Below are positions 1 through 34,341 of a stretch of DNA of 34,341 bases, piece after piece. A program made the position numbers and the translations under genes. This stretch comes from a virus (taxonomy: Duplodnaviria > Heunggongvirae > Uroviricota > Caudoviricetes). The DNA lies in the IMG/VR virus record IMGVR_UViG_2602041549_000012; one strand, written 5' to 3'. Positions within the stretch are counted from its first letter, which is position 1. The number at the start of each line of letters is the position of its first letter. Below the pieces are notes generated by a model. It ran no database searches and had not been told where the DNA came from. It worked only from the letters and a program-made list of their open reading frames with translations.

Positions 1-318
1 ATGAAAAAGATAGCTGCTATATCATTAATTAGTATTTTTATTGTGTCTGGTTGTGCTGTGCATAATGATGAGACAAGTATCGGTAAATTTGGTCTTGCAT
101 ATAAAAGTAATATTCAGCGTAAACTCGATAACCAATACTACACCGAAGCCGAAGCTTCTTTAGCCAGGGGCAGAATATCTGGTGCAGAAAATATAGTAAA
201 AAATGATGCAGCCCATTTCTGTGTTACTCAGGGCAAAAAAATGCAGATAGTTGACCTGAAGACAGAAGGTGCAGGATTACATGGCGTCGCTCGTCTGACA
301 TTCAAATGTGGAGAGTGA
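1..318 (+). CDS. Putative small lipoprotein in the host flank (105 aa)
   Basis: Intact ORF with an N-terminal hydrophobic signal followed by Cys (IVSGC, lipobox-like). Lies outside the att core. May correspond to E. coli yegR by position and length, but this is not verified. Confidence 0.55.
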   Translation: MKKIAAISLISIFIVSGCAVHNDETSIGKFGLAYKSNIQRKLDNQYYTEAEASLARGRISGAENIVKNDAAHFCVTQGKKMQIVDLKTEGAGLHGVARLTFKCGE

Positions 319-475
319 GAATATTTTTTGGTAAGCGTCAAACATGCGCGTTCTGGTTGTGCTTAGCCGGAACCTGTGCGAGCACGATGCCGTTACGTGA
401 AAGGCATCGTGCTATGAAGGGAGATTCTATCGATGTGGTCAATGGAAGACGGTGACCAGGGATAGGGCTTATGCA

Positions 476-503
476 TAAAAAATAAGCCCGTGTAAGGGAG
501 ATT
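476..503. repeat. attL: attL core: 28-bp direct repeat identical to 32808-32835
   Basis: Exact 28-bp match (taaaaaataagcccgtgtaagggagatt) at both prophage ends. Matches the P2 att core as I recall it. Confidence 0.8.
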
Positions 504-582
504 TAGGGTGTCACCAGTAGGGGCTTTCAACGGTACAATGCGGGTTTGAGCGGCATAAATTACCACTGAAAGCCCTTAAACG

Positions 583-1596
583 TTACTCTACTGTGGACAC
601 TGTGTGGACACTCTCAGCCTCAGTACCACCTCTTAGCGGATTAAGAGAAATGGCGTCCTGAAGGTACTCTGGCGCAAAATGAGCGTAAACCATAGTTTGC
701 TCAATCCGTGTGTGACCTAGTATCCGTTGTAGCGTGATAATACTTCCTCCATTAATCATGAAATGAGTGGCAAAGCTGTGCCTTAGTGCATGTGTGGCTT
801 GCCCCATTGGCAAATCCGGTTTTATTGCTTTCATTGTTCGTCTGAAGCGAGGATAATCAGCATCAGGGAATAAAAAACCTCGTTTGTTATCCGCGATCAT
901 TTTGGCAACAGCCTCTGAGATCGGGACGGTGCGTGGTTTGTTTGTTTTCGTTTTAACAAACGTGACGCGGTTATGGATGATATTTTCTGCTTTCAAACGA
1001 GCTGCTTCTCCCCAACGTGCTCCAGTACTCAGGCAAAGAATCGCAATCTTTTTGTTGTCGCCATCAAGAGCAGCAAGCAGTAAGGCAATTTCTTCCTGCG
1101 TGAGATAACCTGTGTCTGGTTTTTCCTCCTTAAGCCTTTTTGTCCCTCTGATAGGGTGCTCACCAAAGAATAACTCCGCTTCAATCAGGGCTGTAAACAT
1201 GCCGCTAATACATGTTAAATCACGATTGATACTCGAAGGTTTAATACCCTGACTTCTTCGGGTGGCGCAGTACTGGCTGATAAGCGATTTCGTAATTTGA
1301 AATGCGCATGGGTCATTCGTTATTTTTGTGAAGATTTCAATTTTTCCAAGATTAGATCTCCCATGCTCTTCGTGTTTACCCTTTAAATCCCACCAGATCT
1401 GTGTCAGCTCCGACAGACGTCGCTTGTCTGTTGGTTTTGATAGCCATTCTTTATTGTGGTGGTTGTACAACGTGTATTTCTCGAAAGCGACAGCTTCGCT
1501 TTTCTTATCAAACTTCCTACGGATGCGTTTTCCATTACGTCCAGTAGGGCGGATGTCCACTTCATATCGACCATCATCGAGTTTTTTGATTGCCAT
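583..1596 (-). CDS. int: P2-type tyrosine integrase (337 aa)
   Basis: ATG start with GGAGGG RBS. C-terminal R...HxxR...Y catalytic motif region (ATHALRHSFATHF...). First gene inside attL, as in P2. Confidence 0.9.
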   Translation of the reverse strand: MAIKKLDDGRYEVDIRPTGRNGKRIRRKFDKKSEAVAFEKYTLYNHHNKEWLSKPTDKRRLSELTQIWWDLKGKHEEHGRSNLGKIEIFTKITNDPCAFQITKSLISQYCATRRSQGIKPSSINRDLTCISGMFTALIEAELFFGEHPIRGTKRLKEEKPDTGYLTQEEIALLLAALDGDNKKIAILCLSTGARWGEAARLKAENIIHNRVTFVKTKTNKPRTVPISEAVAKMIADNKRGFLFPDADYPRFRRTMKAIKPDLPMGQATHALRHSFATHFMINGGSIITLQRILGHTRIEQTMVYAHFAPEYLQDAISLNPLRGGTEAESVHTVSTVE

Positions 1597-1711
1597 CAGA
1601 AAACCCTCCGAGTGGTGTGTTTTTTTGCGACTACTAATCGCTTTTTTCGTGGTGGCTGAAATTTAGCCACCAATAGTAGGCACTTGTGATGAATATATTC
1701 ACGATGAATTG

Positions 1712-2011
1712 TTAACCAGTCTTTTGACCGGAGTGGGGCGACGTTGTTTCGTTTTGCCCAAAGTGTGCGAGAGCGGGCGCAATTTGCCCGGACTCAGGAG
1801 CGATCTGATTGGTCATGAACCATAAAGTGTATTTGGTGAATTGTGGGGTCTGCAGGATGTTCATCATGACATCTGTTGGAGGTGTTGAACGACCACTTTC
1901 ATAGTAACTCAGCGTGCCATACGGAACCCCTGTTAAATCAGCAAGTTGTTGTCTGCTCAAATACTCTGATTTTCGCATTAAGACTATCTTCTCGCTTATC
2001 GTGTTTGACAT
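1712..2011 (-). CDS. C: Immunity repressor C (99 aa, helix-turn-helix)
   Basis: 99 aa with an HTH (SRQQLADLTGVPYGTLSYYE). Divergent from cox. Length and sequence match my recollection of P2 C. Confidence 0.85.
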   Translation of the reverse strand: MSNTISEKIVLMRKSEYLSRQQLADLTGVPYGTLSYYESGRSTPPTDVMMNILQTPQFTKYTLWFMTNQIAPESGQIAPALAHFGQNETTSPHSGQKTG

Positions 2012-2125
2012 GGTGTTTAGATCTCAATAGTATTTAGTTTAGATGTAGATTGTTTAGTGCTTGGATGTGGGCACTAAAAGGCATTATAAGGCATTAAACG
2101 CAATTCATGAGGGCTAGAGGACGAC
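2012..2125. promoter_or_regulatory. C/cox developmental switch region (Pe/Pc promoters, putative C operators and Cox boxes)
   Basis: Repeated TTTAG(A/T) motifs at 2015-2059, and three 10-bp-phased aaggcatta / ttaaacgca repeats at 2073-2102, in the intergenic region between divergent C and cox. Confidence 0.5.
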
Positions 2126-2401
2126 ATGAGCAAGCAAGTAACACTCATGACTGATGCGATTCCTTATCAGGAGTTCGCAAAACTAATAGGAAAATCGACA
2201 GGAGCGGTTCGTCGGATGATCGATAAAGGAAAGTTGCCTGTAATTGATATGACCGATCCACAATCAGCTTCAGGTCGTGCTGGTGAATATTGGGTATACC
2301 TTCCGGCATGGAATAACGGACTAAAACTGGCTTATGAAAGCCGCCCTAAAGAAATTCGTGACGGCTGGTTAATGTGGTTAGGTCTCGGTGAACCACGTTA
2401 A
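2126..2401 (+). CDS. cox: Cox excisionase / repressor of Pc (91 aa)
   Basis: 91-aa ORF divergent from C, at the P2 cox position. Confidence 0.85.
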   Translation: MSKQVTLMTDAIPYQEFAKLIGKSTGAVRRMIDKGKLPVIDMTDPQSASGRAGEYWVYLPAWNNGLKLAYESRPKEIRDGWLMWLGLGEPR

Positions 2402-2411
2402 GGAGAACCGT

Positions 2412-2582
2412 ATGAATGAGCCGCGTTGTATTGCTCAGTTATTGCGTAACGAAAGCCCCAGGGCGATTGACTTCACCATCACCCACGGTAAGGGGCGTAA
2501 GGGAATCATTATCCGCACCAAAAAACAGAGTCCGTTAAAGAAGGCTCTGACCTTTCTGAAAAGCCGGAGGGTCTGGAAATGA
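2412..2582 (+). CDS. P2 orf78-like small protein (56 aa from the ATG)
   Basis: The track ORF begins at GTG 2388. The internal ATG at 2412 follows an AAGGAG RBS. Position matches P2 orf78. Confidence 0.5.
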   Translation: MNEPRCIAQLLRNESPRAIDFTITHGKGRKGIIIRTKKQSPLKKALTFLKSRRVWK

Positions 2583-3079
2583 CAGTGATGACGCTTAATC
2601 TCGTTGAAAAACAGCCAGCAGCTATGCGCCGGATAATTGGTAAGCATCTGGCCGTCCCTCGCTGGCAGGATACATGTGATTATTATAATCAGATGATGGA
2701 GCGCGAACGGTTAACGGTTTGCTTTCATGCGCAGTTAAAACAGCGTCACGCAACGATGCGTTTTGAAGAAATGAACGACGTCGAACGTGAACGGCTGGTT
2801 TGTGCAATTGATGAATTGCGTGGGGCATTCTCAAAACGCCGTCAGGTTGGCGCAAGTGAGTATGCATATATTAGTTTTTTAACAGTCAGTCAGCGTCGTA
2901 CTTTATTTATGCATGCCGGATTGACTGAAAAAGAATTCAACCAGCCATACTGGCGAATTAATGAAGAGTCATGTTACTGGCGTGATGCTTTATTCCGTGC
3001 ATTACGTGAATTATTCAGCCTGTTTGAGTATGCACCGACAATTCTGACGTCGGTAAAACCAGAGCAATATCTGCATTAA
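2579..3079 (+). CDS. B: Replication protein B (helicase loader, 166 aa)
   Basis: 166-aa ORF at the P2 B position. ATG overlaps the upstream stop. Confidence 0.8.
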   Translation: MTVMTLNLVEKQPAAMRRIIGKHLAVPRWQDTCDYYNQMMERERLTVCFHAQLKQRHATMRFEEMNDVERERLVCAIDELRGAFSKRRQVGASEYAYISFLTVSQRRTLFMHAGLTEKEFNQPYWRINEESCYWRDALFRALRELFSLFEYAPTILTSVKPEQYLH

Positions 3080-3142
3080 GTAATTAACCAGAGTTTTTAA
3101 CGCACTTAATCGTGCGGGGCTTCTTTTTGCCTGGAGAAAGTC

Positions 3143-3367
3143 ATGCATACAGTTTCTGAAAATCAGTGCGGTAAATACGCATTACTGCTGCAACAGGCCA
3201 GAACCGAAGCACAGGCCGACGCTGCGACGCGCTTTTCTTCTCATCTTGACGCCATGATTCGCCATATCACAAAGGCGGAGTTATCCCGCGTGGAGATAGT
3301 CGAGCTGCTCAGTCAGGAGTCGGAAAAATTTCACAATATCGGATTGTCTCGCGGGGAGGTGCTTTGA
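3143..3367 (+). CDS. P2 orf80-like hypothetical protein (74 aa)
   Basis: Position and size match the P2 early-operon orf80. Confidence 0.55.
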
Positions 3368-3669
3368 TGTCCTGTTCTCATTCAGTTGTATTACTGAATA
3401 ACGCCTTAAAAATCGCCGTTATGAAAAATGGCGATTTGTCTCTTATTCAACTTTGTCTTGATAAAGAAAAACGCGACATAACTGAATCTGTTATCGCGAT
3501 TTATCAGAATGAATTAAACCTCCTGTCTGATGTGGTCAATTTACTTGTTAAACGCGCTGTATTTCATAAGCAAATTTCATCCGTGGATGAACTGACAAAA
3601 TTAACGACAGAAATCGCCAGCTATTGCGCTGATGAATTTAAAAAACTTAACGACAAAAGGAGCTGGTAA
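3367..3669 (+). CDS. P2 orf81-like hypothetical protein
   Basis: The track start at 3364 is TTG. The ATG at 3367 is more likely. Coupled to orf80. Confidence 0.55.
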   Translation: MSCSHSVVLLNNALKIAVMKNGDLSLIQLCLDKEKRDITESVIAIYQNELNLLSDVVNLLVKRAVFHKQISSVDELTKLTTEIASYCADEFKKLNDKRSW

Positions 3670-3893
3670 TGCCGGACAACGTAGATTTTATTCAGGAACA
3701 ACAGGCTGAATTACTGGAGCGCCAGATTAACGCGGCAAGGGTAAAGCATTGCGGTGTTTCTGCGCTGGTTTGCGAAGAGTGTGACGCGCCAATACCTGCT
3801 GCCCGTCGTGCGGCTTATCCGTCAGCCACGCGTTGTGTTTCCTGCCAGTCAGTCTTTGAAGCAAAAAACAAACATTACCGGAGAACGGCATGA
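3669..3893 (+). CDS. P2 orf82-like C4 zinc-finger protein (DksA/TraR-type)
   Basis: CEECDAPIP...CVSCQ gives CxxC-N17-CxxC. 74 aa. Confidence 0.6.
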   Translation: MPDNVDFIQEQQAELLERQINAARVKHCGVSALVCEECDAPIPAARRAAYPSATRCVSCQSVFEAKNKHYRRTA

Positions 3894-4165
3894 GTATTCG
3901 TATTGAAATTGGCGAACGTTATGTCGTTACCAGTGACAGCTTTCAGTTTATTCTCCACGAGAAAAAGAGAGCTGAAAGCGGTAAAAACGCCGGTCAGGAA
4001 TGGCTGGCGGTGGTTGGTTATTACCCGAAATTAAGCCAGCTTGTTTCCGGTCTGATGCATCACGATATTCTGACCGGAAGCGCAAAGTCTTTTGCTGATT
4101 TAAACGCGCAGGTTGAGCAACTCAGCAAGCGTTGTTCAGAGGCTTTTGGCTCATATGGCCGTTAA
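3890..4165 (+). CDS. P2 orf83-like hypothetical protein (91 aa)
   Basis: Position and size. ATGA-type overlap with orf82. Confidence 0.55.
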   Translation: MSIRIEIGERYVVTSDSFQFILHEKKRAESGKNAGQEWLAVVGYYPKLSQLVSGLMHHDILTGSAKSFADLNAQVEQLSKRCSEAFGSYGR

Positions 4166-6431
4166 AGCCTCCGGGCGTTTTGTCCCTCCGTCAGCATTTG
4201 CCGCAGGCACCGGTGAGACGTTTACCGGTGCTTATGCATGGAACGCGCCACGCGAGGCCGTCGGGCGCGAAAGACCCCTTACACGTGACGAGATGCGTCA
4301 GGTGCAAGGTGTTTTATCCACGATTAACCGCCTGCCTTACTTTTTGCGCTCGCTGTTTACTTCACGCTATGACTACATCAGGCGCAATAAAAGCCCGGTG
4401 CACGGGTTTTATTTCCTCACATCCACTTTTCAGCGTCGTTTATGGCCGCGCATTGAGCGCGTGAATCAGCGCCATGAAATGAACACCGATGCGTCGTTGC
4501 TGTTTCTGGCAGAGCGCGACCAGTATGCGCGCCTGCCGGGAATGAATGACAAGGAGCTGAAAAAGTTTGCTGCCCGTATCTCATCGCAGCTTTTCATGAT
4601 GTATGAGGAACTCTGCGATGCCTGGGTGGATGCGCATGGCGAGAAAGAATCGCTGTTTACGGATGAGGCGCAGGCTCACCTCTATGGTCATGTTGCTGGC
4701 GCTGCACGTGCTTTCAATATTTCCCCTCTCTACTGGAAAAAATACCGTAAAGGACAGATGACCACGAGGCAGGCATATTCTGCCATTGCCCGTCTGTTTA
4801 ACGATGAGTGGTGGACTCATCAGCTTAAAGGCCAGCGTATGCGCTGGCATGAGGCGTTACTGATAGCTGTCGGGGAGGTCAATAAAGACCGTTCTCCTTA
4901 TGCCAGTAAACATGCCATTCGGGATGTGCGTGCGCGCCGCCAGGCAAATCTGGAATTTCTTAAATCGTGTGACCTTGAAAACAGGGAAACCGGCGAGCGC
5001 ATCGACCTTATCAGTAAGGTGATGGGCAGTATTTCTAATCCTGAAATTCGCCGGATGGAGCTGATGAACACCATTGCCGGTATTGAGCGTTACGCCGCCT
5101 CAGAGGGTGATGTGGGGATGTTTATCACGCTTACCGCGCCGTCAAAGTATCACCCGACACGTCAGGTTGGAAAAGGCGAAAATAAAACCGTCCAGCTTAA
5201 TCACGGCTGGAATGATGAGGCATTTAATCCAAAGGATGCGCAGCGTTATCTCTGCCGTATCTGGAGCCTGATGCGCACGGCATTCAAGGATAATGATTTA
5301 CAGGTCTACGGTTTGCGAGTCGTCGAGCCACACCACGACGGAACGCCGCACTGGCATATGATGCTTTTTTGTAATCCACGCCAGCGTAACCAGATTATCG
5401 AAATCATGCATCGCTATGCGCTCAAAGAGGATGGCGACGAAAGAGGAGCCGCGCGAAACCGTTTTCAGGCAAAACACCTTAACCGGGGCGGTGCTGCGGG
5501 ATATATCGCGAAATACATTTCAAAAAATATCGACGGCTATGCACTGGATGGTCAGCTCGATAACGATACCGGCAGACCGCTGAAAGATACTGCGGCGGCT
5601 GTTACCGCATGGGCGTCAACGTGGCGCATCCCGCAATTTAAAACGGTTGGCCTGCCGACAATGGGAGCTTACCGTGAGCTACGTAAATTGCCTCGCGGCG
5701 TCAGCATTGCTGATGAATTTGACGAACGCGTGGAGGCTGCACGCGCCGCCGCAGACAGTGGCGATTTTGCGCTGTATATCAGCGCGCAGGGCGGGGCAAA
5801 TGTCCCGCGCGATTGTCAGACTGTCAGGGTCGCCCGTAGCCCGTCGGATGACGTTAACGAATACGAGGAAGAAGTCGAGAGAGTGGTCGGCATTTACGCG
5901 CCGCATCTCGGCGCGCGTCATATTCATATCACCAGAACGACGGACTGGCGCATTGTGCCGAAAGTGCCGGTCGTTGAGCCTTTGACTTTAAAAAGCGGCA
6001 TCGCCGCGCCTCGGAGTCCTGTCAATAACTGTGGAAAGCTCACCGGTAGTGATGCTTCGTTACCGGCTCCCACACCTTCTGAGCACGCCGCCGCAGTGCT
6101 TAATCTGGTTGATGACGGTGTTATCGAATGGAATGACCAGGAGGTCGTGAGGGCGCTCAGGGGCGAATTAAAACACGACCTGAGAACACCAAACCGTCAG
6201 CAAAGAAGCGGAAGCCCGTTAAAACCGCATGAAATAGCGCCATCGGCCAGACTGACCCGGTCGGAACGAATGCAAATTACCCGTATCCGCGTTGACCTTG
6301 CTCAGAACGGTATCAGGCCGCAGCGATGGGAGCTTGAGGCGCTGGCGCGTGGGGCAACCGTAAATTATGATGGGAAAAAATTCACGTATCCGGTTGCTGA
6401 TGAGTGGCCGGGGTTCTCGTTACCCATTTGA
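4155..6431 (+). CDS. A: Replication initiator A (rolling-circle nickase)
   Basis: Large ORF at the P2 A position. Contains the HWHMMLF region, consistent with rolling-circle initiator HUH/tyrosine motifs. The track start at 4113 is TTG, so ATG 4155 (MAVKASGRF) is preferred. Confidence 0.85.
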   Translation: MAVKASGRFVPPSAFAAGTGETFTGAYAWNAPREAVGRERPLTRDEMRQVQGVLSTINRLPYFLRSLFTSRYDYIRRNKSPVHGFYFLTSTFQRRLWPRIERVNQRHEMNTDASLLFLAERDQYARLPGMNDKELKKFAARISSQLFMMYEELCDAWVDAHGEKESLFTDEAQAHLYGHVAGAARAFNISPLYWKKYRKGQMTTRQAYSAIARLFNDEWWTHQLKGQRMRWHEALLIAVGEVNKDRSPYASKHAIRDVRARRQANLEFLKSCDLENRETGERIDLISKVMGSISNPEIRRMELMNTIAGIERYAASEGDVGMFITLTAPSKYHPTRQVGKGENKTVQLNHGWNDEAFNPKDAQRYLCRIWSLMRTAFKDNDLQVYGLRVVEPHHDGTPHWHMMLFCNPRQRNQIIEIMHRYALKEDGDERGAARNRFQAKHLNRGGAAGYIAKYISKNIDGYALDGQLDNDTGRPLKDTAAAVTAWASTWRIPQFKTVGLPTMGAYRELRKLPRGVSIADEFDERVEAARAAADSGDFALYISAQGGANVPRDCQTVRVARSPSDDVNEYEEEVERVVGIYAPHLGARHIHITRTTDWRIVPKVPVVEPLTLKSGIAAPRSPVNNCGKLTGSDASLPAPTPSEHAAAVLNLVDDGVIEWNDQEVVRALRGELKHDLRTPNRQQRSGSPLKPHEIAPSARLTRSERMQITRIRVDLAQNGIRPQRWELEALARGATVNYDGKKFTYPVADEWPGFSLPI

Positions 6432-6691
6432 GTAAAAACACAACGTGATTTGATATGGCATTGAATGGCTTATGCGGAGCAGTTATGGGGCAGCAGAAGG
6501 TCAATAGCATGCTGAATTAGAAGGCTAAATGCTATTGAGTGACTAGCATGTCGGTAAGGACAGCCGTTTGATCCGGGTCATAAAAGGCCATCCATTTAGT
6601 CTAATAAAATCATTGCGGGTAACCTTATGTCGACGCATAATTCGTCTTGAGCGAAGTCTTGTCAGTCTTTCATCGTATTGATGATGGGCGC

Positions 6692-6721
6692 AAAAAAACC
6701 ACCCTGGCAGGTGGTTTTTTT
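6692..6721. terminator. Bidirectional rho-independent terminator (A7-hairpin-T7)
   Basis: aaaaaaa-CCACCctggcaGGTGG-ttttttt. The hairpin is flanked by an A-run and a T-run, so it can terminate transcripts on both strands. Confidence 0.55.
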
Positions 6722-6733
6722 GTTTGAAGCATA

Positions 6734-6847
6734 TTAAAGCATAATGCTGACATTGATATTACTGACGTTTACTGACAAACCACTCGGACTACCGTTTGGA
6801 TAGCCAAAGAGGGCCAGAACGAGAATGCAGTAATAGCATTTCTTCAT
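6734..6847 (-). CDS. Small hydrophobic peptide (37 aa), candidate type I toxin-like or membrane peptide
   Basis: ATG at 6847 is preceded by AGGAGG with 4-nt spacing. The peptide MKKCYYCILVLALFGY... has a hydrophobic N-terminus. The stop is followed immediately by the 6692-6721 terminator. Confidence 0.35.
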   Translation of the reverse strand: MKKCYYCILVLALFGYPNGSPSGLSVNVSNINVSIML

Positions 6848-7325
6848 ATTGCCTCCTGTAAGTAGAGGGCAACTTCCACCGGTATATGCGCTTCTTAGGT
6901 GGAATGACTTTTGAGCGAAGTCTTGCCCTGAAATAATGCTCTGTTTAAACGCAAAGTGATTTGGCATATCACCGAACAGAGAGCCGGAAAAACACAACAT
7001 ATAGTATGTCGTTGTTTCTAGACATACATTCTATGTTGTGTAACAAGGGCTTTGCATTAAACATGTTTGAGATTTTATTGATGTAGCTCAAAGTAAAAAA
7101 CAGAGACTACGGATGATAAGGTCTTGAAAGCAATGTAAATTTTTTAAAGTTGCCAATTGCTTAAAAATGTACAGTTGCGGTATGGCGTACTTAAAAAGCT
7201 ATGCATGCAACAAGTGAATGTTTTTGCATGCGTTGGGGATGTCCGTTCAGGCTGCGTGCGGTCAGGACTGGTGCGGATCCATAGTATCTATGCAACTGCA
7301 TTAAAACCGCCCCGTGAAGCGGGCG

Positions 7326-7344
7326 GGCGAGGCGGGGAAAGCAC
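7326..7344. other. cos: Putative cos site (19-nt cohesive end, GGCGAGGCGGGGAAAGCAC)
   Basis: Exact match to the P2 cohesive-end sequence as I recall it. Sits in a GC-rich island flanked by AT-rich DNA, between A and Q as expected for a prophage. Confidence 0.6.
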
Positions 7345-7380
7345 CGCGCGTAAGATAAACAGAAGAGCGAAGGATTATGG

Positions 7381-7409
7381 TTGAGTATTTGTGTTTTTGT
7401 ACATATGAT
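7381..7409 (+). promoter_or_regulatory. Putative sigma70 promoter for the cargo operon
   Basis: TTGAGT, 17-bp spacer, TATGAT. AAAGGAG RBS at 7440-7446, ahead of the ATG at 7451. Confidence 0.4.
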
Positions 7410-7450
7410 AAAAAGGTGTTTACGCTTAAAAACACATCAAAGGAGATGAT

Positions 7451-8752
7451 ATGGAAAATATAAAGATTGATAAGTTTCTCACTATTCAAAAAGTTGATAT
7501 TCCTCTTAAGAAAGTGAATATATTTATTGGGCCTCAGGCACAGGGGAAAAGTGTCATTGCAAAGCTAATAAAATATTTTAAAGATTACCCTATGGATATA
7601 CTACGAGCTTCAACAGAGGGTAAAACTAAAAGAGATATATTGAAGGAGCAAAAGAATAAGTTTAGTAAAATTTTCCCTCAGCAGTATTGGGCTGATGATG
7701 AGTTTTTTATTGAGTATAGTAATAAGCACTATTGGGTGCGGATTACTAATCGAAAAGATAGCAAAGGGTCATTGAAAATAACCCTTTCTGAGAATTTAAC
7801 GAAGACGATTGCTAAACTTCGTTTGATTGTACGAAAGGATTTAGATGAAAATATTGAGAATTCACTTGCAGAAAGCGTTACGAGAAGACGTAAACGCGGA
7901 ATTGAACATGAATTGCGAGTATGTCTTTCTCTAGGATTGTTTTCAGAACCAGAAACAAAGCTTGAAAGTGTTTTTTATATCCCCGCAGGGCGCTCTTTTT
8001 TTGCTAACTTGCAAAAAAATGTGTTTTCATTTTTATCCAGTAGTATAGAAATTGACTACTTTTTGACAGAGTTTGGTTCTCTGTATGAACAAACAAAAAA
8101 ATTATTTAGCCAAGATTACATGATTAGGATGCTTAGGGGGGCTGTGCCTCAACATGTTAATAAGCTTGTGGAGGAGTTGATTTGCGGAAAATATATAACA
8201 GAAAAGGGTGAGGATTTTATTCGTCATGCTGCTAAAAAGACGAATCTTAACAACTCGAGCTCAGGGCAGCAAGAAGCGTTACCAATGGCTTTAATGTTAT
8301 CCTCATGGCCGTATTTACAGTCTATGACTAGTAAGAGTTTTATTATTGAGGAGCCGGAGGCTCATCTGTTTCCTTCTGCCCAAGCAAAAGTTGTATCTTT
8401 AATAGCCTCAGCGTATAACCAAGCAGAAAGCTATTGTAGCTATACAATAACAACACATAGCCCATATATTCTAAGTGCCTTCAATAATTTGATTCAAGCA
8501 GGTAATGCATTGAAGTGTATTAAGGGCAAGAATAATGCCGATATCGAACGCTTATATAAGCTTGTTCCAGAGTCTCAAATTATTGATTTTGATGATGTGA
8601 CAGCTTATATGGTTAATGCTGGGAAAGTGACGGAAATACTGGATTCCGAACTAAATATATTAGATGCGAATGAAATAGATAGGATTTCCTCTATTTTTTC
8701 AGAGACTTTTGATGCATTGATTGATATCGAATATTCGGCTACTGTGAATTAG
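7451..8752 (+). CDS. Cargo gene 1: ABC-type (AAA_21/AAA_15-like) ATPase, 433 aa
   Basis: Walker A GPQAQGKS near the N-terminus, signature-like SSGQQ, Walker B FIIEEPEAHL, H-loop TTHSP. Strongly AT-rich compared with the phage backbone. Confidence 0.8.
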   Translation: MENIKIDKFLTIQKVDIPLKKVNIFIGPQAQGKSVIAKLIKYFKDYPMDILRASTEGKTKRDILKEQKNKFSKIFPQQYWADDEFFIEYSNKHYWVRITNRKDSKGSLKITLSENLTKTIAKLRLIVRKDLDENIENSLAESVTRRRKRGIEHELRVCLSLGLFSEPETKLESVFYIPAGRSFFANLQKNVFSFLSSSIEIDYFLTEFGSLYEQTKKLFSQDYMIRMLRGAVPQHVNKLVEELICGKYITEKGEDFIRHAAKKTNLNNSSSGQQEALPMALMLSSWPYLQSMTSKSFIIEEPEAHLFPSAQAKVVSLIASAYNQAESYCSYTITTHSPYILSAFNNLIQAGNALKCIKGKNNADIERLYKLVPESQIIDFDDVTAYMVNAGKVTEILDSELNILDANEIDRISSIFSETFDALIDIEYSATVN

Positions 8753-8760
8753 GTGATTGA

Positions 8761-9198
8761 ATGTGTAAAAATTGCAAAGGAAAAACAAAAAATAAAATCA
8801 TTGTGCTATCTGATAAAGGAACGTCAACGCAATTGTCAGTCATAAATGATAATGAGTTGGAGGTTGAGCATAAGTTAATAGATGGTTGCGCTATTGTTGT
8901 TGGGGAGCGGTGTGATCATTATTTGAAGATTTATAACAATCAGGATGTTTCACATCTTTTTGTTGAACTTAAAGGAAGTGATGTTGAAAAAGCTGTTAAA
9001 CAGATAGTGACAACTTTAAAGTCAGGTGTGATTAATGTAGGTGCTAAAGAAAAAAAACATGGTGCTATTGTTAGCACTAGGAATCCGCTAAACTCAACAG
9101 AAACCAATAAGTTAAAGAAGAAAATTCTTTTGAGTGACGGAGTGAATTTGCATTTCTATAAAATGAAGGCGCAGCAAAAAATAACTTCTTTTACATGA
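8761..9198 (+). CDS. Cargo gene 2: small partner protein (145 aa), possible PD-(D/E)xK-like nuclease
   Basis: Starts 9 nt after the gene 1 stop, with an AGGTGA RBS. Has an N-terminal CxxC and a D...hhhhELK arrangement (GERCDHYL...HLFVELKG). Lys-rich and AT-rich. Confidence 0.65.
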   Translation: MCKNCKGKTKNKIIVLSDKGTSTQLSVINDNELEVEHKLIDGCAIVVGERCDHYLKIYNNQDVSHLFVELKGSDVEKAVKQIVTTLKSGVINVGAKEKKHGAIVSTRNPLNSTETNKLKKKILLSDGVNLHFYKMKAQQKITSFT

Positions 9199-9211
9199 AG
9201 TGTTCTCTTGT

Positions 9212-9236
9212 ACAGGCATGCATTTGCATGCCTGTC
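9212..9236. terminator. Perfect 11-bp-stem hairpin downstream of the cargo operon
   Basis: ACAGGCATGCA-ttt-TGCATGCCTGT, 14 nt after the gene 2 stop. No clean T-run, so it is a weak terminator call. Confidence 0.4.
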
Positions 9237-9301
9237 GTGTAATCTTTTACACTATATTTGTGTTGGTTCTAATCTTGTTATGTGTTTGTTTCGGTGATGG
9301 A

Positions 9302-10321
9302 TCATAATGAATAAGTTCGAAAGCGAAATACATCTTCGCCAACCCAACAGTTAATTTCTTTACATCGCTCTTGGAGGAACGTTAGCTCGTTGCGTACAAA
9401 GACTTGTGCTGCTTTTGTTACATCTCCAAATCCTCCTGTGTTGTTGGGCATCATTCCTATCATTTGGGGAGGCACGCGATGAGCACTCATTAGATCTTCA
9501 GCACTTGCTTTTTTGATATTAAAAAAATCGTCCTTCGTTGCCACTTCACTGAGCGGGATAATTTTAATGCCGTCGGCTTTCCCCTGCGGGGCATAGAGAA
9601 ACAGATTTTTAAAGTTATTGCGGCCTTTCGACTTAACCATGTTTTCGCGAAGCATTTCGATATCGTTGCGATCCTGCACGGCATCGGTGACGTACATGAT
9701 GTATCCGGCATGTGCGCCATTTTCGTAATACTTGCGGCGGAACAGCGTGGCTGATTCATTCAGCCAGGCAGAGTTAAGGGCGCTGAGATACTCCGGCAGG
9801 CCGTACAGCTCCTGATTAATATCCGGCTCCAGCAGGTGAAACACGGAGCCGGGCGCGAAGGCTGTCGGCTCGTTGAAGGACGGCACCCACCAGTAAACAT
9901 CCTCTTCCACACCACGGCGGGTATATTTTGCCGGTGAGGTTTCCAGTCTGATGACCTTACCGGTGGTGCTGTAACGCTTTTCCAGAAATGCATTACCGAA
10001 TACCAGAAAATCCAGCACAAAGCGGCTGAAATCCTGTTGCGAAAGCCACGGATGCGGGATAAATGTCGAGGCCAGAATATTACGTTTGACGTAAATCGGT
10101 GAGCTGTGATGCACGGCAGCACGCAGGCTTTTTGCCAGACCGGTAAAGCTGACCGGTGGCTCATACCATCTGCCGTTACTGATGCACTCGACGTAATCCA
10201 GAATGTCACGCCGGTCGAGTACCGGCACCGGCTCACCAAAGGTGAATGCCTCCATTTTCGGGGCGCTGGCGGTCAATGTTTTCACCGCTGGCTGCGGTGT
10301 TTTCCCTTTTTTCTTGCTCAT
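9302..10321 (-). CDS. Q: Portal protein Q
   Basis: 339 aa, first gene after cos on the minus strand. Start overlaps the P stop (TGATG). Synteny with the P2 Q-P pair. Confidence 0.85.
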   Translation of the reverse strand: MSKKKGKTPQPAVKTLTASAPKMEAFTFGEPVPVLDRRDILDYVECISNGRWYEPPVSFTGLAKSLRAAVHHSSPIYVKRNILASTFIPHPWLSQQDFSRFVLDFLVFGNAFLEKRYSTTGKVIRLETSPAKYTRRGVEEDVYWWVPSFNEPTAFAPGSVFHLLEPDINQELYGLPEYLSALNSAWLNESATLFRRKYYENGAHAGYIMYVTDAVQDRNDIEMLRENMVKSKGRNNFKNLFLYAPQGKADGIKIIPLSEVATKDDFFNIKKASAEDLMSAHRVPPQMIGMMPNNTGGFGDVTKAAQVFVRNELTFLQERCKEINCWVGEDVFRFRTYSL

Positions 10322-12093
10322 CAGTAAAACTCCAGAATGGTGGATGTCAGCGGGGTGCTGATACCGGCGGTGAGTGGCTCATTTAACAGGGCGTGCATGG
10401 TCGCCCAGGCGAGGTCGGCGTGGCTGGCTTCCTCGCTGCGGCTGGCCTCATAGGTGGCGCTGCGTCCGCTGCTGGTCATGGTCTTGCGGATAGCCATAAA
10501 CGAGCTGGTGATGTCGGTGGCGCTGACGTCATATTCCAGACAGCCACGGCGAATAACGTCTTTTGCCTTGAGCACCATTGCGGTTTTCATTTCCGGCGTG
10601 TAGCGGATATCGCGCGCGGCGGGATAGAACGAGCGCACGAGCTGGAACACGCCGACACCGAGGCCGGTGGCATCAATACCGATGTATTCGACGTTGTATT
10701 TTTCGGTGAGTTTGCGGATGGATTCCGCCTGGGTGGCAAAGTCCATGCCTTTCCACTGGTGACGCTCAAGTATTCTGAATTTGCCACCGGCCACCACCGG
10801 CGGTGCCAGTACCACGCATCCGGCGCTGTCGCCACGGTGTGACGGGTCGTAACCAATCCATACCGGGCGGGAGCCGAACGGATTGGCGGCAAACGGCGCA
10901 TAGTCTTCCCATTCTTCCAGCGTGTCGACCATGCAGCGTTGCAGCTCCTCGAACGGGAACACCGACGCCTTGTCGTCAACAAATTCACACATGAACAGGT
11001 TTTTAAAATCGTCGGCGCTGTTTTCACGTTTGAGCTGCTCAATGTCGAACAGCGTGCAGCCGCCTTTCAGGGCGTCCTCAATGGTGACAATCTGCCGCCA
11101 CTGGCCGTCCGCACAGAGAAGACCTCCGGCAAGGGCGTTATGACTGACGTCGATTTCCACGCGTTCGGCGGCGCTGGCGCGTCCCCGGTTGAACAGTTCA
11201 CCCGACCAGAACGGGTAGGCGTCGTGCGCCAGCGTGGACGGGGTGGAGAAATAGGTCGAGCGCAGGTGACTCTGTGAGGCCATACCTGATGCCACCTTAC
11301 GCAGTACCTGAAAATTCGGGATCCAGAAAATCTCGTCGACGTACAGGTCGCCGTTATGGCTCTGTGCGGTGTTGGAGTTGGTGCCGAGAAAAATCAGTTT
11401 TGCGCCGTTATTGCCCAGGACAATCGGGTCACCGGTCAGGTCAACGTCAACCAGCCGGGCAAAGGCGATGATGTATTCGCGGAACACATACGCCTGCGTT
11501 TTACTGGCCGACAGAAAAATCTGGTTATGACCGGTTTTCAGGGCGCGCAGCAGCGCCTCGCGGGAAAAATAAAACGTCGCGCCAATCTGGCGGGATTTCA
11601 GGATATCGCGGATGCGGTGCTCAAGCCCGGCGCGATACCAGTGCAACTGATAGTCGAAAGACTGCTCAAAGAAAATCTGCTCCAGCTTTTCGATGGCCTC
11701 GTCACTGAAAAAATTCTTTTTCGGTTTGCGACGCCCGCCTTTGTTGCGGTTAGCGACGTTTGGATTAAGGTCTGCCTCGTTGCCGGTCTGACTGTAGCGG
11801 TTTACCCGTGCCAGTCGTTCAATCTGGCGTCCCAGCAGGTCAATTTCCTTGAAGTCACCGCCGGTTTTCTGCGGTTTGATGATGAGCTGGGTCAGCCGCG
11901 CTTCCAGACTCATTTCGACACGGCTGATGGGGGCAACGCTGTCCCAGCCGTCGCGCTGTTTCCAGCTCTGCACCGTCGGGCGTTTCATCTGCAACATGGC
12001 GGCAATCTGCGGCACGGAAAATCCCTGCCAGTACAGCAGCGCCGCCTGACGACGCGGGTCGTGTAAAAGAGTGGTGTCTGTGGTGATGGTCAT
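10321..12093 (-). CDS. P: Terminase large subunit (ATPase/nuclease) P
   Basis: 590 aa from the internal ATG (MTITTD...), which is the P2 P length as I recall. Divergent from O. Confidence 0.85.
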   Translation of the reverse strand: MTITTDTTLLHDPRRQAALLYWQGFSVPQIAAMLQMKRPTVQSWKQRDGWDSVAPISRVEMSLEARLTQLIIKPQKTGGDFKEIDLLGRQIERLARVNRYSQTGNEADLNPNVANRNKGGRRKPKKNFFSDEAIEKLEQIFFEQSFDYQLHWYRAGLEHRIRDILKSRQIGATFYFSREALLRALKTGHNQIFLSASKTQAYVFREYIIAFARLVDVDLTGDPIVLGNNGAKLIFLGTNSNTAQSHNGDLYVDEIFWIPNFQVLRKVASGMASQSHLRSTYFSTPSTLAHDAYPFWSGELFNRGRASAAERVEIDVSHNALAGGLLCADGQWRQIVTIEDALKGGCTLFDIEQLKRENSADDFKNLFMCEFVDDKASVFPFEELQRCMVDTLEEWEDYAPFAANPFGSRPVWIGYDPSHRGDSAGCVVLAPPVVAGGKFRILERHQWKGMDFATQAESIRKLTEKYNVEYIGIDATGLGVGVFQLVRSFYPAARDIRYTPEMKTAMVLKAKDVIRRGCLEYDVSATDITSSFMAIRKTMTSSGRSATYEASRSEEASHADLAWATMHALLNEPLTAGISTPLTSTILEFY

Positions 12094-12266
12094 GAATACC
12101 TCGCCGTGATGAATACACGGCAAGGCTACTGAGTCGCGTCCCGCGATTCGCTAAGGTGCTGTTGTGTCAGTGATAAGCCATCCGGGACTGATGGCGGAGG
12201 ATGCGCATCGTCGGGAAACTGATGCCGACATGTGACTCCTCTAATCACTATTCAGGACTCCTGACA

Positions 12267-13121
12267 ATGGCAAAAAAAGTCTCAAAATTCTTTCGTATCG
12301 GCGTTGAGGGTGACACCTGTGACGGGCGTGTCATCAGTGCGCAGGATATTCAGGAAATGGCCGAAACCTTTGACCCGCGTGTCTATGGTTGCCGTATTAA
12401 CCTGGAACATCTGCGCGGCATCCTGCCTGACGGTATTTTTAAGCGTTATGGCGATGTGGCCGAACTGAAGGCCGAAAAGATTGACGATGATTCGGCGCTG
12501 AAAGGCAAATGGGCGCTGTTTGCGAAAATCACCCCGACCGATGACCTTATCGCGATGAACAAGGCCGCGCAGAAGGTCTATACCTCAATGGAAATCCAGC
12601 CGAACTTTGCCAACACCGGCAAATGTTATCTGGTGGGGCTGGCCGTCACCGATGACCCGGCAAGCCTCGGCACGGAATATCTGGAATTCTGCCGCACGGC
12701 AAAACACAACCCCCTGAACCGCTTCAAATTAAGCCCTGAAAACCTGATTTCAGTGGCAACGCCTGTTGAGCTGGAATTTGAAGACCTGCCTGAAACCGTG
12801 TTCACCGCCCTGACCGAAAAGGTGAAATCCATTTTTGGCCGCAAACAGGCCAGCGATGACGCCCGTCTGAATGACGTGCATGAAGCGGTGACAGCTGTTG
12901 CTGAACATGTACAGGAAAAACTGAGCGCCACTGAGCAGCGACTCGCTGAGATGGAAACTGCCTTTTCCGCACTTAAGCAGGAGGTGACTGACAGGGCGGA
13001 TGAAACCAGCCAGGCATTCACCCGCCTGAAAAACAGTCTCGACAACACCGAAAGTCTGACCCAGCAGCGCCGCAGCAAGGCCACCGGCGGTGGCGGTGAC
13101 GCCCTGATGACGAACTGCTGA
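12267..13121 (+). CDS. O: Capsid scaffold protein O
   Basis: 284 aa from MAKKVSKFF. Ala/Glu-rich coiled-coil C-terminus. Upstream of the major capsid gene. Confidence 0.8.
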   Translation: MAKKVSKFFRIGVEGDTCDGRVISAQDIQEMAETFDPRVYGCRINLEHLRGILPDGIFKRYGDVAELKAEKIDDDSALKGKWALFAKITPTDDLIAMNKAAQKVYTSMEIQPNFANTGKCYLVGLAVTDDPASLGTEYLEFCRTAKHNPLNRFKLSPENLISVATPVELEFEDLPETVFTALTEKVKSIFGRKQASDDARLNDVHEAVTAVAEHVQEKLSATEQRLAEMETAFSALKQEVTDRADETSQAFTRLKNSLDNTESLTQQRRSKATGGGGDALMTNC

Positions 13122-13179
13122 CCGGCGTCAGTCAGTCCGGGAAAACCTTCACGATTAACCCTTAATTTCAGGAAAAACT

Positions 13180-14253
13180 ATGCGCCAGGAAACCCGCTTT
13201 AAATTTAATGCCTACCTGTCCCGTGTTGCCGAACTGAACGGCATCGACGCCGGTGATGTGTCGAAAAAATTCACCGTTGAACCGTCGGTCACCCAGACCC
13301 TGATGAACACCATGCAGGAGTCCTCTGACTTTCTGACCCGCATCAACATTGTGCCGGTCAGCGAAATGAAAGGGGAAAAAATTGGTATTGGTGTCACCGG
13401 CTCCATCGCCAGCACCACCGACACCGCCGGTGGCACCGGGCGTCAGCCGAAGGACTTCTCGAAGCTGGCGTCAAACAAGTACGAATGCGACCAGATTAAC
13501 TTCGATTTTTATATCCGCTACAAAACGCTGGACCTGTGGGCGCGTTATCAGGATTTCCAGCTCCGTGTCCGTAACGCCATTATCAAACGCCAGTCCCTTG
13601 ATTTCATCATGGCCGGTTTTAACGGCGTGAAGCGTGCCGAAACCTCTGACCGCAGCAGCAATCCGATGCTGCAGGATGTGGCGGTCGGCTGGCTGCAGAA
13701 ATACCGCAATGAAGCCCCGGCGCGCGTGATGAGCAAGGTCACTGACGAGGAAGGGCACACCACCTCTGAGGTCATCCGCGTGGGTAAGGGCGGTGATTAT
13801 GCCAGCCTTGATGCACTGGTGATGGATGCGACCAACAACCTGATTGAGCCGTGGTATCAGGAAGACCCTGACCTTGTGGTGATTGTGGGACGTCAGCTAC
13901 TGGCGGACAAGTATTTTCCCATCGTCAACAAGGAGCAGGACAACAGCGAAATGCTGGCCGCTGACGTCATCATCAGCCAGAAACGCATCGGCAACCTGCC
14001 AGCGGTACGCGTCCCGTACTTCCCGGCGGATGCGATGCTCATCACGAAGCTGGAAAACCTGTCCATCTACTACATGGATGACAGCCATCGCCGCGTGATT
14101 GTGGAAAACCCGAAACTCGACCGCGTGGAGAACTACGAGTCAATGAACATTGATTACGTGGTGGAAGACTACGCCGCCGGTTGTCTGGTGGAAAAAATTA
14201 AGGTCGGTGATTTCTCCACACCGGCCAGGGCGACCGCAGAGCCGGGAGCGTGA
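13180..14253 (+). CDS. N: Major capsid protein N (357 aa)
   Basis: Size and position in the O-N-M-L head module. Confidence 0.9.
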   Translation: MRQETRFKFNAYLSRVAELNGIDAGDVSKKFTVEPSVTQTLMNTMQESSDFLTRINIVPVSEMKGEKIGIGVTGSIASTTDTAGGTGRQPKDFSKLASNKYECDQINFDFYIRYKTLDLWARYQDFQLRVRNAIIKRQSLDFIMAGFNGVKRAETSDRSSNPMLQDVAVGWLQKYRNEAPARVMSKVTDEEGHTTSEVIRVGKGGDYASLDALVMDATNNLIEPWYQEDPDLVVIVGRQLLADKYFPIVNKEQDNSEMLAADVIISQKRIGNLPAVRVPYFPADAMLITKLENLSIYYMDDSHRRVIVENPKLDRVENYESMNIDYVVEDYAAGCLVEKIKVGDFSTPARATAEPGA

Positions 14254-14256
14254 CCG

Positions 14257-15000
14257 ATGACGAGTCCCGCACAGCGCCACATGATGCGGGTCTCGGCAGC
14301 GATGACCGCGCAGCGGGAAGCCGCCCCGCTGCGACATGCAACTGTCTATGAGCAGATGCTGGTCAAGCTGGCCGCAGACCAGCGCACACTGAAAGCGATT
14401 TATTCAAAAGAGCTGAAGGCCGCGAAAAAACGCGAACTGCTGCCGTTCTGGTTGCCGTGGGTGAACGGCGTGCTGGAGCAGGGCAAAGGTGCACAGGATG
14501 ACATTCTGATGACGGTCATGCTGTGGCGTCTGGATACCGGCGATATTGCCGGTGCGCTGGAGATTGCCCGTTATGCCCTGAAGTACGGTCTGACCATGCC
14601 GGGTAAACACCGCCGCCCCCCGCCGTACATGTTCACCGAGGAGGTGGCGCTCGCGGCCATGCGTGCTCACGCTGCCGGTGAGTCTGTGGATACCCGCCTG
14701 CTGACGGAGACCATTGAACTGACCGCCACGGCTGACATGCCTGATGAAGTGCGCGCAAAGCTGCACAAAATCACCGGTCTGTTTCTGCGTGACGCTGGTG
14801 ATGCCGCCGGTGCGCTGGCTCACCTGCAACGTGCGACACAGCTCGACTGTCAGGCAGGCGTCAAAAAAGAGATTGAACGACTGGAGCGGGAGCTGAAACC
14901 GAAGCCGGAGCCGCAGCCAAAAGCGGCCACCCGTACCCCGCGTAAGACCCGGAGCGTGACACCGGCAAAACGTGGACGCCCGAAAAAGAAAGCCAGTTAA
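14257..15000 (+). CDS. M: Terminase small subunit / endonuclease M (247 aa)
   Basis: Position after N. Basic Lys/Arg-rich C-terminus. Confidence 0.8.
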   Translation: MTSPAQRHMMRVSAAMTAQREAAPLRHATVYEQMLVKLAADQRTLKAIYSKELKAAKKRELLPFWLPWVNGVLEQGKGAQDDILMTVMLWRLDTGDIAGALEIARYALKYGLTMPGKHRRPPPYMFTEEVALAAMRAHAAGESVDTRLLTETIELTATADMPDEVRAKLHKITGLFLRDAGDAAGALAHLQRATQLDCQAGVKKEIERLERELKPKPEPQPKAATRTPRKTRSVTPAKRGRPKKKAS

Positions 15001-15099
15001 CAACCGAATGCGCCCCGCGCCAGGGCGGCACGCCGGTCAGTGAGGGTGAATTACCTGACATTGCACCGGCGTCCACCGCCCGACTTTTCAGAGGTAGTC

Positions 15100-15609
15100 A
15101 TGATGACGCTGATTATTCCGCGAAAGGAGGCTCCCGTGTCCGGTGAGGGTACGGTGGTCATCCCGCAACCGGCAGGCGACGAGCCGGTGATTAAAAACAC
15201 GTTCTTTTTTCCCGATATCGACCCGAAGCGCGTCCGGGAACGTATGCGCCTTGAGCAGACCGTCGCCCCCGCCCGTCTGCGTGAGGCCATCAAGTCAGGC
15301 ATGGCGGAGACGAATGCGGAGCTGTACGAGTACCGCGAACAGAAAATTGCCGCCGGTTTTACGCGTCTGGCGGACGTCCCGGCGGACGACATCGACGGTG
15401 AAAGCATCAAAGTTTTTTACTACGAGCGCGCCGTGTGTGCGATGGCGACCGCGTCGCTTTATGAGCGTTATCGCGGCGTGGATGCCAGTGCGAAAGGTGA
15501 CAAGAAGGCTGACAGCATTGATAGCACCATTGATGAACTGTGGCGGGATATGCGCTGGGCGGTGGCGCGTATCCAGGACAAGCCGCGCTGCATCGTGAGT
15601 CAAATCTGA
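15100..15609 (+). CDS. L: Head completion protein L
   Basis: 169 aa from the internal ATG (MMTLIIPRK). Confidence 0.75.
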   Translation: MMTLIIPRKEAPVSGEGTVVIPQPAGDEPVIKNTFFFPDIDPKRVRERMRLEQTVAPARLREAIKSGMAETNAELYEYREQKIAAGFTRLADVPADDIDGESIKVFYYERAVCAMATASLYERYRGVDASAKGDKKADSIDSTIDELWRDMRWAVARIQDKPRCIVSQI

Positions 15610-15812
15610 TGAAGACCTTTGCGCTACAGGGCGACACGCTCGACGCCATTTGTGTCCGGTATTACGGGCGCACTGAGGGCGTGGTTGAGACCGTGCTCGT
15701 CGCAAATCCGGGACTGGCTGAACTGGGTGCGGTGCTGCCACATGGCACCGCCGTCGAACTGCCCGACGTTCAGACCGCGCCCGTGGCTGAAACTGTCAAT
15801 CTGTGGGAGTAA
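15609..15812 (+). CDS. X: Tail protein X (67 aa, LysM-like)
   Basis: ATG overlaps the L stop (TGATG). 67 aa, MKTFALQGDTLDAICVRYYG... Confidence 0.75.
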   Translation: MKTFALQGDTLDAICVRYYGRTEGVVETVLVANPGLAELGAVLPHGTAVELPDVQTAPVAETVNLWE

Positions 15813-15815
15813 CGC

Positions 15816-16097
15816 ATGACAGCAGAAGAAAAAAGCGTCCTGTCGCTTTTCATGATTGGGGTGCTGATTGTTGTCGGCAAGGTGCTTGCCGGTGGTGAAC
15901 CCATCACCCCGCGTCTGTTTATCGGGCGCATGTTGCTCGGTGGTTTTGTCTCGATGGTTGCCGGTGTTGTTCTGGTGCAGTTTCCTGACCTGTCACTGCC
16001 TGCGGTTTGCGGCATCGGCTCCATGCTGGGTATCGCCGGTTATCAGGTGATTGAGATTGCCATTCAGCGCCGCTTTAAGGGCAGGGGGAAACCGTAA
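15816..16097 (+). CDS. Y: Holin Y (93 aa)
   Basis: Two or three hydrophobic helices (LSLFMIGVLIVVGKVLAGG..., LLGGFVSMVAGVVLV...). Immediately precedes the endolysin. Confidence 0.75.
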   Translation: MTAEEKSVLSLFMIGVLIVVGKVLAGGEPITPRLFIGRMLLGGFVSMVAGVVLVQFPDLSLPAVCGIGSMLGIAGYQVIEIAIQRRFKGRGKP

Positions 16098-16594
16098 TGC
16101 CGGTAATTAACACGCACCAGAATATCGCCGCCTTTCTCGACATGCTGGCCGTGTCCGAAGGGACGGCGAATCATCCGCTGACGAAAAACCGGGGCTATGA
16201 CGTGATAGTCACCGGACTGGACGGGAAGCCGGAAATTTTCACCGACTACAGTGACCACCCGTTCGCGCATGGCCGACCGGCGAAGGTGTTTAACCGTCGC
16301 GGTGAAAAATCCACGGCCTCCGGTCGCTATCAGCAGCTTTACCTGTTCTGGCCGCACTACCGCAAACAGCTTGCCCTGCCTGATTTCAGTCCGTTGTCAC
16401 AGGACAGACTCGCCATTCAGTTGATCCGCGAACGCGGTGCACTGGATGACATCCGGGCGGGACGCATTGAGCGCGCCATTTCACGCTGTCGCAATATCTG
16501 GGCGTCCCTGCCGGGTGCCGGTTACGGTCAGCGTGAGCATTCACTGGAAAAACTGGTCACCGTCTGGCGTACCGCTGGCGGCGTACCGGCTTAA
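16097..16594 (+). CDS. K: Endolysin K (165 aa, lysozyme-like)
   Basis: Size and position. ATGA overlap with Y. Confidence 0.85.
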   Translation: MPVINTHQNIAAFLDMLAVSEGTANHPLTKNRGYDVIVTGLDGKPEIFTDYSDHPFAHGRPAKVFNRRGEKSTASGRYQQLYLFWPHYRKQLALPDFSPLSQDRLAIQLIRERGALDDIRAGRIERAISRCRNIWASLPGAGYGQREHSLEKLVTVWRTAGGVPA

Positions 16595-16608
16595 ACGGAG
16601 TAAACACC

Positions 16609-17034
16609 ATGAAGAAATTATCCCTTTCACTGATGCTGAACGTGTCGCTGGCGCTGATGCTGGCACTGTCCCTGATTTACCCGCAGAGCGTGGCCGTCAG
16701 TTTTGTCGCCGCCTGGGCGATTCTGGCGACGGTTATCTGTGTGGTTGCCGGTGGTGTCGGCGTGTATGCCACTGAGTATGTACTGGAACGCTACGGGCGG
16801 GAGCTGCCGCCGGAATCGCTGGCCGTGAAGATTGTCACGGCGCTGTTTTTGCAGCCGGTGCCGTGGCGCAGGCGGTCAGTGGCTCTGGTAGTGATGGTGG
16901 CGACGTTTATCTCGCTGGTCGCTGCCGGGTGGATTTTTACCGCGCTGATTTATCTCGTGGCATCGGTGTTCTTCCGGCTGATACGTACGGCCTGCTGTCA
17001 GCGTTTTGAGGGGCGGGAACCATGTCAAAGCTGA
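16609..17034 (+). CDS. lysA: Lysis timing protein LysA (141 aa, multi-TM)
   Basis: Highly hydrophobic with four predicted helices. Follows K. Confidence 0.7.
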   Translation: MKKLSLSLMLNVSLALMLALSLIYPQSVAVSFVAAWAILATVICVVAGGVGVYATEYVLERYGRELPPESLAVKIVTALFLQPVPWRRRSVALVVMVATFISLVAAGWIFTALIYLVASVFFRLIRTACCQRFEGREPCQS

Positions 17035-17465
17035 TGATTGTGCTGGTCGTGTTGTTATCACTGGCGGTGCCGGGGCTGTTTCTGGTGAAGCATGAAAATG
17101 CCAGCCTGCGCACCTCACTGGACAGGGCGAACAGCGTCGCCAGCGGGCAGCAGACGACCATCACCATGCTGAAAAATCAGCTTCATGTTGCACTCACCAG
17201 GGCAGACAAAAACGAGCTGGCGCAGGTGGCACTGCGTCAGGAACTGGAGAACGCGGCGAAGCGTGAAGCACAGCGCGAGAAAACCATCACGAGGTTACTG
17301 AATGAAAACGAAGATTTTCGCCGCTGGTATGGTGCTGACCTGCCTGATGCTGTGCGCCGGTTGCACCAGCGCCCCGCCTGCACCGACGCCAGTGATTGTC
17401 GCCAACGTCTGCCCGAAAGTGAGTCTTTGCCCGATGCCGGGCAGCGACCCGGAGACGAACGGTGA
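17022..17465 (+). CDS. lysB: LysB, Rz-like inner-membrane spanin
   Basis: N-terminal TM helix (LMIVLVVLLSLAVPGLFLV) followed by a charged coiled-coil. Confidence 0.7.
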   Translation: MSKLMIVLVVLLSLAVPGLFLVKHENASLRTSLDRANSVASGQQTTITMLKNQLHVALTRADKNELAQVALRQELENAAKREAQREKTITRLLNENEDFRRWYGADLPDAVRRLHQRPACTDASDCRQRLPESESLPDAGQRPGDER

Positions 17466-17592
17466 TTTAAGTGCCGATATCCGGCAGCTTGAGAACGCGC
17501 TGGCACGCTGTGCCAGCCAGGTAAAAATGATTAAACACTGTCAGGACGAAAACGATGCTCAAACCCGACAGCCTGCGCAGGGCGCTGACTGA
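17302..17592 (+). CDS. lysC: LysC, Rz1-like outer-membrane lipoprotein spanin (96 aa), embedded in the +1 frame of lysB
   Basis: Lipobox LCAGC with a Pro-rich region. Overlaps the 3' half of lysB and the start of R. Confidence 0.65.
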   Translation: MKTKIFAAGMVLTCLMLCAGCTSAPPAPTPVIVANVCPKVSLCPMPGSDPETNGDLSADIRQLENALARCASQVKMIKHCQDENDAQTRQPAQGAD

Positions 17593-18022
17593 TGCCGTCA
17601 CGGTGCTGAAAACAAGCCCCGAGATGCTGCGGATATTCGTGGATAACGGGAGTATTGCCTCCACACTGGCGACGTCGCTGTCATTCGAAAAGCGTTACAC
17701 GCTCAATGTCATTGTGACCGACTTTACCGGTGATTTTGACCTGCTCATTGTGCCGGTGCTGGCGTGGCTGCGGGAAAATCAGCCCGACATCATGACCACC
17801 GACGAAGGCCAGAAAAAGGGCTTCACGTTTTATGCGGACATCAACAATGACAGCAGCTTTGATATCAGTATCAGCCTGATGCTGACCGAGCGCACGCTGG
17901 TCAGTGAGGTTGACGGTGCACTGCATGTGAAGAATATCCCGGAACCTCCGCCGCCGGAGCCGGTCACCCGCCCGGTGGAGCTTTATATCAATGGCGAACT
18001 GGTGAGCAAGTGGGATGAATGA
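17555..18022 (+). CDS. R: Tail completion protein R (155 aa)
   Basis: Synteny and length. Confidence 0.8.
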   Translation: MLKPDSLRRALTDAVTVLKTSPEMLRIFVDNGSIASTLATSLSFEKRYTLNVIVTDFTGDFDLLIVPVLAWLRENQPDIMTTDEGQKKGFTFYADINNDSSFDISISLMLTERTLVSEVDGALHVKNIPEPPPPEPVTRPVELYINGELVSKWDE

Positions 18023-18467
18023 GTTTAAGCGTTTTGAAGACCGGCTGACCGGACTGATTGAGTCGCTGTCACCGTCAGGGCGTCGGCGGCTGAGTGCAGA
18101 GCTGGCGAAGCGTCTGCGGCAGAGTCAGCAGCGTCGGGTGATGGCACAGAAAGCCCCGGACGGCACACCCTACGCGCCACGCCAGCAGCAGAGCGCCAGA
18201 AAAAAGACCGGTCGTGTTAAGCGAAAAATGTTTGCGAAACTTATCACCAGTCGTTTTTTGCATATCCGCGCCAGCCCGGAACAGGCATCAATGGAATTTT
18301 ACGGCGGGAAGTCGCCGAAAATCGCCAGTGTGCATCAGTTCGGTCTGTCGGAAGAAACCCGGAAAGACGGTAAGAAAATTGATTATCCGGCGCGTCCTCT
18401 GCTCGGCTTTACCGGTGAGGATGTGCAGATGATTGAAGAGATTATCCTGGCTCACCTTGAGCGTTAG
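18015..18467 (+). CDS. S: Tail completion protein S (150 aa)
   Basis: Synteny and length. Confidence 0.8.
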   Translation: MNEFKRFEDRLTGLIESLSPSGRRRLSAELAKRLRQSQQRRVMAQKAPDGTPYAPRQQQSARKKTGRVKRKMFAKLITSRFLHIRASPEQASMEFYGGKSPKIASVHQFGLSEETRKDGKKIDYPARPLLGFTGEDVQMIEEIILAHLER

Positions 18468-18497
18468 TTTTATCCAGGCAGAGGCTGATGCGCAATT

Positions 18498-18532
18498 AAA
18501 CATTGAGCGGCCATGCTGGTCGCTCAATGTTT
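18498..18532. terminator. Perfect 12-bp-stem hairpin between S and the minus-strand cargo gene
   Basis: AAACATTGAGCG-11 nt-CGCTCAATGTTT. Lies between two convergent gene ends. Confidence 0.4.
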
Positions 18533-18538
18533 AGAGGT

Positions 18539-19324
18539 TTATGAGTGATTTTTATTTGATGCTTTGTATTCTAAAACCTTCTTATTGGCGTAAAAGAATT
18601 TTGTATATGACAGGAATATAACCAGACCTGAAGTGAAATAGACGAGGGATAGTATTAATAATGCTTTTTTGTGACTGTTATTATCTTTAATCTCCTGGCT
18701 TAACCATTCGGAGTCCTCCTCGTTTAGCTGTAAGAGCTTATTGCAGGCGATCTCAGGAAGTGTGTCTTTTATAAATACGTTTTGCAGTCTCTTGCAATCG
18801 GCAAGGGTATAAGTTTTATTAAATTCAACTGCTTTATTTTTGAAGGATAAAAGAACTTTGTCACTATAAACATAGTACATCATGTTTTTATATGGTATGC
18901 CTATGGCATCCCTTACTATAACGGATTGTTCGTTGTGTATGTAACATGCGAGGAGAATGTAAAAAATACAGGCCAGAATTACAATTATTGTTTTAATTAT
19001 GTGTGGTGGTTTTGTTATGTCACCCCAGATGCGAGTAAGGAAAAAATACGATGTTTTTAGTTTTCCATCAATCAGTCCCTGCTGTATCATTCTCACATTT
19101 TCAATGCCTGATACATTGATTCCGTTAATTATTTTAAATAGTTGAATGTCGCGCCACTCGCGGTCAAGTCTTTTTAATTTTTTGTCTGAATATCCAAAAT
19201 TGAAATAATGTGCAATAAGCCTCATAAGGTTACTTTTACCAAAGCTAAAAAATGCTAATACTGCAAAGCTACAAAGGAAAAAAACGATTAGCCCCCACAC
19301 ATTAGTCACATTATAGCTGACCAT
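18539..19324 (-). CDS. AT-rich cargo membrane protein (261 aa, about 3 TM helices) at the S/V junction
   Basis: Opposite strand to the late genes. AAGGAG RBS. Hydrophobic helices at the N-terminus, middle and C-terminus. Strongly AT-rich. Occupies the position of P2 orf30. Confidence 0.7.
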   Translation of the reverse strand: MVSYNVTNVWGLIVFFLCSFAVLAFFSFGKSNLMRLIAHYFNFGYSDKKLKRLDREWRDIQLFKIINGINVSGIENVRMIQQGLIDGKLKTSYFFLTRIWGDITKPPHIIKTIIVILACIFYILLACYIHNEQSVIVRDAIGIPYKNMMYYVYSDKVLLSFKNKAVEFNKTYTLADCKRLQNVFIKDTLPEIACNKLLQLNEEDSEWLSQEIKDNNSHKKALLILSLVYFTSGLVIFLSYTKFFYANKKVLEYKASNKNHS

Positions 19325-19407
19325 TACGCTCTCCTTGAATGTTGTCTGGTAGTTCTACAAATGAATCCAGATAGCATAACTTTTATATATTGTGCAATCT
19401 CACATGC

Positions 19408-20043
19408 ATGAACACTCTCGCAAATATTCAGGAACTCGCGCGCGCACTGCGCAACATGATTCGCACCGGCATTATCGTCGAAACCGACCTTAACGCCGGT
19501 CGCTGCCGCGTGCAGACCGGCGGCATGTGCACCGACTGGCTTCAGTGGCTGACCCATCGCGCAGGACGTTCGCGCACATGGTGGGCACCTTCCGTGGGGG
19601 AACAGGTGCTGATTCTGGCCGTGGGCGGTGAACTCGACACGGCGTTCGTTCTGCCGGGGATTTATTCCGGCGATAACCCCGCGCCGTCTGTGTCGGCGGA
19701 TGCCCTGCATATCCGTTTCCCTGACGGGGCGGTGATTGAATATGAACCCGAAACCAGTGCACTCACGGTAAGCGGAATTAAAACGGCCAGCGTGACGGCT
19801 TCTGATTCTGTTACTGCCACGGTGCCGGTGGTCATGGTGAAAGCATCAACCCGCGTCACCCTGGACACCCCGGAGGTGGTCTGCACCAACAGGCTGATTA
19901 CCGGCACGCTGGAAGTGCAGAAGGGCGGGACGATGCGCGGCAACATTGAACACACCGGCGGTGAACTCTCATCAAACGGTAAGGTACTGCATACCCATAA
20001 ACACCCCGGCGACAGCGGCGGCACAACCGGGAGTCCTTTATGA
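19408..20043 (+). CDS. V: Baseplate spike protein V
   Basis: 211 aa from the internal ATG (MNTLANIQEL). Synteny. Confidence 0.85.
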   Translation: MNTLANIQELARALRNMIRTGIIVETDLNAGRCRVQTGGMCTDWLQWLTHRAGRSRTWWAPSVGEQVLILAVGGELDTAFVLPGIYSGDNPAPSVSADALHIRFPDGAVIEYEPETSALTVSGIKTASVTASDSVTATVPVVMVKASTRVTLDTPEVVCTNRLITGTLEVQKGGTMRGNIEHTGGELSSNGKVLHTHKHPGDSGGTTGSPL

Positions 20044-20387
20044 CAGCGCGTTATCTCGGAATGAATCGCAGTGATGGCCTGACTGTCACTGACCTTGAGC
20101 ATATCAGCCAGAGTATCGGCGATATCCTGCGCACACCGGTCGGCTCACGGGTGATGCGTCGTGATTACGGCTCGTTGCTGGCATCAATGATTGACCAGCC
20201 GCAGACCCCGGCGCTTGAGTTGCAGATTAAGGTCGCCTGTTACATGGCGGTGCTGAAATGGGAACCCCGCGTCACCCTGTCATCCGTCACCACTGAGCGC
20301 AGTTTTGACGGGCGAATGACGGTCACGTTAACCGGCCAGCACAACGACACCGGCCAGCCACTTTCATTAACCATACCTGTGAGTTGA
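20040..20387 (+). CDS. W: Baseplate protein W (115 aa)
   Basis: Synteny and length. Confidence 0.85.
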   Translation: MTARYLGMNRSDGLTVTDLEHISQSIGDILRTPVGSRVMRRDYGSLLASMIDQPQTPALELQIKVACYMAVLKWEPRVTLSSVTTERSFDGRMTVTLTGQHNDTGQPLSLTIPVS

Positions 20388-20391
20388 AACC

Positions 20392-21300
20392 ATGCCGATT
20401 ATCGACCTGAACCAGCTACCCGCACCAGATGTGGTCGAGGAGCTGGACTTTGAAAGCATTCTCGCTGAACGCAAGGCGACACTGATTTCCCTTTACCCGG
20501 AAGATCAGCAGGAGGCGGTCGCCCGTACCCTGACACTGGAATCTGAGCCTCTCGTCAAACTGCTGGAAGAAAATGCTTATCGTGAGCTTATCTGGCGTCA
20601 GCGTGTGAATGAGGCCGCACGGGCGGTGATGCTGGCCTGTGCCGCCGGTAATGACCTTGATGTGATTGGTGCCAATTACAACACCACGCGCCTGACTATC
20701 ACCCCGGCAGATGATTCGACCATTCCGCCGACACCGGCAGTGATGGAATCTGACACCGATTATCGTCTGCGTATTCAGCAGGCTTTTGAGGGCTTAAGCG
20801 TCGCCGGGTCAGTGGGAGCCTATCAGTATCATGGTCGCAGTGCTGACGGGCGTGTCGCGGATATTTCTGTCACCAGTCCGTCTCCTGCCTGTGTCACCAT
20901 CTCTGTGCTGTCACGTGAAAATAACGGCGTCGCATCCGAAGACCTGCTGGCTGTGGTGCGTAACGCCCTTAATGGCGAGGACGTCAGGCCGGTGGCCGAC
21001 CGCGTGACCGTGCAGTCTGCCGCCATCGTTGAATACCAGATAAACGCCACGCTTTACCTTTACCCTGGTCCCGAAAGCGAACCCATCCGCGCTGCCGCTG
21101 TGAAAAAGCTGGAAGCGTATATCACGGCACAGCACCGGCTGGGGCGCGACATCCGTCTGTCTGCCATTTATGCCGCTTTGCATGTGGAAGGTGTGCAGCG
21201 TGTCGAACTGGCTGCACCACTGGCCGACATCGTGCTCAACAGTACGCAGGCGTCTTTCTGTACCGAATACCGCGTCGTGACCGGAGGCTCGGATGAGTGA
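20392..21300 (+). CDS. J: Baseplate protein J (302 aa)
   Basis: Synteny and length. Confidence 0.85.
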   Translation: MPIIDLNQLPAPDVVEELDFESILAERKATLISLYPEDQQEAVARTLTLESEPLVKLLEENAYRELIWRQRVNEAARAVMLACAAGNDLDVIGANYNTTRLTITPADDSTIPPTPAVMESDTDYRLRIQQAFEGLSVAGSVGAYQYHGRSADGRVADISVTSPSPACVTISVLSRENNGVASEDLLAVVRNALNGEDVRPVADRVTVQSAAIVEYQINATLYLYPGPESEPIRAAAVKKLEAYITAQHRLGRDIRLSAIYAALHVEGVQRVELAAPLADIVLNSTQASFCTEYRVVTGGSDE

Positions 21301-21823
21301 TTCGCGACTGCTGCCGACCGGCTCATCACCGCTTGAGGTCGCCGCCGCAAAAGCCTGTGCGGAAATTGAAAAAACGCCGGTCAGTATTCGTGAGCTGTGG
21401 AACCCGGACACCTGTCCGGCAAATCTGCTGCCGTGGCTGGCGTGGGCGTTTTCGGTCGACAGGTGGGATGAAAAGTGGCCGGAAGCGACAAAACGCGCCG
21501 TTATCCGCGATGCGTATTTCATCCACTGTCATAAAGGCACAATAGGTGCAATCCGGCGTGTGGTGGAGCCGCTCGGCTATCTCATCAACGTGACGGAGTG
21601 GTGGGAAAACAGTGACCCGCCCGGCACCTTCCGGCTTGATATTGGTGTACTGGAAAGCGGCATCACAGAGGCAATGTATCAGGAAATGGAACGGCTGATT
21701 GCTGATGCCAAACCTGCAAGCCGCCACCTTATTGGCCTGAACATTACCCGGGACATTCCCGGCTACCTGTTCGCCGGTGGTGTGGCTTACGACGGCGATG
21801 TAATTACGGTTTACCCCGGATAA
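21293..21823 (+). CDS. I: Baseplate protein I (176 aa)
   Basis: Synteny and length. Confidence 0.8.
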   Translation: MSDSRLLPTGSSPLEVAAAKACAEIEKTPVSIRELWNPDTCPANLLPWLAWAFSVDRWDEKWPEATKRAVIRDAYFIHCHKGTIGAIRRVVEPLGYLINVTEWWENSDPPGTFRLDIGVLESGITEAMYQEMERLIADAKPASRHLIGLNITRDIPGYLFAGGVAYDGDVITVYPG

Positions 21824-21833
21824 GTGAGGAATA

Positions 21834-24176
21834 ATGAGCACAAAATTCAGAACCGTTATCACCACTGCCGGTGCAGCAAAGCTGGCAGCGGCAACCGCAC
21901 CGGGAGGGCGGAAGGTCAACATTACCACGATGGCCGTCGGGGATGGCGGTGGTAAATTGCCTGTCCCGGATGCCGGACAGACCGGGCTTATCCACGAAGT
22001 CTGGCGACATGCGCTGAACAAAATCAGCCAGGACAAACGAAACAGTAATTATATTATCGCAGAGCTGGTTATTCCGCCGGAGGTGGGCGGTTTCTGGATG
22101 CGTGAGCTTGGCCTGTACGATGATGCGGGAACGTTAATTGCTGTGGCGAACATGGCCGAAAGTTATAAGCCAGCTCTTGCCGAAGGCTCAGGGCGTTCGC
22201 AGACCTGCCGTATGGTCATCATCGTCAGCAGTGTGACCTCAGTGGCGCTGACCATTGACACCACAACGGTGATGGCGACGCAGGATTACGTTGATGACAA
22301 AATTGCAGAACATGAACAGTCACGACGTCACCCGGACGCCTCGCTGACCGCAAAAGGTTTTACTCAGTTAAGCAGTGCGACCAACAGCACGTCTGAAACA
22401 CTGGCTGCAACGCCAAAGGCGGTAAAGGCCGCATATGACCTTGCTAACGGGAAATATACCGCACAGGACGCCACCACAGCACGAAAAGGCCTTGTCCAGC
22501 TCAGTAGTGCCACCAACAGCACGTCTGAAACGCTCGCCGCAACACCAAAAGCGGTAAAAGCAGCATATGACCTTGCTAACGGGAAATATACCGCACAGGA
22601 CGCCACCACAGCACGAAAAGGCCTTGTCCAGCTCAGTAGTGCCACCAACAGCACGTCTGAAACGCTCGCCGCAACACCAAAAGCGGTAAAAGCAGCATAT
22701 GACCTTGCTAACGGGAAATATACCGCACAGGACGCCACCACAGCGCGAAAAGGCCTTGTTCAGCTCAGTAGCGCCACCAACAGCGATTCTGAAACGCTTG
22801 CGGCAACGCCAAAGGCGGTTAAGACAGCGTATGACCTTGCTAACGGGAAATACACTGCACAGGATGCCACCACAGCGCGAAAAGGTCTTGTCCAGCTCAG
22901 TAGCGCCACCAACAGTGATTCTGAAACGCTGGCTGCAACACCAAAAGCGGTGAAGTCTGCCTATGACAATGCTGAAAAACGTCTTCAGAAAGATCAGAAC
23001 GGTGCGGATATTCCGGGAAAGGATACCTTCACGAAAAATATCGGTGCCTGTCGTGCTTATAGCGGCGCTTTGAGCACTGAAGCCGGAAACTGGACAACCG
23101 CTCAGTTTATTGACTGGCTAGAGTCTCAGGGAGCCTTTAATCATCCTTACTGGATGTGCAAGTGTTCCTGGTCATATGGTAATAACAAAATTATTACCGA
23201 TACTGACTGTGGGACTATTCATCTTGCAGGTTGCGTGATTGAGGTTATGGGCGTTAAAGCAGCAATGACCATTCGTGTGACCACTCCGAGTACATCAAGC
23301 GGTGGTGGTACCACCAGTGCGCAATTCACGTATATCAATCACGGAGCTGATTATGCGCCGGGCTGGCGACGCGACTACAATACGAAAAATAAGCAACCGG
23401 CTTTTGCATTAGGGAAAACAGGAAATACGGTTGCAAATAATAAAGCGGTAGGATGGAACTGGGACAGTGGTGCTTATTGTGCACAGGATGGCGGCGCATC
23501 AAAAATGGTGTTGCATTTTTACACGGGTGAGGGAAGTTGTCCGGCAATGCAGTTTCTTGTGGATTATAAAAACAGGGGGATTTTTTACAGGTCGGCACGT
23601 GATGGGTATGGATTTGAGGCTGACTGGTCAGAGTTTTATACCACATCACGAAAGCCAACACCTGCGGATATTCTTGCTCTGGCATTATCAGGCGGAAGCA
23701 TGTCAGGCAGCATAAAATTTATCAATGATGCCTTCCTGATTTGGGAAAGAAACACTGACTGGGCGAAAATTGGATTTAAAAATGATTCAGATGCTGATTC
23801 TGACTCATACATGTGGTTTGAAACTGGTGATAATGGCAATGAATATTTTAAATGGCGCATCAGGTCTGGCAGCACAACAAAAGATCTGATGACGCTTAAG
23901 TCTGATGCACTACGGGTTACCGGGCAGGTGATACCATCAAATTTCAGCAATTTTGACTCCCGCTATGTCCGGGATATCCGACTTGGTGGTGCCGCCACAT
24001 ACAAACCTGCGAACAATGGCATGACATGGACACATCAGGCACCGTCCGGGTGTGTATATACCGGCATTATTGTTCAGGATACCGGCTCAAACTCTGCCGA
24101 TAACATTGGTGGCGTATATTACAGACCGGTTCAGAAATACATTAACGGGACATGGTACAACGTGGCGCAGGTATAA
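21834..24176 (+). CDS. H: Tail fiber protein H (780 aa) with internal tandem repeats and an AT-rich distal domain
   Basis: Conserved N-terminus (MSTKFRTVITTAGAAKLAAA...). Phage-fibre repeat motif SATNSTSETLAATPKAVK. Longer than P2 H as I recall it. Confidence 0.85.
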   Translation: MSTKFRTVITTAGAAKLAAATAPGGRKVNITTMAVGDGGGKLPVPDAGQTGLIHEVWRHALNKISQDKRNSNYIIAELVIPPEVGGFWMRELGLYDDAGTLIAVANMAESYKPALAEGSGRSQTCRMVIIVSSVTSVALTIDTTTVMATQDYVDDKIAEHEQSRRHPDASLTAKGFTQLSSATNSTSETLAATPKAVKAAYDLANGKYTAQDATTARKGLVQLSSATNSTSETLAATPKAVKAAYDLANGKYTAQDATTARKGLVQLSSATNSTSETLAATPKAVKAAYDLANGKYTAQDATTARKGLVQLSSATNSDSETLAATPKAVKTAYDLANGKYTAQDATTARKGLVQLSSATNSDSETLAATPKAVKSAYDNAEKRLQKDQNGADIPGKDTFTKNIGACRAYSGALSTEAGNWTTAQFIDWLESQGAFNHPYWMCKCSWSYGNNKIITDTDCGTIHLAGCVIEVMGVKAAMTIRVTTPSTSSGGGTTSAQFTYINHGADYAPGWRRDYNTKNKQPAFALGKTGNTVANNKAVGWNWDSGAYCAQDGGASKMVLHFYTGEGSCPAMQFLVDYKNRGIFYRSARDGYGFEADWSEFYTTSRKPTPADILALALSGGSMSGSIKFINDAFLIWERNTDWAKIGFKNDSDADSDSYMWFETGDNGNEYFKWRIRSGSTTKDLMTLKSDALRVTGQVIPSNFSNFDSRYVRDIRLGGAATYKPANNGMTWTHQAPSGCVYTGIIVQDTGSNSADNIGGVYYRPVQKYINGTWYNVAQV
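22353..22967 (+). repeat. Tandem 132-bp (44-aa) repeats inside H, about 4.7 copies
   Basis: Units start at 22353, 22485, 22617, 22749 and 22881 (partial). Units 2 and 3 appear identical at the DNA level. Confidence 0.85.
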
Positions 24177-24179
24177 TTT

Positions 24180-24707
24180 ATGCAGCATTTGATAAATATA
24201 ACGGCAGGTAATCCAAAAACGGTTGAACAATATCAATTGACAAAGAACTTTGATGTCGTCTGGTTTTTTACAGAAGATGGTAAGAACTGGTACGAAGAAC
24301 AAAAGTATTTTGCTGATGACACGATAAAAATAGCGTACGACAAAGATAATATCATCCGCTATGTGGAAAAGGATGTGACAGCTATCAGACCGGATGGATT
24401 AAGTGTGGTTGAAGTGGCGGATATTACTGCTAACCGACGGGCGGACATTTCAGGGAACTGGATGTTTAAGGACGGCAAAGTGATTAAACGCATTTATACG
24501 GCAGAGGAATTGCAGCAGCAGGCAGAAAATCGGAAAGCCAGACTTCTTGCAGATGCTGAATCCGTAATTTTGCCGCTGGAACGCGCTGTCAGGCTGAATA
24601 TGGCGACGGATGAAGAGCGCACACGACTGGAAGCATGGGAACGCTACAGCGTTCTGGTCAGTCGTGTGGATCCTGCAAATCCTGAATGGCCGGAAATGCC
24701 GCAATAA
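24180..24707 (+). CDS. G: Tail fiber assembly chaperone G (175 aa)
   Basis: Immediately follows H. Length and position. Confidence 0.75.
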
Positions 24708-24840
24708 GTTGTATGAGCTCTGGTGGGAGCCTACATATCTATGGCACAGAGTAAAGCCTAATCTGACAGTCCGCTCTGTGCCAAAAGCGGACTAACATAT
24801 AATTTCACATTCAATCAAGAGTCATGATGATAGCATTGGA

Positions 24841-25701
24841 TCATTGTTTTGTATTCTTTAATAACTCTAAGTCGATAACAAGTATACGTGTTGGAATCGG
24901 GGCTTTATTTGGGTACAAACGTTCTCTTTTCAAATTAAAAGCCTCGCCGCTTTTAAATAACCTAGAAATGTCATGACCTTTAAATACATAATCTAAGTTT
25001 GCATCGTTTTCGTGAATTTGATGCAACTCTATTTTTTCATTCTCGGGCACTATGACGTTTGAGTATGATAGAGAAATCACATCTGGCGGTTGTTGTGGTG
25101 TTGTATTTCTATAAATATATTTACTTCTGGTTCCTATACACTCCAGAAGACAACAAAGCGGGTATGTCGTTCTAACCTTGTGTATTGAATTGAAATTCTT
25201 CCCTCTTTTTTTATGTATTGCACTAACTACCACTTCAAGATTAGCAACAGTAATTCCCATTTTTTTTCTTGATATTGGTCTCTTACAATTCCAATACTCA
25301 TCAAGTTCAGCTTGTTTTGGGTAATTGTAAAAAGCATAGAGTGGTACTGCGTTTGTATCTTTAGCGTACTGCTGTAATATATTATGTTGTAAAATTTTAT
25401 TTTTCCCTACCTCATGCTTTAGCTTTTTATATGAATACTGGTTATGATCCATTTTTTTTGCTTGTATTGCATATCGTACCCAACCAGTTTTCCTGCTCCC
25501 AATCCACCATTCCCAATCTGTTCCTTTTGTTGACTCTTTATCTTTGGTGGTTTTCTTTATAGTCACATAACTATAATCTCGCCTAGCAATCTCTAATAAA
25601 ATTAAATCACTAATTGTTTCTTCACCTATAGATAATCCTAATTTTTTTCCATCATGAAGCAAATCCCAGACATACTCAGAAATATCAGAAAAAACACTCA
25701 T
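24841..25701 (-). CDS. AT-rich cargo protein (286 aa) at the G/FI junction, function unknown
   Basis: Minus strand between G and FI, the position of P2 Z/fun. The track start at 25704 is TTG, with an ATG at 25701. Strongly AT-rich. Possible PD-(D/E)xK-like N-terminal motifs (TDWEWWIG ... YAIQAKK). Confidence 0.65.
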   Translation of the reverse strand: MSVFSDISEYVWDLLHDGKKLGLSIGEETISDLILLEIARRDYSYVTIKKTTKDKESTKGTDWEWWIGSRKTGWVRYAIQAKKMDHNQYSYKKLKHEVGKNKILQHNILQQYAKDTNAVPLYAFYNYPKQAELDEYWNCKRPISRKKMGITVANLEVVVSAIHKKRGKNFNSIHKVRTTYPLCCLLECIGTRSKYIYRNTTPQQPPDVISLSYSNVIVPENEKIELHQIHENDANLDYVFKGHDISRLFKSGEAFNLKRERLYPNKAPIPTRILVIDLELLKNTKQ

Positions 25702-25981
25702 CAACTCAACCTATATAAATGATATATAATTCATGTCTAAATATCGTCTTTGCCACTCAAAACTTTAGGGTGATGAAAAAATATAATGAAGTTCAAAAGG
25801 AACTAAGCGTACGATATCCATAATTATACTCTTTCAGACTTTCTGGATAACCCATCTTGGGAAGAGATTCCGCAAAACGCAAACCAACGTCCGCTCCTCG
25901 CTCAAAACAGGCTGTCAGATTTGATAGCGTTTCGGCTATGTAAATAGTCAGTCGGAAAATAAGTGAGTACAAATCAGGACA

Positions 25982-26008
25982 GGCGGGCGAATTGCCCGCC
26001 TTTTCTTT
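25982..26008 (+). terminator. Rho-independent terminator upstream of FI
   Basis: GGCGGGC-gaatt-GCCCGCC followed by TTTTCTTT. Confidence 0.45.
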
Positions 26009-26104
26009 ATCTGTTGTTTCATCCACTGACCAGCCAGGTCAAATAGCGTCTCATGCACTGCCCAACAGAAAATAGTTGCACCAATTAACCACGGAGTTAA
26101 ACGG

Positions 26105-27295
26105 ATGAGTGACTATCATCACGGCGTGCAGGTGCTGGAGATTAACGACGGCACCCGCGTCATTTCCACCGTATCCACGGCCATTGTCGGCATGGTCTGC
26201 ACGGCCAGCGATGCGGATGCGGAAACCTTCCCCCTCAATAAACCTGTGCTGATTACCAATGTGCAGAGCGCAATTGCAAAGGCCGGTAAAAAAGGCACGC
26301 TGGCGGCATCGTTGCAGGCCATCGCCGACCAGTCAAAACCGGTCACCGTTGTCGTGCGCGTGGAAGACGGCACCGGCGATGACGAAGAAACGAAACTCGC
26401 GCAGACCGTTTCCAATATCATCGGCACCACCGACGAAAACGGTCAGTACACCGGACTGAAAGCCCTGCTGGCGGCGGAGTCGGTAACCGGTGTTAAACCG
26501 CGTATTCTCGGTGTGCCGGGACTGGATACCAAAGAGGTGGCTGTTGCACTGGCATCCGTCTGTCAGAAGCTGCGCGCTTTCGGATATATCAGCGCATGGG
26601 GCTGTAAGACTATTTCCGAGGTGAAAGCCTACCGCCAGAATTTCAGCCAGCGTGAGCTGATGGTCATCTGGCCGGATTTCCTCGCATGGGATACGGTCAG
26701 CAGCACCACCGCCACCGCGTATGCCACCGCCCGTGCGTTGGGTCTGCGCGCTAAAATCGACCAGGAGCAGGGCTGGCATAAAACGCTGTCCAATGTCGGG
26801 GTAAACGGTGTTACCGGCATCAGCGCCTCTGTATTCTGGGATTTGCAGGAGTCCGGCACCGATGCTGACCTGTTGAACGAGTCAGGTGTCACAACGCTGA
26901 TTCGCCGTGACGGTTTCCGCTTCTGGGGTAACCGTACCTGCTCTGATGACCCACTGTTCCTCTTTGAAAACTACACCCGCACCGCGCAGGTGCTGGCCGA
27001 CACGATGGCTGAGGCGCACATGTGGGCGGTGGATAAGCCCATCACCGCAACGCTGATTCGCGACATCGTTGACGGCATCAATGCCAAATTCCGTGAGCTG
27101 AAAACAAACGGCTATATCGTGGATGCGACCTGCTGGTTCAGCGAAGAATCCAACGATGCGGAAACCCTCAAGGCCGGAAAACTGTATATCGACTATGACT
27201 ATACCCCGGTGCCTCCTCTCGAAAACCTGACCCTGCGCCAGCGTATTACTGATAAATATCTGGCAAATCTGGTCACCTCGGTTAACAGCAATTAA
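26105..27295 (+). CDS. FI: Tail sheath protein FI (396 aa)
   Basis: Synteny and length. Confidence 0.9.
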   Translation: MSDYHHGVQVLEINDGTRVISTVSTAIVGMVCTASDADAETFPLNKPVLITNVQSAIAKAGKKGTLAASLQAIADQSKPVTVVVRVEDGTGDDEETKLAQTVSNIIGTTDENGQYTGLKALLAAESVTGVKPRILGVPGLDTKEVAVALASVCQKLRAFGYISAWGCKTISEVKAYRQNFSQRELMVIWPDFLAWDTVSSTTATAYATARALGLRAKIDQEQGWHKTLSNVGVNGVTGISASVFWDLQESGTDADLLNESGVTTLIRRDGFRFWGNRTCSDDPLFLFENYTRTAQVLADTMAEAHMWAVDKPITATLIRDIVDGINAKFRELKTNGYIVDATCWFSEESNDAETLKAGKLYIDYDYTPVPPLENLTLRQRITDKYLANLVTSVNSN

Positions 27296-27307
27296 GGAGC
27301 CTGACCG

Positions 27308-27826
27308 ATGGCAATGCCGCGCAAACTCAAGTTAATGAACGTCTTTCTGAACGGCTACAGCTATCAGGGCGTTGCAAAGTCCGTCACGCTGCCAAAACTG
27401 ACCCGTAAGCTCGAAAACTATCGTGGTGCGGGGATGAACGGCAGCGCACCGGTAGACCTCGGCCTTGATGACGATGCGCTGTCAATGGAGTGGTCGCTCG
27501 GGGGCTTCCCGGATTCGGTTATCTGGGAACTTTACGCCGCAACCGGTGTGGATGCCGTACCGATTCGTTTTGCAGGCTCTTACCAGCGCGACGATACCGG
27601 CGAAACGGTGGCCGTCGAGGTGGTCATGCGTGGACGTCAGAAAGAAATCGACACCGGCGAGGGGAAACAGGGAGAAGATACCGAGTCGAAAATCTCCGTG
27701 GTCTGCACTTATTTCCGGCTGACGATGGACGGTAAGGAGCTGGTCGAAATTGACACCATCAACATGATTGAGAAGGTGAACGGCGTCGACCGGCTGGAGC
27801 AACACCGCCGCAATATCGGCCTGTGA
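27308..27826 (+). CDS. FII: Tail tube protein FII (172 aa)
   Basis: Synteny and length. Confidence 0.9.
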   Translation: MAMPRKLKLMNVFLNGYSYQGVAKSVTLPKLTRKLENYRGAGMNGSAPVDLGLDDDALSMEWSLGGFPDSVIWELYAATGVDAVPIRFAGSYQRDDTGETVAVEVVMRGRQKEIDTGEGKQGEDTESKISVVCTYFRLTMDGKELVEIDTINMIEKVNGVDRLEQHRRNIGL

Positions 27827-27882
27827 TTTTCATCCGGTCAGCCAGGCTGACCGGTTAACCCCGATTCAGAAGTGAGAAAACC

Positions 27883-28158
27883 ATGAACAAAGAAAATGTG
27901 ATTACCCTGGACAATCCGGTCAAGCGTGGTGAGCAGGTTATCGAACAGGTCACGCTGATGAAACCCAATGCCGGGACGCTGCGCGGTGTCAGTCTGGCAG
28001 CGGTCGCGAACTCCGAAGTCGATGCACTGATTAAGGTGCTGCCGCGCATGACGGCACCGATGCTGACCGAGCAGGAAGTCGCCGCGCTGGAACTGCCTGA
28101 CCTTGTGGCGCTGGCCGGTAAGGTGGTCGGTTTTTTGTCGCCGAACTCGGTGCAGTGA
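27883..28158 (+). CDS. E: Tail assembly chaperone E (91 aa)
   Basis: Synteny. Ends just after the T6G slippery run. Confidence 0.8.
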   Translation: MNKENVITLDNPVKRGEQVIEQVTLMKPNAGTLRGVSLAAVANSEVDALIKVLPRMTAPMLTEQEVAALELPDLVALAGKVVGFLSPNSVQ

Positions 28159-28310
28159 CGTTTCCGAAAAACCTCTCGGTCGATGACCTGATGGCGGATG
28201 TGGCAGTGATATTTCACTGGCCGCCATCAGAACTGTATCCCATGAGCCTGACCGAACTCATCACATGGCGCGAAAAGGCGCTCCGGCGAAGCGGAAACAC
28301 GAATGAGTAA
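27883..28310 (+). CDS. E': E+E' fusion made by a programmed -1 frameshift at TTTTTTG (28131-28137)
   Basis: The -1 frame stays open from the slippery site to a TAA at 28308-28310, overlapping the T start. Matches the known P2 E/E' mechanism. Confidence 0.6.
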
Positions 28311-30750
28311 CAATGTAAAATTACAGGTATTGCTCAGGGCTGTTGACCAGGCATCCCGCCCGTTTAAATCCATCCGTACAGCGAGCAAGTCGCTGTCGGG
28401 GGATATCCGGGAAACACAAAAATCACTGCGCGAGCTGAACGGTCACGCATCCCGTATTGAGGGGTTCCGCAAGACCAGTGCACAGCTCGCCGTGACTGGT
28501 CATGCACTTGAAAAGGCGCGGCAGGAAGCCGAAGCCCTTGCCACACAGTTTAAAAATACCGAACGACCGACCCGTGCTCAGGCGAAAGTGCTGGAATCCG
28601 CAAAGCGTGCGGCGGAGGACTTACAGGCGAAATATAACCGCCTGACGGATTCCGTTAAACGCCAGCAGCGGGAACTGGCCGCTGTGGGAATTAATACCCG
28701 CAATCTTGCACATGATGAGCAGGGACTGAAAAACCGTATCAGTGAAACCACCGCACAGCTTAACCGTCAGCGCGACGCGCTGGCGCGTGTCAGTGCGCAA
28801 CAGGCAAAACTTAACGCAGTCAAACAGCGTTATCAGGCCGGAAAGGAACTGGCCGGAAATATGGCCTCAGTGGGCGCTGCCGGTGTGGGGATTGCGGCGG
28901 CGGGAACGATGGCCGGAGTTAAGTTGCTGATGCCCGGTTATGAGTTTGCGCAGAAAAACTCAGAATTGCAGGCTGTGCTCGGTGTGGCAAAAGACTCCGC
29001 CGAAATGGCTGCACTACGCAAGCAGGCGCGCCAGCTCGGCGACAATACCGCCGCCTCGGCGGATGATGCAGCCGGTGCGCAGATTATTATCGCGAAAGCC
29101 GGTGGGGATGTTGATGCCATTCAGGCGGCAACGCCGGTCACGCTGAATATGGCGCTGGCGAACCGTCGCACGATGGAAGAAAATGCCGCCCTGCTGATGG
29201 GGATGAAATCCGCCTTTCAGCTTTCAAACGATAAGGTCGCTCATATCGGGGATGTTCTCTCCATGACGATGAACAAAACCGCCGCCGATTTTGACGGCAT
29301 GAGCGATGCGCTGACCTATGCCGCACCTGTGGCAAAAAATGCCGGTGTCAGCATTGAAGAAACCGCCGCAATGGTCGGGGTACTGCATGATGCAAAAATT
29401 ACCGGTTCAATGGCGGGGACGGGAAGCCGTGCCGTGTTAAGCCGCCTGCAGGCACCGACGGGAAAAGCATGGGATGCACTCAAAGAGCTTGGCGTTAAAA
29501 CCTCGGACAAAAAGGGAAATATGCGTCCGTTGTTCACCATTCTGAAAGAAATGCAGGCCAGTTTTGAGAAAAACCGGCTCGGTACTGCCCAGCAGGCCGA
29601 ATACATGAAAACCATTTTCGGGGAGGAGGCCAGCTCAGCCGCCGCTGTGCTGATGACTGCCGCGTCAATCGGAAAGCTGGACAAACTGACCGCTGCGTTT
29701 AAAGCCTCAGACGGAAAGACCGCAGAACTGGTAAATATCATGCAGGACAACCTCGGCGGTGACTTTAAGGAGTTTCAGTCCGCTTATGAGGCGGTGGGGA
29801 CTGACCTGTTTGACCAGCAGGAAGGCGCACTGCGTAAGCTCACTCAGACGGCCACAAAGTATGTGTTAAAACTCGACGGCTGGATCCAGAAAAACAAATC
29901 ACTGGCGTCAACCATCGGCCTCATTGTCGGTGGCGCGCTGGCGCTTACTGGCATCATCGGTGCCATTGGTCTTGTAGCCTGGCCGGTTATCACCGGCATC
30001 AATGCCATTATCGCGGCAGCAGGCGCAATGGGGGCAATCTTCACGACGGTTGGTAGTGCTGTTATGACGGCCATCGGGGCGATTAGCTGGCCGGTTGTGG
30101 CCGTGGTGGCCGCCATTGTCGCCGGGGCGTTGCTTATCCGTAAATACTGGGAGCCTGTCAGCGCATTCTTTGGCGGTGTGGTTGAAGGGCTGAAAGCGGC
30201 ATTTGCGCCGGTGGGGGAACTGTTCACGCCACTTAAGCCGGTGTTTGACTGGCTGGGCGAAAAGTTACAGGCCGCGTGGCAGTGGTTTAAAAACCTGATT
30301 GCCCCGGTCAAAGCCACCCAGGACACCCTGAACCGTTGCCGTGATACGGGCGTCATGTTCGGGCAGGCACTGGCTGACGCGCTGATGCTGCCGCTTAATG
30401 CGTTCAACAAACTGCGCAGCGGTATTGACTGGGTACTGGAAAAGCTCGGGGTCATCAACAAAGAGTCAGACACACTTGACCAGACCGCCGCCAGAACTCA
30501 TGCCGCCACGTATGGCACCGGTGGTTATATTCCGGCGACCAGCTCTTATGCAGGCTATCAGGCTTATCAGCCAGTCACGGCACCGGCTGGCCGCTCTTAT
30601 GTGGACCAGAGTAAAAACGAATATCACATCAGCCTGACGGGTGGTACTGCGCCGGGGACACAGCTTGACCGCCAGTTACAGGATGCGCTCGAAAAATACG
30701 AGCGGGATAAACGTGCGCGTGCCCGTGCCAGCATGATGCATGACGGTTAA
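28303..30750 (+). CDS. T: Tail tape measure protein T (815 aa)
   Basis: Long Ala/Gly-rich protein with hydrophobic segments. Synteny. Confidence 0.85.
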   Translation: MSNNVKLQVLLRAVDQASRPFKSIRTASKSLSGDIRETQKSLRELNGHASRIEGFRKTSAQLAVTGHALEKARQEAEALATQFKNTERPTRAQAKVLESAKRAAEDLQAKYNRLTDSVKRQQRELAAVGINTRNLAHDEQGLKNRISETTAQLNRQRDALARVSAQQAKLNAVKQRYQAGKELAGNMASVGAAGVGIAAAGTMAGVKLLMPGYEFAQKNSELQAVLGVAKDSAEMAALRKQARQLGDNTAASADDAAGAQIIIAKAGGDVDAIQAATPVTLNMALANRRTMEENAALLMGMKSAFQLSNDKVAHIGDVLSMTMNKTAADFDGMSDALTYAAPVAKNAGVSIEETAAMVGVLHDAKITGSMAGTGSRAVLSRLQAPTGKAWDALKELGVKTSDKKGNMRPLFTILKEMQASFEKNRLGTAQQAEYMKTIFGEEASSAAAVLMTAASIGKLDKLTAAFKASDGKTAELVNIMQDNLGGDFKEFQSAYEAVGTDLFDQQEGALRKLTQTATKYVLKLDGWIQKNKSLASTIGLIVGGALALTGIIGAIGLVAWPVITGINAIIAAAGAMGAIFTTVGSAVMTAIGAISWPVVAVVAAIVAGALLIRKYWEPVSAFFGGVVEGLKAAFAPVGELFTPLKPVFDWLGEKLQAAWQWFKNLIAPVKATQDTLNRCRDTGVMFGQALADALMLPLNAFNKLRSGIDWVLEKLGVINKESDTLDQTAARTHAATYGTGGYIPATSSYAGYQAYQPVTAPAGRSYVDQSKNEYHISLTGGTAPGTQLDRQLQDALEKYERDKRARARASMMHDG

Positions 30751-30764
30751 GGAGGTGACGAAAA

Positions 30765-31244
30765 ATGATGCTCGCGTTAGGTATGTTTGTTTTTATGCGC
30801 CAGACGCTGCCACACCAGACCATGCAGCGTGAATCAGATTATCGCTGGCCGTCAAATTCCCGTATCGGTAAACGGGATGCCTTTCAGTTTCTCGGTGTGG
30901 GTGAGGAAAACATGACGCTTGCCGGCGTGCTTTATCCCGAACTGACCGGCGGGAAGCTGACGATGACCACGCTCAGGCTGATGGCAGAGGAAGGCCGGGC
31001 GTGGCCGTTGCTGGATGGCACCGGCATGATTTACGGCATGTATGTCATCAGCAGGGTGAGTGAAACAGGGAGTATTTTCTTTGCAGACGGCACACCCCGG
31101 AAAATTGATTTTACGCTGTCGCTCACCCGCGTGGATGAATCACTGGCCGCGCTTTATGGCGATATCGGTAAACAGGCGGAATCGCTCATCGGTAAGGCTG
31201 GCAGTGTGGCGACCAGATTCACGGGTATGACGGGGGCGGGATAA
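30765..31244 (+). CDS. U: Tail protein U (159 aa)
   Basis: Synteny and length. Confidence 0.8.
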   Translation: MMLALGMFVFMRQTLPHQTMQRESDYRWPSNSRIGKRDAFQFLGVGEENMTLAGVLYPELTGGKLTMTTLRLMAEEGRAWPLLDGTGMIYGMYVISRVSETGSIFFADGTPRKIDFTLSLTRVDESLAALYGDIGKQAESLIGKAGSVATRFTGMTGAG

Positions 31245-32407
31245 TGCTGGATGCGCTGACATTTGATGCAGGCAGTACGCTGACGCCGGATTACATGCTG
31301 ATGCTCGACAGCAGGGATATTACCGGCAATATCAGCGACCGTCTGATGAGCATGACCCTGACGGATAACCGGGGCTTTGAGGCTGACCAGCTTGATATTG
31401 AACTGAACGATGCCGACGGGCAGGTCGAACTGCCGGTTCGTGGTGCTGTTCTGACGGTGTATATCGGCTGGAAAGGTTTTGCCCTGGTATGCAAAGGGAA
31501 ATTTACCGTTGATGAGGTTGAACACCGGGGCGCACCGGATGTGGTCACCATCCGCGCCCGGAGTGCAGATTTTCGCGGGACGCTCAATTCCCGCCGTGAA
31601 GGCTCATGGCATGACACCACGCTCGGTGCGATTGTTGAGGCGATAGCCTCCCGTAACAAGCTGGAAGCCAGTGTCGCGCCGTCACTGGACGGAATTAAAA
31701 TCCCGCACATCGACCAGTCGCAGGAGTCTGATGCGAAATTCCTGGCCCGTCTTGCAGAACGCAACGGCGGTGAGGTGTCGGTAAAAATGGGAAAACTGTT
31801 GTTTCTCAAAGCGGGGCAGGGGGTGACGGCCAGCGGTAAAAAAATCCCGCAGGTCACCATAACCCGCAGCGACGGCGACCGCCATCATTTTGCGATTGCT
31901 GACCGTGGAGCCTATACCGGCGTAACGGCAAAGTGGTTACACACCAAAGACCCGAAGCCGCAAAAGCAGAAGGTAAAACTGAAACGCAAAAAGAAAGAGA
32001 AACACCTGCGCGCACTGGAGCACCCGAAAGCGAAACCAGTCACGCAGAAGAAAGCGCCAAAAGTACCGGAAGCGCGCGAAGGTGAATACATGGCTGGTGA
32101 GGCTGACAATGTTTTTGCCCTGACTACGGTATATGCCACAAAAGCGCAGGCCATGCGCGCCGCTCAGGCGAAGTGGGATAAACTGCAACGGGGCGTTGCG
32201 GAGTTCTCCATCAGCCTGGCTACCGGTCGGGCAGATATTTACACGGAAACGCCGGTCAAAGTATCAGGCTTTAAGCGCGTCATAGACGAGCAGGACTGGA
32301 CAATCACTAAGGTGACACATTTTCTGAATAATAGCGGTTTCACGACGTCCTTAGAGCTTGAGGTCAGGCTTTCTGATGTGGAGTACGAAACAGAAGATGA
32401 TGGGTGA
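31244..32407 (+). CDS. D: Tail protein D (387 aa)
   Basis: Synteny and length. ATGA overlap with U. Confidence 0.85.
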   Translation: MLDALTFDAGSTLTPDYMLMLDSRDITGNISDRLMSMTLTDNRGFEADQLDIELNDADGQVELPVRGAVLTVYIGWKGFALVCKGKFTVDEVEHRGAPDVVTIRARSADFRGTLNSRREGSWHDTTLGAIVEAIASRNKLEASVAPSLDGIKIPHIDQSQESDAKFLARLAERNGGEVSVKMGKLLFLKAGQGVTASGKKIPQVTITRSDGDRHHFAIADRGAYTGVTAKWLHTKDPKPQKQKVKLKRKKKEKHLRALEHPKAKPVTQKKAPKVPEAREGEYMAGEADNVFALTTVYATKAQAMRAAQAKWDKLQRGVAEFSISLATGRADIYTETPVKVSGFKRVIDEQDWTITKVTHFLNNSGFTTSLELEVRLSDVEYETEDDG

Positions 32408-32488
32408 TGTTTTTATTTTATCTGTTTGTTTTATAAGGATAAATTAACTAAAATGGCACCATCAACAAAACCGGAAGAGGTGCTCGCG

Positions 32489-32707
32489 ATGTTTCATTGT
32501 CCTTTATGCCAGCATGCCGCACATGCGCGTACAAGTCGCTATATCACTGACACGACAAAAGAGCGTTATCACCAGTGCCAGAACGTGAATTGCAGCGCCA
32601 CGTTCATCACTTATGAGTCGGTACAGCGATACATCGTGAAGCCGGGAGAAGTCCACGCCGTAAGGCCGCACCCGTTGCCGTCAGGGCAGCAAATTATGTG
32701 GATGTAA
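32489..32707 (+). CDS. ogr: Late-gene transcription activator Ogr (72 aa, zinc finger)
   Basis: From the internal ATG: MFHCPLCQH...CQNVNCSATF (CxxC...CxxxxC). Last phage gene before attR. Confidence 0.85.
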   Translation: MFHCPLCQHAAHARTSRYITDTTKERYHQCQNVNCSATFITYESVQRYIVKPGEVHAVRPHPLPSGQQIMWM

Positions 32708-32720
32708 TTACAAACAGGAA

Positions 32721-32744
32721 GCCCCTCAGTCGAGGGGCTTTTTT
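32721..32744 (+). terminator. Rho-independent terminator after ogr
   Basis: GCCCCTC-agtc-GAGGGGC followed by TTTTTT. Confidence 0.7.
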
Positions 32745-32807
32745 GTCGATGTGGTCAATGTGTGGACGTGACCAGAAATAAATCCTTTTATTTCAGTGTA
32801 TTACGCG

Positions 32808-32835
32808 TAAAAAATAAGCCCGTGTAAGGGAGATT
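32808..32835. repeat. attR: attR core: 28-bp direct repeat identical to 476-503
   Basis: Exact duplicate of the attL core. Overlaps the 3' terminator of cyaR. Confidence 0.8.
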
Positions 32836-32895
32836 ACACAGGCTAAGGAGGTGGTTCCTGGTACAGCTAGCATTTTATGGGTTATGTTTTTCAGC
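32809..32895 (-). ncRNA. cyaR: CyaR (RyeE) sRNA, Hfq-dependent and CRP-activated
   Basis: The reverse complement reads GCTGAAAAACATAACCCATAAAATGCTAGC...CCTCCTTAGCC...CCCTTACACGGGCTTATTTTTT, matching CyaR as I recall it. It ends in a terminator hairpin plus U-run that coincides with the att core. Confidence 0.8.
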
Positions 32896-32979
32896 GAAAC
32901 GGATGATAACCTTAATAAATGCAGCTGTATGTGATCGGTTTCTAAGAATTTTCCATCCGGGAAAAATAATCGAAATTAA

Positions 32980-34341
32980 TCACTTACCGTGGGGGTTACG
33001 CGTGGTTTCCCCGGAGAAATTACGCATCAGCAGCGCGTAATTTAGCTCAAGATCCTGCGGCACCGGGAGCCACACAGTATAACCATCGCCTGGTGCTACC
33101 GGCATAGCTTCGCCTTTGGCGTTTTCCATGTGCTCAAGGGTAAAGTTAATGTTGCCTTGCGGCGTCATCAGCTCAAGGCTGTCGCCAACGGAGAATTTAT
33201 TTTTCACCGCTACCGCCGCGAGGTCCCCCTTGCGCTCACCGGTAAACTCACCAACAAACTGCTGGCGGTCAGAAACCGAATAACCGTATTCGTAGTTCTG
33301 ATAATCGTCGTGAGTATGACGACGCAGGAAACCTTCGGTATAGCCACGATGCGCCAGACCTTCCAGAGTTTCCAGCAGGCTGGTATCGAACGGTTTGCCC
33401 GCAGCGGCATCATCGATAGCTTTACGATAAACCTGTGCGGTGCGTGCGCAATAGTAGAAAGATTTAGTACGGCCTTCGATCTTCAGCGAATGCACGCCCA
33501 TTTTGGTCAGGCGTTCTACATGGGCGATGGCGCGCAGATCTTTCGAGTTCATGATGTAAGTGCCGTGCTCATCTTCAAACGCGGTCATATACTCGCCCGG
33601 ACGCTGGGCCTCTTCGATCATAAACACTTTGTCGGTTGGTGCGCCGATACCCAGCGTCGGCTCAACATTTTGCACCGGAATCGGCTCGTACTTGTGTACG
33701 ATGTTGCCAACATCATCTTCTTTCCCTTCCTGGACGTTGTACTCCCAGCGGCAGGCGTTGGTGCAGGTGCCCTGGTTCGGGTCGCGCTTGTTGATATAGC
33801 CAGAGAGCAGGCAGCGACCGGAGTAGGCCATGCACAGCGCGCCGTGAACGAAGATCTCGATCTCCATATCCGGCACCTGATTGCGGATCTCTTCAATCTC
33901 TTCCAGCGACAGCTCGCGAGAGAGGATCACGCGGGTCAGGCCCATTTGCTGCCAGAATTTCACCGTCGCCCAGTTCACGGCGTTAGCCTGCACCGAAAGG
34001 TGGATCGGCATTTCAGGGAAGTGCTCACGCACCAGCATAATCAGCCCTGGATCGGACATAATCAGCGCATCCGGCCCCATTTCCACCACCGGTTTCAGGT
34101 CACGGATAAAGGTTTTCAGCTTGGCGTTGTGCGGTGCAATGTTGACCACGACATAAAACTTTTTCCCCAGCGCGTGGGCTTCATTGATGCCGAGCTGAAG
34201 ATTTTCGTGGTTGAATTCGTTGTTGCGCACACGCAGGGAATAACGCGGCTGGCCCGCATAAACAGCATCTGCGCCATAAGCGAAAGCGTAACGCATATTT
34301 TTCAGCGTTCCCGCCGGGGAAAGGAGTTCCGGTTTAAACAT
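32980..34341 (-). CDS. yegQ: Peptidase U32-family protein YegQ (RlhA-type), 453 aa
   Basis: Full-length ORF reaching the window edge. Sequence recognised as E. coli YegQ. Host flank to the right of attR. Confidence 0.8.
   Translation of the reverse strand: MFKPELLSPAGTLKNMRYAFAYGADAVYAGQPRYSLRVRNNEFNHENLQLGINEAHALGKKFYVVVNIAPHNAKLKTFIRDLKPVVEMGPDALIMSDPGLIMLVREHFPEMPIHLSVQANAVNWATVKFWQQMGLTRVILSRELSLEEIEEIRNQVPDMEIEIFVHGALCMAYSGRCLLSGYINKRDPNQGTCTNACRWEYNVQEGKEDDVGNIVHKYEPIPVQNVEPTLGIGAPTDKVFMIEEAQRPGEYMTAFEDEHGTYIMNSKDLRAIAHVERLTKMGVHSLKIEGRTKSFYYCARTAQVYRKAIDDAAAGKPFDTSLLETLEGLAHRGYTEGFLRRHTHDDYQNYEYGYSVSDRQQFVGEFTGERKGDLAAVAVKNKFSVGDSLELMTPQGNINFTLEHMENAKGEAMPVAPGDGYTVWLPVPQDLELNYALLMRNFSGETTRNPHGK

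Follow-up and report, generated by a model that had tools for sequence, protein, structure and literature searches.

A short stretch of E. coli DNA, next to the attachment site used by P2-type phages, is probably a decayed remnant of the right end (P arm) of a much older P2-family prophage, most of which has since been deleted. The stretch (positions 416 or 430 to 476) lies in a window of 34,341 nucleotides, by which we mean the whole length of DNA analysed. The window runs from yegR to yegQ and contains a resident P2-like prophage. Its features are listed in Table 1. Note that the att core is the 3' half of the cyaR terminator, and that the attL core duplicates the end of that terminator (repeat family D14). 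Similarity between the two junctions reaches beyond the cores themselves (469-503 compared with 32801-32835, 94%; also family D14). By register with P2, and using the P2 annotation, the P' arm of the resident prophage has Cox sites at approximately 520-593 and Int arm repeats at 591-617. In a Pfam search, int was followed by C, then cox, and further genes through ogr. Elsewhere in the resident prophage, five to six tandem repeats of 132 nt (44 aa) occupy 22220-23011, within a 780-aa tail-fibre-like ORF (21834-24176).

Table 1. Coordinates of features in the 34,341-nt window, with the basis for each assignment.
Feature	Position	Strand	Basis
yegR, 105-aa small lipoprotein gene	1-318	+	ORF list, yegR annotation
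Flank between yegR and attL core (158 nt)	319-476		
Hairpin, 11-bp stem, 11-nt loop	381-413	.	Folding
Stretch holding 'core-like' AAGGGAGATT (417-426)	416-429	+	In-register match to 32732-32745
Putative degenerate P-arm Int (arm-type) site of fossil prophage	430-459	+	Homologous to P2 'Int P arm'
Putative remnant between arm site and core	460-476	+	Alignments
attL core, 27 bp	477-503	+	Identical to 32809-32835 and P2 attP core
P' arm, resident prophage	504-617	+	Close by-eye match to P2 (L004)
Integrase, resident P2-like prophage	583-1596	-	Pfam Int_N 2.8e-24, Phage_integrase 8.7e-22
ogr, late-gene activator, resident prophage	32489-32707	+	Pfam Ogr_Delta 1.1e-21; annotated ogr in matching phages
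ogr terminator	32719-32742	+	Register with P2 annotation
Intact P-arm Int binding site, modern counterpart of 430-459	32746-32773	+	P2 annotation
P-arm IHF site, without counterpart in relic	32777-32810	+	P2 annotation
attR core	32809-32835	+	
cyaR sRNA gene	32812-32897	-	Rfam RF00112, 100.7 bits, E 4.8e-21
yegQ, conserved right-hand neighbour, cross-species anchor	32980-34341	-	Annotation

The original prediction was that 431-459, in the flank, matches phage DNA just downstream of the ogr terminator (32747-32775), apart from a block of 7 nt. We confirmed this match. Identities cover 431-444 (32747-32760) and 452-459 (32768-32775), and t430 also pairs with t32746. Hence, 430-444 and 452-459 provide 15 and 8 exact bases (32746-32760 and 32768-32775), separated by a divergent block. 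The block is itself a decayed copy: if one indel is permitted, GAAGAC aligns with GTGGAC at four of six positions. The similarity is also apparent as an ungapped repeat of 49 nt (416-464 and 32732-32780; family D6) with 71% identity. Local alignment of the flank (319-475) with the spacer between ogr and the core (32708-32817) gave a score of 22. Dinucleotide-preserving shuffles scored 8.2 +/- 1.3, with a maximum of 16. It had been set down beforehand that the similarity should be significant in a proper alignment, and none of 5000 shuffles reached the observed score. No other 38-mer in the window matches 427-464 at 22 or more positions.

In P2 (NC_001895), the homologue of the matched segment is annotated 'Int P arm' (24293-24320). 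It is followed by an IHF site (annotated at 24324-24357) and then by the core. The consensus for arm-type sites bound by P2 Int is tgTGGaCa (PMC3448106). The relic keeps the first repeat, ATGTGGTCAA, intact. In place of the second, TGTGTGGAC, it has the degenerate TGGAAGAC (GGAAGAC, compared with GTGTGGAC in the phage), followed by an intact 8-mer, GTGACCAG. A deletion of approximately 16 nt has removed the IHF site, including AAATAAATCCTTTTATTTCA, and the alignment places none between the arm repeats and the core. The eight nucleotides closest to the core, TTATGCAT, match the phage sequence TTACGCGT at six positions. An attR junction is expected to have, among other features, a core identical to that in P2 attP and, upstream of it, two direct arm-type Int repeats. 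The 27 bp at 477-503 are identical to the P2 attP core, and one of the repeats is intact. The latter fits a relic rather than a working arm. We saw no ogr gene to the left of the relic arm, where the flank resembles only the terminator tail (8/14 positions). A tblastn search with Ogr, in a set that excluded the E. coli flank, matched only three other loci. The flank segment is therefore best regarded as a degenerate P arm, with its elements arranged and oriented towards the core as they should be. The comparison thus supports the view that 430-459 derives from an older P2-family prophage.

An integrated prophage has two ends, and we looked at the same locus in 80 other species of Enterobacteriaceae, anchored on YegQ. 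The species listed are without E. fergusonii, E. marmotae and E. ruysiae, and just one Escherichia other than E. coli has an uninterrupted site. In 47 species, among the 80 listed, the start of yegS is 74-117 nt from the cyaR core. In E. coli, the distance is approximately 880 nt. Escherichia sp. E1V33 has the short spacer, and carries neither yegR nor arm-like sequence. The short spacer in outgroups indicates that the whole E. coli flank is an insertion, and that the ancestral state was without this islet. Relative to ancestral synteny, the insertion is located exactly at the att core.

The other end of the islet was also recognisable. The yegS-proximal spacer of E. coli is collinear with that of E1V33 exactly as far as the E1V33 core. 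At this breakpoint in synteny, E. coli has a decayed core, AAAAAGTCAGTTCAAGTATGGAGGATT, and then CAGTGGTTACCACCAGGAGCTTGCAATGG. Together, these are identical to the live core and P' arm at 41 of 58 positions. The alignment score is 21, compared with 10.6 +/- 1.3 for shuffled sequences, and none of 2000 shuffles reached this value. Alignment of the P' arm past approximately 60 nt contained many gaps and was discarded as untrustworthy. The left scar adjoins yegS, 294-320 nt upstream of the yegR ATG and outside the window. It has the same sequence in the five E. coli-type loci where it was read (L001, L002, L003, L005 and L096). We also used a set of 5426 complete E. coli genomes. The intergenic region that holds the left scar is present, at a coverage of at least 80%, in 5289 of them. 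The left and right ends of the islet are each approximately 71% identical to modern P2-type sequence, with P' beside the left copy of the core and P beside the right copy. The interior is atypical in composition, having a GC content of 0.37-0.39 compared with 0.51-0.54 in neighbouring genes. BLAST searches with 319-476, and with the AT-rich part, against the loci retrieved and the resident prophage, returned the arm site only. Judged from sequence, the decayed core and P' arm beside yegS are a far better candidate for the old attL than 417-426, which had been proposed originally. If the old attL is beside yegS, yegR lies inside the relic.

On a literal reading of the original prediction, the old attL was an extra copy of AAGGGAGATT at 417-426, and the prophage had been lost from just after this core into its P arm. 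The result would be a short tandem scar, like that in K-12. The 10-mer is indeed exact, and is found on either strand only at 417, 494 (attL core) and 32826 (attR core), all core-type positions in the window. In addition, CGTG to its left can be aligned to the core, by reading, with a gap of 3 nt. The K-12 allele also shares GGAGGATTC with the decayed core beside yegS, so a second, nested scar is conceivable. However, the 36-mer at 405-440 is exact in only 2581 E. coli genomes and has two mismatches in 2141, K-12-type and UTI89 alleles reading aaggaggatt at 417-426. Hence, the 10-mer is exact in only about half of genomes. Both alleles are common and spread across phylogroups. Furthermore, 416-429 aligns with 32732-32745 without gaps and in register (8/14; binomial estimate p ~0.01; family D6), so coinciding with the ogr terminator tail. 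The most economical reading of 416-429 is as a degraded form of the old ogr terminator, comprising its 3' half and T-tail. There is no P'-arm sequence after 417-426, while a better core, with a P' scar, is found beside yegS, so 417-426 is not needed as a core scar. Finally, the K-12 remnant is elsewhere, to the right of the flank. We consider an old attL at 417-426 unlikely.

Nearby, the hairpin noted originally was confirmed, with an 11-bp stem formed by 381-391 and 403-413. The 59 nt that contain it (372-430) fold with a free energy of -24.6 kcal/mol (z = -4.4 compared with shuffles). In positions 1-700, no terminator was scored, there was no match to Rfam, and the hairpin has no T tail. The top two pairs are weakened in UTI89 and hence provide no support from covariation. 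The hairpin may be a weak stop for yegR transcription.

The flank is not a property of individual strains. Positions 1-503 of the window are present, again at a coverage of at least 80%, in 5382 of the 5426 complete E. coli genomes (~99%), and the right end of the islet in 5382-5413. An empty site, meaning an uninterrupted junction between flank, core and cyaR, was found in 4191 (77%), and was seen directly in MLI107 and UTI89. Hence, the flank is the ordinary B arm of the attachment site and is peculiar neither to a strain nor to lysogens. A strain-specific reading of the relic and prophage as a tandem is thus not supported. Presence of the similarity in the bacterial attB of strains that never carried a P2-like element had been offered as grounds for rejecting an older integration. 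Taken literally, the similarity is there. However, this argument does not work, since comparison with outgroups identifies the entire flank as an insertion in E. coli. In UTI89 (L003, 1825-1994), an AT-rich insertion of 170 nt lies right after the yegR stop codon, between the equivalents of window positions 325 and 326. Such insertions, in UTI89-type sequences, are the cause of matches to window 1-503 that fall in two pieces (H23-H28).

The flank had also been compared to the ogrK/yegZ remnant of K-12. In a K-12-type strain, the flank is shared up to the equivalent of position 494. Next come D', ogrK, an intact P arm, the core and cyaR. The core in this locus (L002, 2472-2500) carries one extra A. 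Thus, the K-12 remnant is not the counterpart of the flank; it sits to the right, at the position of the prophage. Consistent with this distinction, 320-520 has neither the D' fragment nor ogr. Since K-12 shares the flank, and has the remnant to its right, K-12 carries the relic plus a later remnant. On this reading of the sequences, the K-12 remnant is the later layer, and the flank relic is older, lying beneath remnant and prophage alike. Overall, an older P2-like integration, marked by its ogr-proximal P-arm tip and reuse of the surviving core, stands from the original prediction. The role given to the 10-mer, equivalence with the K-12 remnant, and specificity to the strain are not supported.

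An arm-type half-site could have been kept because it is functional. Binding of this half-site, in attB or attL, by the N-terminal domain of P2 Int might then affect which site is preferred, or how excision proceeds. Amid decayed neighbours, the first repeat and the 8-mer still match modern P2 exactly. The 15-mer, too, is unchanged across the five E. coli-type sequences that were read; among these, ON470606.1 matches 376-503 at 96.9%. Yet the 71% identity of the relic is the same as that of the other end, which is clearly functionless. Moreover, the 8-mer varies in K-12 (gttaccag), the IHF site has gone, and the spacing to the core is shorter by approximately 16 nt. Retention for function is therefore quite improbable. 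Similarly doubtful is the idea that Int still binds the surviving arm-type site of the fossil attR at the canonical, preferred P2 site of E. coli. If so, attL in lysogens would have arm-type sites on both sides, like attP, and this could add to the strong preference of P2 for the site or to its notoriously poor excision. Because the IHF site and one repeat are missing, and divergence equals that of the inert left end, we infer that the relic is now a functionless, neutral fossil.

The direction of transfer could, in principle, be reversed. A P2 ancestor might have taken the bacterial B flank by aberrant excision (generating B-O-P'), so that the P arm came from E. coli. By the logic of gal and bio transduction in lambda, we would expect such an event to put B-flank DNA at the position of the P arm. 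However, a module comprising the terminator, ATGTGGTCAAT-GTGTGGAC, and the AAATAAATCCTTTTATTTCA IHF site adjoins cyaR in 9 species, among the 80 listed. The P2-like elements of these nine species thus have the arm in conserved form, with both Int repeats and the IHF site. Many P2-like phages carry it too, although their similarity to the window phage ends before the core (query positions 1-96). Hence, the arm module is intrinsic to the phage, and the E. coli flank, which lacks the IHF site and one repeat and is an insertion according to the outgroups, is a broken copy. The non-consensus GTGACCAG is common only to the E. coli flank, P2 and the window phage; locus L085 has GTGACCTG. Sharing of GTGACCAG, which varies among elements, argues for common descent and not for convergence on a binding motif. 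Acquisition of the arm from E. coli is very unlikely, being largely refuted, and the sequences indicate that transfer was from phage to host. Weaker still, to the point of being refuted by the shuffles and the left scar, is the notion that the flank is ordinary bacterial intergenic DNA matched by chance: the match does comprise only 15 + 8 bases, and prophage-free strains also conserve the flank, but no shuffle of 5000 attained its score, its placement and direction with respect to the core agree with those in the phage, an independent second scar occurs at the predicted other end, and outgroups lack the flank.

We propose the following course of events for the decayed prophage. In an ancestor of E. 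coli, an ancient P2-family phage would have integrated at the 3' end of cyaR by means of Int. Nearly the entire prophage would then have been deleted, leaving an islet of approximately 0.8 kb that became fixed in the species. At its left end, beside the ancestral yegS-cyaR spacer, the islet would retain a decayed core and the first 30-65 nt of the P' arm. From left to right, the interior would comprise approximately 300 nt of AT-rich DNA, yegR, and the hairpin. At the right end would be the intact 27-bp core, preceded by what is left of the P arm, which has kept one intact Int repeat out of two and lost the IHF site. Formally, this core would be the attR of the fossil, and it is also the attB used by P2-type phages today. 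The core stays intact because it is the cyaR terminator, which is under selection, and the same phage family can reuse the site. Integration of the resident prophage at the fossil attR core would thus have put the fossil P arm on the bacterial side of attL. We infer that both ends of the islet result from one integration event.

The position of yegR, inside the islet, raises the question of whether this gene was delivered by the phage. Among the 80 other species listed, yegR is absent from the interval between yegS and cyaR. Its GC content is 0.39, compared with 0.51-0.54 in neighbouring genes, and YegR homologues are nearly restricted to E. coli and Shigella. The YegR lipoprotein has been detected in the membrane proteome of O157:H7 (PMC3210124). 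No recognisable phage gene is left in the islet. Deposited phage genomes contain YegR only in records that include host flank, and the same is true of intergenic DNA between yegS and yegR in the phage collection. As a phage source for a variant of the flank, two records in the phage collection were matched and dismissed, since both carry host flank. We also considered, and rejected, occurrence of yegR within other P2-like prophages. The few distant homologues (47-83% identity) are at unrelated loci, in chromosomal or IS-rich surroundings, where resemblance at the DNA level does not extend beyond the ORF. For instance, three metagenome or MAG contigs (L093-L095) carry a yegR homologue (P0019; 80% identity; L093 3001-3318). 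There, in the genome of another enterobacterium, yegR has a glutaminase gene on one side and a nitroreductase/ivy/acs cluster on the other. An ORF of 110 aa lies 3 nt downstream, and DNA homology to E. coli is again limited to the yegR ORF. Foldseek searches with the predicted YegR fold (pLDDT 78), against the PDB and viral models, returned nothing at E <= 0.001.

Based on position, composition, and the analogous arrangement in E. albertii described below, it is plausible that yegR is surviving cargo of the fossil phage. If true, yegR would have begun as a phage cargo gene (moron), since domesticated and fixed throughout the species. Conversely, distant homologues in unrelated contexts mean that yegR could have entered separately from the fossil phage.

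Two observations concern the databases. First, phrog_21109 matches YegR (E 9e-71), and this match probably stems from mis-bounded prophages. Second, ON470606.1 (Escherichia phage vB_EcoM-720R8) and AY639599.1 (Phage TP) are deposited as phage records, but include host DNA. In such records, the host DNA consists of gatR, yegS and yegR, or of a K-12-type remnant with yegQ. At the cyaR locus, programs calling prophage boundaries stretch P2-like prophages into yegR and yegS. Among the products of this overreach are one or more deposited 'phage' records and, probably, a PHROG family.

If our reading is correct, what textbooks give as the P2 attachment site in E. coli is no untouched piece of host DNA: it is a junction left over from an earlier integration, by a phage of the same family. 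An orphan lipoprotein gene, yegR, gains a plausible origin. The flank itself would be an ordinary evolutionary scar; prophage scars of this kind are well known and the example is new.

The 3' end of cyaR has hosted comparable events elsewhere. At the same offset from yegS, E. albertii has a repeat of the core, differing at two positions, and then a P' arm of P2 type that is almost intact. The order continues with cdtABC, an IS fragment and a truncated P arm, up to the live core. Thus, in E. albertii NBRC 107761 (L009, 5530-8930), cdtABC is located in a decayed P2-like prophage between yegS and cyaR, with the IS fragment abutting the arm. The E. albertii cdt region is 86% identical to P2-like phages carrying cdt-V, in which cdt adjoins cos. 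In four Enterobacter loci (L065, L074, L069 and L078), core repeats with 4-11 mismatches are positioned 78-79 nt from the start of yegS. These repeats flank insertions of 1.7-2.7 kb at the cyaR site, and the insertions in L069 and L078 end in P2-type P arms. Together, the E. albertii and Enterobacter insertions mark the cyaR terminator as a recurrent site, or hotspot, of integration and decay in Enterobacteriaceae, with examples in E. coli (yegR), E. albertii (cdtABC) and several Enterobacter.

A further locus of note is L007 (CP169086.1, labelled Enterobacter hormaechei B17-3; 4001-5533 and 251-3329). Here, DNA from yegQ through cyaR to the core is 98.6% identical to the E. coli window, and this identity stops exactly at the distal end of the att core. 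Beyond the core, the sequence is Enterobacter-like (85% to E. asburiae). Upstream of yegQ, it is 92% identical to Escherichia sp. E1V33 and 78% to Enterobacter. The locus looks like an Escherichia-derived tract bounded by the att core, and could reflect either att-mediated transfer or a chimeric assembly.

Three known systems offer a comparison. The first is the islet in E. albertii, which has the same insertion point as that in E. coli. The architecture is also shared: yegS spacer, core repeat, P' arm, cargo, truncated P arm and live core. However, the E. albertii islet is much younger, with a P' arm nearly identical to P2, and an IS fragment marks one endpoint of the deletion. Unlike yegR, its cargo is clearly phage-borne, because cdt-V sits in P2-like phages beside cos. 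The truncated arms also differ. E. albertii retains the IHF site but has lost the first Int repeat; in E. coli, the opposite is true.

The second is the ogrK-yegZ remnant of K-12, which Barreiro and Haggard-Ljungquist are said to have described, in 1992, as a P2 remnant at the preferred P2 attachment site. Like the flank relic, it is a P2-family prophage, located at the cyaR core, that has decayed via internal deletion, and both keep the right end (P arm and attR core). The K-12 deletion starts inside the attL core, at the equivalent of position 494 and after CCCGTGTA, and joins directly to gene D. The remnant is young, being almost identical to the D-ogr-attR region of the window where the two can be compared; for the flank relic, the figure is approximately 70%. 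Furthermore, the K-12 remnant retains ogr and a fragment of D, whereas the flank relic has no phage gene, and the remnant is limited to certain strains while the relic is in ~99% of E. coli.

The third comparison is with cryptic, or 'grounded', prophages in general. These arise by site-specific integration, followed by deletional decay, so that att scars and cargo become fixed in the host. The E. coli relic would have followed the same course, but its decay is extreme, with no phage gene left. It also differs in that, being part of an sRNA terminator, the attR of the fossil would still serve phages of the same family as a live attB.

Follow-up and report, generated by a model that had tools for sequence, protein, structure and literature searches.

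The interval between the replication gene and the cohesive end of a P2-like prophage probably contains a portable, RNA-controlled cassette of two genes, belonging to the type I toxin-antitoxin kind: a small hydrophobic protein encoded on the minus strand, and a convergent small RNA (sRNA) which would keep its expression in check. The window, that is the whole stretch of 34,341 nucleotides analyzed here, corresponds to a P2-like (Peduovirus) prophage in which the gene for the replication endonuclease gpA has its 3' end at 6431, while the cohesive-end sequence is found at about 7326-7344, exactly where linear phage records with an annotated cosR terminate. Past cos there is cargo of defence type, and after it the portal gene that belongs to the gpA-gpQ hotspot of P2-like phages (Rousset et al., PMC9122126). 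The segment 6432-7195, within which the cassette lies, has zero PGAP annotation; one Salmonella phage record does annotate the 37-aa ORF, as 'hypothetical'. Among close relatives, gpA is 95-98% identical whereas the identity of the cassette block ranges from 73% to 98%, with conserved islands at the terminator, at the N-terminus of the ORF together with its ribosome-binding site, and at 6920-6980. The limits of the cassette (table 1) derive from BLAST extents and from the alignment of 14 divergent copies, which were taken from P2-like phages, inoviruses, an N15-like phage, plasmids and islands.

Table 1. Coordinates of the cassette and of its predicted elements in the window
Feature	Position	Strand	Details
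Whole conserved cassette	6590..7150 (~560 bases)	.	from alignment of 14 divergent copies and BLAST extents; sRNA gene, shared terminator, peptide gene, structured leader, mRNA promoter, conserved upstream block
Predicted sRNA promoter	6613..6641	+	-35 TTGCGG 6613-6618, 17-nt spacer, -10 CATAAT 6636-6641
Seed, repeat copy 1	6647..6663	+	TTGAGCGAAGTCTTG plus TC; exact 15-mer repeat
Predicted sRNA, candidate antitoxin	6648..6721	+	~74 nt; 5' seed, central hairpin 6665-6689, terminator
Bidirectional intrinsic terminator	6691..6722	.	inverted repeat; common to sRNA and peptide mRNA
37-aa ORF	6734..6847	-	MKKCYYCILVLALFGYPNGSPSGLSVNVSNINVSIML; ATG 6847-6845, stop 6736-6734
Shine-Dalgarno AGGAGG	6852..6857	-	4 nt upstream of ATG
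Leader three-way junction	6867..6928	-	RNAalifold consensus
Junction closing helix	6923-6928 with 6867-6873	-	other junction arms: hairpin B, target hairpin
Hairpin B	6874-6880 with 6898-6904	-	conserved loop
sRNA target site, repeat copy 2	6911..6927	-	64-80 nt upstream of AUG; conserved in all lineages
Leader stem-loop A	6939..6981	-	outer stem CTCTGTT...AACAGAG, inner stem GGTGAT/ATCAC
Inverted repeat, formerly a candidate operator	6992..7041	.	perfect 10-nt arms 6992-7001, 7032-7041; imperfect extensions in this lineage
Predicted peptide-mRNA promoter	7028..7056	-	-35 TGCAAA 7056-7051, 17-nt spacer, -10 TAGAAT 7033-7028

The preliminary description of this DNA had reported a minus-strand ORF of 37 aa (6847-6734) preceded by an AGGAGG ribosome-binding site, and both are present just as it said. 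A Shine-Dalgarno sequence, in the form of GGAGG or GGTGG, occurs in all lineages, and the ORF, which has 37-38 codons, is intact in all copies examined bar three. Close relatives show about eight synonymous changes versus three replaced residues; family-wide, the variable sites are distributed 22/13/33 over the three codon positions, and pN/pS lies between 0.16 and 0.45, with pS values up to 0.9 that are near saturation. On this pattern of substitutions the 37-aa ORF is truly coding and under purifying selection. The invariant motif of the peptide is CILVL.L.GYP...S..S: its N-terminus, MKK or MNR, leads into a hydrophobic stretch of 12-13 residues that ends with G-Y-P, after which PNGSPS or P.GSQS places small residues at -3 and -1 (SPS/SQS), and the C-terminal 15 residues form a conserved tail of alternating polar and hydrophobic character. 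We infer from this composition that the peptide resembles a Sec signal peptide followed by a short tail, rather than a transmembrane helix of 20 residues, and that it would be targeted to the membrane; its hydrophobic stretch of about 13 residues is shorter than the transmembrane helices of classical pore-forming type I toxins, so that it may instead be a factor, secreted or anchored in the membrane, that serves some other purpose.

On the opposite strand, the AT-rich TAATAAAA at 6602-6609 precedes a predicted promoter of sequence TTGCG(G/A)-17-CATAAT, which is found in 40 out of 40 unique modules with exact 17-nt spacing and 14 distinct spacers. The promoter previously proposed, TTGCGG-N17-CATAAT, thus stands, except that it occupies 6613-6641 instead of 6612-6640. 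Its -10 element always lies 7 nt from GAGCGAAG, and this constant distance places the repeat at the 5' end of the sRNA. The repeat itself, the 15-mer TTGAGCGAAGTCTTG, does occur in two exact direct copies, as was originally noted, but the first of these spans 6647-6661 and not 6648-6662, the second being at 6911-6925. When searched with at most one mismatch, its 12-nt core has these two sites only in the window, against 0.13 expected (two or more appear in 1 of 100 shuffles), while by our own arithmetic chance alone would give about 0.01 pairs of identical 15-mers no more than 300 nt apart in 34 kb. No copy departs from the core GAGCGAAGTCTT, not even among those that came from the peptide search or from BLAST.

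Transcription of the sRNA would end at a hairpin flanked by runs of A and T, for which activity on both strands had been suggested at the outset. We find the hairpin at 6691-6722 to be perfect, with arms of 13 nt (6691-6703 and 6710-6722) that are 100% complementary, a 6-nt loop, A7 before and T7 after; a simple terminator scan missed it, since the A and T runs lengthen the stem. Its sequence is invariant throughout the family except for one loop base in locus L097. The predicted sRNA folds at -27.1 kcal/mol (z = -3.8), and the covariance model scores 94.9 bits on 6648-6721. All 17 sequence variants of this RNA fold alike, with an unpaired seed, a central hairpin of 8-9 bp that varies in sequence, and the terminator. 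In the central hairpin five of seven pairs are compensatory and 94% of the cells pair, although these counts come from an alignment fitted to the model and are biased towards the structure; the covariation score is 0.263 versus at most 0.119 in slid controls, a value reached by none of 500 shuffles.

The predicted promoter of the peptide mRNA, TGCAAA-17-TA(G/A)AAT, is likewise present in 40 of the 40 unique modules, with invariant spacing and 11 distinct spacers, its -35 element (TGCAAA) being weak. From it we predict a minus-strand transcript of about 330 nt, with its start near 7021 and its end at the shared terminator, in which a structured leader of 174 nt comes before the 37-aa coding sequence. 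This leader is organized in a stem-loop (A) and a three-way junction (table 1), the consensus of which was obtained with RNAalifold from a plain MAFFT alignment that was not fitted to structure. In stem-loop A, four of the seven outer pairs are compensatory and 100% of the cells are paired; the leader structure as a whole has 96% of its cells paired versus at most 50% in slid controls, and its nine compensatory pairs compare with 3.0 +/- 1.2 in shuffles, 0 of 500 of which reach nine. The conserved G-U pairs indicate that the structure belongs to the minus-strand RNA. An imperfect inverted repeat at 6993-7039 had been proposed as an operator for this mRNA, a proposal that we abandon: the left arm of the repeat takes part in the base pairing of the hairpin predicted at the 5' end of the mRNA, the right arm falls in the spacer, variable in sequence, that separates the two elements of the mRNA promoter, and the repeat is missing in several lineages (L042, L047 and L070), so that 6992-7041 is not a conserved operator. 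A role restricted to some lineages is possible. A second direct repeat, 6436-6465 and 6947-6976, has a local alignment score of 25, equal to that of the best shuffle, and is not significant.

The two genes are connected by the pairing between the 5' end of the sRNA and the leader. As anticipated in the preliminary description, a plus-strand RNA of about 75 nt would be complementary to the leader of the peptide mRNA, and the promoter, the covariation of the hairpin, the maintenance of pairing and the selection on the ORF together speak strongly for this reading; the duplex prediction which that description had suggested gives, for the sequences of the window, 17 bp including one U-G pair, at -30 kcal/mol. 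Besides the trivial antisense of the sRNA gene, the target is the best site in the window, and it was matched by 0 of 1000 shuffled sRNAs. Contiguous pairing amounts to 14-18 bp whichever lineage is considered, the only differences within the duplex are U-G or G-U, and the sRNA-leader position that follows TCTTG passes from U-A to U-G to C-G across lineages, i.e., its changes are compensatory. The distance between seed and target is constant (264-269 nt) in every copy, and both repeats always co-occur with the ORF, as three independent patterns retrieved the same IMG/VR contigs. Moreover, seed and terminator are invariant even in very divergent copies that were retrieved independently of them. 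One would not normally expect such invariance of a toxin-antitoxin pair that is purely private; it may reflect an additional partner or cross-neutralization between elements.

How would a duplex so distant from the start codon silence the gene? We propose that the convergent sRNA of about 74 nt uses the seed UGAGCGAAGUCUUG at its start to form 14-18 bp with a hairpin belonging to the three-way junction, at a distance of 64-80 nt from the AUG on its 5' side. There it would engage the loop of the hairpin along with the 5' strands of two junction helices, and so disrupt the junction. Peptide synthesis could then be blocked by remodelling of the junction, by occlusion of a ribosome standby site, or by cleavage of the duplex; by analogy, the likeliest possibilities are blocking of a standby site, as in tisB and zorO, or duplex cleavage. 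The two RNAs would in addition overlap in antisense across the shared terminator, where they are complementary over about 33 nt (duplex of -59.7 kcal/mol). A switch in which sRNA binding frees an anti-Shine-Dalgarno strand was considered and is kept as no more than a hypothesis: the Shine-Dalgarno sequence is predicted to be mostly paired (P(unpaired) 0.02-0.33) in all 14 variants, with the target site blocked or not. A specific anti-Shine-Dalgarno hairpin and a loop-loop pseudoknot received no support either, their pair counts being no better than those of shuffles.

The cassette recurs, always complete, across several genetic settings. Among 5426 complete genomes of Escherichia coli it is present in 150, in P2-like prophages, whereas the cos-proximal segment is found in 2125; only 3 of 50,697 phage records carry it. 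It is on about 415 plasmids of PLSDB, of which approximately 392 are from Klebsiella and about 350 (352) are conjugative, mostly conjugative IncF plasmids of Klebsiella; examples of IncFIB/IncFII are pKPN-a68 and pGN-2, and there the cassette adjoins a CBASS operon. In inovirus prophages, one of which is in Kluyvera georgiana, the cassette comes after the genes for the secretin, Zot and a DNA-binding protein; in an N15-like telomere phage element it sits between the genes for a Toprim RepA and the protelomerase, and a Salmonella island carries it as well. Further loci adjoin genes for Abi_2, DUF2971, trypsin-like and SRAP proteins. Natural carriers include E. coli W (NC_017635, module near 2,331,092-2,331,593), E24377A, and K. 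pneumoniae KPNIH32 with its plasmid pKPN-a68. Joint movement of the cassette and neighbouring cargo is not borne out by loci L097 and L005, whose 161-aa neighbours are unrelated to each other. When the 37-aa peptide was searched exhaustively with HMMER, relatives at 56-69% identity came up, to which a profile search added members from Klebsiella, Kluyvera and Salmonella, none of them with a name, while scans of metagenomes and viruses gave 80 loci with 43 unique variants. A degenerate pattern of the peptide had zero matches in GTDB species representatives, and the pattern of seed plus terminator matched Kluyvera georgiana only.

These carriers, namely conjugative plasmids, phage-plasmids and prophages, favour the toxin-antitoxin reading, and so does the decay of the cassette. 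All three decayed ORFs that we have seen (P0014, P0003 and P0015) alter the peptide, by deletion from ORF to terminator, loss of the stop codon or truncation. In P0014 and P0003 the frame runs on into antisense sRNA sequence, which means that the 5' part of the sRNA is still present there; a broken sRNA gene next to an intact ORF was seen in none of the copies examined. The most likely function would be that of an addiction or stabilization module, or else of an abortive-infection module, for the element carrying it, which presupposes that the peptide is toxic and that the element benefits from it. Rather less likely in our view, yet deserving attention, is that the cassette contains an accessory gene for a small protein that is not a toxin, acting for instance in superinfection exclusion, in signalling or in modulating a protein of the host envelope, with the sRNA setting its level of expression. 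The N-terminus does read as a Sec signal peptide, with a positive n-region and an h-region of 13 residues, before the conserved tail of 15 residues; growth is permitted by TimP, a toxin with a comparable N-terminus, at its native level (PMC7667032), and the cassette often adjoins defence cargo. However, the long structured leader, the dedicated sRNA and the probably sequestered Shine-Dalgarno sequence are together the hallmark of type I toxin loci, and the enrichment on conjugative plasmids and phages, as well as the alteration of the ORF in decayed copies, would be less expected of such an accessory gene.

The invariance of the seed invites wider readings. One seed-target pair (UGAGCGAAGUCUUG) is common to P2-like phages, inoviruses, telomere phage-plasmids and conjugative plasmids of Klebsiella, so any resident sRNA could silence the peptide of an incoming element. 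It is conceivable, even if we regard it as unlikely, that the cassettes form a network of cross-element immunity or anti-addiction, in which the resident sRNA silences the incoming peptide or hits a conserved host mRNA, the product being perhaps a Sec-exported peptide of 15 residues and not a toxin of the classical pore-forming sort. Hfq-dependent sRNAs usually combine a seed at the 5' end with a U-tailed terminator. The predicted sRNA has the same build, and its seed GAGCGAAGUCUUG does not change even where the synonymous sites of the ORF approach saturation, which would suit a molecule acting mainly in trans on a conserved mRNA of the host or of a competitor element, with the leader site as a secondary target or sponge. 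We consider this quite improbable: a complementary site accompanies the sRNA in every copy at the same constant distance, changes at the flanking positions of the sRNA are matched in its own leader, and the window offers no other strong site. Hardly credible, and by now largely refuted, is the notion that the repeats are sites acting at the DNA level, for protein binding or as an accessory of cos and packaging, with the hairpin as a terminator of the phage early operon and no sRNA at all. In P2-like phages the terminator does lie downstream of gpA, with cos about 600 nt away, and the preliminary description had itself raised the case of a cos-proximal element in P2-like phages that lack the peptide; yet the repeat was never found without the peptide gene. 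Membership of the P2 cos/packaging region is further contradicted by the cargo, up to about 2.7 kb, inserted between the cassette and cos in relatives (L001, L002, L005, L006 and L008), by the copies that follow unrelated genes in plasmids, inoviruses and the N15-like phage, and by the fact that most P2-like phages are without the cassette, 150 carriers being counted among the approximately 2125 E. coli genomes in which the cos-proximal block is present. The conserved promoter of its own, the covarying RNA hairpin, and mismatches between the two repeat copies that are compatible with wobble only, also argue for RNA rather than DNA as the level at which the repeats act.

If the toxin-antitoxin reading is followed, what emerges is an undescribed family of RNA-controlled small proteins on the mobile elements of Enterobacteriaceae, including large conjugative plasmids of Klebsiella. 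These plasmids are known to carry genes for resistance and virulence. Should the cassette stabilize them, it would be a maintenance factor that is missed by current annotation and by the finders of toxin-antitoxin and defence systems. For P2-like phages, the gpA-proximal edge of the gpA-gpQ defence hotspot would be a functional gene cassette and not empty intergenic DNA, while the invariant seed opens a directly testable question, that of cross-talk between co-resident phages and plasmids.

Comparison with known families leaves the cassette on its own. Searches of Rfam at E up to 10 returned only sub-threshold matches driven by the terminator (RNAI, Phe_leader and OrzO-P); that of OrzO-P (RF02083) has 21.3 bits versus a gathering score of 60 and is on the minus, wrong strand, while OhsC had zero match. 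The peptide matched no family of Pfam (E up to 10) or NCBIfam (E up to 1), the Hok/Gef domain included, and none of the PADLOC defence models. In the literature searched, no paper was found to contain the peptide or seed strings, and the cassette is not mentioned in papers on the P2 hotspot, nor in those on RIL-seq and dRNA-seq of Klebsiella with one set of supplements. The 'novel type I' system of pOXA-48 turned out to be DqlB/agrB, a dinQ-like and unrelated family. Nonetheless, the general constituents of type I systems are all recognizable in silico: a small (<60 aa) coding gene for a hydrophobic protein, next to it an sRNA gene equipped with a promoter and a terminator of its own, and conserved base pairing between sRNA and mRNA.

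The initial likening of the locus to zor/orz- or shoB/ohsC-type systems holds for the manner of pairing and not for kinship. With zorO/orzO, shoB/ohsC, tisB/istR-1 and dinQ/agrB the cassette shares a perfect complementarity of 15-20 nt far upstream of the Shine-Dalgarno sequence, a long structured leader, and an sRNA that is a separate neighbouring gene; in those systems, however, the sRNAs are divergent and upstream, and the toxins are single transmembrane helices without features of signal peptides, whereas the cassette, a member of neither the zor nor the sho type, has a convergent layout. In the txpA/RatA and bsrG/SR4 systems of Bacillus subtilis prophages, too, the genes converge and the 3' ends of their RNAs overlap. 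The cassette resembles these in its convergence with 3' overlap and in being prophage-borne, but there the overlap is the only region of interaction, while here it is merely the shared terminator and the conserved interaction is that of the 5' seed with the leader; the phylum is also different. With hok/sok the likeness consists in the presence on conjugative plasmids and phages, and in a long, highly structured mRNA with a Shine-Dalgarno sequence that is likely inaccessible, whereas the cassette has neither a Hok domain nor a mok-like leader ORF, and its sRNA pairs with the distal leader instead of the translation initiation region.

The closest working analogue is TimP/TimR, encoded at the ryfA locus of Salmonella and E. 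coli, and TimP is, to our knowledge, the sole characterized type I toxin with the property of a signal peptide. Both systems combine a small protein carrying a signal sequence with an sRNA whose 5' end pairs well upstream of the start codon, and the mRNA of TimP is about 300 nt. TimP is a toxic peptide of 38-41 aa with an N-terminal signal sequence of Sec type, and the 5' end of TimR pairs over 18 nt with the 5' UTR of timP (PMC7667032). Homology is another matter, as hhalign of the peptide with E. coli TimP aligned 10 N-terminal residues at 3% probability and Rfam RF00126 was unmatched at E up to 10. TimR is upstream and divergent, while the sRNA of the cassette is downstream and convergent, with a shared terminator; timPR is a core chromosomal locus, while the cassette belongs to mobile elements. 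Judged from its sequence features, then, the cassette looks like a family not described before and, in its architecture, a new variant within the type I toxin-antitoxin kind, set apart by the convergent layout, the shared terminator and a 5' seed directed at a three-way junction of the leader. With this unusual arrangement and a product similar to a signal peptide, it would enlarge the small group of type I systems that resemble TimP.

The two loops of the predicted peptide-mRNA leader, one closing hairpin B and the other internal to stem-loop A, are each nearly invariant, and the complementarity between them extends over 6-7 nt. Because neither loop varies, pair counts are neutral with regard to a tertiary contact between them. 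On the minus strand, a promoter-like site overlaps the sRNA promoter of the other strand, and relatives keep it with CTAGCA or CTGGCA in place of CTGACA. The seed and -10 sequences may give rise to this site incidentally, or it may be a real divergent promoter directed back towards gpA, the replication endonuclease gene.

Coordinates of the features considered here
Feature	Location	Strand	Remark
Hairpin B loop	window 6878-6894		GAAGCGCA.AUA
Stem-loop A internal loop	window 6950-6958		UUUGCGUU
Promoter-like site	window 6637-6665	minus	CTGACA-17-AATTAT
Right-edge junction	window 7191-7202		compared with L007, L009, L010
433-aa AAA_15/AAA_21 ATPase + 145-aa protein	window 7451-9198		gene pair immediately past cos
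Two copies, L067	L067:3367-3440; L067:6289-6360		2.9 kb apart
Decayed Salmonella copy	L087:6001-6177		also L088
Plasmid locus L096	pGN-2, NZ_CP019161.1, 1-4347		K. pneumoniae, IncFIB/IncHI1B
E. coli RefSeq records opening at gpA	module at 2278-3196 or 2406-2906		e.g. NZ_CP062865.1 (L006), NZ_CP040269.1, NZ_CP066839.1

A single metagenome contig, L067, carries two differing copies of the cassette, separated by small genes, trypsin-like ones included. In a decayed Salmonella copy (loci L087 and L088), a deletion that starts near codon 22 of the peptide ORF and extends into the terminator has produced a 58-aa fusion ORF (P0014), with the sRNA promoter and seed still present. Two further ORF variants are altered: P0003 has lost its stop codon, so that reading continues into the antisense sRNA sequence, and P0015 is truncated. 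With respect to database coordinates, over ten E. coli chromosomes that are complete in RefSeq have the start of the prophage gpA gene as base 1, and the module therefore lies within the first few kilobases of these records; genome-rotation tools likely mistook the phage replication endonuclease for a replicon start gene.

On its right side the conserved block ends at a recombination junction. Of the relatives, L007, L009 and L010 among them, some have here an extra segment of ~83 bp, with 12 nt of the junction sequence duplicated at its flanks, and others have kilobases of cargo at the same point. Defence genes border the cassette also on the plasmid pGN-2, a further example in which a type II CBASS operon (SAVED, nucleotidyltransferase, E1-like and JAB) lies ~1.7 kb from the cassette, alongside a 3'-5' exonuclease gene. 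In the window, the gene pair beyond cos matches PDC-M29, a candidate defence system in PADLOC (A: 2e-31; B: 3e-4), and relatives have SIR2 or ImmA/IrrE cargo in its place. The presence of this PDC-M29-like pair fits the known gpA-gpQ hotspot of P2.

What the first reader, a model, noticed from the sequence alone, without database searches (positions are those of the whole stretch)
6432..9301. Remodelled cos-proximal hotspot: tin/old absent, and the cargo sits on the Q side of cos
Seen in sequence: the putative 19-nt cos (7326-7344) lies 895 bp after A. The space where P2 carries orf91/tin/old holds only the small peptide locus, while the roughly 1.9-kb ATPase operon lies between cos and the 3' end of Q. 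Established knowledge (recalled): in P2, tin and old sit between A and cos, and Q ends close to cos. Inference: in the linear virion genome this cargo would be at the extreme left end, so the insertion happened next to the packaging signal without disrupting it. Two GCATGCA-containing hairpins (7206-7232 and 9212-9236) bracket cos plus the cargo and may mark recombination junctions.
Basis: partly seen in the sequence, partly recalled or inferred. Interest (0 to 1): 0.5.

Follow-up and report, generated by a model that had tools for sequence, protein, structure and literature searches.

The report
P2 prophage cos-flanking defence cargo slot
A P2-type prophage carries a two-gene ATPase plus nuclease-like cassette, probably an anti-phage defence, between its DNA-packaging site and its portal gene. 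This cargo slot and this exact cassette are already on record, so the layout is ordinary for the family.

Summary
The exact P2 19-nt cos lies at 7326-7344, 894 nt after gene A. tin and old are absent. A 433-aa AAA_15 ATPase and a 145-aa ORF fill the 1957 nt between cos and the portal gene Q; P2 has 167 nt there.

The layout is not unusual. Cargo sits between cos and Q in 32 of 74 species-representative P2-like prophages and in 6 of 79 E. coli-type viral contigs. It includes Lamassu, Olokun, Avs5 and SIR2 systems. Phage phiCTX, whose record annotates cosL, has the same architecture. The slot was proposed as a hotspot in 1996-1999. Rousset et al. 2022 list this same cassette (99% identical proteins) as P2-hotspot system 81, with 45 occurrences; it does not appear in their table of tested systems.

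The hairpins are not junctions. Exchange boundaries lie at the right edge of a roughly 60-bp cos core (7350) and inside the 3' end of Q (9335-9501). Hairpin 1 belongs to a TGCAT repeat array kept at fixed distance from cos in P2-like phages and in satellite P4. Hairpin 2 sits where other cassettes carry their terminator.

The 145-aa protein is probably a minimal PD-(D/E)xK nuclease, which suggests an ATPase-controlled nuclease defence. That function is untested.

The parts
4113..6431 (+). Replication gene A (gpA). Left anchor of the A-to-Q variable region.
   Evidence: PF05840 E 2e-123. Homology to other P2-like loci ends 13-18 nt before its stop, or further upstream in some loci.
6432..7291 (.). 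A-side cargo module in the place of P2 orf91/tin/old. It exchanges independently of the Q-side cassette.
   Evidence: At least 99% identical in many E. coli genomes that carry other Q-side content, such as a SIR2 protein. It is absent from the 8 genomes that hold the identical Q-side cassette.
6691..6722 (.). Perfect 13-bp stem with A/T runs on both sides. Likely a bidirectional terminator for the early operon and the small ORF.
   Evidence: Inverted repeat I8 is 100% complementary. Fold energy -18.8 kcal/mol, z -2.9.
6734..6847 (-). 37-aa ORF MKKCYYCILVLALFGYPNGSPSGLSVNVSNINVSIML with an AGGAGG ribosome-binding site.
   Evidence: Read from sequence. Annotated and kept in Salmonella phage MET_P1_103_31. 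By my count of the alignment, 4 synonymous and 3 replacement codon changes. No family hit.
7199..7236 (.). Part of a TGCAT repeat array at fixed distance from cos (TGCAT at -124 and -101). Probably part of the extended packaging signal; in P2 it overlaps the old promoter.
   Evidence: TGCAT/ATGCA density reaches 1-1.8 per 20 nt at -140 to -101 against about 0.05 background in 149 unique loci. Consensus. P4 has TGCAT at -124, -111 and -100. The hairpin itself is weak.
7292..7350 (.). Conserved cos core, including two further TGCA motifs at -36 and -29 and a GC-rich hairpin at 7307-7326. It is the shared anchor between the two cargo slots.
   Evidence: Major-base frequency is 0.8 or more only across about 7292-7350 in 74 divergent loci. 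Identity to P2 covers this block only. The megablast modules overlap at 7291-7350.
7326..7344 (+). 19-nt cohesive-end sequence (cos), identical to P2.
7381..7409 (+). Sigma-70-like promoter candidate (TTGAGT-17-TATGAT) for the cargo operon. An AAGGAG ribosome-binding site lies at 7440-7445.
   Evidence: This is weak evidence, because promoter-like sites are not enriched over shuffles. Its position matches the annotated ctx promoter in phiCTX.
7451..8752 (+). 433-aa OLD/ABC-type ATPase without a nuclease domain. Proposed sensor or controller subunit.
   Evidence: AAA_15 8e-21 and AAA_21 4.5e-9. PDC-M29A 2e-31 and AriA 1.7e-25. Walker A GPQAQGKS, signature SSGQQ, Walker B FIIEEPE and H-loop TTHSP read from the translation.
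8761..9198 (+). 145-aa partner. Probable minimal PD-(D/E)xK nuclease and proposed effector.
9212..9235 (.).
   Evidence: -17.8 / -19.1 kcal/mol, z -5.3 / -5.9. Most other Q-side gaps have a strong hairpin within about 60 nt of the Q stop. P2 tQ and the phiCTX terminators sit at the same place. It has no canonical U-tract and the scan did not call it.
9302..10321 (-). Portal gene Q. Its 3' end, about 9302-9500, is a divergent, lower-GC segment that travels with the cassette.
   Evidence: Identity to P2 Q is 90-100% per 60-nt block for the first 780 nt, 78% in the next block and 53-57% after that. Homology to other loci resumes at 9335, 9471 or 9501. GC is 0.39-0.45 against 0.5-0.6.

Best explanation
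The window is an apparently complete P2-like (Peduovirus) prophage. Its variable region between gene A and portal gene Q is split by a conserved cos core of about 60 bp into two cargo slots that exchange independently.

The A-side slot holds old and tin in P2. Here it holds only a short module with a 37-aa ORF. The Q-side slot is nearly empty in P2. Here it holds a self-contained two-gene cassette with a candidate promoter, an OLD/ABC-type ATPase, a small PD-(D/E)xK-like nuclease and a terminal hairpin. The cassette converges on Q.

The cassette arrived by homologous recombination between related phages, with crossovers in the cos core and inside the 3' end of Q. It was not inserted at the hairpins. 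Nothing beyond about 6 nt is conserved on the Q side of cos, and the conserved flank (the TGCAT array) lies on the A side. Cargo can therefore sit about 100 nt from the future left end of the virion DNA without harming packaging.

The cassette most likely acts as a prophage-encoded anti-phage defence in which the ATPase senses or gates and the nuclease is the effector. Its logic would resemble PARIS, Septu or OLD, but the effector differs.

Shown here: the coordinates, the breakpoints, the frequency of filled slots, the conservation and the fold evidence. Inferred: promoter and terminator use, nuclease activity and the defence function.

The confidence of 0.8 applies to the layout and the exchange mechanism. 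For the defence function alone I would give about 0.5.
For: **Identity and completeness**
- cos, A and Q are identified.
- The late region is collinear with P2 at 96.7% identity from window 9501 onward.

**Independent exchange of the two slots**
- The A-side module (6432-7350) is at least 99% identical in many E. coli genomes that have other Q-side content.
- The Q-side module (7291-9301) is 100% identical in 8 genomes that have a different A side.
- Breakpoints lie at 7350 and at 9335, 9471 or 9501.
- GC is 0.30-0.41 in the cassette.

**The slot is in general use**
- The Q-to-cos gap is at least 380 nt in 32 of 74 GTDB representatives and 6 of 79 IMG/VR contigs. The default gap is about 169 nt.
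- Contents include Lamassu, Olokun, Avs5, a SIR2 (ThsA-like) protein, PD-T4-4/HEC-02-like, PDC-M18, NsnA-like and PDC-S02 proteins.
- Most of these cassettes run from cos towards Q.
- The A side is shorter when the Q side is filled: median 1341 against 2390 nt, p 0.003, and 1347 against 2819 nt, p 0.0006.

**Precedent**
- phiCTX has cosL, the ctx promoter, ctx, terminators and then the Q homolog.
- PMC5694545 cites Dodd & Egan 1996 and Nakayama 1999 for this position as a proposed hotspot.
- Rousset 2022 lists the cassette as system 81 with 45 occurrences.

**Cassette function**
- The ATPase followed by an ORF of about 140 aa is conserved in an Enterobacter lambdoid prophage, in Pseudomonas and in Nostocales.
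- It also sits in chromosomal contexts in Kosakonia, Enterobacter and Serratia.
- The cassette is retained in the degraded prophage of E24377A.
Against: - No experiment shows that this prophage is inducible or that its ends map to 7326.
- The defence role rests on family resemblance and context only. The PADLOC match to PDC-M29B is weak (2.8e-4). PDC-M29 is itself only a candidate system.
- Rousset's tables list the cassette but not among tested systems.
- The promoter call is no better than chance, and hairpin 2 lacks a U-tract.
- The survey samples are the best 80 hits per collection, not random draws.
- cos in relatives was located by similarity (up to 3 mismatches), not by end mapping.
- The GCATGC pair in hairpin 2 is oddly specific and is not explained by this account.
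Confidence: 0.8

Rival explanations
1. A mobile segment comprising cos plus cargo was inserted, and the two GCATGCA hairpins mark its recombination junctions.
For: - Both hairpins exist. They share a 14-nt direct repeat with 12 of 14 matches, exactly 2000 nt apart (D16).
- A GCATGC pair no more than 25 nt apart is rare. Across 2.9 Mb of P2-like loci there are 22 at the cos-flank array and only 1 elsewhere, which is this same cassette.
Against: - No relative has a homology breakpoint at 9212-9235. Breakpoints lie at 7350 and inside Q.
- Hairpin 1 sits in an element conserved at the same offset in phages without this cargo and in P4.
- There is no homology beyond the 16 nt of hairpin 2.
- No transposase, integrase or terminal-repeat signature was seen among the ORFs or repeats.
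- Homologous cassettes elsewhere end in unrelated hairpins.
Confidence: 0.04
2. Hairpin 2 is a relic or mimic of the cos-flank TGCAT array. It could be left from an ancestor with a duplicated cos flank that later lost one cos core, or it could be a second binding site for the protein that reads the array.
For: - GCATGCATTTGCATGC equals the array consensus ATGCATGCATT...ATTTGCATGC with the middle repeat removed.
- The motif pair is specific to the array in 153 loci. The chance expectation is about 0.004 per 2-kb cassette, by my estimate.
Against: - The match is only 16 nt. Half of it follows automatically from GCATGC being a palindrome inside a hairpin.
- No flanking homology was found.
- The other 38 Q-side cassettes show no TGCAT enrichment.
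- The comparison was made after the similarity had been noticed.
Confidence: 0.12
3. The cassette is not a defence system. It could be a toxin-antitoxin-like addiction module or a DNA-maintenance function that benefits the prophage itself.
For: - AAA_21 is also named 'putative AbiEii toxin, type IV TA'.
- The cassette sits next to SymE and HicB loci in chromosomal islands.
- Rousset 2022 notes that P2 hotspots also carry partition systems and toxins.
- No functional test is on record.
Against: - The best profile matches are all to defence ATPases: PDC-M29A, AriA, PD-T4-4_A, NsnB, GajA and PtuA.
- The same slot holds bona fide defence systems in relatives.
- ATPase plus nuclease is a recurrent defence design.
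Confidence: 0.15
4. The prophage is defective, so the position of the cargo relative to cos has no consequence for a virion.
For: - The only two complete E. coli genomes matching both modules (95% identity overall) include E24377A, whose prophage is degraded with a truncated portal.
- No cultured phage record carries this cassette.
- All but a few of the closest phage records with a usable start have Q about 200 nt from the record start or end, meaning an empty Q-side slot.
Against: - Here int, A, Q, P, O and the late region are full length and collinear with P2 at 96.7%.
- The cos core and the array are intact.
- phiCTX packages with cargo at the same place.
Confidence: 0.15

Closest known systems
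Pseudomonas phage phiCTX left end (cosL, ctx, terminators, Q homolog; AB008550)
   Same: The architecture is the same. The cohesive end is followed within a few hundred nt by a cargo gene with its own promoter, reading towards the portal gene. Then come terminator(s), then the convergent Q and P genes. The record annotates cosL, so the cargo is placed at the extreme left end of the virion DNA.
   Different: The cargo is a pore-forming cytotoxin (lysogenic conversion for virulence) rather than an ATPase-nuclease pair. The phage belongs to a different genus (Citexvirus) and has a 21-nt cos.
P2 cos-proximal hotspot between gpA and gpQ (Rousset et al. 2022, PMC9122126; de Sousa et al. 2026, PMC13586616)
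   Same: Same locus, defined by the same flanking genes. This cassette is listed there as system 81, 'AAA_15/AAA_21', with 45 of 18,150 loci, and under WP_023486639 + WP_040030509, which are the proteins of the 100%-identical E. coli copy.
   Different: The passages I read treat A-to-Q as one hotspot 'adjacent to cos' and do not separate the two sides of cos. The cassette does not appear in their table of tested systems.
P2 TO region (orf91, tin, old)
   Same: A non-essential lysogenic-conversion region next to cos in the same phage family. Old is also an OLD/ABC-type ATPase nuclease (weak match to OLD structure 6p74).
   Different: It lies on the other side of cos and is transcribed leftward from a promoter overlapping the TGCAT array. 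Old has its Toprim nuclease in the same polypeptide. Here the ATPase has no nuclease domain and the putative nuclease is a separate 145-aa protein.
Retrons Ec67/Ec86 in 186-related prophages (Dodd & Egan 1996, known here only through its title and citation in PMC5694545)
   Same: [quoted passage not shown] That is the same kind of slot and the same kind of replacement.
   Different: I could not read the paper, so which side of cos is involved and the exact breakpoints are unverified here. The cargo is a retron.
PARIS (AriA ATPase + AriB Toprim nuclease), and similarly Septu (PtuA + PtuB HNH)
   Same: A two-gene operon with an AAA_15/AAA_21 ABC-type ATPase followed by a nuclease effector. The AriA profile hits at 1.7e-25 and PtuA at 3.7e-11.
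   Different: The partner has no DUF4435/Toprim or HNH domain (no Pfam hit). It is a 145-aa PD-(D/E)xK-like protein. No trigger is known.
PADLOC candidate system PDC-M29
   Same: It is the best PADLOC match for both genes, in the same order (A 2e-31, B 2.8e-4).
   Different: The A match is carried mainly by the C-terminal 130 residues, and the B match is marginal. PDC-M29 is an untested computational candidate, and no paper mentions it.

Membership tests
P2-like phage (Peduoviridae, Peduovirus) | gpA replication endonuclease, gpQ portal, gpP terminase, and late genes collinear with P2 | tested here: met
   PF05840 2e-123 and PF04860 7e-17. 96.7% identity to P2 over 84% of window 9302-34300.
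P2-like phage (Peduoviridae, Peduovirus) | 19-nt cohesive-end sequence inside the conserved cos core of about 55 bp | tested here: met
   Exact 19-mer. The core at 7292-7350 is identical to P2 except for 1 nt. It is conserved across 144-149 loci. Actual cleavage was not tested.
P2 gpA-gpQ defence hotspot (Rousset 2022) | Cargo genes lie between gpA and gpQ of a P2-like prophage | tested here: met
   Coordinates. The cassette is listed in their Table S5 as system 81.
Left-end (cosL to Q) cargo slot of P2-like phages | Cargo between cos and the 3' end of Q, convergent with Q, separated from it by a hairpin or terminator | tested here: met
   Same layout in phiCTX, in 32 of 74 GTDB representatives and in 6 of 79 IMG/VR contigs.
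Transposon-like or site-specific insertion | Junctions at terminal repeats, target duplication, and a recombinase gene | tested here: not met
   Breakpoints lie at the cos core and inside Q. No recombinase ORF. The only flanking repeat is the GCATGC motif, whose left copy is a family-wide cos-flank element.
OLD-family nuclease (P2 Old, GajA) | ABC ATPase fused to a C-terminal Toprim nuclease domain | tested here: not met
   433 aa with AAA_15/AAA_21 only. The match to OLD structure 6p74 is limited to residues 296-341, E 0.0057.
PARIS (AriA + AriB) | AriA-type ATPase | tested here: met
   AriA profiles hit at 1.7e-25 and 1.7e-11.
PARIS (AriA + AriB) | AriB partner with a DUF4435/Toprim domain | tested here: not met
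   The partner has no Pfam, NCBIfam or PHROG hit and no AriB hit. Its fold and motifs point to PD-(D/E)xK.
PADLOC PDC-M29 | Both component profiles matched by adjacent genes | tested here: inconclusive
   A 2e-31, mainly in the C-terminal third. B 2.8e-4. PADLOC's own system rules were not run.
PD-(D/E)xK nuclease superfamily (145-aa protein) | D ... (D/E)-x-K catalytic motif on consecutive beta strands, followed by a helix | tested here: met
   D52 lies just before strand 53-59. E69-L70-K71 lies at the end of strand 62-69. Helix 75-88 carries invariant Q81. All are invariant in relatives at 28-70% identity from Enterobacterales, Pseudomonas and Nostocales.
PD-(D/E)xK nuclease superfamily (145-aa protein) | Significant structural similarity to solved members | tested here: inconclusive
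PD-(D/E)xK nuclease superfamily (145-aa protein) | Metal-dependent nuclease activity | not testable with these tools
   Needs biochemistry.
Anti-phage defence system | Protection of the host against phage infection | not testable with these tools
   No report found. Listed in Rousset 2022 but absent from their table of evaluated systems.

The most novel reading that the evidence does not exclude
The ATPase plus 145-aa PD-(D/E)xK-like pair may be an unvalidated, widely spread two-gene anti-phage system. It occurs in Enterobacterales, Pseudomonas and cyanobacteria, and in P2-like and lambdoid prophages as well as chromosomal contexts. An OLD/ABC-type ATPase would control one of the smallest stand-alone nuclease effectors.

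Separately, the P2 hotspot may really be two slots split by cos that compete for a shared packaging budget. The packaging signal would lie entirely on the A side, comprising the TGCAT array plus the cos core.
Probability: 0.4. Interest if true: 0.4.

Novelty: already known. Interest (0 to 1): 0.2.

Why it matters
The locus adds little as a genome-architecture finding. The cos-to-Q slot has been recognised since the 1990s. The A-to-Q region is the published P2 defence hotspot, and this cassette is already in its catalogue.

Three smaller points have some value:
- **Anatomy of exchange.** The cos core is the fixed point. Crossovers fall at its right edge and inside Q. The two slots trade off in size. 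This could improve how hotspot cargo is delimited in surveys.
- **A testable cos element.** A TGCAT array sits at the same distance from cos in P2-like phages and in P4.
- **A concrete hypothesis for the cassette.** It is an uncharacterised candidate with a proposed ATPase-gated minimal PD-(D/E)xK nuclease and named catalytic residues to mutate.

Tried and rejected
- **Rfam.** A scan of 6300-9400 at E up to 1 gave only sub-threshold hits to the 6691-6722 terminator hairpin (RNAI, Phe leader). No RNA family was found.
- **Small proteins.** The 145-aa protein gave no hit in Pfam, NCBIfam or PHROGs. The 37-aa peptide gave none in NCBIfam or PHROGs, and the longer 88-aa reading of that ORF gave none in Pfam or PADLOC.
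- **Sequence search of the PDB.** Only one marginal hit for the ATPase (6p74) and nothing meaningful for the small protein.
- **AlphaFold database fold search.** The afdb50 library was unavailable.
- **Literature.** Searches for 'PDC-M29' and for the two WP accessions returned nothing.
- **Cultured phages.** No phage record carries the cassette.
- **Hairpin 2 as a copy of a cos flank.** A short-word blastn of 9190-9310 and 7345-7450 against all 164 loci then held found nothing beyond the cassette's own copies. Homologous cassettes in other genomes end in unrelated hairpins. The idea is not supported, but the motif coincidence remains.
- **Transposition.** Considered and rejected: no recombinase, no target duplication, and the breakpoints lie elsewhere.
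- **Chance match for cos.** Considered and rejected: 0 expected even at 3 mismatches.
- **Unread source.** I could not read Ziermann & Calendar 1990, Dodd & Egan 1996 or Nakayama 1999. They are cited only through PMC5694545 and PMC9122126.

Full report
**What is there**

The window is a P2-like prophage.
- Gene A (772 aa, PF05840, E 2e-123) ends at 6431.
- The portal gene Q (PF04860) lies at 9302-10321 on the minus strand. Terminase P follows at 10321-12123.
- The P2 cohesive-end 19-mer GGCGAGGCGGGGAAAGCAC occurs once, exactly, at 7326-7344. No match is expected by chance even at three mismatches.
- From 9501 to about 32835 the window is collinear with P2 at 96.7% identity.
- An integrase lies at 583-1596. 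A host-type U32 peptidase gene begins at 32980.
- The element therefore looks complete and is about the size of P2.

In the P2 reference, cosL is at 1-19 and Q stops at 187, which leaves 167 nt. orf91, tin and old fill the 3255 nt between A and cosR. Here the A-side gap is 894 nt and the Q-side gap is 1957 nt.

**The cargo**

The Q-side gap contains the following:
- a sigma-70-like site at 7381-7409, which is weak evidence;
- an AAGGAG ribosome-binding site;
- a 433-aa ATPase at 7451-8752;
- eight nt later, a 145-aa ORF at 8761-9198.

The ATPase matches AAA_15 (8e-21) and AAA_21. It also matches defence ATPase profiles: PDC-M29A 2e-31, AriA 1.7e-25, PD-T4-4_A, NsnB, GajA and PtuA. Its Walker A, signature, Walker B and H-loop motifs are intact. 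It has no Toprim or other nuclease domain.

The 145-aa protein has no family in Pfam, NCBIfam or PHROGs. Its match to PDC-M29B is marginal (2.8e-4). Only 18 relatives were found by word-indexed search.

The gene downstream of distant ATPase homologs is nevertheless the same family. This holds in an Enterobacter lambdoid prophage, in a Pseudomonas aeruginosa region and in a Nostocales chromosome. These relatives are 28-32% identical and keep C5, N29, D41, C43, C51, D52, E69, L70, K71, G72, D74, A78, Q81 and P109 invariant.

An AlphaFold2 model has mean pLDDT 87.2 and pTM 0.85. It places D52 just before one strand and E69-x-K71 at the end of the next, followed by a helix carrying Q81.
- Foldseek ranks EcoT38I, FokI and BamHI highest, with weak E-values.

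I read the protein as a probable minimal PD-(D/E)xK nuclease. The operon would then be an ATPase-plus-nuclease module of the kind seen in PARIS, Septu and OLD, with a different effector.

Closer homologs of the pair (62-70% identity) sit in non-phage chromosomal contexts:
- in Kosakonia and Enterobacter, beside SymE, HicB, IS and T6SS genes;
- in Serratia, between housekeeping-type genes.

This mobility as a self-contained pair fits defence cargo. The defence function itself remains untested.

**Is the layout unusual? No.**

I fetched 80 P2-like loci from one-genome-per-species bacterial contigs and 80 from IMG/VR, using the Q protein as query. In each I located cos (up to 3 mismatches), the Q stop and the A stop.
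- The default Q-to-cos gap is 149-210 nt.
- It is 380-3962 nt in 32 of 74 species representatives.
- It is 1439-2094 nt in 6 of 79 E. coli-type viral contigs.

These gaps have low GC, mostly 0.32-0.45. In about three quarters of them the genes read from cos towards Q. Most are followed by a strong hairpin within about 60 nt of the Q stop.

Their proteins include the following:
- Lamassu: LmuA 3e-74, LmuB 6e-164;
- Olokun: OloA 9e-101, OloB 8e-195;
- Avs5: 3e-61;
- a SIR2 (ThsA-like) protein;
- PD-T4-4/HEC-02-like, PDC-M18, NsnA-like and PDC-S02 proteins.

Phage phiCTX has the same architecture, and its record annotates cosL. It has cosL at 1-21, the ctx promoter, ctx at 362-1222, terminators at 1267-1329, and then the Q homolog on the opposite strand.

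[quoted passage not shown] It cites Dodd & Egan 1996 and Nakayama et al. 1999 (PMC5694545).

Rousset et al. 2022 defined the P2 defence hotspot as everything between gpA and gpQ. Their Table S5 lists this cassette as system 81, 'AAA_15/AAA_21', with 45 occurrences. It also lists it under WP_023486639 + WP_040030509, the proteins of the 100%-identical E. coli copy. The cassette appears only in that table and not in the table of evaluated systems.

Among 5,426 complete E. coli genomes, 10 carry the cassette. It is always chromosomal and single copy. Nearly all of the best-matching phage records have an empty Q-side slot, and none carries this cassette.

**How it got there**

Megablast of 6432-9301 against E. 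coli genomes splits the region into two modules that overlap only at 7291-7350.
- The A-side module is at least 99% identical in many genomes whose Q side differs. One example carries a 2.5-kb SIR2 gene.
- The Q-side module is 100% identical in eight genomes whose A side carries a GNAT gene and other ORFs.

Across 74 divergent loci, conservation is high only from about 7292 to 7350. That block is also the only one shared with P2 near cos. It corresponds to the 55-bp core of Ziermann & Calendar, as cited in PMC5694545.

On the right, the window's Q is 90-100% identical to P2 Q per 60-nt block for its first 780 nt. Identity falls to 78% in the next block and then to 53-57%. Homology to other P2-like loci resumes at 9335, 9471 or 9501, depending on the locus. 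GC also drops over 9300-9700.

The cassette therefore travels with a variable piece of the 3' end of Q. It was exchanged by homologous recombination with crossovers in the cos core and within Q. No recombinase, target duplication or breakpoint at a hairpin was found.

When the Q side is filled, the A side is shorter:
- median 1341 against 2390 nt, p 0.003, in the species representatives;
- median 1347 against 2819 nt, p 0.0006, in the IMG/VR contigs.

This is what a shared packaging budget would give.

**The two hairpins**

Hairpin 1 (7203-7231) is weak. It lies 60 nt to the left of the conserved core.

It is part of a TGCAT/ATGCA array that sits at fixed offsets from cos throughout the family.
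- Motif density is 1-1.8 per 20 nt at -140 to -101, and 1.6 at -40 to -21.
- The background is about 0.05 in 149 unique loci. The consensus is shown.

P2 has TGCAT at -123, -111 and -101. Satellite P4 shares only its cos region with P2 (Rousset 2022), yet it has TGCAT at -124, -111 and -100 and the same core. The window has TGCAT at -124 and -101.

The most economical reading is that the array belongs to the extended packaging signal. In P2 it also overlaps the -35 region of the old-tin promoter. I derived that from the annotated transcript starts, so it is an inference. The array is not a scar of this cargo's arrival.

Hairpin 2 (9212-9235) is strong (z -5.3 and -5.9). It lies inside the cassette, between the convergent operon and Q. 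This is where P2 has tQ, where phiCTX has its terminators, and close to where other cassettes have a hairpin. Homologous cassettes elsewhere end in unrelated hairpins. It lacks a canonical U-tract, so its role as a terminator rests on position only.

**One oddity remains**

In 2.9 Mb of P2-like loci, a GCATGC pair no more than 25 nt apart occurs 23 times. Of these, 22 are in the cos-flank array. The other one is this same cassette.

The 16-nt GCATGCATTTGCATGC looks like the array with its middle repeat removed. I found no homology beyond those 16 nt. I estimate the chance expectation at roughly 0.004 per cassette, and the comparison was made after the fact. I leave it as probable coincidence. 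A relic or mimic of the array is not excluded.

**Verdict**

The inference that cargo sits at the future left end next to an intact packaging signal is sound. The 'remodelled' and 'junction hairpin' readings are not.

This is a known slot of a known hotspot, and it holds an already catalogued but uncharacterised candidate defence cassette. What remains of interest is modest:
- a testable ATPase-nuclease hypothesis;
- the two-slot anatomy with crossovers at the cos core and inside Q;
- the TGCAT array shared with P4.

Noticed in passing
window 7199-7301 (TGCAT at 7202, 7225 and 7297; ATGCA at 7290); L173 (P4) 201-230: A TGCAT/ATGCA repeat array lies at fixed offsets from cos (about -124, -111, -101, -36 and -29). 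It is conserved in 149 unique P2-like loci and in satellite P4, and is absent from the Q side. It is a candidate terminase recognition element of the extended cos site. In P2 it overlaps the old-tin promoter.
   Followed up: partly
window 9212-9235; L085 at +1890 from cos: The cassette's terminal hairpin carries the only GCATGC pair found outside the cos-flank array in 2.9 Mb of P2-like loci. It resembles the array with its middle repeat deleted. This is unexplained.
   Followed up: partly
window 6734-6847 (-), with exact 15-nt direct repeats TTGAGCGAAGTCTTG at 6647-6661 and 6911-6925: A 37-aa ORF has a strong AGGAGG ribosome-binding site and a hydrophobic N-terminal half. It is followed by a perfect bidirectional terminator (6691-6722) and bracketed by two exact 15-mers. 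The ORF is conserved in Salmonella phage MET_P1_103_31 and unannotated in the E. coli RefSeq rows shown. It could be a small membrane peptide or a type I toxin. Its function is unknown.
   Followed up: partly
window 9302-9540 (-): The last 240 nt or so of portal gene Q, encoding about 80 C-terminal residues, are only 53-57% identical to P2 at DNA level, with lower GC and a product 5 residues shorter. The portal C-terminus is therefore swapped along with left-end cargo.
   Followed up: partly
loci L005-L164 (survey): The A-side gap is significantly shorter when the Q-side slot is filled (p 0.003 and 0.0006). This fits a shared capacity limit for the two slots flanking cos.
   Followed up: yes
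window 18539-19324 (-): A 261-aa ORF lies on the opposite strand between late genes, at the position of the P2 orf30 variable locus. It has no Pfam or PADLOC hit. It may be further cargo.
   Followed up: partly
window 24841-25704 (-): A 287-aa DUF6615 protein lies on the opposite strand after the tail-fibre genes, at the position of the P2 Z/fun variable locus. It has no PADLOC hit. It may be further cargo.
   Followed up: partly
L180 (E. coli E24377A, NC_009801.1 1005378-1010740): A degraded P2-like prophage, with a truncated portal fused to tail-gene remnants, still keeps intact copies of the ATPase and the 145-aa gene (99.1% identity). This would be expected if the host benefits from the cassette.
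   Followed up: no
L174-L179: Homologs of the two-gene cassette at 62-70% identity lie outside prophages. In Kosakonia and Enterobacter they sit in a variable island beside SymE, HicB, IS and T6SS genes. In Serratia marcescens they sit between housekeeping-type genes.
   Followed up: partly
window 7307-7326 (-): A GC-rich hairpin followed by TTTTAA abuts cos on the A side. The scan calls it a minus-strand terminator. It lies inside the conserved cos core, so it may serve packaging, transcript insulation or both.
   Followed up: no

Follow-up and report, generated by a model that had tools for sequence, protein, structure and literature searches.

The window analysed here, a 34,341-nt stretch of DNA, carries an operon of two genes between cos and the portal gene (Table 1). 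The genes lie on the same strand with a gap of 8 nt (8753-8760), in agreement with the two co-oriented and tightly linked reading frames of the original prediction, which had put the gap at 9 nt. The P2-type cohesive end was found as an exact match; therefore, the operon does sit between cos and the portal gene, as had been claimed. The same cohesive-end sequence is also visible in P4 sequences in Table S2A of Rousset et al. 2022. The left boundary of the cargo is cos; the likeness to P2-like phages ends at about 7350-7360, and on this flank the P2-like phage records match only positions 7300-7360 of the window. The GC content is 0.353 in gene 1 and 0.329 in gene 2, compared with 0.537 in the A-like replication gene, 0.501 in the portal gene and 0.574 in the terminase gene, so the cargo is far more AT-rich than its flanks, as noticed earlier. 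The A-Q region of P2 has been validated as a hotspot for defence genes, and the position next to cos agrees with the proposal of a two-gene cargo in this hotspot. A 2026 preprint on the P2/P4 hotspots tested P4 loci only. An Rfam scan of positions 6300-9400 gave no credible match.

Table 1. Features at the cargo locus, in coordinates of the window
Feature	Position	Strand	Basis or remark
P2-type cos cohesive end, 19 nt, GGCGAGGCGGGGAAAGCAC	7326-7344		Exact match; 0 matches in 100 shuffles
Candidate promoter-like sigma-70 site, TTGAGT-17-TATGAT	7381..7409	+	9/12 match; 42 nt upstream of gene 1
Shine-Dalgarno, AAGGAG	7440..7445	+	5 nt before the gene 1 ATG; read from the sequence
wonA-like gene (gene 1), 433 aa, OLD-type ABC ATPase	7451..8752	+	Motifs, Pfam, WonA homology, model
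Shine-Dalgarno-like, AGGTGA	8751..8756	+	Overlaps the gene 1 stop; 4 nt before the gene 2 ATG
wonB-like gene (gene 2), 145 aa, small PD-(D/E)xK-variant nuclease (predicted)	8761..9198	+	Signature, model, WonB homology
Perfect 10-bp hairpin, ACAGGCATGC-ATTT-GCATGCCTGT	9212..9235		Separates gene 2 from the portal gene, which converges on it

The operon had been credited with a promoter-like element and a ribosome-binding site of its own. Both genes are indeed preceded by a Shine-Dalgarno or similar sequence, and the overlap of the second one with the stop codon of gene 1 suggests that the two genes are translationally coupled. The promoter-like site also exists, but the region holds 8 such sites against 9.4 expected from shuffles, so this element alone is no evidence of a promoter. 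The hairpin downstream of gene 2 is likely a terminator with a weak T-run, and it was not called by a consensus terminator scan.

An OLD-type ABC ATPase and a small predicted nuclease

Gene 1 contains the full ABC/AAA_21-type motif set that had been read from it, with all four motifs in place, namely GPQAQGKS (residues 27-34), SSGQQ (270-274), FIIEEPEAHL (297-306) and TTHSP (334-338). The key residues are Lys33 of Walker A, Arg181, Glu301 of Walker B and His336 of the H-loop, all four of which are invariant in an alignment of 54 homologues. The C-terminal extension, at about residues 350-433, has three further invariant residues in the same alignment, Gly391, Asp410 and Ser413. Pfam matches were obtained to AAA_15 (8e-21) and AAA_21 (4.5e-9), and the protein is an ABC/AAA_15-type ATPase with neither a fused nuclease nor a Toprim domain, as had been stated. 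The AF2 model has a pLDDT of 86.9, and the nearest solved folds are PtuA and the Rad50/SMC heads. Neither gene matched a PDB chain in sequence or profile searches. The RefSeq label of gene 1 is "AAA family ATPase" and that of gene 2 is "hypothetical protein".

The catalytic signature of gene 2 consists of Asp41, Asp52, Glu69-Leu70-Lys71 and Gln81, which are invariant or near-invariant among 71 relatives. The N-terminal CxxC (CKNC, residues 2-5) and the ELK motif (residues 69-71) that had been noticed are present, but the spacing between Asp52 and Glu69 is 16 residues rather than 17. The predicted model is confident, whereas its matches to restriction-endonuclease folds are only weak, the best being the FokI cleavage domain, EcoT38I, BamHI, N.BspD6I and Mus81. 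The protein has the hallmarks of PD-(D/E)xK enzymes, which are a restriction-endonuclease-like alpha/beta core, an aspartate where a strand begins, the (D/E)xK one strand further on and a conserved position in the helix after it. Together, the invariant D...ExK...Q and the model support gene 2 as a minimal PD-(D/E)xK-type nuclease, as predicted earlier, in which the lysine of the ELK motif would be catalytic. No family in Pfam, NCBIfam or PHROGs covers the protein. A Pfam scan of the 71 relatives yielded scattered sub-threshold matches, of which the few to restriction folds (HSDR_N, HSDR_N_2, NOV_C and CdiA_C) are too sparse to be used.

Homology to WonAB and distribution of the pair

WonAB is a pair of an ABC ATPase and a small nuclease from the WASA-1 prophage of Vibrio cholerae (Nat Microbiol 2025, PMC12137116). 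BLASTP comparison of gene 1 with V. cholerae WonA, using the 399 residues given in the supplement of that paper, revealed 37% identity (E 2e-74; residues 2-406 versus 3-399), a match that runs along the full length and takes in the C-terminal extension, and gene 2 shares 39% identity with WonB over 80 residues (E 6e-13). The residues Lys34, Arg182, Glu300 and His333 of WonA correspond to Lys33, Arg181, Glu301 and His336 of gene 1, and Asp40, Asp53, Glu69, Lys71 and Gln81 of WonB correspond to Asp41, Asp52, Glu69, Lys71 and Gln81 of gene 2. The four WonA residues and Lys71 of WonB are required in V. cholerae (PMC12137116), and thus every residue proven essential there is kept in the window pair. 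In addition, the E. coli E24377A locus is 99.1% identical to the window, with differences at 5 of 433 and 2 of 145 residues, and its genes ECE24377A_RS06440/RS06445 (NC_009801.1) are listed as WonA/WonB, hit #2 of the MacSyFinder WonAB model, in Supplementary Table 4 of PMC12137116; membership in this model was looked up for the E24377A copy in the authors' table. By homology, the pair is a member of the known WonAB family and not a new family or class.

The original prediction had considered a two-component defence or abortive-infection module, possibly of an undescribed family, and had named, as a finding that would speak against novelty, a firm assignment of the two genes to some system already characterised. 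Such a match was obtained with WonAB. An undescribed two-component family would fit the lack of a family model and of a PDB-chain match for gene 2, as well as its RefSeq label. However, the E-values and the conserved residues exclude spurious homology, the E24377A allele is in the published table, in PADLOC the best matches, and the sole ones that form a pair, are to PDC-M29A/B, and the same pair appears as P2-hotspot system #81, with 45 loci, in Table S5B of Rousset et al. 2022, where it was catalogued without a test. This reading is therefore extremely unlikely. The part of the prediction that concerned defence is backed by the experiments on the V. cholerae homologue. The two genes are only moderately identical (37-39%) to the proteins that were tested, so the trigger and the phage range may differ from those of the V. 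cholerae system.

An exhaustive profile search gave 2,362 representatives of the gene 2 family; a word-indexed protein search had returned only 18 clusters and understated the family size. The same two-gene arrangement was found in 8 other loci, and the two genes stay paired in distantly related bacteria and in varied genomic surroundings. In Serratia the pair is a two-gene island on the chromosome, apart from mobile elements; elsewhere it adjoins an IS, SymE and RhuM in Kosakonia, lies in a lambdoid prophage in Enterobacter, adjoins HigBA and a Pf prophage in P. aeruginosa, and is conserved in Nostocales and on a metagenomic contig. The site is common among E. coli genomes but seldom holds this cargo: the cos flank is shared by about 2,086 of them, whereas the pair is present in 10 of 5,426. 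It was found at 100% identity in 8 genomes of unrelated sources. The E24377A prophage is decayed, with a truncated portal gene and an IS21 in the tape measure gene, and its pair is intact. Comparison with the E24377A allele gave a dN/dS of about 0.26. The comparisons with Serratia and Kosakonia gave a dN of 0.25-0.30 with saturated dS (NG86), so that selection there is stated only qualitatively. Judged from these substitution patterns, the pair is under purifying selection. The thousands of homologues, the conservation of the pair across phyla and the selection data indicate that the genes are real. The pair is almost certainly an anti-phage module.

Alternatively, the pair could be a passenger that is intact yet without function in E. 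coli, either unexpressed or with no trigger among coliphages. Its rarity, a promoter-like site that is not above chance, and the outcome of Rousset et al., in which 3 of 8 additional cloned P2-hotspot candidates were active, are in line with this. The identical copies in genomes of unrelated sources, the good ribosome-binding sites on both genes and the purifying selection argue against it, as does the finding that Vibrio WonAB protects E. coli against Vequintavirinae (PMC12137116), and we regard such a passenger as quite unlikely.

The cysteines of gene 2 point to a possible variation within the family. Among 71 sampled relatives Cys5 is conserved in 68, Cys43 in 64 and Cys51 in all 71, and Cys2, which forms the CxxC with Cys5 in E. 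coli, is specific to the enterobacterial clade. These cysteines bracket the catalytic loop, and V. cholerae WonB, the only tested protein, has neither Cys5 nor Cys43. If they form a zinc or redox site by which the nuclease is gated, the regulation, the trigger or the RNA target of the clade could differ from those in Vibrio. That the enterobacterial/P2 WonB clade might be a mechanistically distinct sub-type is a doubtful proposal, put forward tentatively from residue conservation.

Proposed mechanism and significance

In V. cholerae with WonAB, phage DNA replication proceeds and the genomic DNA stays intact, and translation stops. Overproduction of WonB kills the cells in a Lys71-dependent manner; WonB is non-toxic without active WonA, mutations of the ATPase abolish the toxicity, and deletion of wonA is tolerated. 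WonB is also unstable in Vibrio, where it is degraded by Lon (all PMC12137116). By analogy with this system, we propose that the window pair works as follows. The WonA-like ATPase would form a dimer, to whose C-terminal extensions the small WonB-like nuclease is bound, and a cue that arises after the start of phage DNA replication would be sensed. ATP binding or hydrolysis might then license the nuclease, which would spare the chromosome and shut down translation, with rRNA or tRNA as the suspected target. The stop of translation would prevent capsid production, and the infection would be aborted without lysis. Free WonB-like protein would be cleared by Lon, limiting autoimmunity. A P2 lysogen with the pair would exclude unrelated phages in this way. 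An ATPase-licensed nuclease that aborts infection through translation shutdown is the likely mode of action by this analogy.

Two other modes of action were weighed against the same experiments. In a restriction-like system, the ABC ATPase would deliver the PD-(D/E)xK nuclease to incoming DNA, which would be degraded directly and with no host suicide. Such a system would suit the best fold matches of gene 2, all of them DNA endonucleases, and the solved folds closest to the ATPase, whose proteins act on nucleic acids. However, RNases also occur among PD-(D/E)xK folds, and the intact genomic DNA, the replicating phage DNA, the translation stop and the Lys71-dependent killing in V. cholerae make it unlikely. 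In a toxin-antitoxin or addiction module, the nuclease would be the toxin and the ATPase its antitoxin; the module would stabilise the prophage, and any anti-phage effect would be incidental. The toxicity and Lon degradation of WonB and the persistence of the pair in the decayed E24377A prophage could be understood in this way, and a Kosakonia homologue of gene 1 is named by NCBI as a 'putative AbiEii toxin, Type IV TA system'. But the toxicity of Vibrio WonB needs active WonA and loss of wonA is tolerated, which is the opposite of an antitoxin, and the Serratia pair is an island away from mobile elements; this alternative is very unlikely. By analogy with V. cholerae, the locus is most probably a WonAB-type module for abortive infection, which a P2-like prophage carries as an accessory immediately on the portal side of cos.

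The main value of this assignment is the correct annotation of a pair known in RefSeq by the two labels given above, the second protein belonging to a family with more than 2,300 representative clusters and yet no Pfam, NCBIfam or PHROG model. It opens no new class of system. Recognition as WonAB adds a defence system validated by homology to the catalogue of P2-hotspot cargo, and an allele native to E. coli opens the trigger, the RNA target and the ATPase licensing of WonAB to standard coliphage genetics.

Comparison with known systems

The window pair and V. cholerae WonAB are alike in gene order and sizes, with an OLD-type ABC ATPase of about 430 aa followed by a PD-(D/E)xK variant of about 140 aa, and both are prophage cargo. 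They differ in the host and the vehicle: WonAB follows a regulator gene in the WASA-1 prophage of Vibrio, whereas the pair lies next to cos in an E. coli P2-like phage, with no adjacent regulator gene seen at the locus. The same architecture is found in the 'OLD-ABC ATPase + novel REase' operon, a computational class predicted in silico by Krishnan et al. in 2020 and compared here by its description in PMC12137116, according to which its homologues, present in 0.96% of genomes, include every WonAB hit.

In PADLOC, PDC-M29A is the best match of gene 1 (2e-31, in three stretches, the best one C-terminal) and PDC-M29B is the only match of gene 2 (2.8e-4, residues 23-129), a weak one as judged by its E-value. 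Most of the tested relatives showed the same pairing, with E-values of 1e-4 to 4e-7 for the B component, and one from Enterobacter gave no match to B. As these matches are partial or weak, PDC-M29 appears to be a sister group of the window pair rather than the same model family. PDC-M29 is an untested 'guilt-by-embedding' candidate of PADLOC (Payne et al. 2024 preprint), and a literature search for it found no reported phenotype.

PARIS, Septu, AbiL, Gabija, PD-T4-4, Menshen and HEC-02 were each considered as the family of the pair and rejected, as the partner gene failed the test. PARIS is alike in combining an AAA_15-type ABC ATPase sensor with a separate nuclease effector and in using the same P2/P4 hotspots, and its AriB is described in PMC12409363 as cleaving tRNA in an abortive attack on translation. 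Its effector is a DUF4435/Toprim protein, whereas gene 2 is of the PD-(D/E)xK type and has no DUF4435, Toprim or AriB match in Pfam and PADLOC at E <= 1. Gene 1 matches AriA models at 1.7e-25, less well than PDC-M29A, and the WonAB authors set WonA apart from AriA by its structure and its domains (PMC12137116). Septu and retron PtuAB share the logic of an ATPase with a small nuclease, and solved PtuA structures are the nearest to the ATPase in fold (Foldseek E 1e-9 to 1e-10, TM 0.4-0.5), with a sequence identity of only 11-17% and an NCBIfam PtuA score of 30.4 bits against a cut-off of 500. PtuAB of Retron-Eco7 is described as degrading tRNA-Tyr (PMC12673091). Septu PtuB is an HNH nuclease and gene 2 has no HNH match in Pfam; the original prediction was right in excluding both the HNH and the DUF4435 effectors.

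PD-T4-4 and HEC-02 resemble the window pair in joining an ABC ATPase with a restriction-fold nuclease (PD-(D/E)xK or NERD). PD-T4-4_A matches gene 1 at 1.1e-16 and HEC-02A matches the Nostocales relative at 3e-15, whereas gene 2 has no match to PD-T4-4_B or NERD models in Pfam and PADLOC. The WonAB authors also note the likeness in organisation, with differences in the ATPase inserts and the C-terminal extensions (PMC12137116). P2 Old shares the prophage hotspot, the OLD-type ABC ATPase and the abortive exclusion of other phages with the proposed module. However, Old is one polypeptide with a fused Toprim nuclease, whereas at the window locus the predicted PD-(D/E)xK nuclease is a separate protein.

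Operon structure beside the cohesive end

The operon begins 107 nt from cos toward the portal gene, as placed by the exact match to the P2 cohesive-end sequence. The original prediction had correctly described two co-oriented genes of these sizes, between cos and the portal gene, in DNA more AT-rich than its flanks. The GC content is 0.353 for gene 1 and 0.329 for gene 2, against 0.537, 0.501 and 0.574 for the A-like replication, portal and terminase genes, respectively. The spacing between the two genes is 8 nt instead of the predicted 9 nt, and the AGGTGA before gene 2 shares bases with the stop codon of gene 1, suggesting translational coupling. Both genes have a ribosome-binding site, whereas the promoter-like string, although present, stays a candidate because such sites are as frequent in shuffled sequence as in this region.

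Other AT-rich DNA was also noted in the window. The 287-aa ORF has a Pfam match, DUF6615 (2.1e-16), and no match in PADLOC. It occupies the place of Z/fun in P2 and could be a further accessory or exclusion gene. The 261-aa ORF, placed as orf30 is in P2, has no Pfam or PADLOC match. The spacer from the replication gene to cos contains no long ORF and no family or Rfam match.

Features of the operon region and of other AT-rich DNA (window positions)
Feature	Position	Strand	Remark
Spacer	6432-7325		replication gene to cos
Hairpin	about 6695-6722		within spacer; T-runs either side
37-aa ORF	6737-6847	-	within spacer; AGGAGG ribosome-binding site; hydrophobic N-terminus MKKCYYCILVLALFG...
P2 cohesive end	7326-7344		19 nt, exact match
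Promoter-like site	7381-7409		candidate
Ribosome-binding site, gene 1	7440-7445		AAGGAG
Gene 1	7451..8752	+	433 aa
Gene 2	8761..9198	+	145 aa
Hairpin	9212-9235		perfect, 10 bp; between operon and convergent portal gene
261-aa ORF	18539-19324	-	AT-rich; several hydrophobic stretches; between tail-completion and baseplate V-like genes
287-aa ORF	24841-25704	-	AT-rich; opposite strand, between tail-fibre assembly and sheath genes

Assignment to WonAB and expected mechanism

Gene 1 carries the complete ABC-ATPase motif set originally predicted (GPQAQGKS 27-34, SSGQQ 270-274, FIIEEPEAHL 297-306 and TTHSP 334-338). Its Pfam matches are AAA_15 (8e-21) and AAA_21 (4.5e-9) with no fused nuclease, in agreement with the prediction. 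Among solved folds, those nearest to the confident AlphaFold2 model (pLDDT 86.9) are PtuA ABC ATPases from Septu and from retron Ec78/Ec83, with Rad50/SMC heads next (TM 0.4-0.5, 11-17% identity); a sequence search of PDB chains gave no match. In gene 2, the predicted CxxC and ELK were located as CKNC at residues 2-5 and ELK at 69-71, with a spacing of 16 and not 17 residues between D52 and E69. No family was matched in Pfam, NCBIfam or PHROG. Word-indexed search returned just 18 relatives, and exhaustive profile search 2,362 representative clusters at E <= 1e-3 (1,045 at E <= 1e-10). The 150 best matches listed stand alone and are short, most of them about 130-160 aa long. Over 71 diverse family members D41, C51, E69, K71 and Q81 are invariant, and C5, C43, D52, L70, G72 and P109 almost so. 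The predicted model (pLDDT 87.3, pTM 0.85) places D52 immediately ahead of strand 53-59, ends strand 62-69 in E69-x-K71 and puts Q81 on the next helix. This modelled layout is the canonical PD-(D/E)xK one, consistent with the minimal fold first proposed.

The best PADLOC match of gene 1 is PDC-M29A (2e-31) and the sole match of gene 2 is PDC-M29B (2.8e-4), PDC systems being 'guilt-by-embedding' candidates. Among the relatives tested, PDC-M29A was best for all three ATPases, and four of five small proteins matched PDC-M29B. The pair is P2-hotspot system #81 ('AAA_15/AAA_21', 45 loci) in Table S5B of Rousset et al. 2022, whose tables of tested systems do not contain its sequences. The match that settles the family is to WonAB, which is carried by the WASA-1 prophage of Vibrio cholerae and combines an OLD-type ABC ATPase with a 'variant of the PD-(D/E)xK nuclease fold' (PMC12137116). 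Comparison with the sequences from its supplement revealed 37% identity of gene 1 to WonA over all of the sequence available (E 2e-74) and 39% identity of gene 2 to WonB across the catalytic core (E 6e-13). Mutation of WonA K34, R182, E300 or H333, or of WonB K71, abolished defence (PMC12137116); the corresponding residues are K33, R181, E301 and H336 in gene 1 and K71 in gene 2. Supplementary Table 4 of the same paper enters ECE24377A_RS06440/RS06445 as WonA/WonB. These E. coli E24377A genes lie within the 99.1%-identical match to the operon region, and their proteins differ from those of the window at 5 of 433 and 2 of 145 residues. The pair is thus almost certainly a member of the WonAB family. 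The suggestion of an undescribed defence family is refuted by this match: the system is already known, and the allele has been catalogued twice in the literature. The anti-phage reading is essentially right, and the window allele quite probably has a defence function; that the pair is a silent passenger is unlikely.

Defence by V. cholerae WonAB needs both genes. Phage DNA replication begins, but capsid assembly fails and the cells do not lyse; translation halts and genomic DNA stays intact (PMC12137116). The fold neighbours suggest a DNA-targeting, restriction-like mode, which the Vibrio data contradict. Excess WonB is lethal, K71-dependently, only alongside active WonA, and WonB is broken down by Lon (PMC12137116); the dependence on active WonA contradicts a toxin-antitoxin or addiction module. 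C-terminal extensions of the WonA dimer hold WonB in an AlphaFold3 prediction (PMC12137116). Based on these Vibrio findings and the homology, the P2-borne pair would be expected to act as an ATPase-licensed nuclease, aborting infection by attack on the translation apparatus.

Distribution in other genomes

The ATPase and the small protein were found together in every genomic context opened. The Serratia marcescens pair forms a two-gene island flanked by housekeeping genes, the Kosakonia pair adjoins an IS element, SymE and RhuM, and on a metagenomic contig the truncated upstream ORF of the pair matches the C-terminal half of gene 1 at 37% identity. Where the ATPase is only 42-51% identical to gene 1, the small protein downstream still aligns with gene 2 and retains its motifs. 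Purifying selection acts on both genes. In Enterobacter metagenome-assembled contigs (L009/L010; L009 genes at 5001-6714) a 51%-identical pair lies in a lambdoid prophage between replication and RusA/lysis genes; therefore, the same module fills cargo sites of unrelated phage types. In the Pseudomonas aeruginosa loci (L011/L012, 3653-6687) the two genes overlap by 32 nt, immediately following a HigB/HTH toxin-antitoxin pair (HigBA) and ahead of apparent filamentous (Pf-like) prophage genes with weak Phage_Coat_B and DUF2523 matches. After the cyanobacterial (Nostocales) pair (L013, 5001-7682) come a 134-aa ORF and a 141-aa HNH-domain protein, which may represent an additional component or an adjacent system.

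Only 10 of 5,426 complete E. coli genomes carry the exact pair, against about 2,086 with the cos flank, as expected of variable cargo that occupies one fixed position; none of the deposited phage genomes has the pair. In E24377A (NC_009801.1 998540-1018540) the P2-like prophage sits between pflA and pflB and is decayed, with a truncated portal gene, an IS21 element inside the tape-measure gene and most of the late-gene region apparently missing. The pair is intact within it, which suggests retention for the host's benefit.

Comparison with Vibrio WonAB and P2-like genomes

Similarity to deposited P2-like phages stops within about 6-16 nt right of the cohesive end (window 7300-7360), so that the cargo junction lies almost directly against cos, on the side of the portal gene. 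On the A side of cos, about 0.9 kb of DNA is AT-rich and poor in ORFs. In NC_070906.1, a P2-like genome inspected, the A side is where the cargo (cysH and hypothetical proteins) is located. A regulator gene accompanies the WASA-1 pair and none stands beside the window pair. In addition, the clade of gene 2 conserves C5, C43 and C51, with C2 in enterobacteria, whereas V. cholerae WonB lacks C5 and C43; the cysteines may form a metal site.

What the first reader, a model, noticed from the sequence alone, without database searches (positions are those of the whole stretch)
18468..19407. AT-rich three-helix membrane protein inserted antisense between tail genes S and V
Seen in sequence: a 261-aa minus-strand ORF with three strongly hydrophobic segments and atypical, AT-rich composition, flanked by a perfect 12-bp-stem hairpin on the S side. 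Established knowledge: P2 carries the non-essential, low-GC orf30 at this position, and single membrane proteins in prophages often act as superinfection-exclusion or abortive-infection factors. Inference: this is a lysogenic-conversion or exclusion gene. Whether it is a P2 orf30 homologue or a different cargo cannot be told without a search.
Basis: partly seen in the sequence, partly recalled or inferred. Interest (0 to 1): 0.5.

Follow-up and report, generated by a model that had tools for sequence, protein, structure and literature searches.

The report
Phage P2 orf30 membrane-protein gene
This is the long-known but never explained accessory gene orf30 of coliphage P2, a three-helix inner-membrane protein. 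Very divergent relatives sit in the same slot between two tail genes in P2-like prophages of many enterobacteria, so it probably protects the lysogen at the cell envelope, but that is untested.

Summary
Window 18539-19324 (minus strand) is an intact 261-codon ORF with 34% GC against about 57% in its flanks. It has three hydrophobic helices, a strong ribosome-binding site, and a hairpin with a perfect 12-bp stem core (about 17 pairs in all) between it and tail gene S.

The window is a complete P2-like prophage of E. coli. P2 annotates orf30 as nonessential, and I found no paper that assigns it a function.

What I add:
- Orf30 belongs to a small Enterobacterales-only family (phrog_2407) distantly tied to Pfam DUF6216.
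- Members only 15-31% identical occupy the same antisense S-V slot in at least seven genera.
- They are always AT-rich, with three TM helices and a conserved Cys pair in the predicted periplasmic loop.
- Among close alleles dN/dS is about 0.46, against 0.07-0.13 for the neighbouring tail genes.
- The gene stays intact in decayed prophages, including the one in E. coli B.
- About 30% of the P2-like S-V junctions detected in complete E. coli genomes carry the cassette and about 66% have an empty 66-bp junction.

There is no match to any known defence, toxin or solved fold. My best guess is a prophage-expressed envelope protection protein analogous to P22 SieA but not homologous to it, with low confidence. 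The gene is already known, so interest is modest.

The parts
18015..18467 (+). Tail-completion gene S, the left border of the slot
   Evidence: ORF. Corresponds to P2 gpS (8915-9367) in the 98.6%-identical alignment.
18497..18533 (.). Hairpin between the convergent genes S and orf30 (17-nt arms, 3-nt loop, perfect 12-bp core). No clear U-run follows it on either strand.
   Evidence: Inverted repeat I2. Fold -30.2 kcal/mol, z = -4.0 on the + strand and -22.7 kcal/mol, z = -3.5 on the - strand. Maps onto P2's annotated 'putative rho-independent terminator for O operon', 9397-9433.
18539..19324 (-). orf30 coding sequence, 261 aa, an allele of P2 Orf30 (phrog_2407)
   Evidence: Ten alleles are all intact, with median dN/dS 0.46.
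19241..19297 (-). TM helix 1 (aa 10-28). The N-terminus is predicted to be periplasmic.
   Evidence: Hydropathy and charge distribution. Helix 5-28 in the model. dN/dS about 1.2.
19001..19240 (-). Loop 1 (aa 29-108), a predicted cytoplasmic helical domain carrying the family motif D-x-Q-L-F/Y-R/K-x-x-N-G-I-N-V (aa 59-71)
   Evidence: 14 K+R against 7 D+E. G29, Q61, G68, D76 and G87 are conserved or invariant across 28 members. dN/dS 0.33.
18938..19000 (-). TM helix 2 (aa 109-129)
   Evidence: KD maximum 2.77. Helix 109-134 in the model.
18665..18937 (-). Loop 2 (aa 130-220), a predicted periplasmic domain with a four-stranded sheet plus helices and the conserved Cys pair C177/C194 (codons at 18794-18796 and 18743-18745)
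   Evidence: Strands 141-173 and helices 174-198 in the pLDDT-84.7 model. A Cys pair 14-19 residues apart is present in all 28 members. dN/dS 0.25.
18602..18664 (-). TM helix 3 (aa 221-241), followed by a basic cytoplasmic tail (aa 242-261; 5 K+R, 1 D+E)
19331..19336 (-). Shine-Dalgarno AAGGAG, 6 nt upstream of the orf30 ATG
   Evidence: Read directly from the sequence.
19339..19366 (.). Ogr-type activator-binding site of the late pV promoter. It lies inside the 83-bp orf30-V divergent intergenic region. An ACAAC-containing half-site is conserved at this place in all nine loci compared.
   Evidence: Mapped from the P2 annotation 10239-10266. Conserved ACAAC element in window, L005, L008-L011, L015, L017 and L018.
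19408..20043 (+). Baseplate spike gene V, the right border of the slot
   Evidence: Corresponds to P2 gpV 10308-10943. ORF, where the first listed start is an upstream TTG.

Best explanation
The feature is the P2 accessory gene orf30, carried by a complete P2-like prophage of E. coli. On this identification my confidence is about 0.95.

The gene encodes a three-pass inner-membrane protein. The predicted topology is: N-terminus out; an 80-residue helical loop in the cytoplasm; a roughly 90-residue disulfide-bonded alpha/beta domain in the periplasm; and a short basic tail in the cytoplasm.

It is a separate transcription unit. It runs antisense between the late O operon (ending with S) and the late V operon, and a hairpin separates it from S. 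The phage does not need it: P2 annotates it as nonessential, and two thirds of the related E. coli S-V junctions lack it.

The mechanism I consider most likely is inferred, not shown. The protein would be made from the repressed prophage, sit in the inner membrane, and protect the lysogen at the envelope. It would most plausibly interfere with the step at which a foreign phage, or another membrane-attacking agent, crosses the periplasm and inner membrane. This is how P22 SieA and HK97 gp15 work. The target is probably not P2 itself.
For: Identity:
- 98.9% aa identity to P2 Orf30; flanking DNA 98.6% identical to P2.
- Full-length match to phrog_2407.
- Prophage ends at about 476 and 32835.

A real, constrained gene:
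- The chance of an open frame this long is about 2e-9.
- Ten alleles with dS up to 0.23 are all intact. Median dN/dS is 0.46 overall and 0.25-0.33 in the two soluble loops.

Membrane topology:
- Three hydrophobic helices, and the positive-inside rule fits the topology given.
- A Cys pair is conserved in loop 2 of all 28 family members, although overall identity falls to 15%. This is what a periplasmic disulfide would predict.
- The AlphaFold model has pLDDT 84.7 and pTM 0.74.

Accessory but selected:
- In 5426 complete E. coli genomes, 460 carry the cassette and 1024 have the empty 66-bp junction.
- Members 22-31% identical to it sit in the same antisense S-V slot in Yersinia, Cronobacter, E. 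coli, Gibbsiella, Serratia, Sodalis and a metagenomic enterobacterium, while the flanking R, V, W and J are 52-84% identical.
- The gene is intact in decayed prophages. These are the E. coli B lineage (portal to S deleted), SCEC020026 (V truncated), a Serratia rubidaea remnant, and L015, which has two tandem paralogues.

Faster protein evolution than the tail genes: dN is 7-10 times higher.

Parallel with P22 SieA. [quoted passage not shown] It is present in about a third of its phage group, has types only about 25% identical that share one TM topology and a conserved cytoplasmic motif, and occurs only in prophages of Enterobacterales (PMC10883804). HK97 gp15 is likewise an inner-membrane moron protein inside a tail operon (PMC3594210).
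Against: - No phenotype has ever been attached to orf30 in the papers I could search.
- No match to any PADLOC defence model.
- No consensus sigma-70 promoter upstream. By eye there is only a weak TTGCAC-18-TATCTG that overlaps the pV promoter, so expression in the lysogen is unproven.
- The P2-like phage AC1 carries a 98%-identical orf30. The resistance its lysogen showed against an eight-phage panel was reproduced by its separate TIR locus alone (PMC9122126).
- The functional selection of Vassallo et al. located its seven P2-prophage defence systems at the replication-endonuclease/portal slot (four) and the fun slot (three), and none at S-V (PMC9519451).
- From my own knowledge of classical P2 genetics, not checked here: P2 vir mutants plate on P2 lysogens, and P2 grows on E. 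coli B, which carries an intact allele. Exclusion of P2 itself is therefore unlikely.
- No homology to SieA (hhalign probability 0.5%).
Confidence: 0.38

Rival explanations
1. Host-fitness or immunity factor unrelated to phage entry. The membrane protein would protect the lysogen against membrane-targeting toxins such as pore-forming colicins, tailocins or contact-dependent effectors. Alternatively it would alter an envelope property useful in the gut.
For: - The gene is retained intact in prophage remnants that can no longer make virions, which points to a benefit for the cell.
- The TM helices change fastest, with dN/dS about 1.2 for TM1 and about 2.3 for TM3. From my own knowledge, 3-4-TM immunity proteins of pore-forming colicins recognise their toxins within the membrane, so this pattern would fit.
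- The known anti-phage phenotypes of P2 lysogens are credited to old, tin and fun in the P2 annotation.
Against: - No sequence or fold similarity to any immunity protein or other characterised family.
- High dN/dS in TM anchors is also expected from weak constraint alone, and the TM3 value rests on few sites.
- Strict linkage to one slot of one phage type is more typical of phage-versus-phage functions.
Confidence: 0.2
2. Abortive-infection effector. The protein would be a latent membrane-disrupting or ion-conducting protein that is triggered by an infecting phage and kills or arrests the cell.
For: - Single or paired transmembrane proteins are common suicide effectors in known defence systems, as discussed in PMC9122126.
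- The gene is AT-rich and has no obvious strong promoter. That is compatible with tight silencing of a potentially toxic product.
Against: - No recognisable sensor or enzymatic domain and no partner gene in the P2-type cassette.
- No PADLOC hit.
- Stable carriage in hundreds of genomes, including remnants without any regulator nearby.
- The two soluble domains, not the helices, carry the conserved residues.
Confidence: 0.12
3. Accessory function in P2's own lytic cycle. The gene would be expressed late from the region shared with the Ogr-activated pV promoter. It might, for example, tune lysis timing or envelope state, or prevent wasteful re-adsorption or re-injection by progeny.
For: - The orf30 start is only 15-42 bp from the activator-binding site of pV, in an 83-bp divergent region.
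- The divergent arrangement next to V, with the conserved ACAAC element, is kept in all nine loci compared.
Against: - The gene is antisense to both late operons.
- It is absent from about two thirds of the related E. coli S-V junctions and from viable phages such as L-413C.
- P2 annotates it as nonessential.
- It is kept in remnants that lack capsid and lysis genes.
Confidence: 0.1
4. A decaying or selfish passenger with no current function.
For: - No phenotype is known.
- dN/dS is 4-7 times that of the neighbouring genes.
- The AT-rich composition is typical of horizontally acquired DNA.
Against: - The reading frame is intact in all ten alleles and in every distant homologue examined.
- dN/dS is well below 1 in both loops.
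- The topology, the cytoplasmic motif and the Cys pair are kept down to 15% identity across at least seven genera.
Confidence: 0.03

Closest known systems
Bacteriophage P2 Orf30 (AAD03281; phrog_2407)
   Same: Essentially the same gene. It is 98.9% identical over all 261 residues, with the same position, orientation, hairpin and flanking S and V genes.
   Different: Three amino-acid differences. The prophage in this window carries different cargo at the two other variable slots, old/tin and Z/fun.
Pfam DUF6216 (PF19723), an uncharacterised membrane-protein family
   Same: 9 of 28 Orf30-family members hit it. The Sodalis member P0029 matches full length at 28.9 bits, above the 27.3-bit cut-off, and it sits in the same S-V slot.
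   Different: The window protein itself does not hit the model even at E<=10, so the link is transitive only. The name carries no functional information, and only one unrelated paper mentions it.
Phage P22 SieA (inner-membrane superinfection-exclusion protein)
   Same: Analogous biology. SieA is a prophage-borne polytopic inner-membrane protein at a fixed place among virion genes. About one third of its phage group carries it. Its sequence types are only about 25% identical but share one TM topology and a conserved cytoplasmic motif, and it occurs only in Enterobacterales prophages (PMC10883804).
   Different: No detectable homology (hhalign probability 0.5%). SieA has 164 aa and lacks a sizeable periplasmic domain. 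SieA excludes its own phage type, which is unlikely for Orf30. SieA has an annotated promoter and a proven phenotype, and Orf30 has neither.
HK97 gp15 moron (YebO-like inner-membrane Sie protein)
   Same: An atypical-GC, self-contained gene inserted within a tail-gene region, whose inner-membrane product blocks DNA entry (PMC3594210).
   Different: gp15 is described there as a small protein with mostly non-prophage chromosomal homologues (YebO family). Orf30 is 261 aa with three TM helices, and its homologues are almost all in P2-like prophages. No sequence comparison was run.
P2 lysogenic-conversion genes old, tin and fun(Z)
   Same: Nonessential genes of the same phage, transcribed against or apart from the late operons at variable slots.
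   Different: Those three have defined targets (lambda, T-even phages, T5) and sit in highly polymorphic hotspots with many unrelated cargoes. In the enterobacterial prophages I sampled through family members, the S-V slot held one protein family, and in E. coli it is otherwise mostly empty.

Membership tests
P2 Orf30 / phrog_2407 | Full-length sequence match to the family profile and to P2 Orf30 | tested here: met
   phrog_2407 at E = 4.9e-148, covering 1-261 of 261. 98.9% identity to AF063097 Orf30.
P2 Orf30 / phrog_2407 | Located antisense between tail genes S and V of a P2-like genome | tested here: met
   The same slot holds family members in 9 of 11 loci of distant members.
Pfam DUF6216 (PF19723) | Score at or above the Pfam gathering threshold (27.3 bits) | tested here: not met
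   The window protein is not listed even at E<=10. Family member P0029 reaches 28.9 bits full length, and 9 of 28 members hit at E<0.1. The relationship is supported only transitively.
Moron (self-contained accessory unit in a phage genome) | Present in some and absent in other closely related genomes, at a precise position | tested here: met
   L-413C and many other phages have a 66-bp junction instead. In E. coli genomes, 460 carry the cassette and 1024 have the empty junction.
Moron (self-contained accessory unit in a phage genome) | Base composition different from the neighbours | tested here: met
   GC 0.34 against 0.55-0.60. The same contrast is seen in six distant loci.
Moron (self-contained accessory unit in a phage genome) | Own promoter and terminator allowing expression from the repressed prophage | tested here: inconclusive
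   A hairpin is present downstream but has no clear U-run. No consensus sigma-70 promoter is found upstream. No expression data were found.
P22 SieA-type superinfection exclusion proteins | Sequence homology to SieA | tested here: not met
   hhalign of P22 SieA against the 28-member Orf30 profile gives probability 0.5% and E = 0.11.
P22 SieA-type superinfection exclusion proteins | Blocks DNA injection by superinfecting phage when expressed alone | not testable with these tools
   Needs plating and DNA-entry assays.
Known anti-phage defence systems (PADLOC-DB 2.0) | Match to any defence-protein model | tested here: not met
   0 families at E<=10.
Pore-forming-colicin immunity proteins | Sequence or fold similarity to a characterised family, and protection against a cognate toxin | tested here: inconclusive
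   No Pfam hit to any characterised family. No PDB sequence or fold match. I ran no specific comparison with colicin immunity sequences, and protection cannot be tested here.

The most novel reading that the evidence does not exclude
The Orf30/DUF6216-like proteins could be a previously unrecognised family of inner-membrane protection proteins that is tied to the S-V slot of P2-like phages across Enterobacterales. They would be functionally analogous to P22 SieA or HK97 gp15. The conserved periplasmic disulfide-bonded domain and cytoplasmic motif would form the working parts, and the fast-evolving sequence would reflect an arms race with other phages or membrane-attacking agents. Orf30 would then be the fourth lysogenic-conversion function of P2, unnoticed for decades.
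Probability: 0.3. Interest if true: 0.55.

Novelty: already known. Interest (0 to 1): 0.3.

Why it matters
P2 is a textbook phage, and orf30 is one of its few sizeable genes that the annotation still leaves without a function. About 8.5% of complete E. coli genomes carry it, including the E. coli B lineage. I expect the laboratory B derivatives BL21 and REL606 to carry it too, but I did not check them.

The results turn "orphan AT-rich ORF" into a defined and testable candidate: one divergent protein family occupies the same slot in many enterobacterial genera, evolves fast but under constraint, and outlives the decay of its prophage. If it proves to be an envelope-level exclusion or immunity factor, it would add a new protein family to the prophage-encoded defence repertoire. 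It would also explain why the S-V slot behaves differently from the highly polymorphic old/tin and Z/fun hotspots. If it has no phenotype, it stays a curiosity.

Tried and rejected
- Pfam, NCBIfam and PADLOC scans of the window protein gave nothing significant.
- A profile search of PDB sequences gave only a chance 0.085 hit.
- The afdb50 library was unavailable.
- The genome-contig scan with the six-sequence alignment found no confirmed locus, and the 28-sequence alignment was too divergent to seed a scan.
- tblastn with two distant members (P0017, P0042) shows that only the P2 type occurs in isolated phages.
- phiCTX orf15, which sits in the same slot, is unrelated and lies on the other strand.
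- P22 SieA homology was rejected.
- I found no flanking direct repeats that would indicate transposition or site-specific insertion. The breakpoints coincide exactly with the S stop codon and the V start codon.
- No Rfam family lies in the region.
- Literature searches by gene name, accession numbers, DUF6216 and P2 transcriptomics gave no functional data. The Christie and Calendar P2 review was not held.
- I considered a lipoprotein or signal-peptide reading of the N-terminus and rejected it. There is no basic n-region, no lipobox, and the segment is not conserved across the family.
Full report
**1. The observation**

The region has about 34% G+C against 55-60% in the flanking genes R, S, V, W and J. 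With the ORF's own base composition a stop codon is expected every 13-14 codons, so an open frame of 261 codons has a chance probability of about 2e-9.

Three segments (aa 10-28, 109-129, 221-241) reach Kyte-Doolittle 19-residue means of 2.3-2.8. The hairpin on the S side is real. Its 17-nt arms lie at 18497-18513 and 18517-18533, with a perfect 12-bp core. It folds at -30.2 kcal/mol with z = -4.0. An AAGGAG Shine-Dalgarno sequence lies 6 nt before the ATG.

The finding's span, 18468-19407, is exactly the interval from the stop codon of S to the start codon of V.

**2. Identity**

tblastn against 50,697 phage records gives P2 Orf30 at 98.9% identity over the whole length. The surrounding 3 kb is 98.6% identical to P2. 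The protein matches PHROG 2407 (unknown function) end to end.

P2's GenBank record calls Orf30 "nonessential". It annotates the hairpin as the putative rho-independent terminator of the late O operon. It also places the activator-binding site of the late pV promoter at what is window 19339-19366, 15-42 bp from the orf30 start.

The window as a whole is a complete P2-like prophage of E. coli. Its attL is near 476 and attR near 32835, at the 3' end of the sRNA gene cyaR beside yegQ.

**3. What is known about it**

The papers I could search describe orf30 only as an ORF of unknown function inserted between S and V. They note that it is absent from W-phi and L-413C and that other ORFs replace it in other P2-like phages. 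They list the locus among three sites where P2-like phages carry horizontally acquired genes (PMC2771037, PMC3091744, PMC6823313).

Recent surveys of P2 defence hotspots concentrate on the old/tin and Z/fun loci (PMC9122126; bioRxiv 10.1101/2024.10.15.618418; PMC9519451). One 2026 survey mentions a minor hotspot "within the tail genes" without discussing orf30 (PMC13586616). Searches by accession number, PHROG number or DUF6216 found nothing functional.

**4. The protein**

By the positive-inside rule the topology is as follows:
- the N-terminus, with no charged residue, lies outside;
- loop 1 (aa 29-108; 14 K+R, 7 D+E) is cytoplasmic;
- loop 2 (aa 130-220; 13 K+R, 13 D+E) is periplasmic;
- the basic C-tail is cytoplasmic.

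An AlphaFold model built on a 28-sequence family alignment is confident (pLDDT 84.7, pTM 0.74). It shows a helical loop 1, a four-stranded sheet plus short helices in loop 2, and a long helix running through TM3.

Every one of the 28 family members has two cysteines 14-19 residues apart in loop 2, although overall identity falls to 15%. That is the pattern expected for a structural disulfide, and it independently supports a periplasmic loop 2.

Across the family G68, G87, C194 and I212 are invariant. G29, Q61, D76 and K254 are nearly invariant. Loop 1 carries a D-x-Q-L-F/Y-R/K-x-x-N-G-I-N-V motif. No solved or predicted viral structure resembles the model, and there is no PDB sequence relative.

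**5. The family and its context**

A word-indexed search of 5.8 billion proteins found only five clusters. An exhaustive profile search of 1.84 billion representatives found 44 proteins, 36 of them at E<1e-10, and those aligning over the whole profile are 249-271 aa. All named sources are Enterobacterales: Escherichia, Enterobacter, Yersinia, Cronobacter, Gibbsiella, Serratia and Sodalis. All 28 aligned members hit phrog_2407.

Nine of the 28 hit Pfam DUF6216. One of them, Sodalis P0029, matches full length above the gathering threshold. The family is therefore a divergent branch of, or neighbour to, that uncharacterised Pfam family. The window protein itself does not reach the model.

The main new result is positional. 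I could inspect the loci of eleven distant members.
- In seven the homologue lies antisense between gpS and gpV of a P2-like prophage. These are from Yersinia, Cronobacter, E. coli, Gibbsiella, a metagenomic enterobacterium, Serratia ureilytica and Sodalis.
- In two it lies beside V in a decayed remnant. L015 has two tandem paralogues, and Serratia rubidaea L018 has only ogr, V, the homologue and a fragment of S left.
- Two loci were uninformative: a contig end and short contigs.

In six of these loci the homologue is 22-31% identical to the window protein. R, V, W and J are 52-84% identical and S is 43-50%. The homologue always has 32-35% GC in a 52-60% GC backbone. Extra genes sometimes share the slot: a DUF4062 protein in Gibbsiella, and two small genes including a DUF7480 protein in Cronobacter. 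phiCTX holds an unrelated gene there.

**6. Population data in E. coli**

Of 5426 complete genomes, 460 carry at least 80% of the orf30 cassette, always on the chromosome. Another 1024 carry the alternative 66-bp S-V junction seen in L-413C, and 1555 match some part of that junction. So roughly 30% of the detectable P2-like S-V junctions are occupied and about 66% are empty.

The two forms differ over the whole intergenic segment, and the breakpoints fall exactly at the S stop and the V start. There are no flanking repeats. This points to exchange by recombination in the conserved flanking genes, not to site-specific insertion.

Intact orf30 alleles persist in defective prophages. In the E. 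coli B lineage the portal-to-S region is deleted. In strain SCEC020026 gene V is truncated.

**7. Selection**

Among ten alleles (dS up to 0.23) all reading frames are intact. Median dN/dS is 0.46, against 0.065 for S, 0.13 for V, 0.10 for R and 0.10 for W. dN is 7-10 times higher than in those genes.

By region, loops 1 and 2 and the C-tail are constrained (0.33, 0.25, 0.30). TM1, TM2 and TM3 are not (1.2, 0.5, 2.3; the TM3 value rests on few sites).

The gene therefore encodes a protein whose soluble domains matter. It evolves much faster than the virion genes. I cannot separate relaxed constraint from diversifying selection with these data.

**8. Mechanism**

What is shown:
- it is a real, constrained, polytopic membrane protein;
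- it is a separate antisense unit;
- the phage does not need it;
- it is tied to one slot of P2-like genomes across genera;
- it is retained when the prophage decays.

What is inferred: expression from the prophage, inner-membrane location, and a protective role.

The closest biological analogue I could document is P22 SieA (PMC10883804). [quoted passage not shown] It is present in 22 of 66 P22-like phages. Its three types are about 25% identical and share one TM topology and a conserved cytoplasmic motif. It is confined to prophages of Enterobacterales, and it blocks DNA injection. HK97 gp15, an inner-membrane moron within a tail operon, is a second analogue (PMC3594210).

Orf30 is not homologous to SieA (hhalign probability 0.5%), so this is an analogy only. 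I commit to [quoted passage not shown] at about 0.38.

Counter-evidence:
- no consensus promoter;
- no PADLOC hit;
- the AC1 lysogen, whose orf30 is 98% identical, showed only phenotypes that its TIR locus alone reproduced;
- the seven P2-prophage systems recovered in the functional selection of PMC9519451 sat at the replication-endonuclease/portal and fun slots, not at S-V;
- from my own knowledge of classical P2 genetics, P2 vir plates on P2 lysogens and P2 grows on E. coli B. Any exclusion is therefore unlikely to be aimed at P2 itself.

Rival explanations and my confidence in each:
- immunity or fitness factor against membrane-acting toxins, 0.20;
- abortive-infection membrane effector, 0.12;
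- late-cycle accessory function linked to the shared pV region, 0.10;
- functionless passenger, 0.03, which the conservation data contradict.

**9. The orf30-V intergenic region**

It is 83 bp long and contains the pV activator site. An ACAAC-containing half-site is conserved at the equivalent place in all nine loci compared. In some distant loci, such as the two Serratia ones, an extended -10-like element (TGnTAATAT or TGnTACAAT) lies between that site and the homologue's ribosome-binding site. The P2 type has no room for one there, and only a weak TTGCAC-18-TATCTG lies further upstream, overlapping the pV core promoter. How and when orf30 is transcribed is therefore open. Overlap with pV suggests that activating pV could shut orf30 off, but that is speculation.

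**10. Verdict**

The function is still unknown. The family-level picture assembled here makes orf30 a reasonable, cheap experimental target. That picture has four parts: one divergent family fixed in the S-V slot across Enterobacterales, a conserved periplasmic Cys pair and cytoplasmic motif, fast but constrained evolution, and survival in prophage remnants including E. coli B. Interest 0.3.

Noticed in passing
window 32812-32897 (minus), with attR near 32835 and attL near 476: The prophage is integrated at the 3' end of the sRNA gene cyaR (Rfam RF00112, 100.7 bits) next to yegQ/trhP. From my own knowledge, this is the site where E. coli K-12 carries the P2 remnant ogrK.
   Followed up: partly
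window 6418-9501 (the old/tin slot between gene A and the portal gene Q): P2's old and tin are replaced by two genes. One is a 433-aa AAA_15/AAA_21 ATPase at 7451-8752 (best PADLOC hits PDC-M29A at 2e-31 and AriA at 2e-25). The other is a 145-aa protein at 8761-9198 (weak PDC-M29B hit, 3e-4). Together they look like a candidate two-gene defence system. About 1 kb upstream (6431-7450) has no ORF longer than 88 aa.
   Followed up: partly
window 24841-25704 (minus), the Z/fun slot between G and FI: P2's fun(Z) is replaced by a 287-aa protein of Pfam DUF6615 (E = 2e-16), which has no PADLOC match.
   Followed up: partly
window 22374-22951, inside tail-fibre gene H (21834-24176): There are 4.4 tandem copies of a 132-bp (44-aa) unit, 92% matching. 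Four staggered window segments all align to P2 13252-13458, so the repeat looks expanded relative to P2. The H protein here is 780 aa.
   Followed up: no
L002 and L027 (E. coli B lineage), orf30 allele at L027 9072-9857: The defective P2-like prophage of the E. coli B lineage has lost everything from the portal gene to S. It keeps an intact orf30 allele (WP_000490543.1) and carries an ABC-three-component system in the old/tin slot. I expect the laboratory B derivatives to express or at least carry this gene, but I did not check BL21 or REL606.
   Followed up: partly
L015 4001-4771 and 4900-5658: Two tandem, divergent Orf30-family paralogues (P0021 and P0044) lie beside V in a decayed P2-like remnant next to a chemoreceptor gene. 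hhalign probability is 100% for the second copy.
   Followed up: partly
L010 4877-6214 and L008 3965-4899: In some genera the S-V slot holds extra genes beside the Orf30 homologue: a 445-aa DUF4062 protein in Gibbsiella, and 180-aa plus 133-aa (DUF7480) proteins in Cronobacter. The slot can therefore accumulate additional cargo.
   Followed up: partly
L016 969-1034 (L-413C S-V junction) against window 18468-19407: The 66-bp empty junction shares no sequence with the P2-type intergenic region, not even the stretch just upstream of V where P2 has its pV promoter. It contains its own GC-rich hairpin (GCCGCCGG...CCGGCGGC). The two junction types may therefore transcribe the V operon differently.
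   Followed up: no

Follow-up and report, generated by a model that had tools for sequence, protein, structure and literature searches.

A probable one-unit tandem duplication in the tail fibre gene of a P2-like Escherichia coli prophage with a patchwork distal end

Introduction

In phage P2 (NC_001895), the tail fibre gene H and the assembly gene G lie in the order V-W-J-I-H-G, followed by a cargo locus and FI, and gpH combines a PF12571 domain with PF03406 repeats. Reportedly, the distal parts of such fibres are exchanged horizontally among P2, Mu, P1 and lambda, as described from Haggard-Ljungquist et al. 1992 onward. For Mu, a structure is available for the tail fibre S' of the G(-) form (PDB 8JU3; Mori et al. 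2024, as cited in PMC11915804). The structure and role of the PF03406 repeat in Stf-type fibres are described as little known (PMC3368898).

Both tail-fibre mosaicism and the PF03406 repeats are established, and the H protein analysed here is already public and annotated as a tail fibre. A literature search returned no paper on copy-number variation of the PF03406 repeat in P2-like H genes.

Results

H and G form a P2-like tail fibre locus

The window, meaning the whole stretch of 34,341 nucleotides that was analysed, shows the gene order V-W-J-I-H-G-(cargo)-FI and the PF12571 + PF03406 fibre architecture, as in P2. The following features make up the locus up to the end of the repeats, with the assembly gene.

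21834..24176, + strand: gene H, tail fibre protein of 780 aa (open reading frame; WP_023486646.1, E. coli CE516; PHROG tail fibre families)
21834..22340, + strand: N-terminal domain of H, aa 1-169 (PF12571 at aa 1-151, E 4.4e-58), conserved P2 backbone
22341..23000, + strand: aa 170-389, five PF03406 repeats ("phage tail fibre repeats") of 44 aa each (hmmscan, five stretches; E 1.1e-100)
24180..24707, + strand: gene G, tail fibre assembly protein of 175 aa (PF02413, E 7.9e-35; phrog_136)

Judged from their sequences, H and G are the ordinary tail fibre and assembly chaperone of a P2-like (Peduovirus) prophage of E. coli CE516. The gene identities proposed in the preliminary description are borne out by a PF12571 N-terminal domain and PF03406 repeats in H and by Caudo_TAP (PF02413) in G. 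Pfam matches on H comprise PF12571, five copies of PF03406, gp37_C and Gp34_trimer, and the features of a P2 gpH-type protein are present: PF12571, PF03406 ahead of a variable C-terminal part, the operon position, and a Caudo_TAP gene next to it. A further match to TPR_20 (24.8 bits, cut-off 25) was rejected as false, being driven by the repeats.

The N-terminal domain is 96% identical to P2 H in nucleotides and 95% in amino acids, and the 95% protein identity holds for the N-terminal 251 aa (P2 H aa 1-251). By homology, aa 1-169 probably form the part that attaches to the baseplate, and the fibre is predicted to be a baseplate-attached trimer that needs G for folding. The exact G protein sequence occurs on 240 contigs. 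The sole open reading frame between G and FI encodes a 286-aa DUF6615 protein, which gave zero matches in PADLOC, NCBIfam and PHROGs.

The array contains five complete PF03406 repeats

The tandem array of 132 bp (44 aa) seen in H at first inspection was recovered by Tandem Repeats Finder (22374-22951, period 132, 4.4 copies, 92% matches, score 918) and by a repeat finder, which placed copies at an exact 132-nt spacing from 22352. An HMM built from the units matches H at aa 170-213, 214-257, 258-301, 302-345 and 346-389. In this Pfam register the first repeat is a diverged unit (SLTAKGFTQL...), and the last runs into a Mu S-like junction (...SAYDNAEKRLQKDQN).

The count depends on the register. 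When units are taken to begin at SSATNS..., four are full (starts 22371, 22503, 22635 and 22767), and of the fifth, starting at 22899, only about the first 69 nt are kept. The 4.7 copies counted at first therefore become about 4.5 in that register, but five complete repeats in the Pfam register. Units 1-3 of the SSATNS... register encode the same peptide despite 9-11 nt differences, all of which are thus synonymous.

The preliminary description also held that at least two units are identical in DNA. In the register it quoted this is not so, the closest pair (units 2 and 3) differing at 2/132 nt, but in a shifted register it holds. At offset 132, exact identity extends for up to 182 nt (22431-22612 identical to 22563-22744), which means that one complete 132-nt unit is present as a perfect duplicate. 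Two features follow from the comparison of units.

22431..22744, + strand: perfect period-132 stretch of 314 nt (22431-22612 = 22563-22744)
22503..22634, + strand: extra 132-bp unit, from unit comparison; any register within 22431-22744 is equivalent

The fifth repeat is probably one exact copy added to a four-repeat allele

The extra unit is an exact chimera. It is identical to the next unit over its first 60 nt and to the previous one over its 3' part, where the diagnostic positions 110 and 125 lie. Three near-isogenic prophages (L086, L089 and L090) carry an H of 736 aa with four repeats; their 537 nt 5' of the array and the 1,278 nt that run from the last unit up to the stop codon match the window with 0-1 mismatch, and their repeat units equal units 1, 3 and 4 of the window plus the partial unit. 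The near-isogenic prophages comprise this L086 type, with 15 similar places, and an L087 type, which has two repeats. Relative to this common allele, H differs solely by one exact, in-frame 132-bp tandem duplication. Once 22503-22634 is taken out, the comparison with L086 shows 2 differences over 8,861 nt (27424 and 29669), both of them lying outside H and G. The insertion is thus exactly one unit long, in frame and with a chimeric junction unit, and a parent without it is known. The recent expansion proposed earlier is upheld to this extent: a four-repeat parent allele exists, and H and G differ from it by the 132-bp unit only.

An exact chimera beside a near-identical four-repeat allele implies either a single, very recent unequal crossover or slippage, or a loop error in the assembly. 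We consider the former probable: the fifth repeat most likely represents a single 132-bp tandem duplication in the H gene of a four-repeat P2-like prophage with a patchwork distal end.

The alternative is that the CE516 prophage in truth has the common four-repeat H and that the assembler looped twice via the 50-nt sequence common to units 1 and 2, which we regard as rather unlikely. The extra unit matches its neighbours perfectly, with zero private mutations, and outside it the 8.9-kb region is essentially the same as in four-repeat prophages from many assemblies. A de Bruijn assembler with k <=50 could make a perfect extra pass through the 50-nt-repeat loop, and many array proteins are recorded as "partial" where a contig ends, showing that these arrays are difficult to assemble. 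The five-repeat CE516 allele is a singleton in the contig index, on one scaffold of a draft assembly. It was found in none of 5,426 complete E. coli genomes, where the duplication is matched at 95.5% at best, and 120/120 best protein matches are 735-736 aa long. UniRef100 merges fragments too, and the UniRef entry "n=7" for the 780-aa protein was discounted as independent support, as the contig index gives one contig.

Against an assembly error, tandem repeats are collapsed by short-read assemblers more often than they are expanded. At k >50, or with reads longer than ~180 nt, the four-repeat allele offers no loop to over-traverse. Genuine one-unit differences are also common in this array: differences between 3 and 4 repeats are present in complete genomes and in isolated phages, and other five-repeat H alleles exist on contigs of ~5 Mb. 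Long exact runs at offset 132 (107-197 nt) are likewise found in other alleles.

Repeat number varies among relatives

Copy number varies among related prophages, as the preliminary description anticipated. HMM counts in 76 close relatives from IMG/VR range from 2 to 5, with 2 repeats at 9 loci, 3 at 1, 4 at 53 and 5 at 13. Most relatives thus have four; P2 has 2, and fiAA91-ss and strain RX24 have 3. Higher numbers occur further afield: 6 in more distant H proteins and as many as 9 in other fibre proteins of E. coli. One-unit differences occur within four distal types. The word "expanded" therefore suits the window array when P2 with its 2 repeats is the reference, but the array is just one above the commonest number (4) and lies inside the range seen elsewhere.

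It is possible, though unlikely in our judgement, that repeat number is an adaptive tuning knob, a host-range contingency locus through which fibre reach is fitted to O-antigen or capsule thickness. The recurrence of one-unit gain or loss in several distal types would fit such a role, as would the strict conservation of the units in protein sequence with the reading frame kept, and the exact runs in several alleles suggest frequent recombination. The sharp peak at 4 (53/76), however, equally fits neutral jitter around a preferred length.

The opposite order, with five repeats first and the common four-repeat form produced by loss of one unit, is highly improbable. Unequal crossover is reversible and the window minus 132 bp is exactly the 736-aa allele, so that sequence alone leaves the direction unset. 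Against this order, the four-repeat form is common and has diversified (223 contigs carry just one of its variants), and related prophages that differ at other sites have it too. The five-repeat form is a singleton, and its extra unit is free of private changes.

In the AlphaFold2 monomer model of aa 160-400 (24-sequence alignment), each unit is strand-strand-helix, at a pLDDT of 39.6 that is too low for fold comparison; a low value is expected because the monomer is taken from an intertwined trimer. A sequence search of the PDB with the repeat region found no multi-repeat shaft structure, solely the single repeat of Mu S and S'. Each extra 44-aa unit may lengthen the predicted trimeric shaft.

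The distal end is a mosaic of separately assorting pieces

Beyond the repeats, H divides into three further segments.

23001..23678, + strand: middle domain, aa 390-615 (HMMER match from aa 377), Mu S'/P7 S-like
23679..23933, + strand: segment aa 616-700 (blastp 69% to P2 H; PF21446, Gp34_trimer-type; PDB 5yvq domain 617-700)
23934..24176, + strand: C-terminal tip, aa 701-780 (PDB 5yvq domain 696-779), diverged, colinear with the C-termini of P2 H and Mu S

In nucleotides, H is 96% identical to P2 H up to 22558, then has no match, and then resumes at 76-82%. As the preliminary description supposed, the distal part is not colinear with P2 at an identity like that of the N-terminus. The mosaic end that it described is also present and consists of a Mu S'-like middle domain followed by a P2/Mu S-like segment and tip.

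The middle domain represents a variable fibre part homologous to Sv/Sv': aa 377-615 match residues 176-416 of the PDB 8ju3 chain (E 8e-140), and tblastn gives 75% identity to Mu Sv' and P7 Sv and 100% to fiAA91-ss. No P2 match to it was found by blastn or blastp. The segment aa 616-700 corresponds to aa 391-471 of P2 H and to aa 184-267 of Mu S, and the tip is 48% identical to P2 H 592-669 in amino acids. The conserved repeat sequence stops where the variable distal sequence starts.

A single swapped-in module of distal H plus G, as first proposed, does not describe this arrangement, in which at least three pieces have different affinities. Nor is G a foreign gene brought in with such a module; it is a colinear allele of P2 G, with 75% amino acid identity from end to end and near identity in the final ~55 aa. 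Across relatives, the tip type co-varies with the G type and the middle domain assorts independently. On this evidence from sequence comparison, independently assorting sub-modules (the middle domain; the tip with G) are a better description of the distal end than one host-range cassette.

Base composition drops along the same region. GC is 0.58 in V-I and 0.55 in the N-terminal part of H (21834..22340: 0.554). The three distal segments of H have, in order, 0.47 (0.472), 0.42 (0.420) and 0.49, and codons 1-100 of G have 0.40. The AT-richness reported for distal H and G is thus real for distal H and the first two thirds of G, but not for the end of G, whose last 228 nt return to 0.51. It is no evidence of a swap, recent or otherwise, in the CE516 prophage, because the distal H and G of P2 itself show a GC drop of the same kind.

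A Mu-type inverted second fibre/chaperone pair and large inverted repeats round H-G were looked for and not found; 22900-26200 contains a single inverted repeat, 33 nt long and 76% complementary, which flanks the DUF6615 open reading frame. Membership in the invertible-segment fibre systems of Mu, P1 and P7 was ruled out, as neither an inverted gene pair nor crossover sites nor an adjacent invertase was found.

Discussion

The preferred reading, a single duplication, would have taken the following course. Four repeats would be old; their differences are synonymous or limited to 1-2 residues, and all four are present in the widespread 736-aa allele. The fifth would then have arisen from that allele through one in-frame 132-bp tandem duplication, either by unequal homologous recombination or by replication slippage. 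The exchange point would lie inside the 50-nt stretch common to units 1 and 2 (22431-22480 / 22563-22612), leaving a junction unit that is exactly chimeric of its neighbours and everything else unaltered.

The PF03406 repeats may also supply homology through which P2-, Mu-, P1/P7- and lambda-type fibres exchange distal cassettes, and the distal pieces presumably set receptor specificity. It is tempting to go further and regard the array as a fast-changing, recombination-homogenised length module that tunes reach to the surface layer of the host and serves as a landing pad for distal cassettes, with the CE516 allele as a fresh step; we consider this broader picture speculative and improbable. 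On the landing-pad reading, the tandem presence in H of pieces related to both alternative Mu fibres, S' then S, would be a result of such exchange.

The finding itself is textbook tail-fibre biology and matters little beyond bookkeeping. With the parent allele identified, the pair offers a clean natural one-step repeat gain that can be used for tests of fibre length and adsorption. Repeat counts from draft assemblies should be treated cautiously in such genes.

P2 H is among the nearest known systems. It has 2 repeats to the 5 of the window H, and no counterpart of aa 384-614. Conversely, much of P2 H aa 252-591 is without a counterpart in the window, where only aa 391-471 align, and the distal segments that the two proteins share are only 48-69% identical.

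The last repeat of the window H and the junction motif NGADIPxKxxF both have matches in the constant part of Mu S. A single PF03406 repeat is present in Mu S, against five in the window H, and in Mu S' the domain is followed directly by the tip, whereas the window H has an extra P2/Mu S-like segment of ~85 aa in between.

Lambda Stf and the side tail fibres of E. coli prophages contain repeats of the same PF03406 family. In many fibre proteins of E. coli prophages these form arrays that differ in length, with up to 9 units among the proteins retrieved. Unlike the window H, Stf-type fibres carry different N-terminal domains, PfN among them, and in some cases collagen segments.

In T4 gp34 and gp12, repeats of ~33-47 aa have a conserved Gly at the beginning of a beta-strand and a Ser/Thr-Pro at the beginning of the helix that forms the central bundle (PMC5537660). 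The H unit shows this motif order as KG-LVQL followed by T-P-KAVKAAYD; this is a resemblance only, with no detectable sequence match between the H repeats and the gp34/gp12 chains in the PDB. In crAss-like phages, fibre variants reportedly arise via duplication or deletion of BACON domain repeats (PMC6949934). These repeats have a different fold and belong to a different phage group, but they likewise change in copy number, in frame, in a host-interaction protein.

Tail fibre genes and repeat array

The E. coli CE516 draft assembly GCA_000496995.1 carries the prophage, which is P2-like (Peduovirus), on scaffold KI544128.1. As in P2, the genes run V-W-J-I-H-G, followed by a variable locus and the sheath gene FI. 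H and G are a known type of gene in a known role:

21834-24176, tail fibre gene H, 780 aa; PF12571 N-terminal domain (E 4.4e-58) and five PF03406 'phage tail fibre repeats' (E 1.1e-100)
24180-24707, gene G, 175 aa; Caudo_TAP tail fibre assembly protein (E 7.9e-35)

The distal part of H has gp37_C and Gp34_trimer Pfam matches, weaker than those to PF12571 and PF03406. The PHROGs assignments of both genes are concordant.

The 132-nt periodicity in H is far above chance level. Tandem Repeats Finder places the array at 22374-22951 (period 132, 4.4 copies, 92% matches, score 918). Read from the SSATNS start, it comprises four full 44-aa units and a fifth with ~23 residues remaining, while the Pfam register divides the same stretch into five complete repeats (aa 170-389), the first of which is a diverged copy (SLTAKGFTQL...). 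In the SSATNS register, units 1-3 encode the same peptide despite 9-11 synonymous site differences, and unit 4 differs at 17-18 sites with two residue changes, indicating that the array is for the most part old and maintained by purifying selection. A difference of 2 sites separates units 2 and 3, so the two units reported as identical at the DNA level in the preliminary description do not form an identical pair in this, its own register. The claim does hold in a shifted one: 22431-22612 equals 22563-22744 exactly, and this 182-nt run at offset 132 means that one 132-nt unit is perfectly duplicated. Two other ORFs within the array, of 125 aa (22364-22741, minus strand) and 84 aa (22699-22953, plus strand, other frame), translate into internally repeated sequence. 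Their frames stay open solely because the 132-bp period repeats a stop-free frame, and nothing marks them as genes.

Origin of the additional unit

Unit 2 (22503-22634) is identical to unit 3 over its first 60 nt and to unit 1 at both 3' diagnostic sites (positions 110 and 125). Such a pattern is the signature of an unequal exchange, here involving the first two units of a four-repeat parent. Near-isogenic relatives were retrieved via an exact-sequence match to the neighbouring DUF6615 protein. Three of these prophages (L086, L089 and L090) encode a 736-aa H. Ahead of the array (537 nt), and from the last unit as far as the stop codon (1,278 nt), they show 0-1 mismatch to the window, and their units are window units 1, 3 and 4 plus the partial unit. 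A four-repeat parent allele of the window H thus exists. When 22503-22634 is removed, 2 of 8,861 nt (27424 and 29669) distinguish the window from L086, both in the tube and tape-measure genes that follow the sheath gene; the change amounts to a single event, the background being otherwise unaltered. Gain of the fifth unit is more likely than loss, since the four-repeat allele is widespread and diversified while the five-repeat allele is a singleton without private change.

That rarity also bears on whether the unit is real. The 780-aa H occurs on one contig in the collection, as a one-member cluster, its best 120 protein matches are all of 735-736 aa with four repeats, and the duplication is absent from 5,426 complete E. 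coli genomes (best match 95.5%). A short-k assembler could traverse twice a loop closed by a 50-nt shared stretch. However, assemblers collapse tandem repeats more often than they expand them, and one-unit differences are clearly real elsewhere in the same array. We favour a genuine gain of the unit and consider an assembly artefact less likely, though far from improbable.

Copy number in related fibres

As the preliminary description supposed, copy number varies across related prophages. P2 has two repeats, fiAA91-ss and E. coli RX24 have three, and most relatives sharing the distal end of the window have four. A complete H is present in 76 of the 80 IMG/VR loci with the most similar N-terminal domains, with two repeats in 9 loci, three in 1, four in 53 and five in 13. 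One-unit differences are found inside four distal types. The near-isogenic locus L087 (GCA_024385325.1), with a DUF6615 protein identical to that of the window and ~98% identity over ~7 kb downstream of the array, encodes a 648-aa H (locus 5526-7472), two units shorter than the 736-aa form; both loss and gain have therefore occurred in this lineage. Several other H alleles carry exact offset-132 runs of 107-197 nt, including one of 197 nt (L064; four repeats, 736 aa) and one of 140 nt (L009; five repeats, 793 aa), both IMG/VR loci. Recombination in the array is therefore continuing, and the runs suggest recurrent homogenisation or unequal exchange, in which the window is not alone.

The count is 5 or 6 in less closely related H proteins of the PF12571 type, some of them on contigs of ~5 Mb, and 6-9 in many tail fibre proteins of E. 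coli prophages whose N-terminal domains are of other kinds (P0137-P0256), the maximum being 9. P0137, for example, has 571 aa and 8 repeats of two alternating unit types, on a 5.2-Mb contig. Five repeats are thus high among close P2 relatives, yet ordinary overall. A large share of the P0137-P0256 proteins are 'partial' at contig ends, indicating that assemblies often break in PF03406 arrays.

Mosaic structure of the distal end

At the nucleotide level, the window is 96% identical to P2 over 21834-22558, beyond which only 23749-23912 (82%) and 24122-24707 (76%) match. P2 H is 95% identical to window H over aa 1-251, and its residues 391-471 and 592-669 correspond to window aa 615-695 (69%) and 695-780 (48%); the two G proteins share 75% identity from end to end. 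P2 has no counterpart of residues 377-615. They match the Mu S' fibre of the solved structure 8ju3 (chain residues 176-416, E 8e-140; Mori et al. 2024, as cited in PMC11915804), and their identity is 75% with both Mu Sv' and P7 Sv and 100% with fiAA91-ss H. H therefore reads as a Mu S'-like domain, then a segment of P2/Mu S-like type at aa 616-700, and finally a tip. In Mu, inversion of the G segment switches between the S/U and S'/U' fibre sets (PMC11915804); no invertible segment is present around H and G of the window.

An allele of E. coli strain 50579417 matches 22484-23376 (90%) and 23916-24707 (96%), but does not share the stretch between. Across 72 H/G pairs (70 IMG/VR loci, the window and P2), the type of G co-varies with that of the last 90 H residues, while the middle domain is joined to differing tips. 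The unit of exchange is accordingly smaller than the single swapped module of distal H plus G proposed initially.

The GC content is 0.58 in V-I, 0.55 in the N-terminal part of H, 0.53 in the repeats and, across the three distal segments of H, 0.47, 0.42 and 0.49. In G, it is 0.40 for codons 1-100 and 0.51 for the remainder, so that the AT-richness noted for distal H and G extends to only part of the latter. P2 has the same profile, with 0.48 in distal H, 0.38 over the first 300 nt of G and 0.51 over its last 228 nt, making AT-richness a general property of the distal cassette pool and not the mark of a recent swap. The preliminary description was sound in observation and right in part in interpretation.

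The locus between G and FI

A 286-aa ORF (24841-25701, minus strand, GC 0.33) with a DUF6615 domain (E 2.1e-16) lies between G and FI, where P2 carries Z/fun, a known accessory and defence hotspot (PMC13586616). PADLOC, NCBIfam and PHROGs gave no match to the ORF, and DUF6615 was mentioned in no paper found by the literature search. The collection index lists the same protein, without differences, in 241 blocks, and in 6 of 6 loci examined its gene occupies the same position of a P2-like prophage. We regard the ORF as an uncharacterised candidate for a cargo or defence gene. A 33-nt inverted repeat (24760-24792/25889-25921, 76% complementary) flanks the gene, and immediately before the FI promoter region is a strong terminator-like hairpin (25981-26001, plus strand; 9 pairs, 7 of them G-C, then a T run). 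These elements may be borders of the cargo hotspot.

Proposed architecture of the fibre

By homology, the N-terminal domain would dock on the baseplate, the repeats would form part of a trimeric shaft, the distal pieces would determine receptor specificity and G would assist folding of the tip. The extra unit would then lengthen the fibre. In each repeat, a Gly precedes a strand (KGLVQL) and a Thr-Pro precedes a helix (TPKAVKAAYD), and the AlphaFold monomer model gives strand-strand-helix per unit, though at a pLDDT of 39.6. T4 gp34 and gp12 contain mixed alpha-beta fibrous repeats with the same order of elements (PMC5537660), a resemblance only.

Follow-up and report, generated by a model that had tools for sequence, protein, structure and literature searches.

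A DUF6615-family gene in the Z/fun hotspot of a P2-like prophage, predicted to encode a stand-alone PD-(D/E)xK nuclease

In P2 itself, the occupant of the Z/fun hotspot of P2-like phages is Fun(Z), whose gene lies between the tail-fibre assembly gene G and the sheath gene FI. Exclusion of phage T5 by Fun(Z) has been tested, and the P2 annotation lists a block to T5 together with sensitivity to FUdR. The hotspot is well known and of mixed purpose: receptor-binding swaps, invertases and defence-like genes are all on record. Already known, too, are its inverted repeats and its tendency to host lone nucleases. Both P2-like prophages and P4-like satellites are recognised as reservoirs of anti-phage genes. 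Beyond this locus, the nearest points of comparison are Shedu (SduA) and the Mrr-type type IV enzymes, in which one PD-(D/E)xK protein, with no methylase, is carried in defence hotspots, and, at the level of the fold, the Hjc and RecU resolvases and the type II and type IV restriction endonucleases. The Pfam name DUF6615 carries no function, and our literature search for DUF6615 or PF20320 found no paper mentioning the family. What is new here is the assignment of a fold and an active site to this family, its recognition as a broad, partner-less family on mobile elements, and its link to a P4-like satellite.

We analysed IMG/VR record IMGVR_UViG_2602041549_000012. The window, by which we mean this whole stretch of 34,341 nucleotides, is a complete P2-like prophage of the Peduovirus type. 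Its gene order is the same as in annotated P2 and in a sister prophage in E. coli VTB96775v: int, C, cox, A, a first cargo hotspot, Q, P and the head and lysis genes are followed by V-W-J-I-H-G, the DUF6615 cargo, and then FI-FII-E-T-U-D-ogr. The gene upstream of the cargo (24180-24707) encodes a Caudo_TAP tail-fibre assembly protein (E 8e-35) and the gene downstream (26105-27295) a tail sheath protein (E 9e-34). Between them lie the following features.

24793-25888, no strand assigned: AT-rich variable (cargo) segment of the Z/fun hotspot, comprising the gene, ~185 nt upstream and ~48 nt downstream
24841-25701, minus strand: DUF6615-family coding sequence of 286 aa, with its ATG at 25701 and its stop codon at 24841-24843
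24760-24792, plus strand: left arm of an inverted repeat, AATCTGACAG...GCGGAC; conserved P2 backbone, kept in P2 and P2-EC67
25889-25921, plus strand: right arm of the inverted repeat, GTCCGC...CTGTCAGATT; conserved backbone

The open reading frame as listed (24841..25704, minus strand) starts from TTG and has 287 aa; the ATG one codon downstream gives the 286-aa protein used here. GC content is 0.333 in the ORF and 0.332 in the variable segment, versus 0.509 in the window (50.9%), 0.449 in G and 0.563 in FI, and the ORF is the lowest-GC 861-nt stretch of the window. An earlier, sequence-only reading had described a 286-aa minus-strand ORF of low GC between G and FI, which is what we find (24841-25701, 33% GC). 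It had also placed this cargo at the Z/fun position of a P2-like prophage, and the G and FI neighbours, the match to the P2 gene order and the conserved flanks all agree with that placement. These observations support a foreign, AT-rich cargo at the Z/fun position. The variable segment (24793-25888) is best explained as a single-gene 'moron' that reached the hotspot by horizontal transfer.

Out of 5,426 complete E. coli genomes, 980 matched the region 24708-26104, and for all but one of these the alignment covered about 21% of the query only, namely the two flanks. The same cargo was found in 1 of the 980 flank-positive genomes (NZ_CP178634.1, 99.9% identity), where it is annotated 'DUF6615 family protein', and it was absent from 50,697 phage records in DNA and protein searches alike. 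Alignment with P2 and P2-EC67 defined the borders, as conservation ends at 24792 on the left and restarts at ~25885-25889 on the right. When sampled E. coli records were compared with a joined-flank query, right-flank matches began at most ~10 nt from 25889, and those left-flank matches that reached the border stopped at most ~10 nt from 24792. No empty Z/fun site was present among the 60 E. coli matches sampled with this query. Both flanks were near enough to join in 3 of 2,139 matching E. coli records, and the one looked at held an HNH cargo.

A repeat search identified the two arms as an imperfect inverted repeat bordering the cargo (24760-24792 and 25889-25921; 33 nt, 76% complementary). 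The same arms are annotated in AJ512685 as the left and right inverted repeats of the P2 'Z-region', and our search found them again in that record. The other Z/fun cargos that we looked at were an Mrr_cat protein (P2-EC67), an HNH endonuclease (PapRG-06-5) and two proteins without a Pfam or PADLOC match; all four are encoded on the plus strand. The DUF6615 cargo leaves the understanding of the hotspot itself unchanged.

Orthology with P2 Fun(Z), which the sequence-only reading had left as a possibility to be checked, was rejected: BLASTP against NP_046777 gave a best E of 0.94 over 10 residues. The two genes have in common the G/FI slot, the minus strand, a non-essential, AT-rich character of the lysogenic-conversion type, the conserved flanks and the inverted-repeat arms. 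They differ in length (528 aa for Fun(Z) versus 286 aa for the DUF6615 protein), and whereas the P2 cargo brings the V-operon terminator at the fun(Z) 3' end, the DUF6615 cargo comes without it.

We then turned to the protein. Pfam DUF6615 (PF20320) matched residues 9-178 with 60.6 bits, against a gathering threshold of 23.8 (E 2.2e-16); the match is restricted to these residues because the C-terminal third is too variable. The domain was present in 79 of 79 database relatives, close and distant. The identical protein is encoded on 111 contigs, and E. coli and Citrobacter also have near-identical versions; their names are limited to DUF6615 or hypothetical (the RefSeq name of the identical protein is 'DUF6615 family protein'). 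PADLOC (PADLOC-DB v2.0.0) yielded no family at E <= 1 for the cargo protein, and PHROGs and NCBIfam gave no match. Since Fun(Z) itself likewise has no PADLOC match, these null results are weak evidence against a defence role.

An AlphaFold2 model built with 34 homologues (pTM 0.82) was confident over most of residues 1-190 and disordered at 191-226. The pLDDT was at least 80 in every 10-residue block of residues 1-190 except 51-60 (61). Three parts of the 286-aa protein can be told apart.

Residues 1-190: predicted PD-(D/E)xK core, 46% mean identity
Residues 191-255: hypervariable, low-confidence middle, 10% mean identity
Residues 256-286: conserved C-terminal strand and helix, 26% mean identity

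In the model, the core has the alpha-beta-beta-beta-alpha-beta order of the PD-(D/E)xK fold. In the predicted secondary structure, E27 opens a helix, D62 opens the second strand and Q80-A-K82 falls within the third, which is the canonical layout. The catalytic signature is thus present, with Q rather than D or E in the third motif, and E64 may provide the second carboxylate. A similar replacement occurs in TnsA of Tn7, where Q stands in for the acidic residue of the third motif (Q130-x-K132). Among 109 homologues with only 27-40% identity to the query, E27, E56, G60, D62, Q80, Y91, Q105 and N126 were invariant, and E64, R76, K82, C139, H174 and C184 were at least 90% conserved; C188 was at least 90% conserved in the 34-sequence set. 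The 'D...hhhQAK' pattern that had been noticed in the N-terminal region can therefore be resolved into D62 and Q80-A-K82, with D62 and Q80 among the invariant positions of this set and K82 among those conserved in at least 90%. An invariant signature at 27-40% identity points to an active enzyme under purifying selection. We propose E27, D62, E64 and Q80-x-K82 as the active site, and the Cys/His cluster of C139, H174, C184 and C188 probably binds zinc as a structural site.

Foldseek against the PDB returned nothing significant (best E 0.13), the same was true of Foldseek against the BFVD viral structures, and a PDB sequence-profile search gave only a chance match to giardin (E 0.29). Since the Foldseek and PDB profile searches did not reach significance, the relationship must be remote. 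Hjc, RecU and the type II and type IV restriction endonucleases resemble the cargo protein in the order of the core fold, in the D...(E/Q)xK signature and in the upstream glutamate, but identities are 7-18%, and the cargo protein has ~100 additional residues, the conserved Cys/His cluster and a hypervariable insert. The similarity to Hjc and RecU is one of fold only, with no Pfam or PDB sequence match, and membership of these families was rejected. Membership of the Mrr-type type IV enzymes was rejected too, Mrr_cat not being among the Pfam matches at E <= 1. No PADLOC model, those for Shedu and Mrr included, matches the cargo protein, so the resemblance to these systems is an analogy of mechanism and not membership; the Mrr_cat protein of P2-EC67 is the counterpart for this analogy at the same locus. 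The closest structural match was human Rep15 (Rab15 effector protein, PDB 8a4a; 14% identity), a eukaryotic Rab-binding protein without reported nuclease activity. With a score of 13.9 against a gathering threshold of 27, the cargo protein does not belong to Rab15_effector (PF15208). DUF6615 may be a bacterial relative of vertebrate Rep15, a protein that has been reported to lack homologues. On balance, we consider it probable that the cargo product is a PD-(D/E)xK nuclease, a prediction that is more secure than any role in defence.

A full HMM search recovered 2,747 clusters of the DUF6615 family at E <= 1e-3. The best 150 of these were all 158-362 aa long and without domain fusions. We examined 35 loci from Proteobacteria, Bacteroidota, Cyanobacteria, Chloroflexota, Planctomycetota and Gemmatimonadota, and drew neighbouring genes from 31 of them. 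No gene family recurred more than three times among the 105 nearest neighbours at these 31 loci, that is, we found no conserved partner, and the protein therefore appears to work alone.

The contexts of individual homologues are diverse. One copy, 86% identical, belongs to a P4-like satellite that has Psu, Ogr/Delta, AlpA and alpha primase; it is flanked on one side by the iteron-bearing primase end and on the other by a gene for an OLD-like ATPase-TOPRIM protein. A 66% copy is flanked by AbiTii/CcdA (a CcdA fragment) and by an AAA and WYL module, and in a siphophage-type prophage a 59% copy comes after the tail-tip gene and adjoins a DEAD/ResIII helicase. Copies with 57% and 39% identity reside in ICEs, beside ArdC and an integrase. 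A Pseudomonas copy adjoins a 992-aa AAA_21/SMC protein, and a Burkholderia copy sits among housekeeping genes. DUF6615 copies were also found on 23 plasmids, and plasmid copies are common in Actinobacteria and Firmicutes. In IMG/VR, 2 of 2.9 million contigs carried a DUF6615 homologue, both distant. Some other homologues have type I restriction enzymes, Lamassu, DpdE or PDC candidates as neighbours. PADLOC matches were no commoner among immediate neighbours (~11%) than among genes 6-7 positions away (~11%), the two sets that were compared. The association of DUF6615 with defence genes is therefore no more than suggestive.

To describe how the locus might be transcribed, four further features are needed.

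25981-26010, plus strand: intrinsic terminator, GC-rich stem and T-run; conserved backbone, directly upstream of the pF late promoter region
26012-26081, plus strand: putative pF late promoter region, placed by homology to P2 only
24742-24783, plus strand: conserved hairpin just past the G stop codon, 10-11 bp stem and 22-nt loop, from the repeat search
25823-25850, minus strand: candidate cargo promoter, a weak prediction read from the sequence, with -10 TATAAT at 25828-25823

The terminator scan found a stem of nine pairs (seven of them G-C) at 25981-26001, followed by TTTCTTTATC. This hairpin was the only qualifying one on the plus strand within 24000-26600; the second listed site is its own sub-stem. 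Its fold of -23.9 kcal/mol is unusually stable (z = -3.8), with none of 200 shuffles folding as well, and the T-run ends ~95 nt before the FI ATG (26105). The plus-strand terminator that the first description had put about 100 bp before FI is accordingly real as a predicted element, at 25981-26010. Hairpin and T-run are conserved in P2 and P2-EC67, and they end 2-5 nt ahead of the stretch aligned with the P2 pF activator-binding site. Because it is conserved in these phages and abuts the activator site, we regard the terminator as a backbone element that insulates pF and not as a property of the cargo. By pairwise alignment with annotated P2, 26012-26037 corresponds to the activator-binding site (P2 17555-17583) and ~26079-26081 to the transcription start of the F operon. 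The site was placed by this alignment because no exact TGT-N12-ACA activator motif was found near pF. An Rfam scan of 24500-26300 gave sub-threshold chance matches only.

The hairpin at 24742-24783 forms in RNA folds of both strands, but the 146-nt region around it is not unusually stable (z -0.35 and -0.43). It was rejected as a canonical terminator, given its z of -0.35 and no T-run on either strand. The annotated V-operon terminator of P2 sits within P2's own cargo, beside the fun(Z) 3' end, and a plus-strand scan of 24000-26600 found no equivalent in the DUF6615 cargo. The terminator at 25981-26010 is likely to be the end point of V-operon transcripts in this phage. Since there is no other plus-strand intrinsic terminator between G and 25981, it is plausible that late transcripts of the V operon cross the DUF6615 gene antisense before they stop. 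Such read-through is not a general trait of the hotspot: the P2 cargo brings its own terminator, and several cargos are on the plus strand. Between 25400 and 25700 the plus strand is C-rich and G-poor (GC skew -0.38 to -0.47), so Rho-dependent termination of the untranslated antisense RNA might also take place.

For the gene itself, a consensus scan returned no minus-strand promoter above threshold. The candidate upstream of it has a perfect -10 (TATAAT), separated by 16 nt from a weak -35 (TTATCC at 25850-25845). Its -10 reads TGTAAT in the Phytobacter copy, where it is partly kept, and is absent in the Citrobacter copy.

We favour an exclusion or defence function in the lysogen, carried out by a metal-dependent PD-(D/E)xK endonuclease that stands alone, and give this explanation roughly an even chance. 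The nuclease would be expressed from its own promoter in the lysogen and, as a superinfection-exclusion or anti-phage enzyme, would cut invading nucleic acid while sparing the host. Since the enzyme has neither a methylase nor an immunity partner, only a restricted substrate or its own latency could spare the host. The protein might depend on some trait of foreign DNA, be it a modification, a free end or a branched intermediate of replication, or it might stay inactive until infection. Its hypervariable residues 191-255 would be the most likely site of specificity or of escape from phage inhibitors. Any V-operon transcript that gets as far as 25981 would cross the gene antisense and could damp its expression.

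A defence or exclusion role is plausible from the location of the gene and the contexts of its homologues. For this role we counted the tested T5-exclusion gene fun(Z) at the same position of P2 and the other lone nucleases found there (Mrr_cat, HNH). Against it we counted how scarce the family is in phages (none of the 50,697 phage records, two of the 2.9 million IMG/VR contigs), the equal PADLOC rates in near and more distant genes, the mixed purposes of the hotspot, the homologues among housekeeping genes and the lack of a convincing promoter. Also counted against it were the absence of a significant Foldseek match in the PDB and the fact that the closest structure, Rep15, is a non-catalytic Rab effector. 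In a 2026 NAR study, six of eight P4 loci of unknown function protected when cloned. A partner-less PD-(D/E)xK protein with a hypervariable insert and ~2,700 clusters is a cheap and well-defined single-gene defence candidate, and how a lone nuclease spares its host would be informative if shown.

Several other explanations have to be weighed against exclusion by a discriminating nuclease. The gene could encode an abortive-infection or addiction toxin, that is, a non-specific nuclease which is silent until infection or loss of the element and then kills the cell by degrading host and phage DNA. Its lack of a methylase or immunity partner, its carriage on ICEs, plasmids, satellites and prophages, its AT-rich sequence without a strong promoter, and the CcdA fragment and AbiTii beside one homologue are all in keeping with such a toxin. 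However, no antitoxin-like small ORF is conserved alongside DUF6615, and the several copies that stand alone among housekeeping genes are hard to square with an unrestrained toxin. We judge this version unlikely; it is also a sub-case of the defence explanation and no true alternative to it. A helper in DNA processing would be a structure-specific nuclease that supports its carrier in replication, integration or transfer, whether by resolving Holliday junctions or branches or by acting in recombination or maintenance. Among enzymes, Hjc and RecU do match the fold best, the ICE copies have ArdC on one side and an integrase on the other, and plasmid copies are frequent in Actinobacteria and Firmicutes. 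But the Hjc-like match is mostly the minimal common core (13% identity or less), a hypervariable segment would be unusual in a resolvase, and the gene is placed in accessory hotspots, outside the replication or integration modules of P2 and P4, and is missing from almost all P2-like prophages. A helper function therefore appears quite improbable to us.

The remaining two explanations deny the protein a catalytic or any current role. An inert passenger, decaying or silent and hitch-hiking in the prophage, would fit how seldom the gene occupies this site (one of the 980 complete E. coli genomes with matching flanks) and the missing clear promoter. Yet the ORF and its catalytic motifs are intact, the exact protein is found on 111 contigs with near-identical ones in E. 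coli and Citrobacter, and a published survey reports pseudogenes to be rare in P2 and P4 defence loci; we hold a mere passenger to be very unlikely. Rep15 as the closest structure brings up a non-catalytic protein-binding module on a degenerate nuclease scaffold, for example a decoy or inhibitor of host or phage proteins, anti-defence included. Even very divergent homologues, however, keep the whole set of acidic residues and the lysine unchanged or almost so, which is the pattern of an active enzyme, and we would give such a module hardly any chance.

Finally, we compared the cargo with the copy of the gene that sits in the crr-proximal hotspot of the P4-like satellite. When the Phytobacter satellite region was searched against E. 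coli by blastn, one 1,149-nt piece matched the sister prophage with 84.6% identity. Mapped to the window and checked by alignments, it gives one more feature.

24767-25903, no strand assigned: segment homologous to the DUF6615 cassette of the P4-like satellite (Phytobacter, metagenomes)

This homology is one BLAST piece of ungapped scale that begins within the left arm and ends within the right. Besides the gene and the region upstream of it, the inner part of each arm is included, and the similarity fades at the outer ends of the arms. The satellite copy thus has pieces of P2-like backbone, which suggests that a unit reaching from arm to arm has passed between a P2-like phage and a P4-like satellite. 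The IMG/VR scans found no contig with an arm of the Phytobacter type. A recent survey found the exchange of defence genes between P2-like and P4-like elements to be very rare, and a cassette common to both bears on this reported near-absence. We regard as doubtful two wider proposals, that DUF6615 is a large single-protein anti-phage nuclease family and that the inverted-repeat-bounded Z/fun unit is a transferable cassette. If the cassette proposal were true, it would be a rare documented exchange between helper phage and satellite, with a hint that recombination takes place at the palindromic arms. In the 68%-identical Citrobacter copy, only the ORF and ~80 nt upstream are in common with the cargo. 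The remaining blastn matches of the Phytobacter region are P4-type crr iterons, present in 1,343 genomes.

The DUF6615 cargo gene of the window is not the only single-gene occupant of the Z/fun slot. Two other P2-like elements carried the following genes at this position:

L002 (P2-EC67), 210-1121: ORF1, with an Mrr_cat domain (4.3e-5)
L057 (E. coli PapRG-06-5), 914-1423: HNH endonuclease

Judged by their sequences, both are lone nucleases too, like the DUF6615 cargo. Fun(Z) of P2 itself gave no match in Pfam or PADLOC.

In the P4-like satellite that bears a related DUF6615 cassette, we found a pair of direct repeats, one on either side of the cassette:

L005 (P4-like satellite), 7636-7663 and 8951-8978: two 28-nt direct repeats

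The repeats are 89% identical to each other, and both include iterons (TGTTCAC) belonging to the crr-type region, which lies immediately 3' of the primase gene. Among the Pseudanabaena loci, a conserved 198-aa ORF followed the DUF6615 gene on the same strand in L031, L032, L034, L037, L038 and L039. A conserved 350-aa ORF, again on the same strand, was also present in L032, L034, L037, L038 and L039, while the L031 contig stops before the corresponding position. These neighbours may reflect lineage synteny or a local partner of the DUF6615 gene.

Within the window, C strongly outnumbered G (GC skew -0.38 to -0.47) on the plus strand at 25400-25700, which is antisense to the cargo gene. If late transcripts read through, this C-rich stretch would offer Rho a suitable place to load.

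Two further low-GC regions of the window were analysed:

7451-9198, plus strand: two genes with Pfam/PADLOC matches in the other P2 hotspot, between A and Q (GC ~0.35)
18539-19324, minus strand: third low-GC island, between S and V at the P2 orf30 position (GC ~0.35)

The A/Q pair is a candidate two-gene system: its first gene specifies an ABC-type ATPase of 433 aa (Pfam AAA_15, 8e-21; PADLOC PDC-M29A, 2e-31, and AriA, 1.7e-25), its second a 145-aa partner (PADLOC PDC-M29B, 2.8e-4). The S/V island codes for one ORF of 260/261 aa, for which no match was detected in Pfam or PADLOC.

Finally, the tail-fibre gene H contained a repeat array:

22374-22951, plus strand: tandem repeat of a 132-nt (44-aa) unit, 4.4 copies, 92% identity

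The sister prophage in NZ_CP178634.1 is near-identical to the window apart from the length of H (736 aa versus 780 aa in the window), which is shorter by one repeat unit in the sister prophage.

Follow-up and report, generated by a model that had tools for sequence, protein, structure and literature searches.

A P2-type prophage whose attR junction overlaps an unchanged cyaR small RNA gene

We found that the window (the whole 34,341-nt stretch of DNA analyzed) almost certainly contains the attR junction of a P2-type prophage at the preferred E. coli site of P2, the 3′ end of the small RNA gene cyaR, with CyaR itself unchanged. In the mechanism that we propose, the phage integrase would recombine the 27-bp attP core with an identical 27 bp of the chromosome, which encode the terminator loop, the 3′ stem arm and the U-tract of CyaR. 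Integration would duplicate the core, and the attR copy would remain attached to the promoter, seed and 5′ stem arm of the chromosome; the lysogen would accordingly encode exactly the same 87-nt CyaR, and the attL copy would be left as an orphan 3′ fragment. As the phage and host cores are identical, the hybrid formed at attR encodes an unchanged CyaR. We infer that this strain probably transcribes and terminates CyaR in an Hfq-competent form, and that its prophage is probably still excisable. The first-pass annotation had placed a prophage at the 3′ terminator of cyaR, and this placement is borne out by a P2-type integrase (583-1596), an Ogr protein (32489-32707) and 97% identity to P2. For annotation, the region should be labeled as a P2-type attR overlapping an intact cyaR, with the prophage bounds at 476-503 and 32808-32835 (Table 1).

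Table 1. Features of the window, with positions counted from its first letter.
Feature	Position	Strand	Basis and remarks
yegR, chromosomal left-flank gene, 105 aa	1..318	+	ORF; annotated as yegR in matching E. coli records
Degenerate P2-type P-arm Int site relic	430..459		Bacterial flank beside the attL core; TCGATGTGGTCAATGGAAGACGGTGACCAG
attL core	476..503		Repeats the final 27 nt of cyaR; without the 5′ stem arm, not a hairpin
P2-like (Peduovirus) prophage body	504..32807		32.3 kb; ends from the empty-site and P2 attP alignments
Phage P′ side	520..617		Cox-binding region 520-593; P′ arm Int sites 591-617, CTGTGGACACTGTGTGGACAC; transferred from P2 annotation
Tyrosine integrase, P2-type	583..1596	-	Pfam Int_N 2.8e-24, Phage_integrase 8.7e-22; aligns to P2 int
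Candidate two-gene cargo	7451-9198	+	Flanked by replication gene A and portal gene Q, the P2 tin/old position
Two opposite-strand ORFs	18539-19710	-	Inserted amid tail and baseplate genes
DUF6615 protein, 287 aa	24841-25704	-	Opposite strand, between tail-fiber and tail-sheath genes, the P2 Z/fun position
ogr, late-gene activator, last phage gene before attR	32489..32707	+	Pfam Ogr_Delta 1.1e-21; P2 annotation
ogr / F-operon intrinsic terminator	32718..32745	+	P2 annotation; folds at -19.6 kcal/mol (+) and -16.9 kcal/mol (-)
Phage P arm	32746..32810		Int arm-type sites 32746-32773; IHF site 32777-32810; transferred from P2 annotation
attR core	32808..32835		P2 attP core = 32809-32835
CyaR U-tract	32816-32809	-	UUAUUUUUU, directly after the terminator hairpin
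CyaR terminator hairpin	32844-32817	-	11 bp; -15.9 kcal/mol, z = -6.3
CyaR seed	32858-32845	-	GGAACCACCUCCUU; C-rich, presented in a small hairpin
cyaR (ryeE) sRNA gene, 87 nt	32809..32895	-	Rfam; identity to MG1655 b4438; fold and terminator scan
Putative cyaR promoter	32903..32945	-	-10 TATCAT and CRP-type site TGTGATCGGTTTCTAA
yegQ / trhP (peptidase U32 family), right-flank chromosomal gene	32980..34341	-	Pfam Peptidase_U32 5.2e-89; RefSeq annotation

The boundaries of the element are set by an exact 28-bp direct repeat, TAAAAAATAAGCCCGTGTAAGGGAGATT, which occurs at 476-503 and 32808-32835, brackets 32.3 kb, and was matched 0 times in 100 dinucleotide-preserving shuffles. Of the 28 bases in the repeat, 27 are labeled attP in the GenBank record of P2; we use 28 bp for the length of exact identity, which reaches one base beyond the CyaR U-tract when attR and attL are compared, and 27 bp for the published core. 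Joining the inner flanks of the two copies (32700-32835 and 504-640) recreates the attP of P2 almost base for base, and the P arm, IHF, Cox and P′ arm sites align near-identically to the annotated features of that phage. Within the annotated P arm, ATGTGGTCAATGTGTGGAC lies at 32749-32767, and the arm-type Int site consensus is given as tgTGGaCa (PMC3448106). Joining the outer flanks (300-503 and 32836-33000) recreates the unoccupied yegR-cyaR-yegQ site of the O157:H7 strain 1130, with 2 mismatches over ~370 bp. Likewise, similarity to thousands of unoccupied genomes ends at the core edges, namely at 32809 or 32801 of the window on one side and at 503 on the other. The attL copy was considered as a terminator for int and rejected, its minus-strand fold reaching only -3.5 kcal/mol (z = +0.78). 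With neither a 5′ arm nor a fold of its own, and lacking a promoter, this copy is therefore an inert orphan 3′ fragment.

The RNA gene at the other junction is recovered over its full length. The Rfam model CyaR_RyeE (RF00112) finds it at 32812-32897 (minus strand) and scores 100.7 bits where the gathering score is 47 (E 3.3e-19), the match spanning positions 1-85 of the 85 in the model without truncation and with 0 non-canonical pairs. It is also identical to MG1655 cyaR (b4438) at 87/87 nt (32809-32895, 100%), lies on the same strand as yegQ/trhP and downstream of it, and has the same position relative to trhP as in MG1655; thus, the alignments to Rfam and to the E. coli cyaR locus that the first-pass annotation had proposed as a check reveal no divergence. 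Read on the minus strand, that is, the cyaR strand, the core is AAUCUCCCUUACACGGGCUUAUUUUUU. Its first two bases are the last of the 5′ stem arm, 9 of whose 11 bases (32836-32844) fall outside the core; the rest of the core comprises the terminator loop, the 3′ arm in full and the U-tract. The seed, 5′ region and promoter of cyaR all lie on the chromosomal side. The earlier equation of the 28-bp attR core with the terminator and U-tract therefore stands, in the form that the exact repeat spans the U-tract, the loop and all of the 3′ arm. The further proposal, that the phage core restores the 3′ end of CyaR, is supported in that the gene is unchanged relative to the unoccupied strain and to K-12, with the qualification that phage- and host-derived core bases cannot be told apart from sequence, the two parental cores being identical.

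We collected 120 species-level cyaR loci, ranging from Escherichia to Proteus, Xenorhabdus and Yersinia, by an exact-pattern scan for the seed and the terminator loop. The terminator stem covaries across these species, with many arm pairs differing on both sides while still being paired, and the sequence of the terminator loop has been reported as conserved (PMC11795201). These patterns indicate a terminator native to the CyaR family, of which the phage core copies the E. coli version. A U.G wobble in the E. coli stem (5′ arm AGCCTGTGT, 3′ arm ACACGGGCT) was considered as a scar of phage overwriting and dropped, because a wobble at that stem position is common elsewhere, being present in 16 other species-level sequences, nearly always without a relic of a phage arm (the sole exception being locus L059). 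Imperfect terminator stems are common overall among the 120 loci.

A promoter-like element and a TCACA motif had also been proposed between yegQ and cyaR, and the conservation of both the site and the -10 element in 118 sequences favors a putative promoter there. With +1 set at 32895, where the annotated cyaR begins with a G, the -10 element TATCAT occupies 32908-32903 (-13 to -8) and the minus-strand TCACA 32934-32930 (-39 to -35). The 16-mer TGTGATCGGTTTCTAA (32930-32945) departs from TGTGA-N6-TCACA by 2 mismatches, reading TGTGA-N6-TCTAA, and is centered near -42.5. Matches to this pattern with <=2 mismatches are not enriched in the window (22 found vs. 15.4 expected); as the pattern is weak by itself, the CRP-type site draws its weight solely from its position and conservation. 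When the regions upstream of cyaR in 118 distinct Enterobacterales sequences are aligned, TTAGAA-ACC-GATCACAT is ~90-100% conserved as a block, as are the TA..AT positions of the -10 element. No promoter emerged from a generic sigma-70 scan of 32400-33100, because cyaR has no -35 hexamer. CRP-activated promoters centered near -42 typically function without a -35 hexamer; because promoters of this type lack that element and the footprint is strong, we did not count the negative scan against the cyaR promoter. As a separate observation, the imperfect CRP half (TTAGA on the cyaR strand, against the consensus TGTGA) is itself ~90-100% conserved in Enterobacterales (loci L005-L124), which suggests selection for a site that may be deliberately sub-consensus or dual-purpose. 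The CRP dependence of CyaR, which had been invoked as established knowledge, is indeed on record, having been reported for E. coli, Salmonella and Yersinia (PMC3333887, PMC11795201).

The body of the element appears to be that of a complete P2-type prophage, precisely integrated by core-for-core recombination. P2 (AF063097) aligns with 97.1% identity across 81% of a 24.5-kb query (504-25000 of the window), the non-P2 remainder of which was compared with P2 alone among phages, and the right end (32440-32835) matches P2 throughout at 98.0% identity. The tyrosine integrase gene, identified by its Pfam domains, adjoins one att site, and both int and ogr are intact. Several further genes in the element are candidate non-P2 cargo (Table 1). 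The pair at 7451-9198 is a candidate anti-phage defense system: it couples a 433-aa AAA_15/ABC-type ATPase (PADLOC PDC-M29A 2e-31, AriA 1.7e-25) with a 145-aa partner (PDC-M29B 2.8e-4). The DUF6615 protein returned no PADLOC or PHROG match, and its gene is probably another moron. Of the two opposite-strand ORFs at 18539-19710, the product of one (261 aa) belongs to phrog_2407, a family of unknown function, and that of the other (128 aa) to no family. We also observed that the 780-aa tail-fiber gene (21834-24176) holds five tandem 132-nt (44-aa) units at 22220-23011, which are 61-94% identical to the reference copy.

Other readings of this junction can be weighed against the same data. In one of them, the prophage would merely adjoin cyaR, with the repeat lying downstream of the 3′ end of the RNA and having no part in the transcript. 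We found nothing in favor of it, although the junction can seem intergenic because annotation pipelines often omit cyaR, the RefSeq rows displaying only yegQ and ogrK. The Rfam alignment passes through the terminator to 32812, and the annotated 87-nt cyaR of MG1655 ends at the equivalent of 32809, placing 27 nt of the RNA within the core. These two observations refute the reading, to which we accord practically no probability. It is also very improbable, if slightly less so, that integration alters the small RNA by creating a hybrid attR in which the terminator arm or U-tract weakens termination or Hfq binding. Such an effect is conceivable where the cores are not identical and the 3′ arm could thereby be changed, as illustrated by the imperfect stems that precede P2-type arm relics in Buttiauxella (L088, C.A mismatch) and Enterobacter (L103, G.U pair); in the window, however, the 87 nt are identical to those of K-12 and of the unoccupied strain, and so is the first base after the U-tract.

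That the element is a defective remnant flanked by fossil attL and attR sites, as in K-12, is unlikely, albeit considerably less remote than either of these. Remnants are common at this site, K-12 ogrK-yegZ being one, and the counts among 5426 complete E. coli genomes point the same way, with the ogr-core-cyaR-yegQ junction present in 1132 (21%) and the yegR-core-int junction in only 812 (~15%). Against this, the element is full-length at 32.3 kb, both cores are exact, int and ogr are intact, the arm, IHF and Cox sites are near-identical to those of P2, and the identity to that phage extends over most of the query as given above. We accordingly retain the reading of a precisely integrated P2-type prophage that leaves CyaR unchanged. 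Independently of this question, the junction frequencies show that the cyaR site is heavily used in E. coli.

While the terminated RNA is the same with and without the prophage, the DNA past the U-tract differs from 2 nt onward, with ACGCGTAAT... in the lysogen and ATGCATAAG... in the empty site. The CyaR terminator is reportedly leaky, with 41% read-through recorded from a plasmid in a delta-hfq strain (PMC9765468), and the fate of read-through transcripts should therefore differ in the lysogen. There, they would proceed toward ogr in antisense orientation and encounter its hairpin, which is terminator-like on the minus strand too (scan match 32740-32719) and could stop them before they cross ogr.

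The flank beside attL holds a further trace of phage activity. The segment at 430-459 aligns with the P arm at 32746-32775 with a local alignment score of 38, compared with 15.7 +/- 2.4 (maximum 29) in 500 shuffles. Two unoccupied E. coli sites (O157:H7 and L074) carry these bases as well, and the relic-bearing flank is matched in 5418 of the 5426 complete E. coli genomes. The 'empty' attB thus looks like a possible fossil attR, the scar of an older P2-type integration. Comparable arm relics were found 20-110 nt downstream of cyaR in five loci (L039, L059, L088, L103 and L115), hosted by two Citrobacter species, an Enterobacter sp., a Buttiauxella MAG and one further bacterium. These take the form GTCCACA...TTGACCACAT; a terminator hairpin and an IHF-like AAATAAAAGG block often accompany them, and at each of them the core matches the local terminator variant. 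A tblastn search with Ogr, D and Int against the DNA downstream of cyaR in the 120 species returned one match only, the Citrobacter youngae remnant (L115), and most of the cross-genus relics are accordingly short scars or divergent elements. The imperfect pairing of the 3′ and 5′ arms in L088 and L103 is what a phage-supplied 3′ arm would produce, in a sample too small to conclude from. We tentatively raise the idea, possible but in our estimate rather doubtful, that the unoccupied E. coli site is a fossil attR and that the 3′ arm and U-tract of CyaR have been overwritten time and again by phages of the P2 family. Were this so, the enterobacteria of today would owe part of the CyaR terminator to DNA brought in by phages, and the host terminator stem would co-evolve with phage cores and sometimes be perturbed by them. 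These relics, with their hint of long phage turnover at the CyaR terminator, are the only thread of some research value here.

As to known systems, integration at cyaR is already documented and common, and nothing is new in the main finding; it offers a clean textbook case of a phage using the 3′ end of a small RNA gene without damage and matters little beyond correct annotation. The attP of P2 has the same 27-nt core, near-identical Int P and P′ arms, IHF and Cox sites, and the same order of ogr, att and int. The prophage is a relative of P2 and not P2 itself, with a few different bases in the IHF region beside the core and candidate cargo genes that P2 lacks. The preferred E. coli attB of P2 is known as 'locI' of E. 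coli C, and we take MG1655 position 2165238 to lie within ~20 nt of the 3′ end of cyaR, having reckoned with the offset between MG1655 sequence versions. It is to this position that the P2 site was mapped (Nilsson et al., PMC3448106). The cryptic K-12 prophage PR-X (ogrK-yegZ) shares this attR junction: a 627-bp stretch from yegQ through cyaR and the core to ogr is 98.2% identical, and its 87-nt cyaR is identical to that of the window; it retains only ogr and a fragment of D, whereas the window holds a whole phage. The MG1655 record annotates PR-X as overlapping the last 18 nt of cyaR. On the yegR side of the same locus (L004, 2290-2340), the core is partial (TACACGGGCTTATTTTTTT) and fused to the gene D fragment, from which it follows that the PR-X deletion began inside the attL core copy and ran into gene D. 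Whether a lysogen of this kind loses or truncates CyaR, the outcome named earlier as contradicting a restored terminator, is in effect answered already by K-12, which has the same junction and an annotated 87-nt CyaR, and which we take to be the strain in which CyaR was characterized.

The statement that P2-like phages use the 3′ ends of small RNA genes likewise has precedent in print, including insertion at cyaR/ryeE itself (PMC3032704, PMC3603311). The 'cyaR RNA' is listed as the insertion site of Wphi2 in E. coli W, ogr-D′ in K-12 and P2*B in E. coli B (PMC3032704, table 2), and ryeE was previously known as a phage target (Bobay et al., citing Wassarman 2001; PMC3603311). Wphi2 and P2*B are P2-type prophages of other laboratory strains at the same small RNA gene, being different isolates that we liken to the present one by their insertion site. 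The same principle, in which the core duplicates the 3′ part of an RNA gene and the gene survives integration, is followed by 186 at tRNA-Ile, Fels-2 and SopE-phi at ssrA, P2-like phages at rybB and phages at ryeB/sdsR in Salmonella (PMC3448106, PMC3032704, PMC3603311, PMC3333887). Unlike in those systems, the target here is the terminator of an Hfq-dependent small RNA instead of a tRNA-like structure, and the core, with its 27 bp, is short.
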